Below, in pieces: positions 1 through 64,000 of a stretch of 64,000 bases of DNA. Source of the DNA: Macrostomum lignano. Its lineage: Eukaryota. The notes under the pieces were generated by a model. It saw only the letters and a list, made by a program, of their open reading frames with translations, had not been told where the DNA came from and made no database searches. Position 1 is the first letter of the stretch. Every line of letters begins with the position of its first letter. The stretch covers positions 62,001 through 126,000 of the forward strand of contig NIVC01000209.1 of the NCBI GenBank assembly GCA_002269645.1. The letters are read 5' to 3'. Position numbers and translations under genes: made by a program.

Positions 1-121
1 GTTTTTATTACTTTTGATACATATCGACGCTTTGAAAAAAGGTTTCGGATATTTTTAAACCGATATTTACTAATATTTCTACTCTACATGTAAGTAGTGC
101 ATAGCGCTAATCTGCACTTAC

Positions 122-2256
122 CTGGTCAGCAGCTGGGTCACCGTACTCTTGCCCGCCCCAGACCGGCCGCACACGGCCACAACGCAGCCGCTGGGCACCG
201 TCAGGCTGACGCCGTCCAGCACTACGGCGTCCGGCCGGCCGGGATACGCAAATCGGACATTCTCCAACCGGACAAGATCCTGTCCGGCCGATACAGGGGC
301 CGCCAGTTCGGTCAGCAGGCCCGGACGACCACGATCGATTTCTATGCAGGGCCGACTGTCCAGCAGGCGGAATACTCGACCGCCGGCTGTGGCGCCTTTG
401 ATTGCGTGGCCAAACAGGGGCGACAGGTTGGCGGCCGAGCGCATTGCGGTCTGCACGCCCACCAGGTAGGCCGTGAGCTCGCCGGCCGTGAGCTCGCCCC
501 GGCCGATGCAGACGCCGCCGCCGCACAGGACTGTGAGTACTACTCCGTTCACGGCTAGGTTTGATAGGGCCTGGTAGGATTTAATAAAATAAACAGCATT
601 TACCAAGCGAGCTTTGTATAGTTTCGCTACATATCGGATGTACTTAAGTAATTGTAGATATTTCCGATACAAATCGGCCTTCTTAATTAGCTGTCTATCG
701 GAAGTTTTGCATACTTTCGATACATATCGGCATTTTCAATTAGATATCGACATACACTTATGTGGCTGGTTTTGCATACTTTCGATACATATCGGCATTT
801 TCAATTAGCTAGCGACATATACTTATGTGGCTGGTTTTGCATACTTTCGATACATATCGGTATGTTTTTAAATCCATAAAAACTTCACCTGGAACAGTCC
901 AATGCCCAGTGCCAATCGTCTGGCCAGAGCAGCAGCCTCTTCCACCTGTCCCTCGTAGAGTCGCAACTCTTCGGCCTCCATGCCGAACGCTTTGACGCTG
1001 CGCATCTGTGTCAGGGCTTCGTGCGCCACCGCGTTGGCGGCAGCTTGTTGCGCGGCGGCTCGCTTGCTCAGAGCTCGAAGCATAGAGCCGAGGCCCAAGC
1101 CGACGGCAACAACTAGGGGAATGTACAGCAGAAAAAATGCCGACAGTCTGGGCGACATGGCCACCAAATAGCCGAGGCTGCCAACTGTTTGGGTGGCGTT
1201 GCGGAGGCCCTGCGACACGGCCGACTTGAATGCGCTTTTGAAGTCCTGCGATTGAATTGGAATAAACGCAGGTATAGTTGTCTTGGACCGGGAGATGCAC
1301 ATTGAGGAGTAATGGGGAATCCTAAGGATCGTATGTACATTGAGGAGTAATGGGGAATCCTAAGAATCGTTATTACATTGAGGGGTAATGGGGAATCCTA
1401 AGAATCGTATGTACATTGAGGAGTAATGGGGAATCCTAAGAATCGTATGTACATTGAGGAGTAATGGGGAATCCTAAGAATCGTATGTACATTGAGGAGT
1501 AATGGGGAATCCTAAGAATCGTGTGTACATTGAGGAGTAATGGGGAATCCTAAGAATCGTATGTACATTGAGGAGTAATGGGGAATCCTAAGAATCGTAT
1601 GTACATTGAGGAGTAATGGGGAATCCTAAGAATCGTATGTACATTGAGGAGTAATGGGGAATCCTAAGAATCGTATGTACATTGAGGAGTAATGGGGAAT
1701 CCTAAGAATCGTATGTACATTGAGGAGTAATGGGGAATCCTAAGAATCGTATGTACATTGATGAGTAATGGGGAATCCTAAGAATCGTATGTACATTGAA
1801 GGGTAATGGGGAATCCTAAGAATCGTATGTACATTGAGGAGTAATGGGGAATCCTAAGTATTGTATGTACATTGAGGGGTAGTGGGGAATCCAAAGAATC
1901 GTGTGTAGATTAAGGGACAGTGGGGAATCCAAAGAATCGTGTGTACATTGAGGAGTAGTGGGAATTCAAAGAATTGTGTGTACATTGAAGGAGAGAGTAC
2001 ATTATTAGATCGCGCAGCCACTCACTTGAACATCGCCAGACAATCTGCTGAGCAGTTCGGCGGAGCGGTGCCGATCAAAGAAGGCCACGTCCTGAGTCAG
2101 CAGGGTGGCCATCAGCCGGCGTCGGAGTCGGGCGGCCAAATTTTCGCCAACGCAGCCGAGCAGGGAGATGTAGGCGAATGTGACGCCGCTCTGTTCGGGG
2201 GCAAAGGGGAGTTATCTGCTCTAAGCATGAGCTAACGATGGTATGGACAAACAGAA

Positions 2257-2331
<75 letters not shown>

Positions 2332-3173
2332 AAGACAGACAGACCGACAGGCAGAAAGACAGACAGACAGACAGAAAGACAGGCAGACAGACAGAGGAAT
2401 AGACAGACAGGCAGAAAGACAGACAGATGAATAGACAGACAGGCAGACAGACAGACACAGACAGACAAAGACAAAGAAGACGAGCTTGCCAGTTATATGT
2501 TATTTGCCTCAGAGCCGCCATCTCACCTGAGCAGCATACACTCCCAGCAGCCTCAGAGCCGCCATCTCACCTGAGCAGCATACACTCCCAGCAGCCTCAG
2601 AGCCGGGCCCATCACAGTCTTCAACTGGTCCCAATCTGCGCCCTGCAGGCGCATCACCGAGTCCACAACCTGGCTGATCCCGACAGGAATTTGAACGTTC
2701 AGCAGAGCGGCGGCAACGGAAGCGACCACCGCAGCCAGAAGCAAATGAAGATCCGGAAGCAGCAGACTGCCCAGCAGGCGCCAACTGAACTTACCGACAT
2801 CGTCGTCGACAGAACGGGACACCGCAGACGCATCTTCATCGGTGCGCGCCAGTTCTGCAGACGGAGCAGTTTCTGCTCGAACAACTCCGCCGCCTAATGA
2901 GAACAACGATGCCGATGCTGACAGCCAATCAGAGCTTGCCACGTAGCAGCCCAACCCGACGCCACCGCCAACAACAGCAGCGGCCGAGCCTAATGCCAAA
3001 CGAACTCCTCGTCGGCCTATTAAAGCTACTAAAGGTCTACGACGCTTAGCAACGGTTGCTAATAGCAAAGAGGCATAGGAAGAGATTGATCTGCTGCGGA
3101 TTGCAGACGACAAGTTGAAAATTTGACCAGCCGGTGGCCGCCTGGTGGGCAGCTGGCGAATTCGAACCACCAA
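122..3173 (-). CDS. ABCB8: Mitochondrial ABC half-transporter (ABCB8/ABCB10 family); 3' part runs off the window start
   Basis: Exons (minus) 3173-2571, 2190-2026, 1245-889, 570-122, all GT-AG and in phase. Spliced product reads ...[52 protein letters not shown]|[15 protein letters not shown]..., matching recalled ABCB8 TMD motifs; Walker [10 protein letters not shown]. No in-frame ATG before TM1; the ORF starts at acceptor cag|TTG. Confidence 0.9.
610..870. repeat. ~60-bp degenerate tandem repeat in ABCB8 intron
   Basis: Repeated TTTCGATACATATCGGCATTTTCAATTAG...ACTTATGTGGCTGGTTTTGCATAC units. Confidence 0.8.
1297..1990. repeat. 38-bp minisatellite (~18 copies) in ABCB8 intron
   Basis: Unit ACATTGAGGAGTAATGGGGAATCCTAAGAATCGTATGT. 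Confidence 0.95.
2243..2472. repeat. (CAGA)n microsatellite in ABCB8 intron 1
   Basis: Direct reading of acag/caga repeats. Confidence 0.95.
2506..2605. repeat. 44-bp tandem duplication spanning the ABCB8 exon 1 end and 5' splice site
   Basis: GCCTCAGAGCCGCCATCTCACCTGAGCAGCATACACTCCCAGCA x2 plus a partial third copy; gives two CAG|GTGAGA donors on the minus strand (after 2571 and after 2527). Confidence 0.9.
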
Positions 3174-3379
3174 CTGCGAGAGAGCCAGGAGCGTATTAAT
3201 GACAGCAGTTACAGCAACAATAAAGTCCTCCTTAGGAAGCCTTAAATCCCGTGTCTAAGCTAGAATCTTAATAAAAAGTACATCACGTCCCGAAAATCCT
3301 GGCCCAAGATCCTAAGCGGACACTGACACATCTCGGTCCTGAAAATTTGTCAGAAGCCTACAACGAGTCGTTTTAACAA

Positions 3380-3790
3380 GCTCGAAGCTTCACAAGCTCG
3401 ACAAGCTCTCACAAGCTCGAGAAGCTCTCAAAAGCTCTCACAAGCTCTCACAAGCTCTCACAAGCTCGACAAGCTCTAAAAAGCTCTCACAAGCTCGACA
3501 AGCTCTCACAAGCTCTCACAAGCTCTCAAAAGCTCTCACAAGCTCGACAAGCTCTCACAAGCTCTCAAAAGCTCTCACAAGCTCGACAAGCTCTCACAAG
3601 CTCTCACAAGCTCTCAAAAGCTCTCACAAGCTCTCACAAGCTCTCAAAAGCTCTCACAAGTTCGACAAGCTCTCACAAGCTCTCACAAGCTCTCACAAGC
3701 TCTCACAAGCTCGAAGCTTCACAAGCTTCACAAGCTCCCACAAGCTCGAAACTTCACAAACTCCCAAGTTTCACAAACTGGAAGCTTCAC
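3380..3790. repeat. 10-bp minisatellite (AAGCTCTCAC)n
   Basis: Direct reading; variants AAGCTCGAC and AAGCTCTCAA. Confidence 0.9.
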
Positions 3791-4664
3791 ATCGTCGAGC
3801 TTATAAGCTTATATTATTAAAGCAAAAAGCAGGATTTAAGTTTCCAGGTTGTGAAATTGGTCTCCGATGAAACTTGGTCGTCCTTTTACTTGGCGTATCA
3901 ACTAATATGGATGATTTCTCGACTTAACGGGAATCAGAACGGCCAAGAAGGGGTAATAAATTTCTTAGATATGGTTCTGTTACTCAATCTACACTGTTAG
4001 GTGGTAAAGGAAAATCGAAATTAAGAACTTAAGAACAAGAAGATTAACAAGGGATAAGTTTATTTATTCTAATTTATTAACCTGTCAATAAATATTACGC
4101 TCGTAATAACATCAAATGCTTAAACAGTGCATCAAAATAGCAGAAAATTTAGATTATTTTTATACCAACAAAGAATTATAAAGAACCTTTATAAACACAC
4201 AAATCTACAATAACTTGTAGACATGGACACAATGAATAAGTGAATGACACTAGTTTACTAGTGTTTGAAACTAGTAAAGTAGTGTCATTCACGCATGTTT
4301 GAAAAGTCACTTACGCTACATATCGGTTATTTGCTACAACTGGAATAGTTGAGAATTTGTAACCAGCTTAAAGTATGAATAGTGCTTTTTAAGCATCGTC
4401 AGGATTTTAAAATAACCGTGTAAAGTTATTTACGCTACATATCGGTAATGAAAATAGTAGGCAAGATAGTAGTAGAGGGTAGACTAGAGTTTAAAAAGCT
4501 TTCTTAAGAGGTGATACGCGTAAATTGCTTTAATTAGCCGAAATGATCTCTTAGTCTCTTTAATAGTTAACTTGGTACAAAGCTATCTTCGATACATATC
4601 GGCAATCAAGTTAGCATAATCCCTTTAGTGCTTTTCTTTCCCAAGTAGACTGTTTTGTTAGAGT

Positions 4665-5950
4665 CTACTTGCTGCCGGCGCCACCAGACACGATGGCGCC
4701 CAGACGGCCAAGAATAGCGCCGCCCAGTTCGTTAAGGGAGGCCGTCATCGACTGAGCATCAACTTTGGACGAAACGGCGGCGCTAGCGGAGGTGGCGGCA
4801 GACTCGACAGCAGCGGTCAGCTGTTGACGCCTCCGACGGCGTTGATAGTCCTGCGCTAGGCGCTGCGCTCCAGCGTAGAGAGCGGCGCCAAGCAGGAAGG
4901 CCGTTATCAGGGCGGCGCCTTCCTGCATGGCATTTGCAGAGATGCAGATTTAATAAGTAAACTTCAAACAAAATGTTTTCTATACTACTAGTTACAAAAT
5001 TTAGTAGAGTGAAATGGTTTTAAAAAGCCTTAAAAAGCACAAAAAGCACGGATATAAAAAGGGGGTTTGTGCTTATTAGAAACATATTGCTGCTTTCAAT
5101 CATTATCATCACTTTTCAAGGTAGCCTTCTACCCTTGTAGCCTTCACGCTTCACCTGTAGCAACATATACTTCTCCAATTGTGAGACTGTGAGTCAAGAT
5201 GAATCATGATGCGAGGATCACTGGGTCATGTTGTACTGTACAGTGCAGGTCAATCTTCGGTAGGTTATTGTAAGCGTTAAAATATAGCTAGTCTGCAAGA
5301 TTCAATTCAGACTAATGAGAAAAGTAGACAAATAAAGATTTGAATTGTAAAATCTCTCTCATAGCCCCGAAAAATGTCACCATAAAAGAAACGTTTGTCT
5401 GTGCACACTAAAAGTGGTGGGAGAGCACAGGATTAGAGAGCCAATCCCGAACCTGTACTTTAGCGCGAGGTTCGACCTCTACTTTTAGTGTGTCAACACC
5501 CACCTTAGAGGCCAGAGCGACCGCAGCTCGAACGGACAAGCTAGAAATAATCTGCACTGTTCTCAACGCCGCAGAGGTCACCGACTGAGCAGCCCGACGC
5601 AGCCGATGCTCAGGCTCCAGCAGCAGCATCAAAGCCAGCTGCACGCACGAGGCGGCCGCCAGAGCGCCGCCAAGGATTTTGAAAATCTTCAACGAATACT
5701 GAATCCAGCCGTCAATAGACTTGTCCTTTGTAAAGCTACTAGTAGGAACTTGTTTAACTTTTTTGACACTTTCTGCGAGACAAACACTACTAATACCACT
5801 TCTAGTAGTAAGACTAGCACGTACTATGCTACCCTGTGCATGCGCGAAAACAACTGCTGCCCCCGCAGTAGCGCCAGATAATAAAATCAACCGACGACAA
5901 GATGTTGACAGGGTCAGGCTGGTAGCCCGCTGGGCAAGGATGCGCCAAGC
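4665..5950 (-). CDS. Uncharacterised ~250-aa membrane protein with a probable mitochondrial presequence
   Basis: Exons 5950-5453 and 4922-4665 join in phase 0 (KVQ|EGAALITAFLLG) via CAG|gttcgg...atgcag|GAA. N-terminus AWRILAQRATSLTLSTSCRRL is R/S/T/L-rich with no acidic residues; 2-3 hydrophobic segments; starts at ttttcag|GCT with no ATG. Confidence 0.65.
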
Positions 5951-6164
5951 CTGAAAATGTTATTAAGATAAGACTTGAAAACTAAAAGAGATTTATACAT
6001 GTACAATACACAGCTAAATACCTTTTTCTGAAAAATTACACTTTTGAAATCCGAATCGTGGGAGTGGCGTCTTATTCCCGAGAAGGGAAATTTACTGGGG
6101 GGATCCTGGACGACGGGGATTTCTGAATGAGTATTCGTGTGAGTGAATTCTGCTAATTGGATAC

Positions 6165-6610
6165 CCCTCTTAGTGACCACTGCTGATAAGATTCCTCTCT
6201 TAGTGAAGTCTGCTAACGGTATCCCCCTTAGGGACCTCTGCCGATGGGATTCACCCCTTAGTTACCCCTGCTGATGGGATTCTCCTCGGGGTGACTTCTG
6301 CTAATGGAATTCTCCCCTTAGTGACCCCTGCTGATGGGATTCTCCTCGGGGTGACTTCTGCTAATGGGATTCTTCCCTCGGTGACCTCTGCTCTGCTGAT
6401 GGAATTCTCCCCTTAGTGACCTCTGCTGATGGGATTCTCCCATTAGTGACCTCTGCTGAGGGTTTTCCCTTCGTAGTGACCTCTTCTGATGGGATTCTCC
6501 CCTTAGTGACCTCTGCTGAGGGTATTCCCTTCGTAGTGACCTCTTCTGATGGGATTCTCCCCTTAGTGACCTCTGCTGAGGGTATTCCCTTCGTAGTGAC
6601 CTCTGTGCTG
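6165..6610. repeat. ~30-33-bp degenerate minisatellite
   Basis: Units like GTGACCTCTGCTGATGGGATTCTCCCCTTA. Confidence 0.85.
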
Positions 6611-7664
6611 AGAGGGTTCCCTCAGAGCGATTCTTGATAAAGGAAATCCCCGAGAATCTTAATTTCTGCTAAGGGATGCCCAGGAGGGGTTCTTGCTGAG
6701 TATTCCCCAAGCAGTGATGAGTATAAAAATCGGTTCCTTACAGTGATTTCAGCTGAGGAATTTTCAGATTCTCGTAGTTTCTGCTTTGGTAAATCCCCAG
6801 AAGTGATTTCTGCTTAGAATTACCTGGGTTTCATAGAGGCGACTGCTTTCAGGGGGACACAATCATAAAGTACATGTAACCTATAAGGAAGCAAATGCCT
6901 ATTCAGTCCATGCCTTGTTTAAAGAGCACAAATAGATTTTTGACTTACATTTATCACAATCTGATCTAATTCCACTATATTCGGTTGATTTGTCTCAATC
7001 TATCTATTTAGGTAGGTGAAACGTTAAATTAAGGCGCATTTTATACGAGTGCAGCTCGGTAATTGCCAGGTGTTTGTACTTCGCTTTGACTCGTGTATAT
7101 GTATTTTACATGTAGCATACATGTAGCTACGTAATATAATCAATACAATCTCGAAGAGATTCTCTGCAATGTAGTTTTATAAAGTGCTAAACTCTACTAC
7201 TCTAAGTAAGTAGATTAACCAAGTTAGATCAATTTTTTGTTATAAAATGAATAAGAAAGCACTTTGCTGCAACAAAGTTGGCTTAAAAATTGCATTTAAT
7301 GTGTGAAATATTTTTTATAATTCATTGCAAAGAATCTCTGTAATCTTGTAATGAAAGCGCTCTATTTCGATTTACGCGTAGTTTTGAATAAAAAACGGCA
7401 CAATCTAAAAATAATAAATAAACAAGAGGAACATGAAAATAACAATTGCAGATTAAGAATGTTCAATTGACGAAGACAAAGCAACAGCACAAATACAATG
7501 GCTAATAAATTGAATAGGGCCTGTTTGAAGATTACAAGGATTCGAATTCTAAATATATGGATTCCGTACCCAAATACTGTCAAGGTGTTCAATATACTCG
7601 TACAAAAGGAGTTCGAAAAAAGCTTGGGTCTTAAAAAGGTGGAATCGCAACATATCGATTGCAG

Positions 7665-8849
7665 TCAGTCAGTCTCTTTGCTTTCGTTCAGACTTACTTG
7701 CTGCTCGGAACTAATCTCTGCAGGCGATTCAGTTTTCTCTTTAAAAACAGATTTTTCCACTTCTGTAGCGTCCGTACTCAGCTGCTGCTGCTGCTGCTGT
7801 TGCTCTTGCAGCTGCAAAGGCGGCGACTGTACTGCACCCTCTTCGCACTCGCTAACGGGTTTCAACAGCAATTGAGCAGAACTGCTTCGCTGAGGCTTTA
7901 TCATTAGAGAAGCTGGCGGCGGCATGTGCGGAGGCTGTGAAGACGACAATGATGACGACAGTGGCGGCGGCGGGGTCGGTGGGCCTTGCGAAGCGTGAAA
8001 CGACGTTGTTGTCGGAGGCGGCGGCGGTGGCGGCGCCTGACTGAAGTCGATGCCGGCAGGAATTTCTACGCTTTTAGTTGCCTGAGCTCGACGAATCAGA
8101 TTCTGCGAATAGTCGATGGTTTTCGAGCGCAAGAAGGTCTTGGCCGATTCGAGCACAGAGCCAGAGCCGGAATTAGCAGCGGAAGCGGAACCAGCAGCAC
8201 CAGCAGCATCTGGAGCATCGGCAGCTGTTGGAGAGTCTGAAGTGCTCAATCTGTGCACAACATCGGCCGAGCTACGCTTAATAGCGTCAGTGACGCTGGC
8301 AGCCATGCTGCGCCTTCTCCGCTCGTAGTCTAGCTGCTGCTTTGTGAACAGGGCATTTCTAGCCAACTCGCCCATCGACTGAAAGCTGCTCCGACTACGG
8401 CCGATCGAACGCAAAGCCGACAGGACGCAATCGACGTCGGTCACGTGACCAGAAATATCCCGATCGAGGCGAGACACTTCGGCGCGTTGAGCTGTCAGAC
8501 GGGGCACAGTCTTTCGCACGTGCTCCTCAATTCTATAGAGCGCTAGCGACGGCTCGTTTGCTAATATTCTAGCCACTTCGCTCATCCGATCGGCCAGGGC
8601 TCGAGCTCGGGACTCCGTTTCGTTTGACATCTTGCGACTGTTAATATTATTAATGCTGCTAGGACTGCTGCCGATGCTGCCAACGCTAGCGAAGTTAGAC
8701 CGACCGGCGTAGATCAACTGCACGCTGTTTTCCATATAAAAAGCACAATTTTTTGTAGGCCTTTGTCTCGCGCGCTCCTGCCGTGAAAAGTACCGGTTGT
8801 ACGTTTGTTTTTTTAAACTGCGCCTTTCTGTGGCGGTTCGTCTTGTCAT
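7665..8849 (-). CDS. BORCS8: BORC subunit 8 (MEF2BNB) homolog with a long low-complexity C-terminal extension
   Basis: ILANEPSLALYRIEEHVRKTVPRL resembles the recalled BORCS8 motif VLANEPSVALYRLQEHVRRSLPEL. Single exon; start uncertain (ATG at 8849, 8735 or 8630; conserved part starts at 8630). Confidence 0.8.
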   Translation of the reverse strand: MTRRTATERRSLKKQTYNRYFSRQERARQRPTKNCAFYMENSVQLIYAGRSNFASVGSIGSSPSSINNINSRKMSNETESRARALADRMSEVARILANEPSLALYRIEEHVRKTVPRLTAQRAEVSRLDRDISGHVTDVDCVLSALRSIGRSRSSFQSMGELARNALFTKQQLDYERRRRSMAASVTDAIKRSSADVVHRLSTSDSPTAADAPDAAGAAGSASAANSGSGSVLESAKTFLRSKTIDYSQNLIRRAQATKSVEIPAGIDFSQAPPPPPPPTTTSFHASQGPPTPPPPLSSSLSSSQPPHMPPPASLMIKPQRSSSAQLLLKPVSECEEGAVQSPPLQLQEQQQQQQQLSTDATEVEKSVFKEKTESPAEISSEQQVSLNESKETD

Positions 8850-11400
8850 GCGAAAAAATAATATTGGTAGGTTAGACTGATTTGCTATGTTGCAATCCCA
8901 AAACTTGATAAGAGTACTATTAATGTCACGTTTATAAGGCCGCCTCCACCCCTAACATCAAGTTACGAATTCTAGCTTAGCAACAAACTATAAATAGCTA
9001 AATAAAAAAATTAACAAAGGCGGCGGAAAGCTCAACAAGCGAGTCATTTATATATCACTGGGATGTTAGATCTCATTAACTTGAAAGCCTGTCGCGAGTC
9101 GCATCATTCTAGAACTATTTGGTTTGCTTTCAATGTAAATTCCAACTAAACAACTGGAGATAGAGAGAGAGGCAACACAAGCAAAAGAACCATATAAGTA
9201 TTCATCATAATCGAATTTAAAATATAGGGTATTTTAACAAGAAATTATTGGAAACAAAAGAGAAAACTAAGAATTTTGCAAACTAACTCGCGAACGCGTG
9301 GTCGGTTATGTTTTTTTCCAGTTTCAGCAAAAACCATAACACAGTAATGATAGTATTAAACATAAGCAGTAAGAGTAGTAGCGTAATGCTAATCAACCGA
9401 TGAAAATTGAATTATAATAGTTTGTACCTGGCAGGCGCAAATGAACTCGACAGAGGATCGGGAGATTTCTATTTTGGAAGTTTAATCGTATCGATATAAT
9501 TAGTGGATAAAAATATTTTTAACAGGACAGTTTGACATTTATATAGTACGGGGAATTAAGATAACAAACTGCATAGCATACTACTATAGTTGGCACTGCA
9601 ATGCATTTTAAGGTTTGAAATTTATTAGAGAACAGGTGGCAAAGATTCAACTAATTAATGTTTCGTTAATTAGAGGTGCGCAGGTGCGAAGGTGTACAAT
9701 TATTTATTCAAGCGCTTGTTATTCAAGTGTTATTTAAAATGACTGGCTTAGCTTTTTATTGCAGTAGGTACGGATACTTATTAAAGAAATCAGCAAGTTA
9801 AATAAAATGAGCCTCAGCTAATTTACCTACTCTAACCAGCCTGTCTAATCACGAATAGAAAATTAATTAACCAACAAAAAATCGACTGGATTTTTTAGCA
9901 CAAAACATTTTTTTTTCAAATTCACTGAAACAACACAGTCATCGCATTTTTTGTTTTCTATTCATCTCTGCATCGGCAACATCAAAGGCCAACAACAAGG
10001 CATTATAGACCGCCGCACAGGCACACCGTTAAATTTGTCGATAATTATAAAACGCGGCCCGCACCTTAGCCCCAGTTATCTCTTAAGTTTTTTATAATTT
10101 AATTGTGTTGAACAAAATTACGCAAATTAAAAACACGTTATCATTAATGTAATAGGAAGCGGCAGGAAGGCGGTGGGTGGGGGTACTTAAACGATCGCTT
10201 ATCATCAGATAACGCAGACAGACACAGCCGCACAATTGCGACCCTGAAAGGCGCTGCTGCACTCTGAATTATGATAATAACAGCGCGAAAGTAGACTGAT
10301 AACTACTGTAGCTTATAGGCTTTGAACTGGAAAATAGCAGAGGGAGTTGTGGACTGTTAAATTTGTTATTTCTTGCTAACTCGGTACACACAGGAAAAGA
10401 AAGCCAAATAGAACACACGTTTTTTAGGAATTATTTTGTTTATATGTATATAAACTGCTTTCCGAACAAAGAAGTTCGTTTCCTAGAGATGGTAAAAATA
10501 CAACAGTTTAATTGTTTTTAACGCGCATCCGGTGCCAAATACTACTACAAACAGGTCATGTATTTTTATAATTTTAAAACTGTTTACCCGAACAGTTAGG
10601 CGAGCTACTAGATAGACTTCAGATGCTCGGCAAAGATCGAAGCAATTCAAAAAGGAAAGAACGGCAAAACTGCATACGAATATGTTAAATAATTGATTAA
10701 TTGAATTTCAACTTTGCCGGGCTGCTACAGAGTCTGCGCTGAAGCAATCAGTGCAATATTTATTGAGTGAAGGTATTAATAGCAATAGCAGGAGAGAAAA
10801 ATAGAAGTTAACAAAATAAAACGACCTACAACTAAAAAATTATTTTGTTTGTGTTCTCTAAAATAAGTCGCACCTTTTTAAAACAGTCTAAACAAATTAA
10901 TATCGAGCTTATTTAATATTAATAATCCTTATAACTGATTTGGCAGACATTTTATTCGGCGCGATAACTATATTTTTGAACTCCTTAACCAGACGTTAGT
11001 CAATTAAATGTAATAATATTCGACTAGGGAGGGACCTGTGGACATGCGTTACAGTTAATAATTAATAAGTTTTAATTAGATGATTTGAAAGGCCGAAACG
11101 GAACGCGCAAAAAAGCTAGCTTAAACATGAAACGGATTTCCCATGCCACTCTTGTAGGTAGATTATGAGCGCACAAAGATAGTAAACCACAAAATCGACT
11201 GGCCCACAATAGCAGCAATAAATGGAGTCAGTAGCCCCGGGCGCAGACTTGGCGGCTCCCCATCAAACCAAAAAAACAACGCAGACTCTTCATCATTGCA
11301 GACGACAGTCAAGATGGTAACAGTTCTACCGCCTCCCCATCAAAACAAACAGGCGAGAGAGAGAGAGAGGGGGTGAAAGACGACCGACCCTCTCTGCGCT

Positions 11401-12071
11401 TCACGGCTTGCTCTTGTCCTGCATAGCGCGAACGGCAACAACACCTTCTTCCTTCATTGAGGCCAGCACCTGCAATTGGAATTGGCGAGTGGAGCGGAAC
11501 TTAGGGATATTTTTTTATCCTCGATTAACAACCATCATCAAACTCTCACACCTGGTGAATGCTAATCTCCTTGACCTTGAATACGAAATATCATACTTCG
11601 GGAATGCTAATCTCCAATTACCCGGATAATTGCAGAAAGATCACTCACCTGAATGACAAGAGACTCGTCAGCATCGAAGCGCCTGCGAATCTCGCTGCCA
11701 ATATCGCCCTCGGGCAGACGGATGTCCTCCTTCATGTCGCCATTCTCTGACATGAGCTCGAGAAAGCCCTCATCCGAGATATTAACCAGCTGGTACTCAC
11801 GCCTAGCCACATTAGGCACCTGCATGTTGGCGCTGGACGGGCTAATATCTTCGTATTTCTTGTTAGTAAAGATGTCGATAGCGACCAGGTGCACCTTGGC
11901 AGAGCCGTGTTTGCCAGTCTTCGAGGTGCTCATTTCAACAATTTTGCAGGGGCGATCTTTGATTAGAACGTGGCCGCCTTTGCGCAAGTTGGAGCAGATG
12001 GTCGGGACGAACAGCGAAGCGCCGGCATCGGCGGAATGGTACTCATTGTCGTCGTCGAAATTGTTGGCCAT
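11401..12071 (-). CDS. eIF5A: Eukaryotic translation initiation factor 5A
   Basis: Exons 12071-11649 and 11469-11401 (CAG|gtgagt...tgcag|GTG). [26 protein letters not shown] with the hypusine Lys intact; C-terminus [22 protein letters not shown]. Confidence 0.95.
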
Positions 12072-12234
12072 TGCTAATTTTAAAGGCTTAGTAGTTATGT
12101 AAATTTGGGGAATGAGCGGTCACTACGCTGTGCTGAAATGATTTTTGAAAGATATCAATTTTAGATAACAAACTACAGACAGTAAAATCTACTTTGAGTG
12201 CGATGGTAAGTCAAAACATTGAGGGCAGAATCTT

Positions 12235-13125
12235 AGAGACAGCTGAGGGACGATTCTGCGAGGCATCCGAAATTTAAAGACTTAAAGACAACTGAAAACG
12301 ATTCTTAAAGACCGCTGAGGGTGACTGAGAAACAGCTGAGGAGCAATTCATATAGACGGATGAGGGGCGATTTTTAGAGACAGCCGAAGAGCGGTTCTTA
12401 GAGACAGCTGAGGGGCGATTATTAGAGACAGCTGAGGGGGACTATTAGAGACAGCTGAGGGGCGATTATTAGAGACAGCTGAGGGGGACTATTAGAGACA
12501 GCTGAGGGGCGATTATTAAAGACAGCTGAGGGGGACTATTAGAGACAGCTGAGGGGCGATTATTAAAGACAGCTGAGGGGGACTATTAGAGACAGCTGAG
12601 GGGGACTATTAGAGACAGCTGAGGGGCGATTATTAAAGACAGCTGAGGGGGACTATTAGAGACAGCTGAGGGGGACTATTAGAGACAGCTGAGGGGGGAT
12701 GTTAAAGACAGCTGAAGGGGACTATTAGAGACAGCTGAGGGGGACTATTAGAGACAGCTGAGGGGCGATTATTAAAGACAGCTGAGGGGGACTATTAGAG
12801 ACAGCTGAGGGGGACTATTAGAGACAGCTGAGGGGGGATGTTAAAGACAGCTGAGGGGCGACTATTAGAGACAGCTGAGGGGCGACTAATAGAGACAGCT
12901 GAGGGGCGATTATTAGAGACAGCTGAGGGGGGATGTTAAAGACAGCTGAGGGGGACTATTAGAGACAGCTGAGGGGGACTATTAGAGACAGCTGAGGGGC
13001 GACTATTAGAGACAGCTGAGGGAGACTAATAGAGACAGCTGAGGGGCGATTATTAGAGACAGCTGAGGGGCGATTCTTAGAGACAGCTGAGGGGCGATTC
13101 TTAGAGACAGCTGAGGGGCGATTCG
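12235..13125. repeat. 23-bp minisatellite between TOP2 and eIF5A
   Basis: Unit GAGACAGCTGAGGGGGACTATTA. Confidence 0.95.
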
Positions 13126-14074
13126 CTTATACTGTGTTGATAGGGAAGTTTAAAATAAAGTATAGCAAGAAACAGACAGCAAAACTTATTATCGATTTCG
13201 CAAATCCTGATTATATATTAAACTACAAAAAACGAAAAAGTTTGTAACAATTTTTACTAAATCATTTCAGTTCATAAATAAAAAGCTTCATTAAGTTTTT
13301 TTGCATAAGCTAAAAGAGTAATGTTGATAAAACCCAAAGCTTAACAGATCAAGCTTTCCTTTAAGATAAGACCAATAAAATGCACGACTTGCTTAAGCGT
13401 GGACTGAATACGTACGCGAACACACGGATAGCTAGGTGTGTGAAAAGGAGATTTTCAAAGTGTTACAGATAGATAAAATACAATGGCTAAAACACTTAGG
13501 AAATGATAAGAGCCATATACGTAGTAAATTAGCAAGTAATAAGGGAGTGTGTATACGTTATCAAGACAAGAATACGATAATAAAAGCTGACAATCAAAAC
13601 CGCTGACAAGTGTCTGTCAGTCTGTTAAACACAATCAGAACAAGCAAAAAATGACCGGGTGCTGATAACTACGTACATGTATATAGCTATTTAACTAAAA
13701 CCAACGCTTATAATGCGCTTTGGAAAGAAACTTCTCAAGTTACAAACATTAGAATGCAAAACGTAATTATGAAAAAATGCTCGCAATAACATAATTTTAG
13801 TATTTTTAATGTTGTAAAACAGGTTAAAAGCAGCACGCATACGTATTTAGAAATTGTAATATTATCGCATGTATATCATCTTTCGATTCAAAATTTACAA
13901 TCAAAAAGAATTTATTAAAAAGATCAAAATTACTACTCGTAACTAGCAAAAAACATCAATCAATAAATCAGAAATATTTCAACAGGTAAAAAATTCAATC
14001 ATTAATTTAAAAACCGATCAAGAAGCATCAAGAAATCAAGAAGAAAAAATTCACCATAACAATGTCCACGTCGC

Positions 14075-17000
14075 TCAATCCACGTCGCTCAGACCTTCGC
14101 TATCCGAATAGACATATTTAACAGTTGATTTAGAGCCACGACTTGGTCGATTGGCTGCCGTCGACGCGGCGGCACCTGAGGAGGCGCCGATTTCATCATC
14201 GTCAGAGGCGCCGCCGCCGGCGCCACCAACAAAGCTACCATCGCTGTCGCTGCCCCGTTCCCACGGGTTCCGTTTCGAAGAGTTTTTGTTAGTAGTAGCG
14301 GTCGACTTTTTTGTTGTCGCCGATTTTGGTTTGTTGTCAGTTTTTGCTTTTTTAACGGCCGGCTGTTTTGTTGGCTTCCTCGAGTCTGTAATTTTCTTCG
14401 ATTTTGGCTTTGCTGTTGTTGCTGTTATTTTCTTTTTGACAGGCGTTGACTGACCGGCCGGTTTGAATTCAGCATCGTCGCTTAGCGAAGACAAAGAATC
14501 GTCGCTGGTATCGGAGCTGTCATCGGCAGCTTTGCGCTTCTTCGATGGCTGCTGCTTGGGCGACTTTTTAATCGTCGCCTGCTCTTTTTTAACAGCGGAA
14601 GCTGTTGGACGCTTAGAGTTGTTCGAGCCGGCGGCCGCGGAGGTGGATGGCTTGCCAACCAAGCAGGAGACATCGACGCCCGAGTCGGACAGTCTCTGCC
14701 AGAGCGGCTTAGGCCCGGCGCCACCAAATTCGCCGTCGCTATCGTCGAACTCGAAACTATTAGCAGATGTTGATTTCTGCTGTTGCTGCTTACGCGGCGA
14801 TTTCTCGATCTTATCGCCAGCAGCAGTAGTGGCGGCGGAAGCAGACTTAGCTCTAGCTAGCATCTGTTCGTCAATCTGAGGCGCTATTCTACGCGCACCT
14901 GGAGTTGGCAAGTGTTCAACACTAATCCGAGTTGATTTAGCCGCCCGAGCTTTATTACTGGCCGCGTTAGAGGCGGCCAATTTAGCGGCGGTCAGTTTCT
15001 TAGCTAATTCTTCGGCTCGCTCAGCCTCAGCTTTATTGAGCTGGTCGATGGCAGCCTGAAGACTGTCTAAATCTTCCGACCACATTGTACGCGGCGTCTT
15101 CGCCCTTAAAGCGGTTAATTCGGCCGATTTAGCGTCGCGTTGACGCAATAATTCGTCTTTCCGCTCCCGAGTCAGAGAGAGCATCGGTAGGCTTAAAAGA
15201 TAGTCATAGTCGGGCCCATCGTCAGTGGCGGCGCTGGTGTCTGCTTCGTCTGCGACGCTAAAATTGGCTAAAGAGGCCAGATTGGCTCGCCAACTGCGAA
15301 CTGGATCGGAGTCGAATCCGGAACTCTGCAGCAGCTTCACGCAGGCAGCTCTGCGGGAGGGGCAAGTTGTTTAGTAAAGGTAAGGCCTTGTTAATTGACA
15401 GTTAGGCTATCATAAAAGACACAATAATACACACTAGAAAATGGCTAAGGAGACATCAGTAGCCTCATAGATTACTAGAAAGTGGCTAAGGAGACATTAG
15501 TAGCCTCATCGATTACTAGAAAGTGGCTAAGGAGACATTAGTAGCCTCATCGATTACTAGAAAGTGGCTAAGGAGACATTAGTAGCCTCATCGATTACTA
15601 GAAAGTGGCTAAGGAGACATCAGTAGCCTCATGGATGGCTAGGAAGTAGCTAAGGGACATCAGTAGCCTCATCGATTACTAGAAAGTGGCTAAGGAGACA
15701 TTAGTAGCCTCATGGATGGCTAGGAAGTAGCTAAGGGACATCAGTAGCCTTATCGATTACTAGAAAGTGGCTAAGGAGACATTAGTAGCCTCATCGATTA
15801 CTAGGAAGTGGCTAAGGGACATCAGTAGCCTCATAGATTACTAGAAAGTGGCTAAGGAGACATTAGTAGCCTCATCGATTACTAGGAAGTGGCTAAGGGA
15901 CATCAGTAGCCTCATCGATTACTAGAAAGTGGCTAAGGAGACATCAGTAGCCTTATCGATGACTAGGAAGTGGCTAAGGAGACATCAGTAGCCTTATCGA
16001 TGACTAAGAAATAACTAGGATAGTGGCGTCCATTTTTTATACTAAGCAAGAGACTGGGGATTGACGATTGCAAAAGCTTTTTATTGATCTACTTGCTGCG
16101 CCACACTCACCGAGTCAAATCTTCAATAACAAGCCGCTTCTCAATCTTGTCAACAATGAACCGAGCCTGATTTTCCAGCTTCAAACTTTCGGCAGCCAGT
16201 TTGCCTAAGAGATAGAGCTTTCGTTTCTCATACCAGTCAAGACGAAGACTGAAAAATTCGCGCAGAATCTCTTCGACATTGTTGTACCGTTTGATGCAAT
16301 CGTTCTGATCGAACAGGATCATGAAGCTAGTGGTGAGGCTGGTCTGCAACTTGAAGAATTTATGCAGGCCACTCTCTTCGGCGTCGCGCAGCTTGTCGGC
16401 AGACATTTGCACTACAAACTTGACAGTAGTGTCCGTGTGATACTCTTTGTAATCTTGTATCTTTGCCGGCTGCTTCTCCGTACCATTGAGCATCGGCTCC
16501 AATACGGACTCTTTATAAGTTTGAGTCCAAGTTTTCACTGGCAGCTCTGTGATCTCGACCGTATTGTCGTCAATGACGGCAATCTCGCCAAATATAGCGT
16601 ATTTATTAGTATCTAATTCGCGTATCTCGCCGCGAAAACCGCGAAACGCTGGCAGCATAGGTTTGGGCTCGTCCCCAGCTAGCATTCGGCGCAGATTAGC
16701 TATGATATCGCCGACGTCAAAGTTGGGTATCTTAGTGCTCCAACCCGTGCCAATGCCGTCGGCGCCGTTCACCAGCACCATTGGCAGTACTGGCATGTAC
16801 CACTTCGGCTCAATCGTGAGATTGTCGTCCCGTTGAAATTCTAGCATCGGCTCGTCGGCCGAGTTAAACACGTGGCGAGTCAGCGGCGACAGTGAGGTGA
16901 ATATGTAGCGCGGGCTGGCCGCGTCTCTGCCGCCGTGCAGTCTGGTGCCGAATTGGCCTTGCGGTAGCAGCAGATTCAAATTATTAGAGCCGACAAAGTC

Positions 17001-19448
17001 CTGCGCTAAGCCAATGATTGTGCCCATTAGAGACATTTCACCGTGGTGATAAGAGGACAATTCGGCAACGGATCCGGCTAGCTGAGCTACTTTGATCTCC
17101 TTGGTCAAATTGCGCTTGAAGCAGGTAAACATCACCTTGCGCTGGCCAGGCTTCAATCCGTCAATCATAGACGGTATGGACCGCTCGTTGTCCATATTTG
17201 AGAACAGAATGAGCTCTTTATTAACAAAGTCCGAGTACGAGATGGAGCAAGTGTCCTTTTCGTACAGGTAGGTCTCTTGCAGGCCGAGATCAATGCGACG
17301 CCGTCGCTCGTCCATCCAAGTTGAGAGCCACTCTTTGCGCGAATCGGAGCTCTTGCCGAATGCCAGCTTAATAGCTTCATCGTCCTCTTCGCCCTAGATA
17401 AAATTGTATAGGAGAGAGCATATCTTAAAACTGATTCAAGTCAATATGATTTTAAATGATATTGGGAGAATAATGGGAGACTATGTTGGAATAAAAAATG
17501 ACAATGAAACACTAACCTTGTAGACGAACTTGATTCTATGCCGAACCATATCGTTAAAGTAGTCCTTGGCCTCGGCAGAGGAGGAAGTGCCCAGACCTTT
17601 GTAGTACTTAACTCGCCAGGTGTGCCAGTTAGGAGTTGAGTTGCGCCACTCTTCGAACTCTGGCAGGGAGAAGAAAGCCAACTCCTGCTTATTCTTGAAC
17701 ACCTTTACAATTGGAGTAATAAACTCTTCAATGAAGTTCTGACGCAACAGCTCCGGCCATTTATAGTGCAAGAAGTTGATTATTAATCCTTTGATATGCG
17801 ATCCATCCTGATCTTGATCAGCCATGATCATCACTTTGCCGTAGCGAAGCGTCTTCAAATCCTCCTGTGTATTGTACTTCTTGCTGTACTGCAGGCCAAG
17901 AATCTTTACTAGATTGTTGATCTCCGAGTTCTCCATCATCTGTTGAAAGGAAGCTTCGCGAGCGTTGAGCAGTTTGCCTCTAAGCGGAAACACGCCGTAG
18001 CGATCTCGACCGACAACGCCAAGTCCGGCAACCGCCAGACTTTTGGCCGAGTCGCCCTCAGTAAGAATGAGGACACACTCCAGCGATTGCTTGGTCCCGG
18101 CTAGATTAGCGTCGTCCAGTTTGGCAATGCCTTTTAGCTTGCTGTGCTTAGCCTTGTGACACTGCTTGTCAAGGTTCTGCATAGTTTTAAACTTGACCCA
18201 ATTCATTACGGCTTCAATAACGCCACATTTCCCTACCTTGGCGATAAACTTTTGGCCTAAATCGCACTTTGAGCCAAACATTGATTGCTGAAGCGTCATG
18301 TACTCTTTAGTTTGCGAGTCAAAAGTTGGGTTCTCCACTAGGCAACGGCAGAACAACCATAAATGATTCTTCAAATTGGACGGTTTAATCTGAACACCAC
18401 CCTTGCCTTGCTTTTTTTTAACCACTTCGATTAGCTGCTTGACAATTTGATCGGCCAAGTAGTCGACGTGCCTGCCACCCTTGGTGGTGGCAATTGAGTT
18501 TACGAAACTGATCTGCTTGAAACCGTCGGTGCTCAGTGTGACGGCCACCTCCCAACGATCGTTGATCTGCTCGTGGACGGCTTTCAAAGGATTACCAGCG
18601 TCGTCAGTTTTATCCTTGAGATACAAATCGACGTAGTCTTTAAAAGTTTTCACACCTAGCCTTTTGCCGTTCAAATAGACTTTAATACCTGGACAAGAAG
18701 CTGCAACATCGTAAGCGCGACGAGTGAACAGATCGACCATGTCTTTCGTCAGCTTCTGCATTTTGAATTTTTTCAAGTCAGGCTTGAAAGTTATGCAGGT
18801 AAAGTCTTCTGGGGCAGCATCGGACAGGCGAACATCGAGTGCCTTGGACATGTTTGAATTCCAGGTCTGCTTGAACTTCTTTCTATACTGCTTACAGGAT
18901 GTCTCCAGCGTGAACTCGGTGCTGAATACATTGCACAGCTTAGCACCGTAGCCGTTTCTACCACCTGTAACTTTCTTCTCGTCATCATTAAAATTGCTAG
19001 ACGTAAGCAAGTGACCAAAAATTAACGTTGGCACAAGCATTTTCTCTTCCTTGTGCTCCACAACGGGTATGCCCTTGCCATTGTTCCAGATCTTCATGAC
19101 ATTCTCTTCTGGTTGGATGTCGATTTTGATGCAAGACATGCTCGGATCGCGTTGTTTATTGTCTGCTGCATTCACCAAAATTTCGTCGAATATCTTGTAC
19201 AGTCCGGGTACAAACGTTATTTCGCGTTGAACCATCGCTTCTGATTCGGAATCGAATACCCACATAGACTGGGTAACCGGTTCAACGGATCCAATGTAGG
19301 TGTCCGGTCGAAGCAATATGTGCTCCAACTGGGTCTTCTTTTGATAGGTCTTTTCAATTGACGATCCTTTGCCAGCCTTGGCGGAACTCTTGTTCAGATC
19401 CGGCAACGGAACAAGATGCGTAGACGCAAAGGCTTCCAAGTCCGCCAT
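14075..19448 (-). CDS. TOP2: DNA topoisomerase II
   Basis: Exons 19448-17517, 17393-16111, 15350-14075 (phases 0 and 2 consistent). GHKL motifs EILVNAADN and TGGRNGYGAKL, TOPRIM EGDSA/DQDQDGSH, catalytic SPRYIF, K/S-rich tail ending VKYVYSDSE. Confidence 0.97.
15440..16010. repeat. 41-bp minisatellite in TOP2 intron 2
   Basis: Unit GCTAAGGAGACATTAGTAGCCTCATCGATTACTAGAAAGTG. Confidence 0.95.
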
Positions 19449-19648
19449 GATCGGACCTGCGCGTCTTTGCTACTTTTTTGTTCAAGTGCGCTGCGTTAGA
19501 TTAGTGACTCAGCCGTGTCTCTTAAGGCGCAGACAGAAACGTTTAAAATGCAAAAATTGCTTAATAAATTTAATCGCACTAAATTAATATACATATATAT
19601 AAATAGGCTTTAGTAATTATGCGCATCAATCCACTACTAATTAAAATC

Positions 19649-19964
19649 AGGGGTCGGCAAACGTTTTAACTCAAGGGTCAGATAGAGAACTTAGAGCATG
19701 GCTGTGGACCTGAGGAGGGGAGAGAGGAGACGGAATAGAGAAGGGAGACGGGAGATAGGAGAGGCGAGGGAATAAAAGAGAAGGGAGTTGAGAGAGAGAT
19801 AAAATATGAGAGGACAGGTGAGCAAGCGGAGTGGAGAGGAGAGAAGAGATTAGAGAAGAGCGCTGAGAAAGGACACAAATTTTAAGCGGGCCGGATTGCT
19901 ATTGTGAAGTTGTAAAGGACCCGAAGGCCGGATAGAGGCTCCGGGGCAGAATTTGCCGACGCTG
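19649..19964. mobile_element. hAT-type MITE
   Basis: Ends CAGGGGTCGGCAAAC ... ATTTGCCGACGCTG (imperfect TIRs), purine-rich centre; related to the copy at 24245-24417; TSD degraded. Confidence 0.65.
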
Positions 19965-20691
19965 ACTTAAAATTTTCATCTGCACCTTCATGCACGGCTA
20001 AGAAAAGCTTTAAACAAAAATAAGTTTAAAAAGCCATAAAATGCAAAATAACACTATATTTCAAAAGTTGTTAATACACGATTATTTGACACGCATTGGT
20101 AACTAAACAGTTCGGATTATTTAAATTAAAGCTAACCTTGATTATATTGACTAAACATGAAAAAAATCAGAAAGTGGATCATCAAATGGACTCAAAACGC
20201 TTCAAGCAACTAGATTTTTAGCAACCAGGGAAAGGAAGGTTAAACGCTTTTCAATCTACAAATAGCTGTTAAATTTGCATTATTGCATTATTATGTTTGC
20301 TTCAAAAAATCAAGCCTACACAGTGGTTTATCAATGGGGCAAACTAAAATAAAACTAAAATAGATGCCAATATTTAAGAATCAATACGCACCGGAATTAT
20401 TTATATGCGATGGTGCAACCTATTTTGAATTAATTTAAGTAATAATGAAGGTATATGATTTATTGATCAAGGAAAATTCTTATATCAACTAGAACTACAT
20501 AGTGCCCGATGGAGAATCCGCCTCTTCTGTACGCAAAAGTTTCAAAATGTTTTATTTCATGTTTTAACAATTTACGCTTAAGTGCACCAGTTTGTTAATC
20601 ACTCCCGTCTTAATATTTTAAACATTTTTTATTATTTAGACAAAATTCTTTATGCTGTTTAAAACTTTTTAAAAAAAATCTAGGTAAGTTT

Positions 20692-21957
20692 TCACTTCGG
20701 ACAGGTAGTGGCGGCTGGTAAAACTTTGCCAGTGCAGGCGCCGAAACCGATTCGGTGACCGTCGCCCTCGCACCAGCCGGTCATGACGACTTCGTCGCCG
20801 TCTTGCAGAAATCGCCTAGTAACGTCGCCGCCTAGACTGACCGGTTTACTGCCCTTCCAAGACAGCTCCAGCATCGATCCGTAGCTATCTTCGGTTGGAC
20901 CGGAAATAGTGCCAGAAGCGAGCAGATCGCCTGGGCGGATGTTGCATCCGGTCACGGTGTGATGAGCTAGCTGCTGTTTCATTGTCCAGTACATGTGCTT
21001 AAAGTTTGACCGGGAAACAACTGAAGCCTGAGCGGCGCCATCGGGTTTGATGCCAACCTCCAGATTGATGTCAAAGGTATAGGGATCGGAGTGAGCCAGG
21101 TAGGGCATGGGCGCGGGATCCTGGGTGCAATTGGGCTTGACAAATGGCGTTAACGCATCCATGGTTACCACCCAGGGACTGATTGTTGTGCCAAAATTTT
21201 TAGCCAGAAAAGGCCCAAGAGGAACGTATTCCCATTTCTGAATGTCGCGAGCCGACCAATCGTTCATCAGCACCATGCCAAATATGTGTTCATCAGCTTT
21301 GTCTATGCTAATTGGTTCGCCCATTGCATTGCCGGGACCAGTGAAGAATGCCATCTCCAACTCAAAGTCCAGCAATTTGCACGGGCCAAACACAGGCGGT
21401 TGGCCCTCAACTGGACAGGTCTGTCCAACTGGACGACGAACCGGCGTGCCGGACACGACAACGGAACTGGCCCGGCCGTGATAACCAACTGGCAGCCATT
21501 TCCAATTAGGCATCAGGGCGTTGTCTTTGCCGCGAAACATGGTGCCAACATTGGTGGCGTGCTCGATTGACGAATAAAAATCCGTGTAGTCGCCAATAGT
21601 TGCCGGCAGGTGCATTTGGGCACGCGATTGCGGAACAAACGCGCTCTGCATCAGGTGAGAATTGCCCTGCAGGGTCAGATTATCGGCGCTTAACAAGTTC
21701 TGTAGAGTAGCGCGAGCTTCGCGCCAAGCCGACCGACCTAGCGCCATCAGATCGTTGAGCACGGCGGACTCAAACACAGCCTGATGGGGCTTCAAGCAGA
21801 GACCATCGAAAAACTGCTTCACAAGCGACAGGTCAAGAATCTGGTCGCCAATAGCAACGCCAATCCGATGACGGGGATTGTCCTCAGTGGAGAATATGCC
21901 GTAGGGCAGATTTTGCAAAGGGAAATGCGACTCCGGCATGACAGGAATGAACGACAT
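20692..21957 (-). CDS. FAH: Fumarylacetoacetase (intronless, 421 aa)
   Basis: [75 protein letters not shown] motifs. Confidence 0.97.
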
Positions 21958-23961
21958 GGCGCTGAGTGTAATGTAGACTGCTAAGCATGCATTATAAAAA
22001 GAAGTTATAATTAGTGATTAAATACACTTTTGGAATACTATTATTGTTACAACTAAAAATCTTAATATCTTTATAAGAAATCTACCCAGCTAAAATGCAG
22101 CTCATACGATAAAAGGTTGAGACAGCTTAGAAAATACCCTACTAGCTTGGACTACAAAACCAAAAGCCGAAAAAACAGAAAGACCAAAGAAGCCTTATTC
22201 TTAAATCAAAGACGGCTCACTAGGAGGTTACATTTTTGTCTGCCTATATTTGATAACACAGCACATTTTAGAACGAATATTTTTTTCAAAGTTCTACATT
22301 TAACAGGTGATTGCTTTATTTCGAAACCTTGAATATATAGGAACGGGAAAAAACTCCTTCACGACAAAAACTTTGTTTTTGTGAAAAGTGCATCAAGATA
22401 TTATTTACACACACATCTACTTCGATATAATTACGCAAAATTAGCTATTAATACACGGAAAAGCAGGGTGGAGTACACTAAGACGCATCATTACAAAGTC
22501 AATAGTGTTATTCTAAAAATATTTAACTAAAACGGTCGCATCGCACAGGTGTACAAAAATATTATTACTGTAATTACAAGCTGAAAAGCTGCGCAAAAAA
22601 GCTTCCAAACAGAAAGCAAAAATGAAACAATTAAGTATTACTAATAGTAATAGTGTACATTTCCGTTTTGCCGGCACACAACTCGCTACTTGCAGATGCG
22701 ACTTTTCAAACAACTTCGAAAGATATAATTCGAGCCTAATAATTCTGAAAAAAATGCATCAGTATAGCCTAGTGCATTTTAGCTGCATATTACTGTTACT
22801 AATTTTATGCTAAGGCCTTGAAATGGAAACACATTTAGAAAATAGTTTTGTTAGAGACTTAACTTCGTTTTATTATTCAACAAGTTAACTTGGATTACAG
22901 GGTTACAATTAGACATCATAGTGCTTTTACTAATGGGATTTGCTAAGTTGCTTGGTAGTCAGTTAAAAGATTACCCAGCTAATTAAAAATCGTCTTTTAA
23001 AGTTTTTATTTTATAGGCGATTTTTCTATTATATAATATTTTTGTAGTTTTTGAAATTTTTATTCTTTTGTTAAATTTTGAAATTTTCGTCAATATAATA
23101 TCGGAAAGAATAACAAATAAAGCACAACAATCATCATCGTCCTTAAAAGAACTGATAGTGCAGCGAGGTCAGGTCCGCAGTCCTAGACGAAGGTATGTAT
23201 TTTATAACACTTTAACGCACTGCTTAGCGTTAACTGACGACACAGACAGAAAAACTAAGGCTATTCGAAGGGACACAAACAGCTGACAAAAAAGCGTTAT
23301 ATAAAATAGGGCATACATATAGAGTCGGTTTGCGGTGCTCTTATCAAGTGCGTGACAATTTAGAAAACCAACTTTAATTGCGTTTTAGAAGCGGAAACAG
23401 AAAAAACAATGAAGCAGTTTATTGTATTGAGTACATGGAGTAGCGCTGCTGGTGAAGCGCTGTTGAATACGCGGTTAACAAAAAATACAGGTTGATCGTT
23501 TATTATTTATTAATGCAAATCAGAAATTTTATATACTTATAAGCTTTACATTAATCTAATAAATAAATGTTTTGAAATGAAAAAGCGGTAGTGACTAAAA
23601 ATAGTTACCCATGTACAATACTATCGTTTCAATTATTATAGTGTTGTATATTGGTACTGTATATTCATAAATATTGTAGTGAAAAATATGTTTCTTTGAA
23701 TCAAACACCAGTATTGTCGGCTTATTGTTAGAAAAAAACAACTGAAAGAGAGAATCATCATTGCCACAAACAAGCTTAATAGCTTTTACTTAACAAAGAC
23801 GCAACTGATATTAAGGATGTTAAATAGGAACCACAGTCAATTAAACTCTCGTATCATAAATCGATTCGTTTTTTGTAGTTCATTTTTTTGGTACCAAGTG
23901 GATGGTAAAAGTATTATAAAAGTTGTACTCAAACGACGCTGAAAGCCACTAGAAATCCTTC

Positions 23962-32229
<8,268 letters not shown>

Positions 32230-33456
32230 CCCAATAATGTTAGTAACCACACGTGTAACGACTGAATGATGGCTGGATCCAAAGTACTTAGAGATGCATA
32301 ATGATCTTAAGTGTCCAGTGTCTTGCAGTTTAAAATGAATAACATCTGAATAAGATCTTAAAAGTTTCTAAGTTGTCTAAAAAATTTATTAGTTAGTATT
32401 TTATTTTATAGTACATTGTGGAAGTAAAATTTTGTAACAAAACTTAATTTGTTTACTAGTGCTTACACGACAATCGTAAAAAATATTCTTTGCTAGTAAA
32501 GCCGAAAGTATTTACTTCTCACCGATCTCTTGCTACATGTTGATATAAGTTCATATACAGCATGTTGATACAAGTAGATTTGCAGATAATTCTTTGCGGC
32601 ACGTTGCAACAGGTCAATTGTTGTTATTTTTTCGAATCGTTTGCAAAGAGGAACATTTTCATTGCTTTTTAGCATTTACCTCGCAACCTGCTGACAACCT
32701 GATTAGCTGAATTCCTCTGAATTCCGCACCCCGTGATGACTCAATCATGCGTCTCCCCGTACCCGGCCTATGATCCTCCCGTGCACCAACCCCCGATCCT
32801 TTCTTTTGTTCGAAATTATAATTCATATGTATGCGTGTGACAGTTTGTATGACCCCTATAGCTATAGCTATCCAATATTTTTTTCTGAACCTGCCTGTTC
32901 GTACTGTCCATTGATCATAATTCTTTTTCTTCGCTGCGCCCCACCCCTATTTCTCGTCCAATCGCAGCGCGGCTGCAATGGCTGGATCGAGGTCAAGGAC
33001 AATTGTCACGGCCTTTAATATCGCGCATCACGCGTGCTCTCACGTGTGAAGCAATCGCGTGACGCATGATAATAGGGCTATAACTGAATAATTAAGATCC
33101 CGTTTTGAGCTCTGAGCACATCCGTACATATACGTCTCTACCGGCCTTTGCTTTACCTTCCCTTCAACGGGTTTCGTCTGGACTGATCGTCCGTGACTGC
33201 AGCCGCCGCCGTGACCATCGACCGACCACCGCGCCAAACAGCCCCTGCGCCTGTCGACCGCGCGTCTGTAACATATTTTTTCTCTGTTGAGCTGCCCTTG
33301 GGTATCGTCAGCCCACCTGTCTCCCCCTCCATTGAATTCACCGCCTCGACCTTAATATGTGTCTTTGGTATGGAAAGATAGGAAGCGGTTGGCATTGGCA
33401 TGGCACAGAAAAATTAAAAGCTGATCGAGGGGGATCAGAGAGTGGAAGATCATAGG

Positions 33457-33644
33457 CAGTGGCGCAACCAGGGGGGGAGGGGGGCGGGGTGCGGTCGCCT
33501 TCTCCCTTAGGCGGAGACCCAAAAAAATCAAAGGGGGACCAAGCAAATTTTCGCCAAAAACAGAGCCCCAGCTCCGCCCCCCCCCACCCGGGACTTTACC
33601 CTCCAGAATCCCCCCCCCTCAAAAAATTTCTGGTTGCGCTACTG
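33457..33644. mobile_element. hAT-type MITE with G/C runs
   Basis: TIR CAGTGGCGCAACCAG / CTGGTTGCGCTACTG (14/15); 8-bp TSD ATCATAGG / CTCATAGG (7/8). Confidence 0.8.
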
Positions 33645-33827
33645 CTCATAGGGTATGATCGCCGAGTTCATGCAACCAAATGTAATTATCAAATTATCAA
33701 AATTATCAAAATTATCAAATTATCAAATTATTAAAATTATCAAATATAAACAACCCGGGCTGACTGCATGTCTACACATGTAAATAAAGGGATCTTGGTC
33801 GCATGGCGCATGGTCGCTTGGTCGCAA

Positions 33828-35818
33828 TTCGTGGGTGCCTTCGTCGCCGCGCTCGGAGACCAGCGCGAGGCGGAGTATTCCGACATCAGCACCACCGTTA
33901 GAGCCGCTGCGGAGCAGACGGTCCCACTGATGCGGCCAGCGCAGAAATTTCGCTGCCTGTCTGGCAGAGCGACCCGACCATCAGGCAGGCGCGGCTCAAC
34001 ATCGAGCGACTCCGCAGAAACCGGCGGCCCACAGGCGACGCTGAAGACGCGTTTGAGCGCCTTCTAGACGAGCGGCAGCAGGCCGCTGTCGACGACGCCG
34101 TCAGGTCCAGCACTGCAGCCGGCCCCGACGTGAAGAGCCGCGCAGTGTGGACGGCCGTCAGGACTCTGACGGGGCGCAAAAAGCGCGTGGCGCTGAACCT
34201 GACTGGCGACACCCCGGAGGAGCGCAGGAATGAATTGCGCGACTTCTTCGTCGGCATCGTGAACGCGCCCGCGTCGCCGCTGCCTTCCAGTTTTGCGCTC
34301 CCACTGGACACGCCGCTCCCAGCTGAGGAGGACTTCTGCACCAGCCCAGTCACCACGGAGGGCGTTGTGCTGTTCGCTCGGAAAACATCAGACGGCAAGG
34401 CGCTCAGCCCCGACGAAGTCCCGGTCGAAGCGCTGCGGCTCCGCTGTGTGGCCTCCCAGGTCACAAGCGTCATGAACCGCGTGCTCGCCAGCGCCCCCGC
34501 GCCCACCGAGTAGACCGTCGCGCACATCGTGCCGATACCAAAGAAAGCAGGGACAACGCGGAAAGAAGACCACCGCGGGATCTCGCTGATGTCCTGCACC
34601 GCGAAGCTCTTCAACCGGCTGCTGCTCGATCGTCTGCGGTCGGTGCTGGACCGGTACCTGGGGTACGAGCAGAACGGATTCCGGCCGCAACGCGGTACAG
34701 TGACACAGATCCTTGCACTCCGCCGTGTCATCGAGGAGGCGCGCATCCGCCAGTCTACGCTGATGATTGTCTTCGTTGACTTTCGAAAGGCGTTTGACTC
34801 GGTGTTGAGAGCCGCGGGGAGCCTACCGGGTCCCGCAGCAGCTAATCGACGCTATCATGTCACTGTATCGCGATACTCAGCTGCTGTGGTGACGGCGGAC
34901 GGCCTGTCTGACCTGTTCGATACTTCATCAGAAGTTCTGCAGGGCGACACGCTAGCGCCGTTCCTCTTTGTGCTGCTGCTGGACTGGGTGCTTCCCCTCG
35001 GCCAATGACGGCAATTCCTGCTGCGCAGATGCATCGGTCGCCGCTACGGCGAAAAGCGCCTAAGCGTGCTTGGTTACGCCGACGACCTCGCCCTCCTGTC
35101 CTCGTCCGTTGAAGGCGCCCAGCGCCAGATCGACAGGCTGGTCGAGGTGGCATCGAGCGTCGGTCTAATCGTCAACACGCTGAAGAGCGAGGTGCTGACT
35201 GTGCCGGCCGACATCCCAGCGGACCTGACGTGCCGCGGCGCAGATGGGCAGACGACCAAGCTCGCACGCTGCCAGCGGTTCACCTACCTCGGCGGTCTGG
35301 TGCCCCACGTGGAAGAGGACCTCCGGCGGCGCAGAGGACTTGCCTGGGCGGCCTTTCGTTCGATCCGAGGCGTCCTCCAGTCTGGAGCGCTGCCCGACCG
35401 CCAGAGGGCTCGGCTGTGGCAGGCGGTGGTCGAAACCGTTCTGCTCTACAACGCCGAGACGTGGACGCTGACGGCTACGCTAGAGCGGCAGCTGGACTCG
35501 GCGCACTCAGGGCTGCTCCGCGTGGCCTTTCGAGCTGACGAGAGCGTCGGGACCGAGGCCCTGTACGATCGGGCCAAGCTGCAGCGCCCGTCCACCATCC
35601 TGCGCCGGCGGCGACTTCAACTGGCGGGCCACGTGATCCGGGCCGAGGGCTACTGCCCCCAACCTGTTCAGGACGTCCTGCTGTGCGACGCTGGGGCGCC
35701 CGACACTGCCAACGGAGCGGACTTTTTTCGCTCCCAGGCTCTGCGGCGCCCCATCTGACGCGCCCTGCTCAACTGTGACCTTTTGTTTGCAGGGCCGCGT
35801 ATTTTGTTGTTGTTGTTG
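33828..35818 (+). mobile_element. 5'-truncated, decayed non-LTR retrotransposon (RTE-like RT)
   Basis: RT motifs IVPIPKK...HRGISLMSCTAKLFN, QNGFRPQRGT, FVDFRKAFDS, VLQGDTLAPFLF, GYADDLALL, FTYLG; in-frame TAG at 34511 and frameshifts; (TTG)n tail at ~35803-35820; candidate TSD TTGGTCGCAA at 33818-33827 and 35819-35828. Confidence 0.9.
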
Positions 35819-36358
35819 TTGGTCGCAACGTCGTTAACTACCGCACCATCCAGGAGGTGGAAAAAGTCTAGGGGCACGAGCTGATGGCTGTACTTCAGCG
35901 CCAGAGCACAGGTGCGCTTTCACACAGCCCGGGTTACGTCACAAGTTTGTACATGTACGTTTCTTATTTTACCATTGGCATTATTCCCGATCTCGATCAG
36001 TTTACAGGTATATTTACATGTACTGTAGTGCAAAAAGCCAATTTCGCATAATTTACATTTGGCATTTTCACAAAGCTTTAAACTGGAAAATACATGTTGA
36101 TAGATAATGAAAACAAATTCAACACAATCATGATACAGGCCTATAGATACGTGTAAATTCTTTTAGAAAATTTTCCTTCGAATTAAAAAAATCTTTCACG
36201 CACGAGTCAGAACTAGCTGCTGAGATGTAACGCATCAAATCCATCGGTTGTACTTTCACAAAGTACATGTGCATGCACATATCAATTATTCAGTCGCAAA
36301 TTCACTGTTATGTAGAGCAACAGGCGCCAGCTCTCTCGAGTCCCTTCATCCCAGATTC

Positions 36359-39300
36359 CTAGGCGCTAGTGTCTTCGTTGTCAGAGTTGCAGATGCTGCC
36401 AATAGTTCTGTTGGCGTCAACGATAGCAATATCGCCTCCGGATTGTCTAACAAAGATCTTGGCATTCTTGTTGATGCTGCACTTGCCCAGGTAGCGTACT
36501 TGAATTAATTTGCCCTTCAGATGCGAGTTGCATAGATCGCCCGCTTCCTATTAGAAGGCATTTGTTCGCAGATTATTTGATTTGAAAAATTTTGTTAGAA
36601 TGCATAAATGACCTGTTACATGGGGCACTCGTCCTGAAGTTAAATAATTTGCTTTAAATTTGAGAAAAATTCCTGTCTAAATGTGAGTACATGCATTTGC
36701 CCTGAGCGCAGGGCGCTTAGCCAGCACTTTTCAGAGAGACAATTAACGGCGCCAGCACCAGGGGCTTTAGCACCAGGGGCTCTAGCACCAGGGCCTTTAG
36801 TACCAGTGGCTTTAGCACCAATGGCTTTAGCACCAAGGGGGCTTTAGCACCAGGGGCTTTAGCACCAATGGCTTTAGCACCAGGGGTCTTAGCACCAGGG
36901 GCTTTAGCACCAGGGGCTTTAGCACCAGGGGCGCCAGCACCAGGGGCTTTAGCACCAATGGCTTTAGCACCAGGGGTCTTAGCACCAGGGGCTTTAGCAC
37001 CAATGGCTTTAGCACCAAGGGGCTTTAGCACCAGGGGCTTTAGCACCAGGGCCTTTAGCACCAGGGCCTTTAGCACCAGGGGCGCCAGCACCAGGGGCGC
37101 CAGCACCAGGGGCGCCAGCACCAGGGGCGCCAGCACCAGGGGCGCCAGCACCAGGGGCGCCAGCACCAGGGGCGCCAGCACCAGGGGCGCCAGCACCAGG
37201 GGCGCCAGCACCAGGGGCGCCAGCACCAGGGGCGCCAGCACCAGGGGCGCCAGCACCAGGGGCGCCAGCACCAGGGGCGCCAGCACCAGGGGCGCCAGCA
37301 CCAGGGGCGCCAGCACCAGGGGCGCCAGCACCAGGGGCGCCAGCACCAGGGGCGCCAGCACCAGGGGCGCCAGCACCAGGGGCGCCAGCACCAGGGGCGC
37401 CAGCACCAGGGGCGCCAGCACCAGGGGCGCCAGCACCAGGGGCGCCAGCACCAGGGGCGCCAGCACCAGGGGCGCCAGCACCAGGGGCGCCAGCACCAGG
37501 GGCGCCAGCACCAGGGGCGCCAGCACCAGGGGCGCCAGCACCAGGGGCGCCAGCACCAGGGGCGCCAGCACCAGGGGCGCCAGCACCAGGGGCGCCAGCA
37601 CCAGGGGCGCCAGCACCAGGGGCGCCAGCACCAGGGGCGCCAGCACCAGGGGCGCTAGCACCAGGGGCGCCAGCACCAGGGGCGCCAGCACCAGGGGCGC
37701 CAGCACCAGGGGCGCCAGCACCAGGGGCGCCAGCACCAGGGGCGCCAGCACCAGGGGCGCCAGCACCAGGGGCGCCAGCACCAGGGGCGCCAGCACCAGG
37801 GGCGCCAGCACCAGGGGCGCCAGCACCAGGGGCGCCAGCACCAGGGGCGCCAAAGCTTGCTACAAGCTTGCTGCTGGACTTTTCCTAGCTAGTGATTGGT
37901 GGAGCGATGGGCACTATTTGCTTCCCAGTTCCCAATTACGCTGCTCTTGCCTGAATTGTAGCAACTGTCTAAAAATAGATAGACGTGGCCCACTACCCGC
38001 TTAACCCCGGAAATGTTGATTCCCCGGAAATTAAACAGCACTCACCTCTTCACCGCAGTGATGCAAGTAGGAATTATTCATAAATCGAACTTCGTTGTCG
38101 CCAGAAATGCGGATGTACACACCGTCGGGCTTGGCGACGAGCACCTCGGCCAGGTATGCGTGGCCCAGTTTAAAGCGTACATTTTTTGCATTCTTGATCC
38201 GTCGCCTCTCTCTGAGCTGATGAATGACCCACCTGCTCAACAGCTGCAAGAATCCAAGGACAATGCCGATGCCCAGTAGGACGAATAGGCCGCACAGGTA
38301 CTCGAATCCCAGAGGCACCTTGTTCTCAATGTCCGTCTGTCCGGAGTAGCAGCGATTCAAATCGAAATACTTCGAGCGCAGCTGAGCAAAATCGACGTCT
38401 TTGCGCGTTTTTAACTGATTAGTCAACTCCGCTTCGAATCGGAACCCTTTTCGATAGAACCAAGTCAGAAAGTGGCTGTTGGCGATGTTGCCCATCACGG
38501 TCAACTTGCAGTCTTTATTCTTTACGTAGCTTAACGTATCGGCGCTGGCAATCAGAATGAAATTTGGATCGGCCAGCACCTTAGCAACGGCTTCTTCGGT
38601 GCTGTTCAGGTACATCTCGTCAGGCCACTCTCGCACGGCCCTGGCGTGCACTTTTGGCCAGTAGGTCTGCACTTCGGTGTCCACTAGCGAGTCTCTGATG
38701 TAGCCCCACTTGTAGCCCTTGCTATCGGCCAGGTCGCCTACAGAGGCGAAGAAAACGTGCCCCTCTGGCTTGATAAGAAAGGCTACCAGGTTGCTCAGGT
38801 AGGTTGTCATGTACAGCAGAGTGGAAAACCAGAGTAGCAGGGTGAAGAGTCGGCTGGACAGCTTCTTCGGCTCGGTCTCCACCTTGGACATGAGAAACGA
38901 GGACAGGACTAGAAAGAAGGATTCGTACGGCGAGTACATTCGCTGGTTCTCCGTGTTCGGGCTGATCTTGTCGCATGCGTACAGAGTGGCCGAGAGCAGT
39001 ACAATTGCGATTACTATGCTCACCCAGACGTAGAACGAGAACGGATGAAACACGTGCAGAAAGTCGGTGGAATGAACTACCTTTCTTCTGAGCATCTGAA
39101 TGCCCTCCTGAACCATGTCAACCGAGAGATCGACGTGATCGACTCGATCGAACGTTGGCGACAGAAAATTCAGGCTAACATCGGCGGACTAAAACGAGAG
39201 ATACATGTACGTTGAACAATTTTGAAAAGATTTTTAGGCTGCAAAAATGTTTCTTAAACAGGTTCGTGTAAAATTATAACACCTTACCCCGTTTTTAACC

Positions 39301-42300
39301 ATTTCGAACACTTCGTTCTGGCTTTTGACAGGTATCAATTTGTACTCGAAGCCCAGATGAAGCCGCAACGCCTCCACAATCTCAATGCAGAGTCCTCGAG
39401 CAGTTTTTGTAGCGCTGTTGTAGCTGTAGAAGTACGGCTCGGTCTGGATAGTTTTCGACGATGGATTCCAGGATTCCAGGGTTAGCAGCTACATGAAAAG
39501 GTCCCAGATCCTAGATCCCAGATCCTAGATCCCAGATCCTAGATCCCAGATCCTAGATCCCAGATCCTAGATCCCAGATCCTAGATCCCAGATCCTAGAT
39601 CCCAGATCCTAGATCCCAGATCCTAGATCCCAGATCCTAGATCCCAGATCCTAGATCCCAGATCCTAGATCCCAGATCCTAGATCCCAGATCCTAGATCC
39701 CAGATCCTAGATCCCAGATCCTAGATCCCAGATCCTAGATCCCAGATCCTAGATCCCAGATCCTAGATCCCAGATCCTAGATCCCAGATCCTAGATCCCA
39801 GATCCTAGATCCCAGATCCTAGATCCCAGATCCTAGATCCCAGATCCTAGATCCCAGATCCTAGATCCCAGATCCTAGATCCCAGATCCTAGATCCCAGA
39901 TCCTAGATCCCAGATCCTAGATCCCAGATCCTAGATCCCAGATCCTAGATCCCAGATCCTAGATCCCAGATCCTAGATCCCAGATCCTAGATCCCAGATC
40001 CTAGATCCCAGATCCTAGATCCCAGATCCTAGATCCCAGATCCTAGATCCCAGATCCTAGATCCCAGATCCTAGATCCCAGATCCTAGATCCCAGATCCT
40101 AGATCCCAGATCCTAGATCCCAGATCCTAGATCCCAGATCCTAGATCCCAGATCCTAGATCCCAGATCCTAGATCCCAGATCCTAGATCCCAGATCCTAG
40201 ATCCCAGATCCTAGATCCCAGATCCTAGATCCCAGATCCTAGATCCCAGATCCTAGATCCCAGATCCTAGATCCCAGATCCTAGATCCCAGATCCCAGAT
40301 CCTAGATCCCAGATCCTAGATCCCAGATTCCACTGTGGTTTTCAGGTTACCTCGTAAGCTGCAAAGACGATTAGGCTTCGCGATATGGCACCAGCTCCAT
40401 TGTACTCTGGTCTGTATGGCGACAAACTGGTTCCATCGTTGATCCACTTTCCAGTCAAGCTAAAAATGTCGCTTTCTGGTTTGCTTCGGTTGCTGCGGAA
40501 CACGTCAATTTGCACTTTTGAGCGCACGTGAGTGGACTCGTTGTACGTGAAGGGGCCAGTCAGAGGGAACACGATACTCGTCTCCTGTCAAATTAAAGTA
40601 AGTTTGAGGTTCAGCGTCATTAGGCTCTGATCTTATTTGGCTGGTTCCGGTTTGTCCGGTTCCGGTTTGTCCGGTTCCGGTTTGTCCGGTTCCGGTTTGT
40701 CCGGTTCCGGTTTGTCCGGTTCCGGTTTGTCCGGTTCCGGTTTGTCCGGTTCCGGTTTGTCCGGTTCCGGTTTGTCCGGTTCCGGTTTGTCCGGTTCCGG
40801 TTTGTCCGGTTCCGGTTTGTCCGGTTCCGGTTTGTCCGGTTCCGGTTTGTCCGGTTCCGGTTTGTCCGGTTCCGGTTTGTCCGGTTCCGGTTTGTCCGGT
40901 TCCGGTTTGTCCGGTTCCGGTTTGTCCGGTTCCGGTTTGTCCGGTTCCGGTTTGTCCGGTTCCGGTTTGTCCGGTTCCGGTTTGTCCGGTTCCGGTTTGT
41001 CCGGTTCCGGTTTGTCCGGTTCCGGTTTGTCCGGTTCCGGTTTGTCCGGTTCCGGTTTGTCCGGTTCCGGTTTGTCCGGTTCCGGTTTGTCCGGTTCCGG
41101 TTTGTCCGGTTCCGGTTTGTCCGGTTCCGGTTTGTCCGGTTTCCAGAGAATGTTGGTCGATTTCTAGTCATAAAAATATGGCGCCCTTTGAAGACAGAAT
41201 TAGAAACTTTGGCCTGACTTGATCTTCAGGAGGTCTACTATATTTGACTGGCTGTAATTTGCCACAAATTGACTCCCCTGAACCCTAACCCTAAACCCTA
41301 CTCTAACAATAAACCAAACCAAACGCCAAACCCTAATCTAAACCTCAACCTTAACCCTAAACTAAAGCGCCGGCAGTTAATTTTTGACAGTCAAATGTCA
41401 CCGACAGTCAAATGTCACCGACAGTCAAATATCATCAACAGTCAAATATCATCAACAGTCAAATGTCATCAACAGTCAAATGTCATCAACAGTCAAATGT
41501 CATCAACAGTCAAATATCATCAACAGTCAAATGTCATCAACAGTCAAATATCATCAACAGTCAAATGGCATCAACAGTCAAATGTCATCAACAGTCAAAT
41601 ATCATCAACAGTCAAATATCATCAACAGTCAAATATCATCAACAGTCAAATGTCATCAACAGTCAAATATCATCAACAGTCAAATATCATCAACAGTCAA
41701 ATATCATCAACAGTCAAATGTCATCAACAGTCAAATGTCATCAACAGTCAAATGTCATCAACAGTCAAATGTCATCAACAGTCAAATATCATCAACAGTC
41801 AAATATCATCAACAGTCAAATATCATCAACAGTCAAATGTCATCAACAGTCAAATGTCATCAACAGTCAAATGTCATCAACAGTCAAATATCATCAACAG
41901 TCAAATATCATCAACAGTCAAATGGCATCAACAGTCAAATGTCATCAACAGTCAAATGTCACCAACAGTCAAATGTCACCAATCAGCATAAGCTGCCCTT
42001 ACCGTGGCAATCGTCTCTGTCAAAGTGGCACTCGTGGCCAATCGGCTCCATCTGCTGAACGACTTCAAAAAATGATTCATGCAGTCCAACAGAAACGGCT
42101 GCAGCAGTTCGCTTTGCGAATATTTGTTGTGATCGGATAGGCGGAACGTGTAAAACTCGACTTCGCTTCGATAGAATTTGGTAAGATAGCGCTCGCTGTC
42201 GAACTATGATGGGACATGGAATGGTGAATAATGGCATCATGCAGGAATGTATTCAGTGCATTGGTTGTTAAATTAAGCAAGGCCTAGGTGTCACATCCTG

Positions 42301-45300
42301 CTGGGGGGGGGGGCGTGGCCTAGAAGTCTAGCGCGGCCGATCTGAGGTGCCAGCGGCCCAAGTTTGCTGGGATAAACTGGAATCTCGGCTTGGCTCTGCT
42401 CGTGCAATTACCGGCCTTGAGGGCCAACCCCCCAAGACACAGTGAAGTGTACATGCCTAACGATAAATAAAGTTAGTGCCGCTGTACACTCCCGTGTGAG
42501 TGTGTGCCTGTGCGTATGACTGCGTACGTATCCGCGCGCTTGTGTGCCTTCTCAGGGGAGTCGGCGGAATGGGCAGTAATGCCTCTCGCCGGTCGTGTGA
42601 CAATGTCGCTCAAAGACCAACTCACTAACCGAATGTTGCTTTAACTCCAGGTCTTAAACGAATCCTTGCTCTAATTACAATAAGGTTAAATAGGTCATTA
42701 GTGCACCCGATGCTGCTGACCCAACTCAGTTTATCAAACAAGTTATTCTTTCATCCCGGTAAAACGCCGAACAACCAGAAGGTACTCACCAGACTGGGAA
42801 GGAAAAAGTACTGTGACGATACGAAAATCCCCGCTCTTGAAGCCTGAAAAAAAATTCAGATCACTTAAACAAAATGGACATAAAAATGCTAAGTATTGTC
42901 ATACTGGCATCGGATTAGCTATCCTCAAACCTGAGTGAGAGCTCTCTCCATAAGCGGCAGATTGGGCTCGTCAAACAGCATAATCCAGCCCATACCGGAT
43001 GACAGAGTGTTCGGGTTGTAACGGGCAAATAAATTGTAGATTTGCTCATCCGAACTATTCGCCCGGATGGTGTGAACGCTGAATACTCGTCTGTCAAAGT
43101 TCACCAGGAACTGGCTGCTGGCTGCGGGGAACACAGTGGGTGCTCTGATCTGTTTATTACGCATTGACCACATTCTGTAAAATCGTATTGTCTACCGGCT
43201 GTAATCATGGAGGAAAAGAACAACTTAGGAGTGCTACTTAAGGAGCGGGATATTTTTGTTTTAAGTCTCACTGTAAAGATAACAAGAACTACTGTGTTAG
43301 TTGTACCATTGACCTTCTGTCACAGACAATCACAATAGACTGTCGTTTTTTCGGGAAACTTCATGAATCAAGAATAGAATAGTCTATGGTTTTAAGTGGG
43401 AGGGGGCTGCAAGAAGTTCAATGATCGAATTCTATAATTAGTATCGCCTATGACGATCTAAATGGCAATTTGGACAAATCAAAACGGGACGCAAGCCAGA
43501 CATTCAAGCCAGGCCGCAGACTCCGGCTGCTTGGGAATACACGACCATAGAATGTGGAATGTACAATGTAAATGTAAAGCCATGTAGAAGAAAGAATGTA
43601 AAAGCCATTCAAAACGGAAAATCTCTAAATTTTTTTATATCTCACAGCCACTGGAATATTTAAAAGTGAACACAAAGTGTCCGTTACCGGAAGCAAAACA
43701 AAAGTAACTCAGAACTCTTAGAGCGTCAGGAAAGGATTTTCATCGAGTTTCTTAACCAAGAATTCTCTCATTTCCTGATCGGTCTTGTGCAATCCTTCTT
43801 TCCAAGCCAATGACTACTTGGTGATAACTTTTTGGGGAGACTCTCCAAAAGTCAGTGGAAACACGACTTCTAGTGTCTATGGCAGAAAACTCCCATCAAT
43901 TCCTCCACAAGCCAGTACGAGAGATCATCAGAGATGGAAGAATCTTCACTTTTTTTGCTTTGCTTTTGCTTCAGCGCGTGTCTATGGCAAATACCTCTCA
44001 CCCCTACGGGGCTCCATGGAAGTGTGTAAGCCTTCCTTGTAACTGAAGGCTGTAATTAAATCAGATTAGCACTTCATCTTTATTCCTTCCTCCCGATCCA
44101 TTGTTTTTCATTGATTCTGCGCTTTTGTCTGTGGCCATAACTTAATTATACAACAGGACAACGCCAAAACCTACAATCAGCTGATTAAAGGTAAAAAACA
44201 ATGGCAAAAGTTGCTTTGAAAGTGGCTCTTACCTGGAGTACCATCGGACACGGCCACCAGAGAAGTTCTCTTGTAAACCAAAGAAACCGAGTAGAGAGCT
44301 TCGCTCAGGTGATAATTGTCTATTTGTATCTCAAATATATTTGGCGTGCCTGGCGGAAAGCTGAATACATTTTTCTTAATAATGAAGTAAGGAATTTCCA
44401 TTGAGTAGGAGGCGATAGCCAGGCTGATGTAGTAATCAGATAGCACAGCTGCCGCACCGACCATGGTGAGGTTCTGTTGAACTGTGCGGATGGGAAGATC
44501 AGGTTAAAATCAATAAAATTCTATGCACATGCTAACATCATTGTTTACGTTCCGTCTCTCCTAGTCGCTGTCACTCTCTACTGTCACTCCCTGATAATCC
44601 CCGACTGTCACTCCATGATAATCCCCGACTGTCACTCCATGATAATCCCCGACTGTCACTCCATGACAATCCCCGACTGTCACTCCCTGATAATCCCCGA
44701 CTGTCACTCCATGATAATCCCCGACTGTCACTCCATGATAATCCCCGACTGTCACTCCATGATATTCCCCGACTGTCACTTCATGACAATCCCCGACTGT
44801 CACTCCATGACAATCCCCGACTGTCACTCCATGATAATCCCCGACTGTCACTCCATGACAATCCGGCTGTCACTCCATGATAATCCCCGACTGTCACTCC
44901 ATGACAATCCGGCTGTCACTCCATTATAATCCCCGACTGTCCCTCCATGATAATCCCCGACTGTCCCTCCATGACAATCCCCGACTGTCACTCCATGATA
45001 ATCCCCGACTGTCACTCCATGATAATCCCCGACTGTCACTCCATGACAATCCCCGACTGTCACTCCATGATAATCCCCGACTGTCACTCCATGACAATCC
45101 GGCTGTCACTCCATTATAATCCCCGACTGTCACTCCATGACAATCCCCGACTGTCACTCCATGACAATCCCCGACTGTCACTGCATGACAATCCCCGACT
45201 GTCACTCCATGATAATCCCCGACTGTCACTCCATTATAATCCCCGACTGTCCCTCCATGGCAATCCCCGACTGTCACTCCATGATAATCCCCGACTGTCA

Positions 45301-46771
45301 CTCCATGATAATCCCCGACTGTCACTCCATTATAATCCCCGACTGTCCCTCCATGACAATCCCCGACTGTCACTCGATGTCAATCGCCAGTGCCACCCCA
45401 TGTTTCGCTCTTTCACCTCGTTGCGCGTTTAATTTAAGCCAGCTTTCACAAAAGCGATATCACATTCAACATGCAGACTCACCAGTTTCTGCGTGGGAGG
45501 CACCTTCAAACAGGCCTCTGACTGGCAGATAAGTGAAGTTAAGCGATATGCCAGTAGTCAGGACATAGGGAAAAAGTGTCCTATAAAGGTTTCGCTGAGT
45601 TTCCAGAGATTTCACGGCGGAGAAGACATCGTAATCTTCAATAGCTGAAAATTTAACAAATCAGAGTGGTTCATAATGCTTTATGGTTCTGAACAACATA
45701 GCAATGGCTGAAAATTTAACAAATCAGAGTGGTTCATCATGCTTTATGGTTCTGAACAACATTAGCAATGGCTGAAAATTTAACAAAACAGAGTGGTTCA
45801 TCATGCTTTATGGTTCTGAACAACATTAGCAATAGCTGAAAATTTAACAAATCAGAGTGGTTCATCATGCTTTATGGTTCTGAACAACATTAGCAATGGC
45901 TGAAAATTTAACAAATCAGAGTGGTTCATCATGCTTTATGGTTCTGAACAACATTAGCAATGGATGAAAACAACAATTAGTTATAAATCTATACAAGGGG
46001 CAAAATGAATAAAGAATTAATTGCTAATCTATCCAAGATCATGGATACATGCAAATTAGAATTTGGATTGCTAATCTATCCAAGATCATGGATAAATGCA
46101 ATTAGAATTTGGATTGCTAATCTATCCAACATCATGGATAAATGCAAATTAGAATTTGGATTGCTAATCCATCCAACATCATGGATAAATGCAATTAGAA
46201 TTTGGATTGCTAATCTATCCAACATCACGGATAAATGCAATTAGAATTTGGATTGCTAATCTATCCAACATCATGGATGAATGCAATTAGAATTTGGATT
46301 GCTAATCTATCCAACATCATGGATAAATGCAATTAGAATTTGGATTGCTAATCTATCCAACATCACGGATAAATGCAATTAGAATTTGGATTGCTAATCT
46401 ATCCAACATCATGGATGAATGCAATTAGAATTTGGATTGCTAATCTATCCAACATCATGGATGAATGCAATTAGAATTTGGATTGCTAATCTATCCAACA
46501 TCATGGATAAATGCAATTAGAATTTGGATTGCTAATCTATCCAACATCATGGATAAATGCAATTAGAATTTGGATTGCTAATCTATCCAACATCATGGAT
46601 AAATGCAGTTAGAATTTGGATTGCTAATCTATCCAACACGGCAGTTAAGCATTGCAACTCACCGACAAGCAGATTTCTGCTGCCTTTCTTCACCTGTCCA
46701 TCAATCTTGGTTGGCAAGCAGCCAAGCAGCAGCAACAGAAGTGACCAGGAGCAAAAGCAGGAGACTCTCAT
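36359..46771 (-). CDS. Divergent ionotropic glutamate receptor-like protein with a putative C-terminal S1/OB-fold domain
   Basis: Exons 46771-46663 (signal peptide), 45644-45483, 44481-44233, [junction unresolved], 43174 or 43149-42931, 42203-42003, 40584-40351, 39488-39288, 39188-38046, 36547-36359. S1-LBD EPYF...GLCIEIVEALRLHLGFEYKL, M1 HPFSFYVWVSIVIAIV, M3 TYLSNLVAFL, M4 PLGFEYLCGLFVLL. Confidence 0.85.
36745..37850. repeat. 15-bp GC-rich minisatellite in the last iGluR intron
   Basis: (GGCGCCAGCACCAGG)n with a GCTTTAGCACC variant block. Confidence 0.97.
39505..40330. repeat. 14-bp (7+7) minisatellite filling an iGluR intron
   Basis: (GATCCCAGATCCTA)n, near-perfect. Confidence 0.97.
40637..41140. 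repeat. 15-bp minisatellite in an iGluR intron
   Basis: (GGTTCCGGTTTGTCC)n. Confidence 0.97.
41281..41362 (+). repeat. Degenerate telomere-like (CCCTAA)n tract
   Basis: AACCCTAACCCTAAACCCTAC...AACCCTAATCTAAACCTCAACCTTAACCCTAAAC. Confidence 0.6.
41388..41982. repeat. 17-bp minisatellite in an iGluR intron
   Basis: (CAACAGTCAAAT[G/A]TCAT)n. Confidence 0.95.
42306..42680 (+). mobile_element. Possible tRNA-derived SINE
   Basis: Starts GGGGCGTGGCCTAG..GTCTAGCGCGGCCG (A-box-like), GC-richer body within an AT-rich intron; no clear B box or TSD. Confidence 0.35.
43725..43830 (-). mobile_element. Possible Tc1-like transposase remnant
   Basis: Minus-strand peptide WKEGLHKTDQEMREFLVKKLDENPFLTL* recalls the Tc1 HTH linker (..KT...R.L.....NPF.T); short and interrupted. 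Confidence 0.25.
44580..45375. repeat. 24-bp minisatellite in iGluR intron 2
   Basis: (CCCCGACTGTCACTCCATGATAAT)n. Confidence 0.95.
45640..45965. repeat. 64-bp tandem repeat that includes the 3' splice site of iGluR exon 2
   Basis: About 5 copies of CAAT[A/G]GCTGAAAATTTAACAAATCAGAGTGG...; each reads ttaaattttcag|C[T/C]ATTG on the minus strand. Confidence 0.9.
46020..46638. repeat. 46-bp minisatellite in iGluR intron 1
   Basis: (AATTAGAATTTGGATTGCTAATCTATCCAACATCATGGATAAATGC)n. Confidence 0.95.
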
Positions 46772-47469
46772 TGCAAGTCCAGCAGCTCAGCTACCTGTGT
46801 AAATTGCAGGCGCTATAAGTGTTGTTTTGAACGAGGCTGTTTGGCCAGGGAAAAATACGGAAAAACTCTGGCTTTAAAAACGAAAAGACGAAAAGCTTCT
46901 CCGCACAATGGACAGAATAATGAAATGAATTTATTCTGTCTATCGCAGCCTTTTGTTTCACTTTTTTGCCAGCACAGCAAATGTACAGTGGATGCAATAT
47001 GTACACGCTTATTTTGTAAGAGACAGGGCCATCTCTGAGTTCATATGCTCAGTCTTTTAAGCTTCAATGTCAATGCAACTTTATAATAAAGCAGAGACTC
47101 TACTAGCGTCTCTGAAGGTATTACACACGAATCGTACTTGAATAACCCTACTCATACTACTTATAGCCAAATAACAAGCGTTTTTACTCCCGGATATGCA
47201 ATGCAGATATGCATGAAGTCAGTCACTACGTGTTAATCCACGTACATGGTCGTAAAAGCAAAAACTCCTAAAGCAACAAATAAGCTACTATAAGTATAGT
47301 TACTCACCCATAAGGTCTCCGGGGATATATTAGGAGAATTTTTTTCAAAAGATTATAGTTAACTAATAATAAAAATAATATTTGATTACACCTGCCCTAA
47401 TTAGGCAGATGTGAAACCGACAGCTCAGCCGCAGCTATTGCGCGGCGCATCTGAAGGCTGCGTACGGCT

Positions 47470-47555
47470 GTTCAGTCCAAGGACTGGGGGGTCGCCACAC
47501 AGCCTCAATTACCCCAGCTAATGCTGGTGAGTCCGACGCTTTGACCACGGCTACA
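47470..47555 (-). mobile_element. Possible SINE fragment
   Basis: Minus strand GTAGCCGTGGTCAAAGCGTCGGACTC (tRNA A-box-like) followed by ACCAGCATTAGCTGGGGTAA. Confidence 0.3.
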
Positions 47556-47894
47556 ATTCCCTTACTAGAGATAATCTACTACTGTCAGCTGTCAAGGTAG
47601 CAGCCAAATTCGTAGGTACCGCCAGCACTAGAAGCGCAAAAGCTATAGGGGGTCATGTCCCCCATCGCCCCCCACCCCTTGCCCAGGCCCATGCTTCGAA
47701 TCGCTCACTCGAAAAAAAAGAGACAATGGAAAAGGCACCAAAAGAAGCGATTTCCGTTCGATGTGGAAGCGCTAACAAATTGTATTTACTTAGCGAAGGC
47801 ATTTATAACAAAAATACGAATTATACATGTATATGGAATTAAAAGCTATTGGACACACATATCAACTATCTACACATTGTCAAAATTTACAAGT

Positions 47895-48485
47895 AGACAC
47901 AATAATCACCTGTAAGACACAACCATCAATTCTTAGACACAATCATCACCTGTCAGCATCACCTGTTAGACACAATCATCACCTGTCAGCATCACCTGTT
48001 AGACACAATCATCACCTGTCAGACACAGTCATCACCTGTTAGACACAATCATCACCTGTTAGACACAATCATCACCTGTCAGACACAGTCATCACCTGTT
48101 AGACACAATCATCACCTGTTAGACACAAGCATCACCTATTAGACACAATCATCACCTGTTAGACACAAGCATCACCTGTTAGACACAATCATCACCTGTC
48201 AGACACAGTCATCACCTGTTAGACATAATCATCACCTGTTAGACACAAGCATCACCTGTTAGACACAAGCATCACCTGTTAGACACAATCATCACCTGTT
48301 AGACATAATCATCACCTGTTAGACATAATCATCACCTGTTAGACACAAGCATCACCTGTTAGATACAGTCATCACCTGTTAGACACAGTCATCACCTGTT
48401 AGACACAGTCATCACCTGTTAGACACAGTCATCACCTGTTAGACACAGTCATCACCTGTTGGACGCAGTCATCACCTGTTAGACA
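47895..48485 (+). repeat. 20-bp minisatellite, left arm of an inverted pair
   Basis: (AGACACAATCATCACCTGTT)n. Confidence 0.95.
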
Positions 48486-48496
48486 ACCTAGTTAGT

Positions 48497-51400
48497 CTAT
48501 AATCCGGCGTAATTTCTTAGAAATTGACGTAGAAACCTCAGCGGTCTCCAGTAGCAGTCTCTGTTTCCGCCAGCGGCAGCAGGTCTGGGCGATCGCCAAC
48601 CAGAATCCAAAGTTGCTTTGAGCAACAGAAAACTTTTGTCATCTCTACACCGCAACAGATGGATTGGCCAGCTCCAGCTGTTGCCCTCTTCTAGGGGAAG
48701 AGCTGGCCAAGCATTAAGCCACGCAGAAGGAGTCTTCGCTGAAAAGGTTCCGTCCTCCAGTGGGATCACGACGAAAGGTTCCTGTATAGGAAGGAGATTA
48801 AATGGCGGTTGATACATATGGATATTATTGTGTCCAACAGGTGATGATTGTGTCTGACAGGTGATGATTGTGTCTGACAGGTGATGCTTGTGTCTGACAG
48901 GTGATGACTGTGTCTAACAGGTGATGATTGTGTCTGACAGGTGATGATTGTGTCTAAGAAATGATGATTGTGTCTAACAGGTGATGATTGTGTCTAAGAA
49001 ATGATGATTGTGTCTAACAGGTGATGATTGTGTCTAACAGGTGATGATTGTGTCTAACAGGTGATGATTGTGTCTAACAGGTGATGATTGTGTCTAACAG
49101 GTGATGATTGTGTCTAACAGGTGATGATTGTGTCTGACAGGTGATGATTGTGTCTAACAGGTGACGATTGTGTCTAACAGGTGATGATTGTGTCTGACAG
49201 GTGATGATTGTGTCTAACAGGTGACGATTGTGTCTAACAGGTGATGATTGTGTCTAACAGGTGATGACTGTGTCTCACAGGTGATGCTTGTGTCTGACAG
49301 GTGATGCTTGTGTCTGACAGGTGATGCTTGTGTCTCACAGGTGATGCTTGTGTCTGACAGGTGATGCTTGTGTCTAACAGGTGATGACTGTGTCTAACAG
49401 GTGATGACTGTGTCTGACAGGTGATGACTGTGTCTGACAGGTGATGATTGTGTCTCACCGCACAGTCGGGCCTATAGAAGGCCAGTCCGCTGCCCTCGCT
49501 ATCACTGAGCCGGCCTCTAACGCACAACGCCCTGTCGCCGTGACACCGAAGCCACGCCTGCTCCCACCAGTGAATCCGAGGAAGAAATGGCGAATTATAG
49601 ATTCGAACTTGCGTTGTCTGCTCGCGGATACGATGCCGAGTTATTTTGAAACGTTTACCATCGTTCTCTGTTGTCATGGTAACCAAATAGTCGCTTTCTT
49701 GTCCAAGCCACGACAAACAGTGAAAACCGCAAACCGGTCCTTCAATGCAAATCCGCCGGGCTAGGCAAAGACGAGAATTCGACTCCCTGTCTCCATGGCA
49801 ACCGCAGTTGACGTTAATTAGCGAGACGAATCCGTTAGAATAGGCGCTCTGCACCGTCAGGACTGCCAACTGACGAGAGATCGGGAGCTTCACAGCGCTA
49901 AAAAGAAAGCTCGTGCCGGAATCGAACTTCATGGAAACGAACGGAATCTTCGCAGATGCTCTCTGTTCAATAGGCAAAGTTAAAAGCAGCAGACGGCTTT
50001 CTGTAGTTATCAGCAGAAGCAAAGGTCGGCCAGAGCAGCTCGGGCAGGAGCGATAAGACAGCGCATCAAGTACTCTTTCTTTGTTGCGCAGCTGAAATAC
50101 TCCAATCGGAGCAACCTTGGCGCAACAATTCAAGCGAATCGGTACGACAGCGTAACTGGCTTCGGACTCTGTCCAGCCCGGAAGCACGAGGTAATCTGCC
50201 GAGCCGCGAGCCGGATCAGCCGACATCAAAGCGTCAAAGTTGCAGACTTGAAAGCAGAGCCGAATGATGTGCAGTTGAGCTGTGTCAAGCAGCCGGATTT
50301 CGACCGTTGCTGCTGCTGCTGTGCTGTCTTGGGTGCCGGAGTCTGCGGATGCGGTCACACTCTGTAACAGTGTGCGGAACAGTGAACGGTACTTAAACCT
50401 GAGTGACCAACTTTAGAGTGACCAATTTAAAATGATACCGAAACCGGAGTGACCAATTTAAAATGATACTGAAACCGGAGTGACCAAATTAAAATAATAC
50501 TGAAACCTTGGAGTGACCAAATTAAAATGATACTAAAACCTTGGAGTGACCAACTTAATATGATACTGAAACCGGAGTGACCAACTTAAAATGATACTGA
50601 AACCGGAGTGACCAACTTAATACGATACTGAAACCGTAGTGACCAATTTAAAATGATACTGAAACCTTGGAGTGACCAATTTAAAATGATACTGAAACCT
50701 TGGAGTGACCAATTTAAAATGATACTGAAACCGGAGTGACCAACTTAATACGATACTGAAACCGAGACCGATTTAAAATGATACTGAAACCTTGGAGTGA
50801 CCAACTTAAAATGGTACTGAAACCGGAGTGACCAACTTAAAATAATACTGAAACCGAGACCAATTTAAAATGATACTGAAACCTTGGAGTGACCAACTTA
50901 AAATGATACTGAAACCGGAGTGACCAACTTAAAATGATACTGAAACCGGAGTGACCAACTTAAAATGATACCGAAACCGGAGTGACCAATATAAAATGAT
51001 ACTGAAACCGGAGTGACCAATATAAAATGATACTGAAACCGGAGTGACCAATATAAAATGATACTGAAACCGGAGTGACCAATATAAAATGATACTGAAA
51101 CCGGAGTGACCAATATAAAATGATACTGAAACCAGATTGATTGAATACATTCATAATGCTGAAGCTACAATGATCACAACTTTAACCCTATCCCGGATGC
51201 CAGTCTCACTGCTCGCAACAGCTGCAGACTGCATGAGCTGCAATCTTTTTCCCTGACATCGGCAGCCGCCACCTCCCGCAGCTCCTGGCAAGCCGCTCCG
51301 CTGCAGGCCAGCAGTTGCCAGGCGCGCCGACCTGCGGCAGCGCCGTGAAGTGCATCATTGTCAGCCGATGGGTTCAGCAGCCTACGAGCCAGCATCCGCC

Positions 51401-51569
51401 ACGGCCCGGCTTCATCAATTCTATCGCGCCAGCTACGGCACACGAGCCGACATGTGGCGAGGCTGGACAAGTCAGTACAGAGCAAGATTTTTGCTTGCAA
51501 GCTGATTGGCAAATCGCTGCCAAACGGATCGAAATCGCGTGGACAGATTTTGTGTAGGTTTTCGCCTGC
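48497..51569 (-). CDS. F-box protein (~515 aa) with a beta-rich C-terminal region
   Basis: Exons 51569-51210, 50361-49459, 48781-48497, all phase 0. F-box pattern DLPISLQAKILLCTDLSSLATCRLVCRSWRDRI; starts at atttcag|GCA with an in-frame TGA just upstream and no ATG before the F-box. Confidence 0.75.
48826..49455 (-). repeat. 20-bp minisatellite, right arm (reverse complement of 47895-48485), filling F-box intron 2
   Basis: (AACAGGTGATGATTGTGTCT)n. Confidence 0.95.
50400..51135. repeat. ~31-bp minisatellite in F-box intron 1
   Basis: (GATACTGAAACCGGAGTGACCAATTTAAAAT)n. Confidence 0.95.
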
Positions 51570-52553
51570 CTGAAATTGTCATCAGTTTTCATCTTGTAGT
51601 TCCCCTTTTAAGGTGAATGAAAAGTTGAAATTAAAGCAACGTAACTGAAAGTGCAAAGTTGTTATTAACTAGTTTGAATCATATTTATAAAAACAAATAT
51701 TATGGACTGGTATTTTAACCAATATATTAACAAATGATAACTGCATCAACTCAACGATATATAAATGTACAAGTAGTGTACAGATGTATAGTTATTGTAG
51801 TGCTAGAAAATTCCTTCAATATCTTACTTTTAAACTAAAGCACATTATTCTTACTAAATATTTTTAATAAGTAATCTACTGAGTCTCCATACTATACAAC
51901 CGGGCAAAATCAATTTAAAGGGAATAAAGAAAAGCAGAACTAAAAATGTAGAGCTTTAGAGTTTAGTTTATCTGCTATTTTTTTATTTCTACAAAACAAA
52001 GTGAGTGTTTGAAAAATTAATTTGCCATAAAATACAACTAGCAGTGTATTTAAAAACACAGAAATACTTAGCAAGTGTTAAAAACAAATTTTATAAATTA
52101 AAGCAAGTTTTGTTTATAATGATTTTTTTTAGATTTCTTTCTTTCTAAACAAACTAAACTTATTTAGACTTATTACACTAAAACGATAAATCGATAAGAA
52201 TTCTGGACCAGATTTTTTTAATTTTTTGTTACAAAACACATAAGCAAGGTCGAAAGGATTCTTTTGGACCTAAAACCAAAATTCTGGCTAATTGTCATGT
52301 GACATGCGTCAGTCAGACTTTTAAGGCAAGCACAAAAAGTTCCCGTGTCTTTGATGTTAAAATTTAGCGTTGACGCCACTAAACAACATTAACAAAACTT
52401 GTTGACTTCATTCAATAATTTTTATAGTATCGCTTTTAAAGCCTTTTAAGTTGGCATTTTTTATCTCTTCAAACTCTGTTGTTGCCTATCACGGTACTCC
52501 CGTGACCATATCATGTAAAAATATTAACATATACTAAAGATACAATCATACGT

Positions 52554-53310
52554 CATGCGGCTGGCTCTGCGCGACGAAGACGGCTATGAAGTGGTGCCTC
52601 ATTGTAGCTCCCGCTTTCCCTGTGTCAAGCTGACCTGCCTCGCCTACGCCGATGACTTAACGCTGACCTGCTGCAGCTCCAAAGCTACGCAGAGGGCGGT
52701 GAGCCGGCTGGCAGACGAGGGGAAGCGCGTGGGGCTCCCACACCAACTACGGCAAGACAGAGGTGCTGCATGTTGGCATTGCCAACTCTCCATCGCTACT
52801 TCTGCCGGACAGCAACACCATCGCCCCGTGCAACCAGTTCAAGTATCCGGGCGTCCTGGTTACTGACCCGGATGTCATTGCCAACAACAACAGCAAGCAG
52901 CTGGCGTGGCGGGCCTCGACTCTCACCTTCTCCGCTCCATCTTCAATTGCCGGCTCGCCACCGTCAGCCTGAAGGTCGCCCTCTTCCGCTCGGCAGTTGA
53001 GACTGACCTACGGGCTGGAAGCCGTCCCCATGACTGCCACTCGTGAGGCGGGCTTAGAGGCCTGCCATCGTTACCTCCTGCGCAATGCCCTGGGCATCCG
53101 GTTCCCCGAGCGCGTGAGCAACGCCGAGCAGGAAACCCGGACCCGCGTGCCGCCCCTAGGGTCGCACTTTGCAGAGGCGATGCCAGATGTTGATCGGCCA
53201 CTGCCATGCTGGCCCACACACGGGGCACCGGCCCCCGCTCGCCAACCTGCTGCTCAGCCCGCCTTGTGGCAGACTCCGCCGGGGCCAGGCGCGCTGCACC
53301 ACCCTGACTG
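52554..53310 (+). mobile_element. Decayed non-LTR RT C-terminal fragment
   Basis: CLAYADDLTL, FKYPG, LKVALFRSAVE.LTYGLEA across frameshifts; similar layout to the 33828-35818 element. Confidence 0.75.
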
Positions 53311-53885
53311 ACACTGTTCTCTCTGACTTGTAGTCTCTGGGCCTTACCCCTCAGTCTGCAGCTAGGCTGGACTCAGCTGTTTTCCACCAGCCAGTGCTTC
53401 ACTGACCTGCGCCAGCGTCTGTTTAATAATACTCGTAATAGATACAATACCGTGCATATTATTAGGTTATACTAACTAACAATAAGGGCGATTTGCAGGA
53501 GTGATTCTAAATTTGTAACAGCAGAACAACTGTTGCGCAGGTGTACGAGGGGCGTTTCAAAGTAAAGAGAATTTATTATAAAAATTCGGCCCGAACTATG
53601 CACATATCTATGGCTAATACATGTAATACACATCGAGCACGTGAACAAAATTAGGTCCGCTTTTTAAGACAATAGTGCAAGTAAGAATTGAGCTGGAGAA
53701 AAAGTGCAACAAAGCGATTTCAATGTCTGTGGCTGAAATATGAAGGGCTTGGCTAATACAGCCTCTACTAAATAAAAAGATTATTTACTCTTTAACAGCT
53801 AAATCCACAGCTACACAATATTAAGCTTAAACAAAACCTTCCTCGATTATCCTCATCCTTGCCTGCAACGCCATCGGCAGCGGAA

Positions 53886-56634
53886 ATGTCGCACTTTGAC
53901 GCCACCATGTACAACTGGCACTACGGCGTGCTGCCCAAGACTGCCAAGCTCGCCTTCACCCCCGCCCAGACCTGCATTCTCAAGGACTATTTAGTAGTCC
54001 TGGACAGCAACATGGAGAATCTGTTTATCTTCAACCGGACCAACATGCAGCTGGAATCGCAGATTGGCACCGGAATCTGCGATCTGACAGTCTCCATCTT
54101 TCCGGTGTCTGAGGTGAGTCGCTTTGCCGCTGTGTGTTTTGTGCATTTGGCATGCCTGCTTATTTTGGGATTCACACTGCACTGCACAGCTGACCCGATA
54201 CCAGTCAGGGACATTGCGCACTGCTACCCAGCTGACCCGATACCAGTCAGGGACATTGTGCACTGCTACCCAGCTGACCCGATACCAGTCAGGGACATTG
54301 TGCACTGCTACCCAGCTGACCCGAAACCAGTCAGGGACATTGTGCACTGCTACCCAGCTGACCCGATAACAGTCAGGGACATTGTGCACTGCTACCCAGC
54401 TGACCCGATAACAGCCACCGTTCCCGCAGAACGAGTCCAACCTGATGGTGCTGGTCAGCGGCAGTCTGGTGCAGCTGCTCAACATGGCCAACATTCACAT
54501 GGAGAGCGTGAACAACGTGTTCGAGTACAGCTTCGTGGAGATCAAGTGCCGCGATGGCAGCATCGCCAGCCTGTGGACGGACCGCTGCGCCTCCAGCTAC
54601 CTGGTGCTGTGGCTCAGCTGCAAGGACAATCCGCTCATCTACGAGCTCTTCGATGACAGCAGCCCGAAGATCGTGTTCGACAGGCTCGAGTGGGTCACGG
54701 CTGACCGCCTCCTGCTGGTTCGAGCTGGCAGCGTCCCCATCTGCTTCAGCGTCTTCAGCCTGGCCGCCAGGAGCTTCCTGAACCACGTGGTGATGAACAT
54801 CGGCTGTGGACCGCAGAACTTTGCCGTCTCCAGCAACAACAAGAGGCTGGTGCTGTGCCAGGATGGCAACTTCATCGTGTACGACACGGGCAACCTGAAG
54901 CGGCTGCTGTGCTGCAAATGCGACTTGGCTGAGGACTCGATGGACTTTATTGGGCTCTTCCAGGTGAGTGTGGCTGGATTGAGCTCTTCCAGGTGAGAGT
55001 GGGGCTGGACTGGGCTCTTCCAGGTGAGTGTGGGGCTGGATTGGGCTCTTCCAGGTGAGTGTGGGGCTGGATTGGGCTCTTCCAGGTGAGTGTGGGGCTC
55101 GATTGGGCTCTTCCAGGTGAGTGTGTGGCTGGATTGGGCTCTTCCAGGTGAGTGTGGGGCTGGATTGGGCTCTTCCAGGTGAGAGTGGGGCTGGACTGGG
55201 CTCTTCCAGGTGAGAGTGGGGCTGGACTGGGCTCTTCCAGGTGAGAGTGGGGCTGGACTGGGCTCTTCCAGGGGAGAGTGGGGCTGGACTGGGCTCTTCC
55301 AGGTGAAGCTAATCTGAGTTGAAAAAGTGTAAAACCCAGGCATAGTGAGCTCAGACATGAATCTCACAGCAGAAGTCCCGTAACTCGTCACAAATGCAAC
55401 TCGCCCTCTGCCCGACTGCAGAACAACTTCATGACAGTGGGTCAGCTGACGGGCCACAAAGTGGTTCGCTACTACATCAACGAGGAGTACTGCTCGGTGG
55501 ACCGAGTCAACGAGGGCAAAGTGAGCTTCGAGAGCTACGACCGGTTCAAGTCGGTGCAGCCGATCGGAGACGAGCTTCTGGTGGTCCGCTGCACCAGCAG
55601 AGATCAGCGCAGCGTGGTTCTCGGCCTCATCAACCACTTTGACGGCAACGTGTTCCAGTTTCTCAAGCTGCGACTCGGCGACATGCTCAGCCTCACGCAA
55701 AGCTGCCTGGTCACCTTTTCCAAGAAGTCGGCGGCTGATCGGCACTTCGAGCTCGCGCTGTTCGACTTCACCGCGCCAGCCGCCCCAGACGACCTGTGGC
55801 CGCGCCTCAAGCAGAAGCTGGCGGAGATTCGCAAGCACAAGAAGTCTCTGCAGGACTACTCAATCTCAAAGCAGAGGCACGTGCAGCAGCTGATGCGGGC
55901 CAAGATGCTCGAGCTCAACAGGAGCCACTTGAATGAGCTCAAGCGAATCGCCAAGAATCCCGTGTACATGTCTAAGGCTGCCGCTCAGGACGAGTCCGTG
56001 GTGACTGTGAGTTAGCTGAGAACTGCAGTTCTATTGAGTAATATCTAACAGGGGCGTCGCTGAAGAGTGGGTCAAGTCCCTAATAGAAAAATTCACGAAG
56101 AGCAAGCTGTATAATGCGTGCTTGAAACAAGAAAGAAATGCAAGACAAAGTTCACTAACACCTGTATCTTTTACTGTTGAAGATATTTAGGATAGTCAAA
56201 CATTTCGAGGCCAAAAAACTGTACGTGCACTCCATAAAATCTTTTGCGACGCCTTTGTCATATCATTCAATGCAAGTTGTTAACTTCTGGTTTAACCTTC
56301 GCTTCTCCTCATATAGAGCAGGCTAGTCTCCCACTCGCTTTCTGAGCAGTGCCCCGATGAGGAGGACCAGCTTTATCACCAGCAGCAAAAGCATCAGCAT
56401 CAGCAAAAGCAACAACAACAGCAGCAGAAGCAGCAGCTGCACGCTATCTGGGAGAACTACTATCAGCGGTGCGGAGGACTAAGAGACGGCGACTCAACCG
56501 GAGTTGCGACGGCGGCTGCTCAGCAGCAGGAGGCTCACAACAGCGAGAGCATCGTCATCAAGAGCAAGCTCAAGCAGCAGGTGAGCAGCGGATCGTCAGG
56601 CAGCACGCCGTTGCGTAAGCAGAGAAAACAGTGA
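53886..56634 (+). CDS. Uncharacterised ~554-aa beta-rich (propeller-like) protein with coiled-coil and polyQ tail
   Basis: Exons 53886-54113, 54430-54963, 55422-56006, 56317-56634, all phase 0 with GT-AG, strong GC3 codon bias and an open frame to TGA at 56632. Fold is inference. Confidence 0.75.
54185..54412. repeat. 42-bp minisatellite in intron 1 of the plus-strand gene
   Basis: (CCCAGCTGACCCGATACCAGTCAGGGACATTGTGCACTGCTA)n. Confidence 0.95.
54945..55305 (+). repeat. 31-bp tandem repeat of an exon end plus 5' splice site
   Basis: About a dozen copies of (ATT/ACT)GGGCTCTTCCAG|GTGAG[T/A]GTGGGGCTGG; the first copy is the real junction at 54963/54964. Confidence 0.95.
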
Positions 56635-57440
56635 AGCGCGTGGATGAACTCAACATGGATACCGGATTATTTTGGAAGACAAAGGACACAAGTGCGGATT
56701 CTACTCAAACCTTTTCTAATTAGATAATCCGTACATTTACTACCTAATAACGATAGTCTAACCAACCGTGTTATAAAGGTGTTTACCTCCTGTTTTACAG
56801 TGCAAAGTTTGCTTGTAAAAAACCGACACCCGGCGATATAAAAAAGTGCGAGTCTTCAGTTATAGAAATATTTTTTCTTAACTAAAAATAATAAAGCGAT
56901 AGTGGTTTCGCCGAACTCTGTGAAACCCAAAATAAAAAAGGCTATACGAATGCCGGCATACTTTGTAGACAATTTATTTGGCCTTTATCTTGAGTTTTTT
57001 ATTACATATAGCAACTCAAGGAAGGTTGAAATAAGAGGACGGAACAACAAGGCGGTACGTTATCGAGTCGAGGAAGAAAGACTTGCCAGTTCGATTCGGA
57101 GTAATGGATCTTGGCCTCATTTCACCACCCTGAGCCTTGGTTTTCAAGCTTTCTCAAGATATCGATTTTTAACCGAATTTGTCGATTGCACAGAGAATAT
57201 ACTGTGCTCGAGATAGAGCATACTGAGGGAGCCTTAGCAACCAGTTGATTTCTAAGAAAATTGACTGTACCGATTTTATCTCAAGCAGAATCGGCTACAG
57301 ATTCGGTATTGCCTAACACAAGAGAAAGCTCACGGAGCTTCAGACTCATTCCGAGTTACTGACCGAATTGGAGATTACAGGACTCAAGCACCGTCATATG
57401 CCACAGTTACACGCTGCTACACAAGGACAATTTAAGTAGA

Positions 57441-57924
57441 AGGACGCAACACTCGAAATCTATGGTAAATGTTTTGAAGGCAACTTTTCGCCGAAAAATA
57501 CACTACAGAGATGAGAGGTTTTAATTTCTTTCAGAACAAAATTTGTTATTGCTTTTGATAGGAGGCAGATCCAGGTGTTAATCTTTTGATATGTTGTGCC
57601 TTTCTTATTGCTCTATCGATATTCATAAAGCTTTTCGTCCAGAAATGGTTTTAAAGGCAGGTTTCACCGGAAAAATACACTACGGAGATAGGAAATTTCA
57701 CGATTTTCAACACTAAAACAGTGATTGGGTCTCTTAACAGTGTCAGAGAAAGTCCTAATCACACTATTTTGTGCCTCACACTCAGCTGCTCTAACGACGC
57801 ATTAATCGATTCTTCATGTTAAATTGGTCTGTCATTATTTTAAACGTTTTTTTCAAGTGACAGACAAATTAACAGGAAAAATTGCCTTCAAAACATTAAC
57901 CATAGATTTCGAGTGTAGCGTCCT
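57441..57924. mobile_element. MITE-like element with ~48-bp imperfect TIRs
   Basis: AGGACGCAACACTCGAAATCTATGGTAAATGTTTTGAAGGCAACTTTTC versus GAAAAATTGCCTTCAAAACATTAACCATAGATTTCGAGTGTAGCGTCCT; internal direct repeat GAAAAATACACTAC.GAGAT. Confidence 0.7.
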
Positions 57925-60917
57925 ATATCTATGTTACCTGAGTAGTCCTTGGCTGGTACATTGAGTTCCAGGGTCATACGATTCAACCGAGGAGCCTACT
58001 TTGAAGGATTGTAATAAAGAACTTTAACTAGTCGAAATGCTAAACTTCTGAAGCATCCCACCTGTATCTATCTGCCTTTTGAAACTCCTTTTAAGACTTG
58101 TTGTCTACTTGTTTTGGACTTGCTTGATCTATCTAGTCTAGAGACTGTAAAACATCTATCCTATAAGAGAAAATTAAAATCACGGAACACAAAATTCGAT
58201 GTATTATTTGCGCTGATTTGAGTTCACTTTTGTGCAACAGTTTATATATTATTGATTGGATGAAATCAAACCCAGGTTAAACACACTGCCCAATGACGCT
58301 GACAACAGAAGAGATCTGGGAAGCAGCAACACACAAAAGCAAAAAAACAGCTGATGCCCAAAAAAGGAAGTAGACAATATTAATATAGTCAGTTGAAATA
58401 AAGTAATATAGCCAAGCATCGAGTAGGTAAACTAGACAAGCGACTCGCTTCTGCATACTACTCATAGCAGCATTGATCGCATGATGGGTGTAAAAAAGCC
58501 AATTTTTTCCGCAACAAAGACAGCCAGAGTAAGAATAGGGATTATGTTTTAAATAAAAAGAGAAGCCGCCCAAACACCTTTAGTAGAACAGAAAAAAGCT
58601 GGATAAACACAAGTTTAGTTAGTTGTGCGCAATGCGAGTGCACGAGTTTTATTTTTTAAATCTATTAATATGCATTGTGCCGTGCTCAAATTAAACAGAT
58701 TCAGGAGGGATCCAATCAATATACGTGATTAACAACAATGTCAATACAAAGTCTTTTGTATTATTATAATTATCTTACAAATTAATAATAAAAACATAAA
58801 ACAACAGAATTAAAAACCAGATATATATATGCGAGCATAATTGTGAGAATATCCGGATTAGAAGAGCAACAATGCGATTAGATATCATAATAAGCAAAAT
58901 GGGCCACAGCGAGAACAGATTAACTAGCTCATACTAATCAGGGGAAGATTAGGAAGTCACATCAAACTAAAAAATTCCAATATTCGAATATCAATAAGCT
59001 GTAACAATAGTAACAATTATTGAAAAGCAAACAAACTACATAGACGCGGAAAAGCAAAACTCACAGATTGAATCTATTCTTCTATTCAACGATTTTTAAA
59101 TATGAATTCATAATCCTGCTGACAGACACGCAAGGTTCTTATTGCACAAGAAGCGTTAGTTTTAGTCAAAATCACAGATACTAGAATAAATAGTTGGGTC
59201 ACTTAGTGAAACAGCTTTCTACTTTCAGTTCAGTAGCAAAGAAGAATACTATAGCTATTTTATAAGATAAAGGCAGCTGAAACGACTGATAAGTTTAGAA
59301 GCCCAAAGCTTGCAGGCGTAAACAACTTGCTAATTGGTTCAGCAATAATGTACATTGGCCAGTCCACTGAAATGTACATTGCAGCTTTAGGCTGGAATTC
59401 CGAGAAAAGCAATAAAAATTGGGGCAAGGTAGAGGGGGTAGAGTGGAAAGGCGCGGTTGAACGGTTTAAGCGCGGGGGTAAGAGCCAATAAATGAGCCTT
59501 GGCTTTAAATAAAAAATACACTAAAAAGCTTCGGTTTAACTTACTACTGAACTGAAAGTAGCTTACACGCAAATGTGATGAGTGGTCCATCTAGTTATTG
59601 TTGTATATGTGGTTGGAATAAATTTGTAATGAGACGGGCTTAGAGAATTAATTATTAATATTATCTCATAGGTCGGGTAACAGCAGCAGAACAAGCAGGC
59701 GACGCCCTGGCTCAAGCAGAAGCGAAACAGTTGCTTGGTCAATTACACACGAAAGATTTTATAACCGAAAATGTTTCACGATCCAAACTTGAGCCGGGCC
59801 ACTAGGAGCAGAAGCGCACAGCCGTATGTTTTAATAATAAAAAGCAAGATAGATATTTAGGCAAGCAAACGTAACAGCAGTTGTGTGTGGTTGTCTGTAA
59901 TTAAGTAATAATTATCGATTTATAAATATCCGTTAACTAGAAGCTCTATATGAGTAATGCGATTGTGCCAGCAACATGACTTGTTATTTATTAATATATT
60001 ACTAAAGTGAGAGATTCGATAGACTTTTTTTATATAAAATTGCCACAGAACAACAGAAGATAGTTGAATTACTAGGGAACTATTACAAAGCATTCTCAGC
60101 ATACTACTAACAAACAACAGAATAAGTAGGCCAGTTTCGAATTTTTTATCACTTTAGGCCAGAAAGTGTGTTTCGCGTTATTTTGTGGCAGGCAAAGCAA
60201 AACACCCATGTTTATTACATAGTTAACATAAACCAGTAACCTAATACATAAAGTTTAGTAAGCCTAACAGTATGCTGTAGTTGTTTATGATAGAATTTAA
60301 GTAGACACAGATAAACAGTTAAATTAGAAAGACAAAAAACACAAAATCTCAGGGGAGATGCTCTATCCTTATAGATGTATAGAAAGGAAAGTCAAAGTAA
60401 AAATAGTTAAACACTTCAGTAATATTATATATTGATTAGTAAAATGATCTTAGAAATGTGATATATACGTACTATAAATATTTATAAACTCAGAAAGCTT
60501 TACTGCGTATATAAATAAGCAGGTGAATGCAAACAATATTATTTATAGGTAAGACCATTTCTTTCGGCTGTCTTTTAACAAACAAAAGGACGTGGTGTTC
60601 TAACTAAAAATGATGGTTATGCCCATATATAAATTAATATTATGTGTAAACTATTAAAGAAAACTATTATTTGGGTGCTGGGAACTACCTGAATGCAAGT
60701 AGCAACCAACACTAGCTGAATGAATGCGGGTAGCAACCAACACTAGCTAAATGAATGTGGGTAGCAACCAAATATATATTATTTATTATCAGCATAACAC
60801 ATTAACAGAAAAAACATCTAAGATACTAAGACAGCTCTTTTGCAGATGAATAAATCAAAAATGTAAGATGTGATGTGTGTTAACTTAGTCTCAGCTAGCA
60901 GAGCCTAGGCCCTACAA

Positions 60918-63702
60918 TTAGACCATAGGAGAGGCCCCAGCAGGACGCGGCTGTCCACCGCCGCCGATAATTTTCTTGGGAATCTTCGCCCCGCCGCCGC
61001 CAAGTCTGCCGCCAGGATTGGCGTTCTTGTTCTTGATGACCATCTCCTTGATGCGGTCAACCTCAGCCTGGTAGCGCTTCCTATCTCGCATAGCGCTCTC
61101 CTTGGCCTCTTTAAGCGCCGATTCCAAATCCTTGACGCGCTGAGCTGTGGCTTTCAATCGTTTCTCCATTTTGGGCACCTCGCAGCGCAGATCGGCATTG
61201 TCCCTAACTAGCTGCTTGTGCACGTTAGTTAGCGAGTCCAGATTCTTCTCCAAGAATAGAATCTTCTGCTTCTGGGCCAGGGAGCCGGACGGTTCCTCGT
61301 CTTTCTCGTCTAGATCGCCGCTCTTCTTGATGCGCTGCTGCAGATCTTGGACAAACAGTTTGCGCAGCTGGTGCAGAGTGCGCAACTCTTTGAGCACAGT
61401 GTCCTCAAGGCCCTGCAGGTCCTGCCTAGCCTGTTCGTGCCGCTCCGCCTTGCGCTCGAGCACACTGATTCTAGCCGTCAAATCTTCGGCTCGCTTCTCA
61501 GCCTCCGCTTTGCTCTCGGAGATTTGCGTATTCAAATAATTCAAATGAGTATTCTCTTCTTTGAGCTCTTCGAGTTTACGCTGCCGCTCGTGCAGATCGT
61601 CTCGCAGTTTGTGAATCTCATCTGTTAGCTGGGAGCTCTGCGATTTCACAATAGTCTCCAGCATTTTGTCCATCTTAGTTTTCAGCTCTTCCGAATTGGC
61701 GGCCGAGACTCCGCGCTCTTCAAGCATCTGGGCGAGCATTTGGTCTTTGGTGCGCAGCTCGGACAGTTCGGCATTGACCCGGTCCAGCTGCGCCTCCTGC
61801 TGGTTGCGCTCCTGCTCAATCTCGCCAATCCTAGCCGTGAGAGTCTCAACTCGAGTCTCCGCCTCTTTCAGCTTCAATTTGGCATCGCCGAGCTCCGCCT
61901 CGGCCTTCTTAACCCGGCCGCTATCGCTGGTCCGCTCGCCCTGTAGGTGATCGACATGCGAGCGAAGGCTAACAGCCTCCGACTTCATCTTGGAGATGTT
62001 CAACCGGAGCACGGTGAATTCTTCTTCGATTTTGTCGGCGCCGCAAAACGACGGCGAGACGATGCCAAGAGAGTCGGCCAGTTCGGCGAGCTCCTTCAGC
62101 AGGGAGTTCATCATCTCTACCTGCTTCTTCTTGCTAGTGGACACAGTGTCGCGCAGTTCCTGCAGTTGGCCCTCTTTGACGCTGTCGGCGGCGCGTTGGC
62201 GCTGCAGCTCCTCCTGCAGAGTCTCATTCTCTTGCACCTGTTGTGGCATCATTTTTGTAGGGAGGACAAAACGGATTAGCTTGGGAGTTGAACAGTGAAC
62301 ACGAATGGGGATAAAAGACGCTTTTAAGGTAGCTTCCTATAAATTTTCAAAATCTGTCTCACAAGGTACAGTATTGGCGCGCTTGTATGTACTCAGGAGT
62401 CAGTGGGATGGGCAGAACTGCCTCAGCGCCTGTCGAAATAGAACTATAGAACTACATGGCGCAATCCTACACTCATAGGGCTTCAATAGGCTATCTGCTA
62501 TTGCTATCTGGGGGATGCTTGCTATCTGCAGGATGCTTGCTGTCTGGGGGATGCTTGCTGTCTGGGGGATGCTTGCTATCTGCAGGATGCTTGCTGTCTG
62601 GGGGATGCTTGCTGTCTGGGGGATGCTTGTTATCTGCAGGATGCTTGCTATCTGGGGGATGCTTGCTATCTGGGGGATGCTTGCTATCTGGGGGATGCTT
62701 GTTATCTGCAGGATGCTTGCTATCTGCAGGATGCTTGCTATCTGGGGGATGCTTGCTATCTGGGGATGCTTGCTGTCTGGGGGATGCTTGCTATCTGGGG
62801 GATGCTTGCTATCTGGGGGATGCTTGCTATCTGGGGGATGCTTGCTATCTGGGGAATGCTTGCTATCTGGGGGATGCTTGCTATCTGGGGGATGCTTGCT
62901 GTCTGGGGGATGCTTGCTATCTGGGGGATGCTTGCTATCTGGGGAATGCTTGCTATCTGGGGGATGCTTGCTGTCTGGGGGATGCTTGCTATCTGGGGAA
63001 TGCTTGCTATCTGGGGGATGCTTGCTATCTGGGGGATGCTTGTTGTCCGGGGATGCTTGCTATCTGGGGGATGCTTGCTGTCTGGGGGATGCTTGCTATC
63101 TGGGGAATGCTTGCTATCTGGGGAATGCTTGCTATCTGGGGGATGCTTGCTATCTGGGGAATGCTTGCTATCTGGGGGATGCTTGCTGTCTGGGGGATGC
63201 TTGCTATCTGGGGAATGCTTGCTATCTGGGGAATGCTTGCTATCTGGGGGATGCTTATTTTATTATAGAAACAATAATAAAATAAAAAACGGTACATTCC
63301 TACCTTCTCAGAAAGTTCATTATTCTTTTGATCGTAGCTCATAGCCAGCTCTTCCAGAGCCTGCAGAACCTCTTTCACTTCGGCTTTAGAAGCCTCATTC
63401 TCGCCTTGGATTCGAGTCAAATCGTTGAACATTGAGTCGTTCTCAGCTTTGAACTTCTTGCTCATCTCGTCCTGCTGTTTGAGCTGATTCTCCAGTTTGC
63501 TAATCGCCTGTTGCAGCTTATTAATCTCTTCGTCTTTCAGATCCAACTCGGCGTAGAGCTCTTCCACCTTGTTCGGATCGTCGCTGGCGCTGGTGCGGGA
63601 GGGGAGGCTGGCGGGCTGCAGGATAGGGGCCGCGCTCGAGCCGCCCGCGGCTGCTGGCGTTCCAACAGCTGAGTCGGGAGCTTCGAAATCGGCGTCTGTG
63701 AC
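60918..63702 (-). CDS. KHC: Kinesin-1 heavy chain (stalk and tail); 5' part beyond the window end
   Basis: Exons 63702-63304 and 62237-60918, phase 0. KDEEINK, EVKEVLQALEELAMSYDQK, QARQDLQGLEDTVLKELRTLHQLRKLFVQDL, LVRDNADLRCEVPKMEKRL, RDRKRYQAEVDRIKE match recalled KIF5/KHC motifs. Confidence 0.95.
62495..63255. repeat. 19-bp minisatellite in kinesin intron
   Basis: (GATGCTTGCTATCTGGGGG)n. Confidence 0.95.
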
Positions 63703-63744
63703 CTGCGGAGGAATTCAATTAATTTAGTTAGTGCGGCCAATAGA

Positions 63745-64000
63745 CAGTGGGTGTGAAAATAGAGACACTAGAGGTGGGAAGAGACATTAGAGTGAAAACA
63801 GAGACAGTGGAGTGAGAATAAAGGCAGTGGGTGAGAAGAGAGACAGTGGGTGAGAAGAGAGACAGTATGGTGAGAATAGACAATAAAGTATAAATAAAGA
63901 CATTGGAGTTAGAAGAGAAAGGTGAGAATAGAAACAATGGGGTGAGAATAAAGGCAGTGGGTGAGAATAGAGACAGTGGAGTGAGAATAGAGACAAAGCG
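63745..64000. repeat. Degenerate purine-rich repeat in kinesin intron
   Basis: GAGAATAGAGACAGTGG-like units. Confidence 0.7.

What the first reader, a model, noticed from the sequence alone, without database searches (positions are those of the whole stretch)
3170..5953. Two adjacent mitochondrial genes lack an ATG and start in phase 0 at a splice acceptor (start codon probably from a spliced leader)
Seen: ABCB8 begins ctctcgcag|TTG GTG GTT CGA (3173) with an upstream in-frame stop and no Met until after TM1. The neighbour begins cattttcag|GCT TGG CGC (5950) with no Met for about 110 codons. Adding one ATG gives presequence-like starts [13 protein letters not shown] and M-AWRILAQRATS. Knowledge: flatworm spliced leaders end in a conserved AUG that can serve as initiator Met. 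Inference: their N-termini and mitochondrial targeting depend on trans-splicing. An upstream ATG micro-exon is the alternative; I saw no convincing ATG|GT candidate.
Basis: partly seen in the sequence, partly recalled or inferred. Interest (0 to 1): 0.72.

Follow-up and report, generated by a model that had tools for sequence, protein, structure and literature searches.

The report
Spliced-leader AUG starts two flatworm genes
Two neighbouring genes of the flatworm Macrostomum lignano (the mitochondrial ABC transporter ABCB8 and a small orphan membrane protein) have no start codon of their own and most likely borrow the AUG at the end of the trans-spliced leader, a mechanism already known in flatworms, so this is a correct but fairly ordinary finding.

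Summary
The window is Macrostomum lignano Mlig_3_7 contig NIVC01000209.1, bases 62001-126000. On the minus strand two adjacent reading frames begin directly after a CAG acceptor. ABCB8 begins at 3173; the orphan gene Mlig016839.g1 begins at 5950. Both are in phase 0, both have in-frame stops just upstream, and neither has an in-frame ATG for 173 or 107 codons.

All seven public models of the two genes and their paralogue copies lack a Met, and the three GenBank ones are labelled partial. The 5' ends of the three GenBank models lie 0, -3 and +9 nt from the acceptors. Two neighbouring models (eIF5A here, SLC26 at the paralogue locus) start at ordinary genomic ATGs. The M. lignano spliced leader ends in ATG, and 30-39% of its genes are trans-spliced.

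Both are destroyed in the paralogous locus, which keeps both Met-less frames intact.

The best explanation is therefore that the leader donates the initiator AUG (confidence about 0.8). No reads containing the leader could be inspected here. The mechanism was shown in Schistosoma in 2006, so these are new members of a known kind. A mitochondrial location is well founded for ABCB8. For the orphan gene it is only inferred from a presequence-like N-terminus.

The parts
3174..3193 (-). Outron end and 3' splice acceptor of ABCB8 (cgctcctggctctctcgcag|). This is the proposed SL trans-splice site.
   Evidence: Searches show the sequence. The GenBank CDS of PAA87959.1 starts at the next base. The acceptor and the 108 nt upstream of it are identical in the paralogue.
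2571..3173 (-). ABCB8 (Mlig014609.g1) exon 1, 201 codons. It begins TTG GTG GTT in phase 0 and has no in-frame ATG until codon 174.
   Evidence: 100% identity to P0004, which starts LVVRIRQ. Pfam ABC_membrane starts at residue 145. Only 3 of 603 nt differ from the paralogue.
3255..3257 (-). In-frame TAG in the ABCB8 outron, 27 codons upstream of the acceptor.
2026..2190 (-). ABCB8 exon 2.
   Evidence: protein identity to P0004.
889..1245 (-). ABCB8 exon 3.
122..570 (-). ABCB8 exon 4, which includes the Walker A motif. The gene continues beyond the left edge of the window (three more exons in L001).
5951..5970 (-). Outron end and acceptor of the neighbour gene (tcttaataacattttcag|). It contains in-frame TAA TAA at 5965-5960. 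TTTCAG matches the published M. lignano trans-splice acceptor motif [T/C]TNCAG.
5504..5950 (-). Neighbour gene (Mlig016839.g1) exon 1, 149 codons. It begins GCT TGG CGC in phase 0; the first in-frame ATG is codon 108.
   Evidence: The exon is 0 of 447 nt different from the paralogue, against 20 of 581 in its intron.
4665..4922 (-). Neighbour gene exon 2, including the TAG stop.
7665..8849 (-). Upstream same-strand gene, a BORCS8 homologue with its own ATGs. It is a possible first cistron of a polycistronic unit.
   Evidence: PF10167, E = 8e-30.
3287..3331 (-). Rejected candidate cis first exon for ABCB8 (ATG + 14 codons, then GAC|gtgatg, in phase 0).
   Evidence: Found. In the paralogue the ATG is ATA and the GT donor is AT.
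7692..7698 (-). Rejected candidate donor (CAA|gtaagt, in phase 0 with the BORCS8 ORF) that could cis-splice to the 5950 acceptor.
   Evidence: Found. It lies inside a 78-nt segment that is deleted in the paralogue, which keeps an intact copy of the neighbour gene.
3017..3018 (-). Internal AG (tttaatag|GCCGACG). It coincides with the 5' end of the UniProt ABCB8 models, which start RRGVRLAL. The SL AUG would be out of frame here.
3385..3791 (.). 10-bp-unit tandem repeat that fills much of the spacer between the neighbour gene and ABCB8.
6142..6656 (.). 30/60-bp tandem repeat in the spacer between BORCS8 and the neighbour gene.

Best explanation
Both genes are SL trans-spliced at the acceptors ending at 3174 (ABCB8) and 5951 (Mlig016839.g1). 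The 35-nt M. lignano spliced leader ends in AUG and joins in phase 0. Its AUG therefore becomes the initiator codon and gives the N-termini [13 protein letters not shown]... and M-AWRILAQRATS...

For ABCB8 this N-terminus is the presequence-like region plus the first transmembrane helix, so a full-length, importable protein cannot be made without the leader. The two genes probably lie downstream of BORCS8 in a same-strand, operon-like array whose spacers are padded with tandem repeats.

Shown:
- the genomic anatomy;
- the identity of the organism;
- the absence of a Met from every public model;
- the 5' ends of the GenBank models at the acceptors;
- the loss of the rival cis exons in the paralogue.

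Inferred:
- that the leader is actually joined at these sites;
- that its AUG is the codon used;
- that the orphan protein is mitochondrial;
- that the genes share one primary transcript.
For: 1. Organism. The window is 100% identical to M. lignano NIVC01000209.1.

2. The leader. The M. lignano SL is CGGTCTCTTACTGCGAAGACTCAATTTATTGCATG. 30-39% of genes are trans-spliced, and the acceptor motif is [T/C]TNCAG. The Macrostomum genome paper itself calls the final ATG a translation start codon.

3. Frame. Joined in phase 0, the SL gives long uninterrupted ORFs. The genome has in-frame stops 27 and 3-4 codons upstream of the two acceptors, and the next in-frame AUGs are codons 174 and 108.

4. The missing N-terminus is needed. 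Similarity to human ABCB8 structures starts at query residue 121-125 and Pfam ABC_membrane at residue 145. The start must therefore lie upstream of any genomic ATG.

5. Annotation. The GenBank models come from a pipeline that cuts transcripts at mapped SL-read peaks and then runs TransDecoder. They are 'partial' and Met-less. P0004 starts at the acceptor +0, the paralogue P0086 at -3, and P0002 at +9. eIF5A on the same contig and SLC26 on the paralogue contig, annotated in the same submission, start at genomic ATGs.

6. Paralogous locus L002. It keeps both acceptors and both Met-less frames. Codon 1 of ABCB8 changes TTG to CTG, which is synonymous. Exon divergence is 0-0.5% against 3.4% in an intron.

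7. Rival exons. Both in-phase upstream ATG...|GT candidates are lost in L002.

8. N-termini. There is no acidic residue in the first 82 or 60 residues, and the sequence is rich in R, S, A and L. Neighbouring cytosolic proteins have their first acidic residue at positions 3-9.
Against: - No SL-containing read, cDNA or peptide could be examined.
- The model 5' ends scatter by -3 to +9 nt. I could not confirm that they come from SL-read peaks rather than from where read coverage happens to begin.
- The ABCB8 acceptor is TCGCAG, one position off the published motif.
- The SL AUG has a weak Kozak context: U at -3, and U at +4 for ABCB8.
- The UniProt ABCB8 models start after a different AG (3018-3017), where the SL AUG would be out of frame.
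- The two genes carry different transcriptional-unit names (Mlig014609, Mlig016839). The annotators therefore did not join them into one precursor.
- The low exon divergence could partly reflect gene conversion. The outrons are also well conserved.
Confidence: 0.8

Rival explanations
1. An unannotated upstream cis exon, possibly far away or shared with the preceding gene, supplies a genomic ATG and is cis-spliced to the same acceptors. One version is an in-frame BORCS8-to-gene-2 read-through. Another is gene-2 exon 1 spliced to ABCB8. Both are possible because all these junctions are in phase 0.
For: In-phase candidates exist in this copy:
- ATG 3331...GAC|GT 3286 for ABCB8;
- the strong donor CAA|GTAAGT at 7698/7697, in phase with the BORCS8 ORF, for gene 2;
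- the gene-2 exon-1 donor (5504), which is in phase with the ABCB8 acceptor.

Parasitic flatworms are reported to share 3' acceptors extensively between cis- and trans-splicing.
Against: - The first two candidates are destroyed in the paralogous locus. There the ATG is ATA and the GT is AT, and a 78-nt deletion removes the GTAAGT donor. The paralogue still keeps intact Met-less copies of both genes.
- No public model (GenBank or UniProt) contains an upstream exon.
- The two genes carry separate gene names (Mlig014609.g1, Mlig016839.g1).
Confidence: 0.08
2. The mRNAs start at or near these acceptors, whether trans-spliced or not, but translation starts elsewhere. It could start at a near-cognate codon (TTG/GTG at the start of ABCB8) or at the first downstream in-frame AUG (Met174 or Met108) by leaky scanning, which would give N-terminally truncated proteins.
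For: The Kozak context of the SL AUG is weak (U at -3). ABCB8 exon 1 opens with TTG GTG, and with CTG GTG in the paralogue. The UniProt ABCB8 models begin at an internal AG where the SL AUG is out of frame.
Against: - Met174 lies after TM1 and inside the conserved ABC_membrane domain, so a product starting there would lack a conserved helix and any targeting signal.
- Four out-of-frame AUGs precede Met174.
- The Met-less N-terminal regions are as conserved between paralogues as the rest of the exons and much more than an intron.
- They have presequence composition.
- Gene 2 has no near-cognate codon at its start.
- The SL AUG is documented as a functional initiator in Schistosoma.
Confidence: 0.07
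3. It is an artefact. The first exons are missing because of an assembly gap or error, or the genes are decaying duplicates in a polyploid genome.
For: M. lignano assemblies are repeat-rich and partly duplicated. GenBank flags the CDSs as partial.
Against: - The window contains no N.
- Two independently assembled paralogous loci show the same structure, colinear over more than 12 kb.
- The ABCB8 frame is intact over seven exons with all ABC motifs, and is 45-51% identical to animal ABCB8.
- Exons are far less diverged than introns.
Confidence: 0.03

Closest known systems
Flatworm SL 3'-terminal AUG used as initiator methionine (Cheng, Cohen, Ndegwa & Davis, J Biol Chem 2006, Schistosoma mansoni; called 'slORFs' by slORFfinder, PMC9851317)
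   Same: The leader ends in AUG, the acceptor is in phase 0 with the main ORF, and no genomic in-frame AUG is available. The leader AUG is therefore needed to translate the correct frame. [quoted passage not shown]
   Different: The species is different: a free-living macrostomorph, in which use of the SL AUG has only been remarked on in passing. Two adjacent genes both depend on it. No experimental demonstration exists here.
M. lignano SL trans-splicing and operons (Wudarski et al. 2017, PMC5730564; Ustyantsev & Berezikov 2021, PMC8629364)
   Same: The genes are same-strand neighbours. The acceptor motif [T/C]TNCAG fits (exactly for gene 2). The spacers are inflated by tandem repeats and fall below about 1 kb once the repeats and a plausible 3' UTR are subtracted.
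   Different: The annotation gives the two genes different transcriptional-unit names. The poly(A) sites are not known to me, so membership of an operon is only inferred.
ABCB8 / MITOSUR, the mitochondrial inner-membrane ABC half-transporter (PDB 7EHL, 5OCH)
   Same: It is a half-transporter with ABC_membrane and ABC_tran domains. The best-scoring half-transporter structures are human ABCB8 (540 bits, against 395 bits for ABCB10). The top named database hits are the 'mitochondrial potassium channel ATP-binding subunit' at 45-51% identity. It has a long basic N-terminal extension.
   Different: The roughly 120-residue N-terminal extension is not alignable to other species. The start codon is not encoded in the gene.
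Nematode, trypanosome and dinoflagellate SL trans-splicing
   Same: A capped leader is added at a 3' acceptor, and polycistronic precursors are resolved.
   Different: As far as I know, those leaders normally serve only as 5' UTR. The terminal AUG is described as a feature of all reported parasitic-flatworm SLs.

Membership tests
SL trans-spliced mRNA (M. lignano) | The organism has an SL RNA whose leader is added to mRNAs. | tested here: met
   The window is 100% identical to M. lignano Mlig_3_7 contig NIVC01000209.1. The literature gives the 35-nt SL and reports that 30-39% of genes are trans-spliced.
SL trans-spliced mRNA (M. lignano) | [quoted passage not shown] | tested here: met
   Gene 2 has TTTCAG|G, an exact match. 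ABCB8 has TCGCAG|T, where CAG and the -6 pyrimidine match and -5 is C rather than T; its upstream tract is 13/17 pyrimidines.
SL trans-spliced mRNA (M. lignano) | The genome-colinear part of the mature mRNA begins at the acceptor, with no upstream exon. | tested here: met
   The GenBank transcript-derived CDSs start at +0 (P0004), -3 (P0086) and +9 (P0002) nt from the acceptors, are 'partial' and have no upstream exon.
SL trans-spliced mRNA (M. lignano) | Reads or cDNAs carry the SL joined to the exon. | not testable with these tools
   No M. lignano transcript contigs or per-gene SL tables were reachable.
SL-AUG-initiated ORF (Cheng et al. 2006 class) | The leader's terminal AUG is in frame with the main ORF. 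| tested here: met
   Both acceptors are in phase 0. The joined sequences give ORFs of 525+ and 235 codons.
SL-AUG-initiated ORF (Cheng et al. 2006 class) | No usable genomic in-frame AUG: there is a stop upstream in the outron, and the next AUG would delete essential sequence. | tested here: met
   In-frame stops lie at 3257-3255 and 5965-5960. The next in-frame AUGs are codons 174 and 108. For ABCB8 that is after TM1 and inside the ABC_membrane domain.
SL-AUG-initiated ORF (Cheng et al. 2006 class) | No cis-spliced upstream exon supplies an AUG. | tested here: inconclusive
   Within 4 kb, two plausible in-phase candidates were found, and both are lost in the paralogue. More distant or multi-exon leaders cannot be excluded without reads.
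SL-AUG-initiated ORF (Cheng et al. 2006 class) | The protein N-terminus or initiating ribosomes map to the SL AUG. | not testable with these tools
   This needs N-terminomics or initiation profiling.
ABCB8 (mitochondrial ABC half-transporter) | One ABC_membrane domain plus one ABC_tran domain, closest to ABCB8 among the B-family half-transporters. | tested here: met
   Pfam PF00664 at 3e-47 and PF00005. PDB 5OCH and 7EHL (ABCB8) score 540 bits, against 395 bits for ABCB10. Named hits are ABCB8/MITOSUR at 45-51% identity.
Mitochondrial presequence-bearing protein | An N-terminal segment that is basic, hydroxylated and free of acidic residues. | tested here: met
   ABCB8+M has 13 R/K and 0 D/E in its first 60 aa, with the first acidic residue at 83. 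Gene 2+M has 6 R/K and 0 D/E, with the first acidic residue at 61. Control proteins from the window have their first acidic residue at 3-9. This is composition only; no trained predictor or localisation data were used.
M. lignano operon (Ustyantsev & Berezikov criterion) | Adjacent same-strand genes, the downstream one trans-spliced, with a repeat-adjusted intergenic distance below 1 kb. | tested here: inconclusive
   The genes are on the same strand. The stop-to-acceptor distances are 1491 and 1714 nt, of which 407 and 515 nt are tandem repeats, and candidate poly(A) signals lie at 4078/4068 and 7300. The true poly(A) sites and the SL evidence are unknown, and the annotation uses separate transcriptional-unit names.

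The most novel reading that the evidence does not exclude
BORCS8, the orphan gene and ABCB8 form a conserved polycistron. In it, both downstream cistrons have irreversibly lost their own start codons, so mitochondrial import of both products depends on trans-splicing. Choice between the in-frame acceptor at 3173 and the out-of-frame AG at 3017 would act as a switch that turns full-length, importable ABCB8 on or off. The co-transcribed orphan two-helix membrane protein would be a lineage-specific partner of ABCB8; in vertebrates ABCB8 (MITOSUR) pairs with the pore subunit MITOK.
Probability: 0.07. Interest if true: 0.55.

Novelty: new member of a known kind. Interest (0 to 1): 0.3.

Why it matters
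The main value is practical. GenBank and UniProt list these proteins, and probably many others in M. lignano, as 5'-partial and Met-less. Adding the leader's Met completes them and restores their targeting signals, which affects localisation prediction, orthology calls and the design of transgenes in this model flatworm.

Biologically, it extends the Schistosoma observation to a basal free-living flatworm. It also gives a clean pair of cases in which a mitochondrial presequence exists only after trans-splicing. These cases could be used to test whether the leader AUG is an efficient initiator in vivo. No new mechanism is revealed.

Tried and rejected
1. Direct transcript evidence was not obtainable.
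- The clusters of both proteins contain only GenBank and UniProt models, with no transcript-derived members.
- The gene ids are absent from the searchable literature and from the held supplements.
- Wasik et al. 2015 is not held.

2. Logan transcript contigs of the closest non-Macrostomum ABCB8 relatives (L003-L006) have ordinary 5' UTRs and their own ATGs. They say nothing about flatworm SL use.

3. There is no SL RNA gene in the window, and there are no Rfam or tRNA hits.

4. Rival cis exons were enumerated and rejected by comparison with the paralogue.

5. The identity of the orphan gene stays unknown.
- There is no Pfam family at E < 0.1.
- There is no PDB sequence match.
- An exhaustive phmmer search of 1.84 billion representatives found only the protein itself and one spurious repeat protein.
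- The AlphaFold model has pLDDT 51, too poor for a fold search.
- The UniRef name 'CAP-Gly domain-containing protein' is not supported by Pfam.

6. A search with ABCB8 exon 1 alone found nothing, although the full-length query then found the identical GenBank protein. I treat as a limit of the word filter, not as evidence.

7. My first reconstruction of the last ABCB8 junction used GT donors and was wrong. The GenBank protein requires a GC-AG intron.

8. A FAH look-up meant to list more annotated genes in the window found no record.


Full report
**Where the window comes from**

A search with the neighbour gene's product returned a single cluster of Macrostomum lignano proteins. Fetching the contig that encodes the GenBank member showed that bases 15941-1 of the window are 100% identical to L001. 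L001 is NIVC01000209.1:56665-77941, reversed, from assembly Mlig_3_7. The window is therefore NIVC01000209.1:62001-126000, and window coordinate x equals record coordinate 62000 + x. The window contains no N. Both genes in the finding lie on the minus strand.

**Checking the observation**

ABCB8:
- The gene begins ...gctctctcgcag|TTG GTG GTT CGA at 3173.
- Exon 1 (3173-2571) ends CAG|gtgaga. Exons 2-4 are 2190-2026, 1245-889 and 570-122. Three further exons lie beyond the left edge of the window.
- The genomic frame has a TAG at 3257-3255, 27 codons upstream.
- The first in-frame ATG is codon 174 (2654-2652), and four out-of-frame ATGs precede it.

The neighbour gene:
- It begins ...taacattttcag|GCT TGG CGC at 5950.
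- In-frame TAA TAA lie at 5965-5960.
- The first in-frame ATG is codon 108 (5629).
- It has two exons (5950-5504 and 4922-4665) and gives 234 aa.

Both acceptors are in phase 0.

**What the genes are**

The first gene is an ABC half-transporter: Pfam ABC_membrane at 3e-47 plus ABC_tran.
- The best-scoring half-transporter structures are human ABCB8 (5OCH and 7EHL, 540 bits), against 395 bits for ABCB10.
- The best named database hits are 'mitochondrial potassium channel ATP-binding subunit' (ABCB8) at 45-51% identity.
- Similarity to the human structures starts at residue 121-125 and the Pfam domain at residue 145. Met174, which lies after predicted TM1, therefore cannot be the natural start.
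- GenBank lists the gene as BOX15_Mlig014609g1 (PAA87959.1, 719 aa, 'partial'), beginning LVVRIRQ.

The second gene is BOX15_Mlig016839g1 (PAA87960.1, 'partial').
- It has no Pfam family and no PDB match.
- It has no homologue outside M. lignano, even in an exhaustive HMMER scan of 1.84 billion representatives. The only other hit is a repeat protein that I judge spurious.
- A single-sequence AlphaFold model is all-helical but unreliable (pLDDT 51).
- It has one clear hydrophobic segment and a second candidate.
- I treat it as an orphan membrane protein. 'Mitochondrial' is an inference from its N-terminus only.

**The leader**

The literature gives a single 35-nt M. lignano spliced leader, CGGTCTCTTACTGCGAAGACTCAATTTATTGCATG. 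It is present on 30-39% of genes, and the acceptor motif is [T/C]TNCAG (PMC8629364 and PMC5730564).
- All reported parasitic-flatworm SLs end in AUG (PMC12582326).
- Cheng et al. 2006 showed that the AUG is in frame in 28% of S. mansoni trans-spliced transcripts and is required by more than 40 cDNAs (as summarised in PMC9851317).
- Gene 2's TTTCAG matches the acceptor motif exactly. ABCB8's TCGCAG matches except at position -5.
- Joining the SL in silico gives ...UUGCAUG|UUG GUG... and ...UUGCAUG|GCU UGG..., with uninterrupted ORFs.

**Evidence from existing annotation**

The GenBank annotation was built from genome-guided transcripts. These were cut at peaks of mapped, SL-trimmed reads (the TBONE pipeline) and then passed to TransDecoder.
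- In that annotation the ABCB8 CDS starts exactly at 3173. The paralogue on NIVC01000064.1 (PAA92079.1) starts 3 nt upstream, at the CAG. Gene 2 starts 9 nt downstream of its acceptor.
- All three are flagged partial and have no upstream exon.
- eIF5A on the same contig and SLC26 on the paralogue contig, annotated in the same submission, start at genomic ATGs. The pipeline therefore does find ATGs when they exist.
- UniProt models also lack a Met. I assume, from memory rather than from any tool result, that they derive from the earlier assembly. Gene 2 starts FQAWRIL, 6 nt upstream of the acceptor.
- The three UniProt ABCB8 models start RRGVRLAL, immediately after an internal AG at 3018-3017. 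A leader joined there would be out of frame. This may be a truncated cDNA or a minor unproductive site, and I could not resolve which.

**Testing the rival: an upstream cis exon**

I listed every ATG-initiated open segment within 4 kb upstream that ends at a GT in phase 0. Two are plausible.
- For ABCB8, ATG 3331 plus 14 codons is followed by GAC|gtgatg, which would leave a 113-nt intron.
- For gene 2, the strong donor CAA|gtaagt at 7698/7697 lies 11 codons before the stop of the upstream ORF. Pfam identifies that ORF as a BORCS8 homologue (PF10167, 8e-30). Splicing there would give an in-frame BORCS8-gene 2 fusion.

The paralogous locus L002 is colinear with this one from upstream of BORCS8 through ABCB8 exon 1, so it provides a test.
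- In L002 the ABCB8 candidate has ATA for ATG and AT for the GT donor.
- In L002 the BORCS8 donor lies within a 78-nt in-frame deletion.
- L002 nevertheless keeps both acceptors and intact Met-less copies of both genes. Its gene 2 encodes exactly UniProt A0A1I8HLL4.

These exons are therefore not conserved features. More distant leader exons cannot be excluded without reads, and no annotation contains one.

**Constraint on the Met-less N-termini**

Between paralogues, ABCB8 exon 1 differs at 3 of 603 nt:
- codon 1, TTG to CTG, synonymous;
- S105P;
- one further synonymous change.

Gene 2 exon 1 differs at 0 of 447 nt. Gene 2's intron differs at 20 of 581 nt plus indels. The regions upstream of the first genomic Met thus behave like coding sequence. 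The outrons are also well conserved, however: the 108 nt before the ABCB8 acceptor are identical. Gene conversion or regulatory constraint may therefore contribute.

With the leader Met added, the N-termini have no acidic residue for 82 and 60 residues and are rich in R, S, A and L. The four control proteins from the window have their first acidic residue at positions 3-9. This is the classical composition of a mitochondrial presequence (established knowledge). No trained predictor was available.

**Genomic context**

FAH, TOP2, eIF5A, BORCS8, gene 2 and ABCB8 all lie on the minus strand. The spacers from BORCS8 to gene 2 (1714 nt) and from gene 2 to ABCB8 (1491 nt) contain 515 and 407 nt of tandem repeat. 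After subtracting the repeats and a plausible 3' UTR, both fall under the 1-kb repeat-adjusted operon threshold of Ustyantsev & Berezikov. The poly(A) sites are unknown, however, and the annotators gave the genes separate transcriptional-unit names. An operon is therefore plausible but not shown.

**Conclusion**

The anatomy is real. The simplest account that fits every test is that the leader's AUG starts both proteins (about 0.8). The rivals are:
- an unseen cis exon (about 0.08);
- initiation elsewhere, giving truncated or non-AUG products (about 0.07);
- an artefact (about 0.03).

The mechanism is a textbook property of flatworm leaders. These are new examples in a species where it has only been noted in passing. 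Interest is modest (0.3) and mainly concerns annotation.

Noticed in passing
window 2506-2605 (minus strand; ABCB8 exon 1/intron 1 junction); L002 about 10660-10935: A 44-bp unit that contains the exon-1 donor (GCTGCTCAG|GTGAGATGG) is tandemly duplicated. It is present in 2.3 copies here, giving two identical donors at 2570 and 2526, and in about six or seven copies in the paralogue. Using any donor other than the first would shift the frame by 44 nt.
   Followed up: partly
window 7665-8849 (-): A 394-codon ORF encodes a BORCS8 homologue (PF10167). It has a long Pro/Gln-rich C-terminal extension. It is not among the GenBank genes listed for this contig. The paralogue copy carries in-frame indels of 6, 6 and 78 nt.
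   Followed up: partly
window 3017-3018 (-): An internal AG (tttaatag|GCCGACG) coincides with the 5' end of the three UniProt ABCB8 models, which start RRGVRLAL. A leader joined here would be out of frame and would give a 9-codon ORF. It may be a minor or unproductive trans-splice site, or a truncated cDNA.
   Followed up: partly
window 3174-3281 compared with 3282-3380 (-); alignment A2: The 108 nt immediately upstream of the ABCB8 acceptor are identical between the paralogues, whereas the next roughly 100 nt carry 10 substitutions. This may reflect constraint on the outron (a branch site or a regulatory element).
   Followed up: no
window 5504 (gene-2 exon-1 donor), 3173 (ABCB8 acceptor) and 7698 (BORCS8 donor): All of these junctions are in phase 0. 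Cis-splicing across cistrons of a polycistronic precursor would therefore give in-frame chimeras. No evidence shows that this happens.
   Followed up: partly
L001 18750-20098 (outside the window, ABCB8 last intron): Reproducing the GenBank protein (..VLEQGKRSDLL..) requires a GC-AG intron (GAG|gcgagt ... ttacag|CAAGGC). The UniProt models instead read through into the intron and end ..EASALAIFRV.
   Followed up: partly
window 1295-1993, 2246-2467, 3385-3791, 6142-6656, 12305-12999: Introns and spacers are packed with tandem arrays: a 38-bp unit x18, GACA x56, a 10-bp unit x37, 30/60-bp units, and 23/47/70-bp units. Copy numbers differ between the paralogues.
   Followed up: no
window about 18, 625, 716, 781, 846, 4314, 4433, 4588: A short near-palindromic motif (TTCGATACATATCGG / CGCTACATATCGG) recurs in ABCB8 introns and in the spacer between gene 2 and ABCB8. 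It is probably a dispersed repeat or MITE family.
   Followed up: no
window 11401-21957 (-): There is a same-strand run of housekeeping genes with their own ATGs: fumarylacetoacetase (ORF 20692-21957), topoisomerase II (ORFs 14075-19448) and eIF5A (11401-12071). Further right there are a ligand-gated ion channel fragment (38031-39116, -) and several GC-rich ORFs with no Pfam match (33.9-38 kb and 54-56 kb).
   Followed up: no
UniRef entry for gene 2 (A0A1I8HW53 / A0A1I8HLL4): The source name 'CAP-Gly domain-containing protein' is not supported. Pfam finds no domain at E < 0.1.
   Followed up: yes

What the first reader, a model, noticed from the sequence alone, without database searches (positions are those of the whole stretch)
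36359..38180. Ionotropic glutamate receptor with a cytoplasmic PNPase-like S1 (OB-fold, RNA-binding) domain
Seen: the big exon ends GAG|gtgagt at 38046 and joins in phase 0, across the 15-bp minisatellite intron, to ttctaatag|GAA at 36547, running open to TAG at 36359. The tail after M4 then reads RFKLGHAYLAEVLVAKPDGVYIRISGDNEVRFMNNSYLHHCGEE|EAGDLCNSHLKGKLIQVRYLGKCSINKNAKIFVRQ. Knowledge (recalled): the S1 domain of metazoan PNPase follows the pattern [22 protein letters not shown]...LLHNTQL...[13 protein letters not shown]...MRLSRK. The tail matches it in order and spacing (G..Y.A.V, GV.I.I, hydrophobic-N..L, G..IQV.Y.G). iGluR tails are normally disordered with PDZ motifs, and I know of no channel-S1 fusion. 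Inference: a ligand-gated channel that could tether RNA or ribonucleoprotein at the membrane. The domain is split by the intron, so ORF-level annotation misses it.
Basis: partly seen in the sequence, partly recalled or inferred. Interest (0 to 1): 0.88.

Follow-up and report, generated by a model that had tools for sequence, protein, structure and literature searches.

The report
Glutamate-receptor channel with PNPase-type S1 tail
A flatworm (Macrostomum lignano) glutamate-receptor-type channel gene ends in a cytoplasmic tail of about 80 residues that appears to descend from the S1 RNA-binding domain of the enzyme PNPase, intron included; I found no report of this combination, and whether the tail binds RNA is untested.

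Summary
On the minus strand the large exon ends GAG|GTGAGT at 38046. It joins in phase 0 to TAG|GAA at 36547 and runs to TAG at 36359. The GenBank CDS PAA92080.1 (Macrostomum lignano, a transcript-derived annotation) has exactly this junction.

The standard tests for an S1 domain fail. Pfam S1 gives no hit, a generic S1 profile gives nothing, and AlphaFold2 without an alignment gives pLDDT 33. Pfam also misses a genuine invertebrate PNPT1 S1 fragment, so this failure is not decisive.

Targeted tests support descent from the metazoan PNPT1 S1 domain:
- A profile of 124 PNPT1 S1 domains scores the tail 7.7 bits (5 of 20,000 shuffles reach it). hhalign gives P = 2.6e-4.
- PNPT1 has a conserved phase-0 intron 11 residues before its [10 protein letters not shown] motif. 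The tail's intron is also phase 0 and 11 residues before GKLIQVRYLG.
- Alignments anchored at the intron, without gaps, give P of about 3e-6 for the first half and 3e-4 for the second half.

The S1-type fold is not shown independently, and RNA binding is untested. The tail is only about 20% identical to PNPT1 S1 and lacks several canonical RNA-contact residues. I rate it a new variant of a known kind, of moderate to high interest.

The parts
36359..45639 (-). iGluR-family gene, partial at its 5' end. Its nine exons are 45639-45483, 44481-44233, 43121-42931, 42843-42790, 42203-42003, 40584-40351, 39443-39288, 39188-38046 and 36547-36359.
   Evidence: A spliced mapping of PAA92080.1 (P0003) onto the window gives all GT-AG introns, 857 codons plus a stop, and 8 amino-acid differences. 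Pfam on P0003 gives Lig_chan 1.2e-18, SBP_bac_3 2.8e-7 and Lig_chan-Glu_bd 1.8e-6.
38046..39188 (-). Large exon. It holds the end of ligand-binding lobe 1, M1 (39041-38973), the pore-loop region (38927-38886), M3 with YLSNLVAFL (38849-38775), lobe 2, M4 (38300-38238), the basic linker (38237-38172) and the first half of the S1-like domain.
   Evidence: Among the window and the two copies in L001 this exon has 11 synonymous and 2 non-synonymous differences, binomial P = 3.6e-5 against neutrality.
38046..38171 (-). First half of the S1-like domain (KLGHAYLAEVLVAKPDGVYIRISGDNEVRFMNNSYLHHCGEE). It lies in the same exon and reading frame as M4.
   Evidence: It aligns without gaps over 40 columns to PNPT1 S1 positions 1-40 once the two residues next to the junction are skipped. 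The score is 26.3 against -24.5 +/- 8.7 for shuffles, reached by 3 of 1,000,000 shuffles and by none of 24,368 decoy windows.
36548..38045 (-). Phase-0 intron (GTGAGT...TAATAG, 1,498 bp) containing a 15-bp minisatellite at 36748-37852.
   Evidence: The position and phase match the conserved last intron of PNPT1...LDQRK|(V/I)xHPSAL....
36443..36547 (-). Second half of the S1-like domain (EAGDLCNSHLKGKLIQVRYLGKCSINKNAKIFVRQ), at the start of the terminal coding exon.
   Evidence: Aligned without gaps from its first codon to the first codon of the PNPT1 terminal exon, it scores 13.6 against -22 +/- 9. That score is reached by 331 of 1,000,000 shuffles. Offset 0 is the only positive offset among -12 to +12.
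36359..36442 (-). C-terminal extension (SGGDIAIVDANRTIGSICNSDNEDTSA) and the stop codon TAG at 36361-36359.
   Evidence: In the alignment-guided AlphaFold2 model this stretch has pLDDT below 50. PNPT1 also carries a non-conserved extension after S1 in its terminal exon.

Best explanation
**What it is.** The locus encodes a divergent iGluR-family subunit of Macrostomum lignano. Directly after M4 and a basic linker, its last two coding exons encode a domain of about 80 residues. This domain descends from the C-terminal S1 domain of metazoan PNPase (PNPT1) and keeps that gene's last phase-0 intron.

**Shown here:**
- the exon structure and the splice junction;
- iGluR family membership;
- purifying selection on the channel exon;
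- above-chance similarity to PNPT1-type S1 that is collinear across both exons;
- the matching intron position and phase.

**Inferred origin.** A DNA-level copy of the 3' end of a PNPT1 gene, intron retained, was joined in frame inside the last exon of an iGluR gene. It then diverged strongly, to about 20-23% identity.

**Inferred mechanism.** If the subunit assembles into tetramers as known iGluRs do (not tested here), each channel carries up to four small OB-fold-like modules on its cytoplasmic face. These would replace the usual disordered, PDZ-ligand-type tail and act as a binding platform.

My split of the functional readings, given a real S1 origin:
- about 25%: the tail still binds single-stranded RNA;
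- about 35%: it was repurposed to bind a protein or another ligand;
- about 40%: it is a tolerated relic with no specific ligand.
For: **Junction and transcript.**
- The junction and peptides are confirmed in the sequence.
- The same junction is present in the transcript-derived GenBank CDS.
- M4 and the first half of the domain share one exon and one frame, so the fusion is genomic and not a chimeric transcript.

**Gene integrity.**
- The 9-exon gene is intact.
- Lig_chan is significant.
- The large exon shows 11 synonymous against 2 non-synonymous differences.

**Similarity to PNPT1 S1.**
- The human PNPT1 S1 sequence recalled from memory was validated by a 98%-identical hit.
- The PNPT1 S1 profile scores the spliced tail 7.7 bits. 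This is above all 2,000 shuffles in one run, and 5 of 20,000 reach it in a larger run. The best of 1,092 unspliced open segments of the window scores 4.8 bits.
- hhalign aligns 64 columns at P = 2.6e-4 with 42% probability.
- MAFFT independently places the tail in the same register.
- Smith-Waterman against 120 PNPT1 fragments gives a maximum of 50 (8 of 1,000 shuffles reach it) and a mean score reached by 2 of 1,000 shuffles.

**Intron.**
- The PNPT1 intron was read at DNA level in two lineages. One is CGA AAG|GTAAAA. The other is a CAG|GTA AAT CAC CCC acceptor opening the terminal exon.
- Intron-anchored ungapped tests give P of about 3e-6 and 3.3e-4 for the two halves. Decoy windows agree.

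**Calibration.**
- Genuine bS1-type S1 domains score a median of 8.1 bits on the PNPT1 profile, so 7.7 bits lies in the range of true distant homologues.
- Pfam S1 misses the genuine invertebrate PNPT1 S1 fragment P0149.
Against: - Pfam S1 gives no hit at E <= 10.
- A profile of 237 real bS1-type S1 domains gives no reportable match, and hhalign against it gives 0.1%. PNPT1 S1 domains score a median of 26.6 bits on that same profile.
- phmmer of the tail against 1.84 billion representatives finds no PNPase. It finds only the gene's own products and two spurious repeat proteins.
- Identity to PNPT1 S1 is about 20%, while the listed PNPT1 fragments (vertebrate, arthropod and unidentified) are mostly about 65-78% identical to the human S1 query. 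Very fast divergence must therefore be assumed.
- AlphaFold2 on the single sequence gives pLDDT 33.
- The S1-like model (pLDDT 60) and its Foldseek S1 hits come from a PNPT1 alignment and are not independent.
- No orthologue or paralogue with this tail is known, so constraint on the tail cannot be measured. Its coding part shows one synonymous difference, and its substitution density against the flanks is only marginal (Fisher P = 0.05).
- Of the five RNA-contact residues of E. coli PNPase S1 that I recall (F19, F22, H34, D64, R68), the tail has Y at F22 and K at R68 but N, C and D at the other three.
- Shuffle-based P-values assume independent, identically distributed sequence.
Confidence: 0.78

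Rival explanations
1. The origin from S1 is real, but the tail is a non-functional or repurposed relic. On this reading a segmental duplication in this highly duplicated genome appended part of PNPT1 to an iGluR. The tail has since drifted, is tolerated, and does not bind RNA. This rival concerns function only and shares the origin with the best explanation.
For: - Identity to PNPT1 S1 is only about 20%.
- The generic S1 signature is lost.
- Three of the five canonical RNA-contact positions are changed (alignment combined with recalled residues).
- The gene is known from a single species.
[quoted passage not shown] This locus itself carries a tandem duplication in that assembly.
Against: - Both halves are still in frame and collinear with PNPT1 S1 after heavy divergence.
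- The splice sites and the 62-codon terminal open frame are intact. This is unexpected under long neutral drift.
- The beta-strand-like hydrophobic pattern is retained in all five predicted strands.
- An aromatic residue (Y) sits at the F22 position.
Confidence: 0.55
2. The resemblance is chance. On this reading the tail is a lineage-specific orphan sequence rich in beta-strand-forming residues, and the intron match is coincidence.
For: - No Pfam, PDB or large-database hit links the tail to S1.
- The generic S1 profile is negative.
- The HMMER score against the PNPT1 profile is only 7.7 bits, lower than the chance-level Pfam hits to NifU and PAS_8 at about 13 bits.
Against: - The two independent intron-anchored ungapped tests give about 3e-6 and 3.3e-4. 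Their product of about 1e-9 survives a look-elsewhere factor of 10,000 families.
- None of 24,368 decoy windows reaches the first-half score.
- Offset 0 is the only positive register for exon 2.
- The intron has the same phase and the same distance to the motif, and in both genes the remainder lies in the terminal exon.
Confidence: 0.1
3. The splice is not used in vivo. On this reading the protein ends at the TAA at 38031 (…HHCGEEVSAV) and carries only half of the S1-like sequence, and the annotated junction is an artefact of transcript assembly.
For: - I did not see reads.
- In the Mlig_3_7 scaffold the annotated CDS joins the donor of duplicated copy 1 to the single terminal exon about 7 kb away, skipping copy 2. 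That is an unusual model.
Against: - The annotation pipeline uses only RNA evidence.
- The donor (GTGAGT) and acceptor (TAATAG) are canonical.
- Exon 2 matches the PNPT1 terminal exon from its first codon (P = 3.3e-4). That match is hard to explain if exon 2 is never translated in this frame.
- The window has a single copy, so no skipping is needed.
Confidence: 0.08

Closest known systems
S1 domain of metazoan polynucleotide phosphorylase (PNPT1), which is the C-terminal domain after KH
   Same: - The two align collinearly over about 62-75 residues, sharing G..Y.A, GV, NS.L and G..IQV.Y.G.
- The first 40 columns have the same loop lengths and align without gaps.
- Both have a phase-0 intron 11 residues before the GxxIQVxYxG motif.
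- In both, the rest of the domain, a non-conserved C-terminal extension and the stop codon lie in the terminal exon.
   Different: - Identity is only about 20-23%.
- The tail has two extra residues next to the junction and one or two in the beta4-beta5 loop.
- There are no RNase PH or KH domains anywhere in the window.
- The domain is attached to a membrane channel instead of an exoribonuclease.
- H34-, D64- and F19-equivalent residues are not conserved.
Ionotropic glutamate receptors and the invertebrate IR-type relatives
   Same: - Lig_chan is above the Pfam gathering score, and the ligand-binding lobes are detectable.
- The order M1, pore loop, M3, lobe 2, M4 is kept.
- An M3 gate motif variant, YLSNLVAFL, is present.
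   Different: - The sequence is very divergent. A word-indexed search of 5.8 billion proteins found only one other iGluR, at 24% identity.
- No recognisable ANF_receptor amino-terminal domain was found by Pfam.
- The C-terminal tail is a beta-rich S1-like module. From general knowledge, iGluR tails are usually disordered with a PDZ ligand or phosphorylation sites.
Generic S1 / OB-fold RNA-binding domains (bS1, RNase E, eIF2alpha, DHX8, Rrp4/Csl4; Pfam PF00575)
   Same: The predicted strand order (beta1, beta2, beta3, short helix, beta4, beta5) matches in the alignment-guided model, and Foldseek returns only S1 domains. This result is biased by the input alignment.
   Different: There is no sequence-profile match to Pfam S1 or to a profile of 237 bS1-type domains.

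Membership tests
Ionotropic glutamate receptor family (Pfam Lig_chan PF00060) | Lig_chan model matched above the gathering score | tested here: met
   70.0 bits (cut-off 30.8) on the window product and 67.7 bits on PAA92080.1.
Ionotropic glutamate receptor family | Bilobed periplasmic-binding-protein-type ligand-binding domain interrupted by the channel | tested here: inconclusive
   SBP_bac_3 scores 30.8 bits (cut-off 26.4) spanning residues 368-689. Lig_chan-Glu_bd scores 28.5 bits, just under its cut-off of 30.
Ionotropic glutamate receptor family | M3 gate motif of the SYTANLAAF type | tested here: met
   TTYLSNLVAFL is read directly at 38849-38775. It is a variant of the motif. The comparison motif comes from general knowledge.
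Ionotropic glutamate receptor family | Ligand-gated cation conductance | not testable with these tools
   This needs heterologous expression and electrophysiology.
S1 RNA-binding domain (Pfam PF00575) | Match to the Pfam S1 model at or above the gathering score | tested here: not met
   There is no S1 hit at E <= 10. As a control, the genuine invertebrate PNPT1 S1 fragment P0149 is also missed, and the human-like P0126 reaches only 27.5 bits.
S1 RNA-binding domain | Similarity to a generic (bS1-type) S1 profile | tested here: not met
   The tail is not reported by hmmsearch --max, while 1,631 of 2,000 shuffles are. hhalign gives 0.1% probability.
S1 RNA-binding domain | Five-stranded antiparallel OB beta-barrel | tested here: inconclusive
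   AlphaFold2 on the single sequence gives pLDDT 33. With a PNPT1 alignment it gives pLDDT 60, five strands and a short helix, and the top Foldseek hits are all S1 domains. That result is biased by the alignment.
S1 RNA-binding domain | Conserved RNA-contact residues (F19, F22, H34, D64, R68 of E. coli PNPase S1; recalled from Bycroft et al. 1997) | tested here: inconclusive
   By the alignments the tail has D, Y, N, C and K at these positions. That is two of five compatible. Metazoan PNPT1 itself lacks the two phenylalanines.
PNPT1-type S1 domain (descent from the PNPase C-terminal domain) | Above-chance sequence similarity to a profile of metazoan PNPT1 S1 domains | tested here: met
   7.7 bits, reached by 5 of 20,000 shuffles. 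hhalign gives P = 2.6e-4 over 64 columns. Smith-Waterman mean score is reached by 2 of 1,000 shuffles.
PNPT1-type S1 domain | Gene structure: a phase-0 intron 11 residues upstream of GxxIQVxYxG, with the remainder in the terminal coding exon | tested here: met
   The PNPT1 intron was read in L002 and L004 and inferred from 9 or more exon fragments. The tail has the same phase and spacing. Anchored tests give 3 of 1,000,000 and 331 of 1,000,000 shuffles.
Polynucleotide phosphorylase (the enzyme) | Two RNase PH domains and a KH domain upstream of S1 | tested here: not met
   tblastn with KH-S1 fragments finds no PNPT1-like sequence elsewhere in the window. Pfam on the whole product shows only iGluR domains. 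The product is not a PNPase.
RNA-binding proteins | Binds RNA | not testable with these tools
   This needs EMSA or anisotropy with the recombinant tail, or CLIP.

The most novel reading that the evidence does not exclude
On the most novel reading, the S1-derived tail is a folded OB domain that still binds single-stranded RNA. A tetrameric ligand-gated channel would then display up to four RNA-binding modules at the inner face of the membrane. It would physically tether mRNA or RNP particles at the site of chemosensory or synaptic signalling. That would be a direct channel-to-RNA link with no described precedent.
Probability: 0.18. Interest if true: 0.85.

Novelty: new variant of a known kind. 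Interest (0 to 1): 0.62.

Why it matters
iGluR cytoplasmic tails are, from general knowledge, disordered hubs for scaffolding proteins. A folded nucleic-acid-binding-type domain in that position is a domain architecture I could not find described.

If the tail binds RNA, it would be a simple physical link between a ligand-gated channel and local RNA. M. lignano is transgenesis-capable (PMC5730564), so this could be tested in the animal.

Even if the tail is inert, the locus is a clear example of exon-level domain capture. A mitochondrial RNA-decay enzyme donated its last one and a half exons, intron included, to a membrane channel.

The case also shows that standard domain scans miss such a capture, while intron-position evidence recovers it.

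Tried and rejected
1. **CBS domain for exon 2.** The only PDB sequence hit was the CBS protein 2ef7 at E = 1.1. There is no Pfam CBS hit. I rejected it as noise.

2. **DEAH-helicase OB domain.** UniProt A0A1I8FCD9 (P0001), an ML2-assembly model of this locus, is named 'OB_NTP_bind domain-containing protein'. The model is a frame-shifted mosaic. Current Pfam finds nothing in it at E <= 10. I did not pursue it.

3. **Repeat proteins.** P0004 and P0005 from the 1.84-billion-protein search are T/N-rich repeat proteins. Their E-values come from summing 5-12 weak stretches. I treat them as spurious.

4. **AlphaFold2 on the tail alone.** The result (pLDDT 33) is uninformative, so I made no Foldseek search on that model.

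5. **Other PNPT1-derived pieces.** I looked for KH or RNase PH sequence in the window and found none.

6. **Literature.** There is no paper on an iGluR-S1 fusion and no mention of Mlig005955.

7. **Selection on the tail.** Between the window and the Mlig_3_7 copies the S1-like coding part has only one difference, synonymous at 36497. One more, at 38205, lies in the basic linker and is also synonymous. This is too few to test.

Full report
**Observation.**

- The large exon (39188-38046) ends ...GGT GAA GAG|GTGAGT.
- Without splicing, the frame stops four codons later (VSAV, TAA at 38033-38031).
- The acceptor is ttctaatag|GAA at 36547.
- The frame then runs 62 codons to TAG at 36361-36359.
- Both pieces are multiples of three, so the junction is phase 0.
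- The 1,498-bp intron contains a 15-bp minisatellite of 73.5 copies at 36748-37852.

**Organism and transcript support.**

A full HMMER scan of the tail against 1.84 billion representative proteins returned four proteins.
- One, P0003, is identical over all 108 tail residues, including HHCGEE|EAGDL. It is GenBank PAA92080.1, 'hypothetical protein BOX15_Mlig005955g1, partial', from Macrostomum lignano assembly GCA_002269645.1.
- A second, P0001, is a frame-shifted mosaic model of the same locus from the older ML2 assembly.
- The remaining two, P0004 and P0005, are repeat proteins whose scores are sums of many weak stretches. I treat them as spurious.

The Mlig_3_7 annotation was built solely from RNA evidence, using StringTie and TACO on RNA-seq, a de novo transcriptome, and TransDecoder (PMC5730564). 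The junction is therefore transcript-derived, although I did not see reads myself.

Mapping P0003 onto the window gives a clean 9-exon gene with GT-AG introns throughout. It has 857 codons and 8 amino-acid differences.

**The channel part.**

- Pfam gives Lig_chan at 2.5e-19 and 1.2e-18, SBP_bac_3 above its cut-off and Lig_chan-Glu_bd just below its cut-off.
- M1, the pore-loop region, an M3 gate variant (YLSNLVAFL) and M4 are readable.
- The Mlig_3_7 scaffold (L001) carries the segment corresponding to window ~43150-37070 twice in tandem. This gives three copies of the large exon to compare.
- Those copies differ at 13 positions, 11 synonymous and 2 non-synonymous. The binomial P is 3.6e-5 against neutrality.
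- The channel is therefore under purifying selection and is not a pseudogene.

**Is the tail an S1 domain? Standard tests.**

These are negative or uninformative.
- Pfam gives no S1 hit at E <= 10. The best hits are chance-level NifU and PAS_8 at about 13 bits.
- phmmer against PDB sequences gives only a CBS protein at E = 1.1.
- I built a profile from 237 real S1 domains cut from 120 bS1-type fragments returned. It does not report the tail at all, while it reports 1,631 of 2,000 shuffles. hhalign against it gives 0.1%.
- AlphaFold2 on the tail alone gives pLDDT 33.

Pfam's failure is not decisive, however. The same scan misses a genuine invertebrate PNPT1 S1 fragment (P0149) and gives the human-like one only 27.5 bits.

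The recalled human PNPT1 S1 sequence was validated by a 98%-identical database hit. The same search returned 142 PNPT1 fragments from vertebrates and arthropods, of which 120 were listed and used.
- A profile of 124 S1 domains cut from them scores the spliced tail at 7.7 bits. This is above all 2,000 shuffles, and 5 of 20,000 reach it.
- The best of the 1,092 unspliced open segments in the window scores 4.8 bits.
- hhalign aligns 64 columns across the exon junction at P = 2.6e-4 with 42% probability.
- Smith-Waterman against the 120 fragments gives a maximum of 50, reached by 8 of 1,000 shuffles. The mean score is reached by 2 of 1,000 shuffles, and the reversed tail scores a maximum of 32.
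- MAFFT independently puts the tail in the same register: G..Y.A, GV, NS.L and G..IQV.Y.G.
- As calibration, genuine bS1-type S1 domains score a median of 8.1 bits on this narrow profile. A score of 7.7 bits is therefore what a true but distant S1 relative gives.

**Independent evidence: the intron.**

Many PNPT1 hits are single-exon translations from genomic contigs, and their ends cluster. I read the DNA in two cases.
- A vertebrate-type contig ends the exon at CTT GAT CAA CGA AAG|GTAAAA, that is LDQRK|.
- In a Logan contig carrying an invertebrate-type PNPT1 sequence (the tool does not name its organism), the upstream exon ends LDQRK|GT. The terminal exon opens ttattaCAG|GTA AAT CAC CCC (|VNHPSAL...) and runs to the stop codon.

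PNPT1 therefore has a conserved phase-0 intron 11 residues before the G of [10 protein letters not shown]. The rest of S1, a variable extension and the stop codon follow in the terminal exon.

The tail has a phase-0 intron 11 residues before the G of GKLIQVRYLG, followed by the rest of the domain, an extension and the stop codon in the terminal exon.

I tested this with no alignment freedom.
- Exon 2 was aligned without gaps from its first codon to the first codon of the PNPT1 terminal exon. It scores 13.6 against -22 +/- 9 for shuffles, and 331 of 1,000,000 shuffles reach it. Offset 0 is the only positive offset among -12 to +12.
- The exon-1 half was aligned without gaps over 40 columns backwards from the junction, after skipping two residues (EE). 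It scores 26.3 against -24.5 +/- 8.7, and 3 of 1,000,000 shuffles reach it, taking the best of five skips.
- In six-frame decoys from the window, none of 24,368 forty-residue windows reaches 26.3 (maximum 15.9). Ten of 40,803 twenty-two-residue windows reach 13.6.

The two halves are independent.

The intron-anchored alignment, with the call-51 (L004) PNPT1 sequence below the tail, is:

    [64 protein letters not shown]
    [40 protein letters not shown]|[22 protein letters not shown]

It has 14 identities in 62 aligned positions.

**Fold.**

With the PNPT1 alignment as input, AlphaFold2 gives the following.
- The mean pLDDT is 60, rising to 76-83 over the first 40 residues.
- The strands are at residues 10-19, 22-27, 33-37, 61-69 and 77-81, with a short helix at 38-41.
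- The C-terminus (residues 84-109) is disordered.

The listed Foldseek matches in the PDB are nearly all S1 domains or proteins that contain one, including human PNPase 9kjr. This shows compatibility only, because the alignment imposes the fold.

**Interpretation.**

The fusion point between M4 and the domain lies inside one exon and one reading frame. It is therefore genomic and not a read-through artefact.

The retained intron argues for a DNA-level copy of the 3' end of a PNPT1 gene rather than a retrocopy. No other PNPT1-like sequence lies in the window.

Divergence is extreme, at about 20% identity. By contrast, the listed PNPT1 fragments are mostly about 65-78% identical to the human S1 query. 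The generic S1 signature is also gone.

Of the five RNA-contact residues of E. coli PNPase S1 that I recall (F19, F22, H34, D64, R68), the tail has D, Y, N, C and K.

I therefore hold two things apart.
- Origin from PNPT1 S1, and expression as a cytoplasmic tail, I consider likely (about 0.8).
- RNA binding I consider possible but unproven (about 0.2 overall). Repurposing or a tolerated relic are at least as likely.

**Novelty.**

The CDS is already in GenBank as a hypothetical protein, and its precomputed domain list contains only iGluR families. I found no paper describing an iGluR-S1 architecture and none mentioning this gene.

It is a new variant of a known kind: an iGluR with a captured S1-type domain as its tail.

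Noticed in passing
window 36748-37852, 39502-40332, 40643-41141, 41387-41982, 44580-45379, 45639-45970: Most introns of this gene hold a long, nearly perfect minisatellite. The arrays are 15 bp x73, 14 bp x59, 15 bp x33, 17 bp x35 and 24 bp x34. A sixth array (64 bp x5, 45639-45970) lies at the 5' end of the mapped CDS. Their translations create many spurious long ORFs.
   Followed up: partly
L001 (NIVC01000064.1, Mlig_3_7) 5244-12590 and 12620-18435, compared with window ~43150-37070: The Mlig_3_7 scaffold carries this roughly 7.4-kb part of the gene twice in tandem, with the junction inside the 15-bp minisatellite. The window has one copy. The GenBank CDS uses copy-1 exons and skips copy 2 to reach the single terminal exon. 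This is either a real duplication or an assembly artefact.
   Followed up: partly
window 34529-35758 (+): A frame-broken reverse transcriptase lies about 600 bp beyond the gene's stop codon on the opposite strand. Pfam RVT_1 gives 1.6e-16 and 2.7e-4 in two adjacent ORFs. It is probably a decayed non-LTR retrotransposon.
   Followed up: partly
P0001 = UniProt A0A1I8FCD9 (maps to window 42203-36365): The older ML2-assembly gene model of this locus is a frame-shifted mosaic. UniRef nevertheless names it 'OB_NTP_bind domain-containing protein'. Current Pfam gives no hit in it at E <= 10.
   Followed up: yes
window 47894-49455: Long arrays of a repeat with a period of about 20 bp match the 5' flank of the Mlig_3_7 locus in both orientations. 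Their translations give HHLSDT-type repeat ORFs.
   Followed up: no
PNPT1 fragments (for example P0212, P0217, P0221): Some PNPT1 fragments, including those 90-96% identical to the human sequence, show an extra exon boundary at EIQ|VKYFG. This boundary is absent from the L004 contig and from the tail, whose single-intron layout matches L004.
   Followed up: partly
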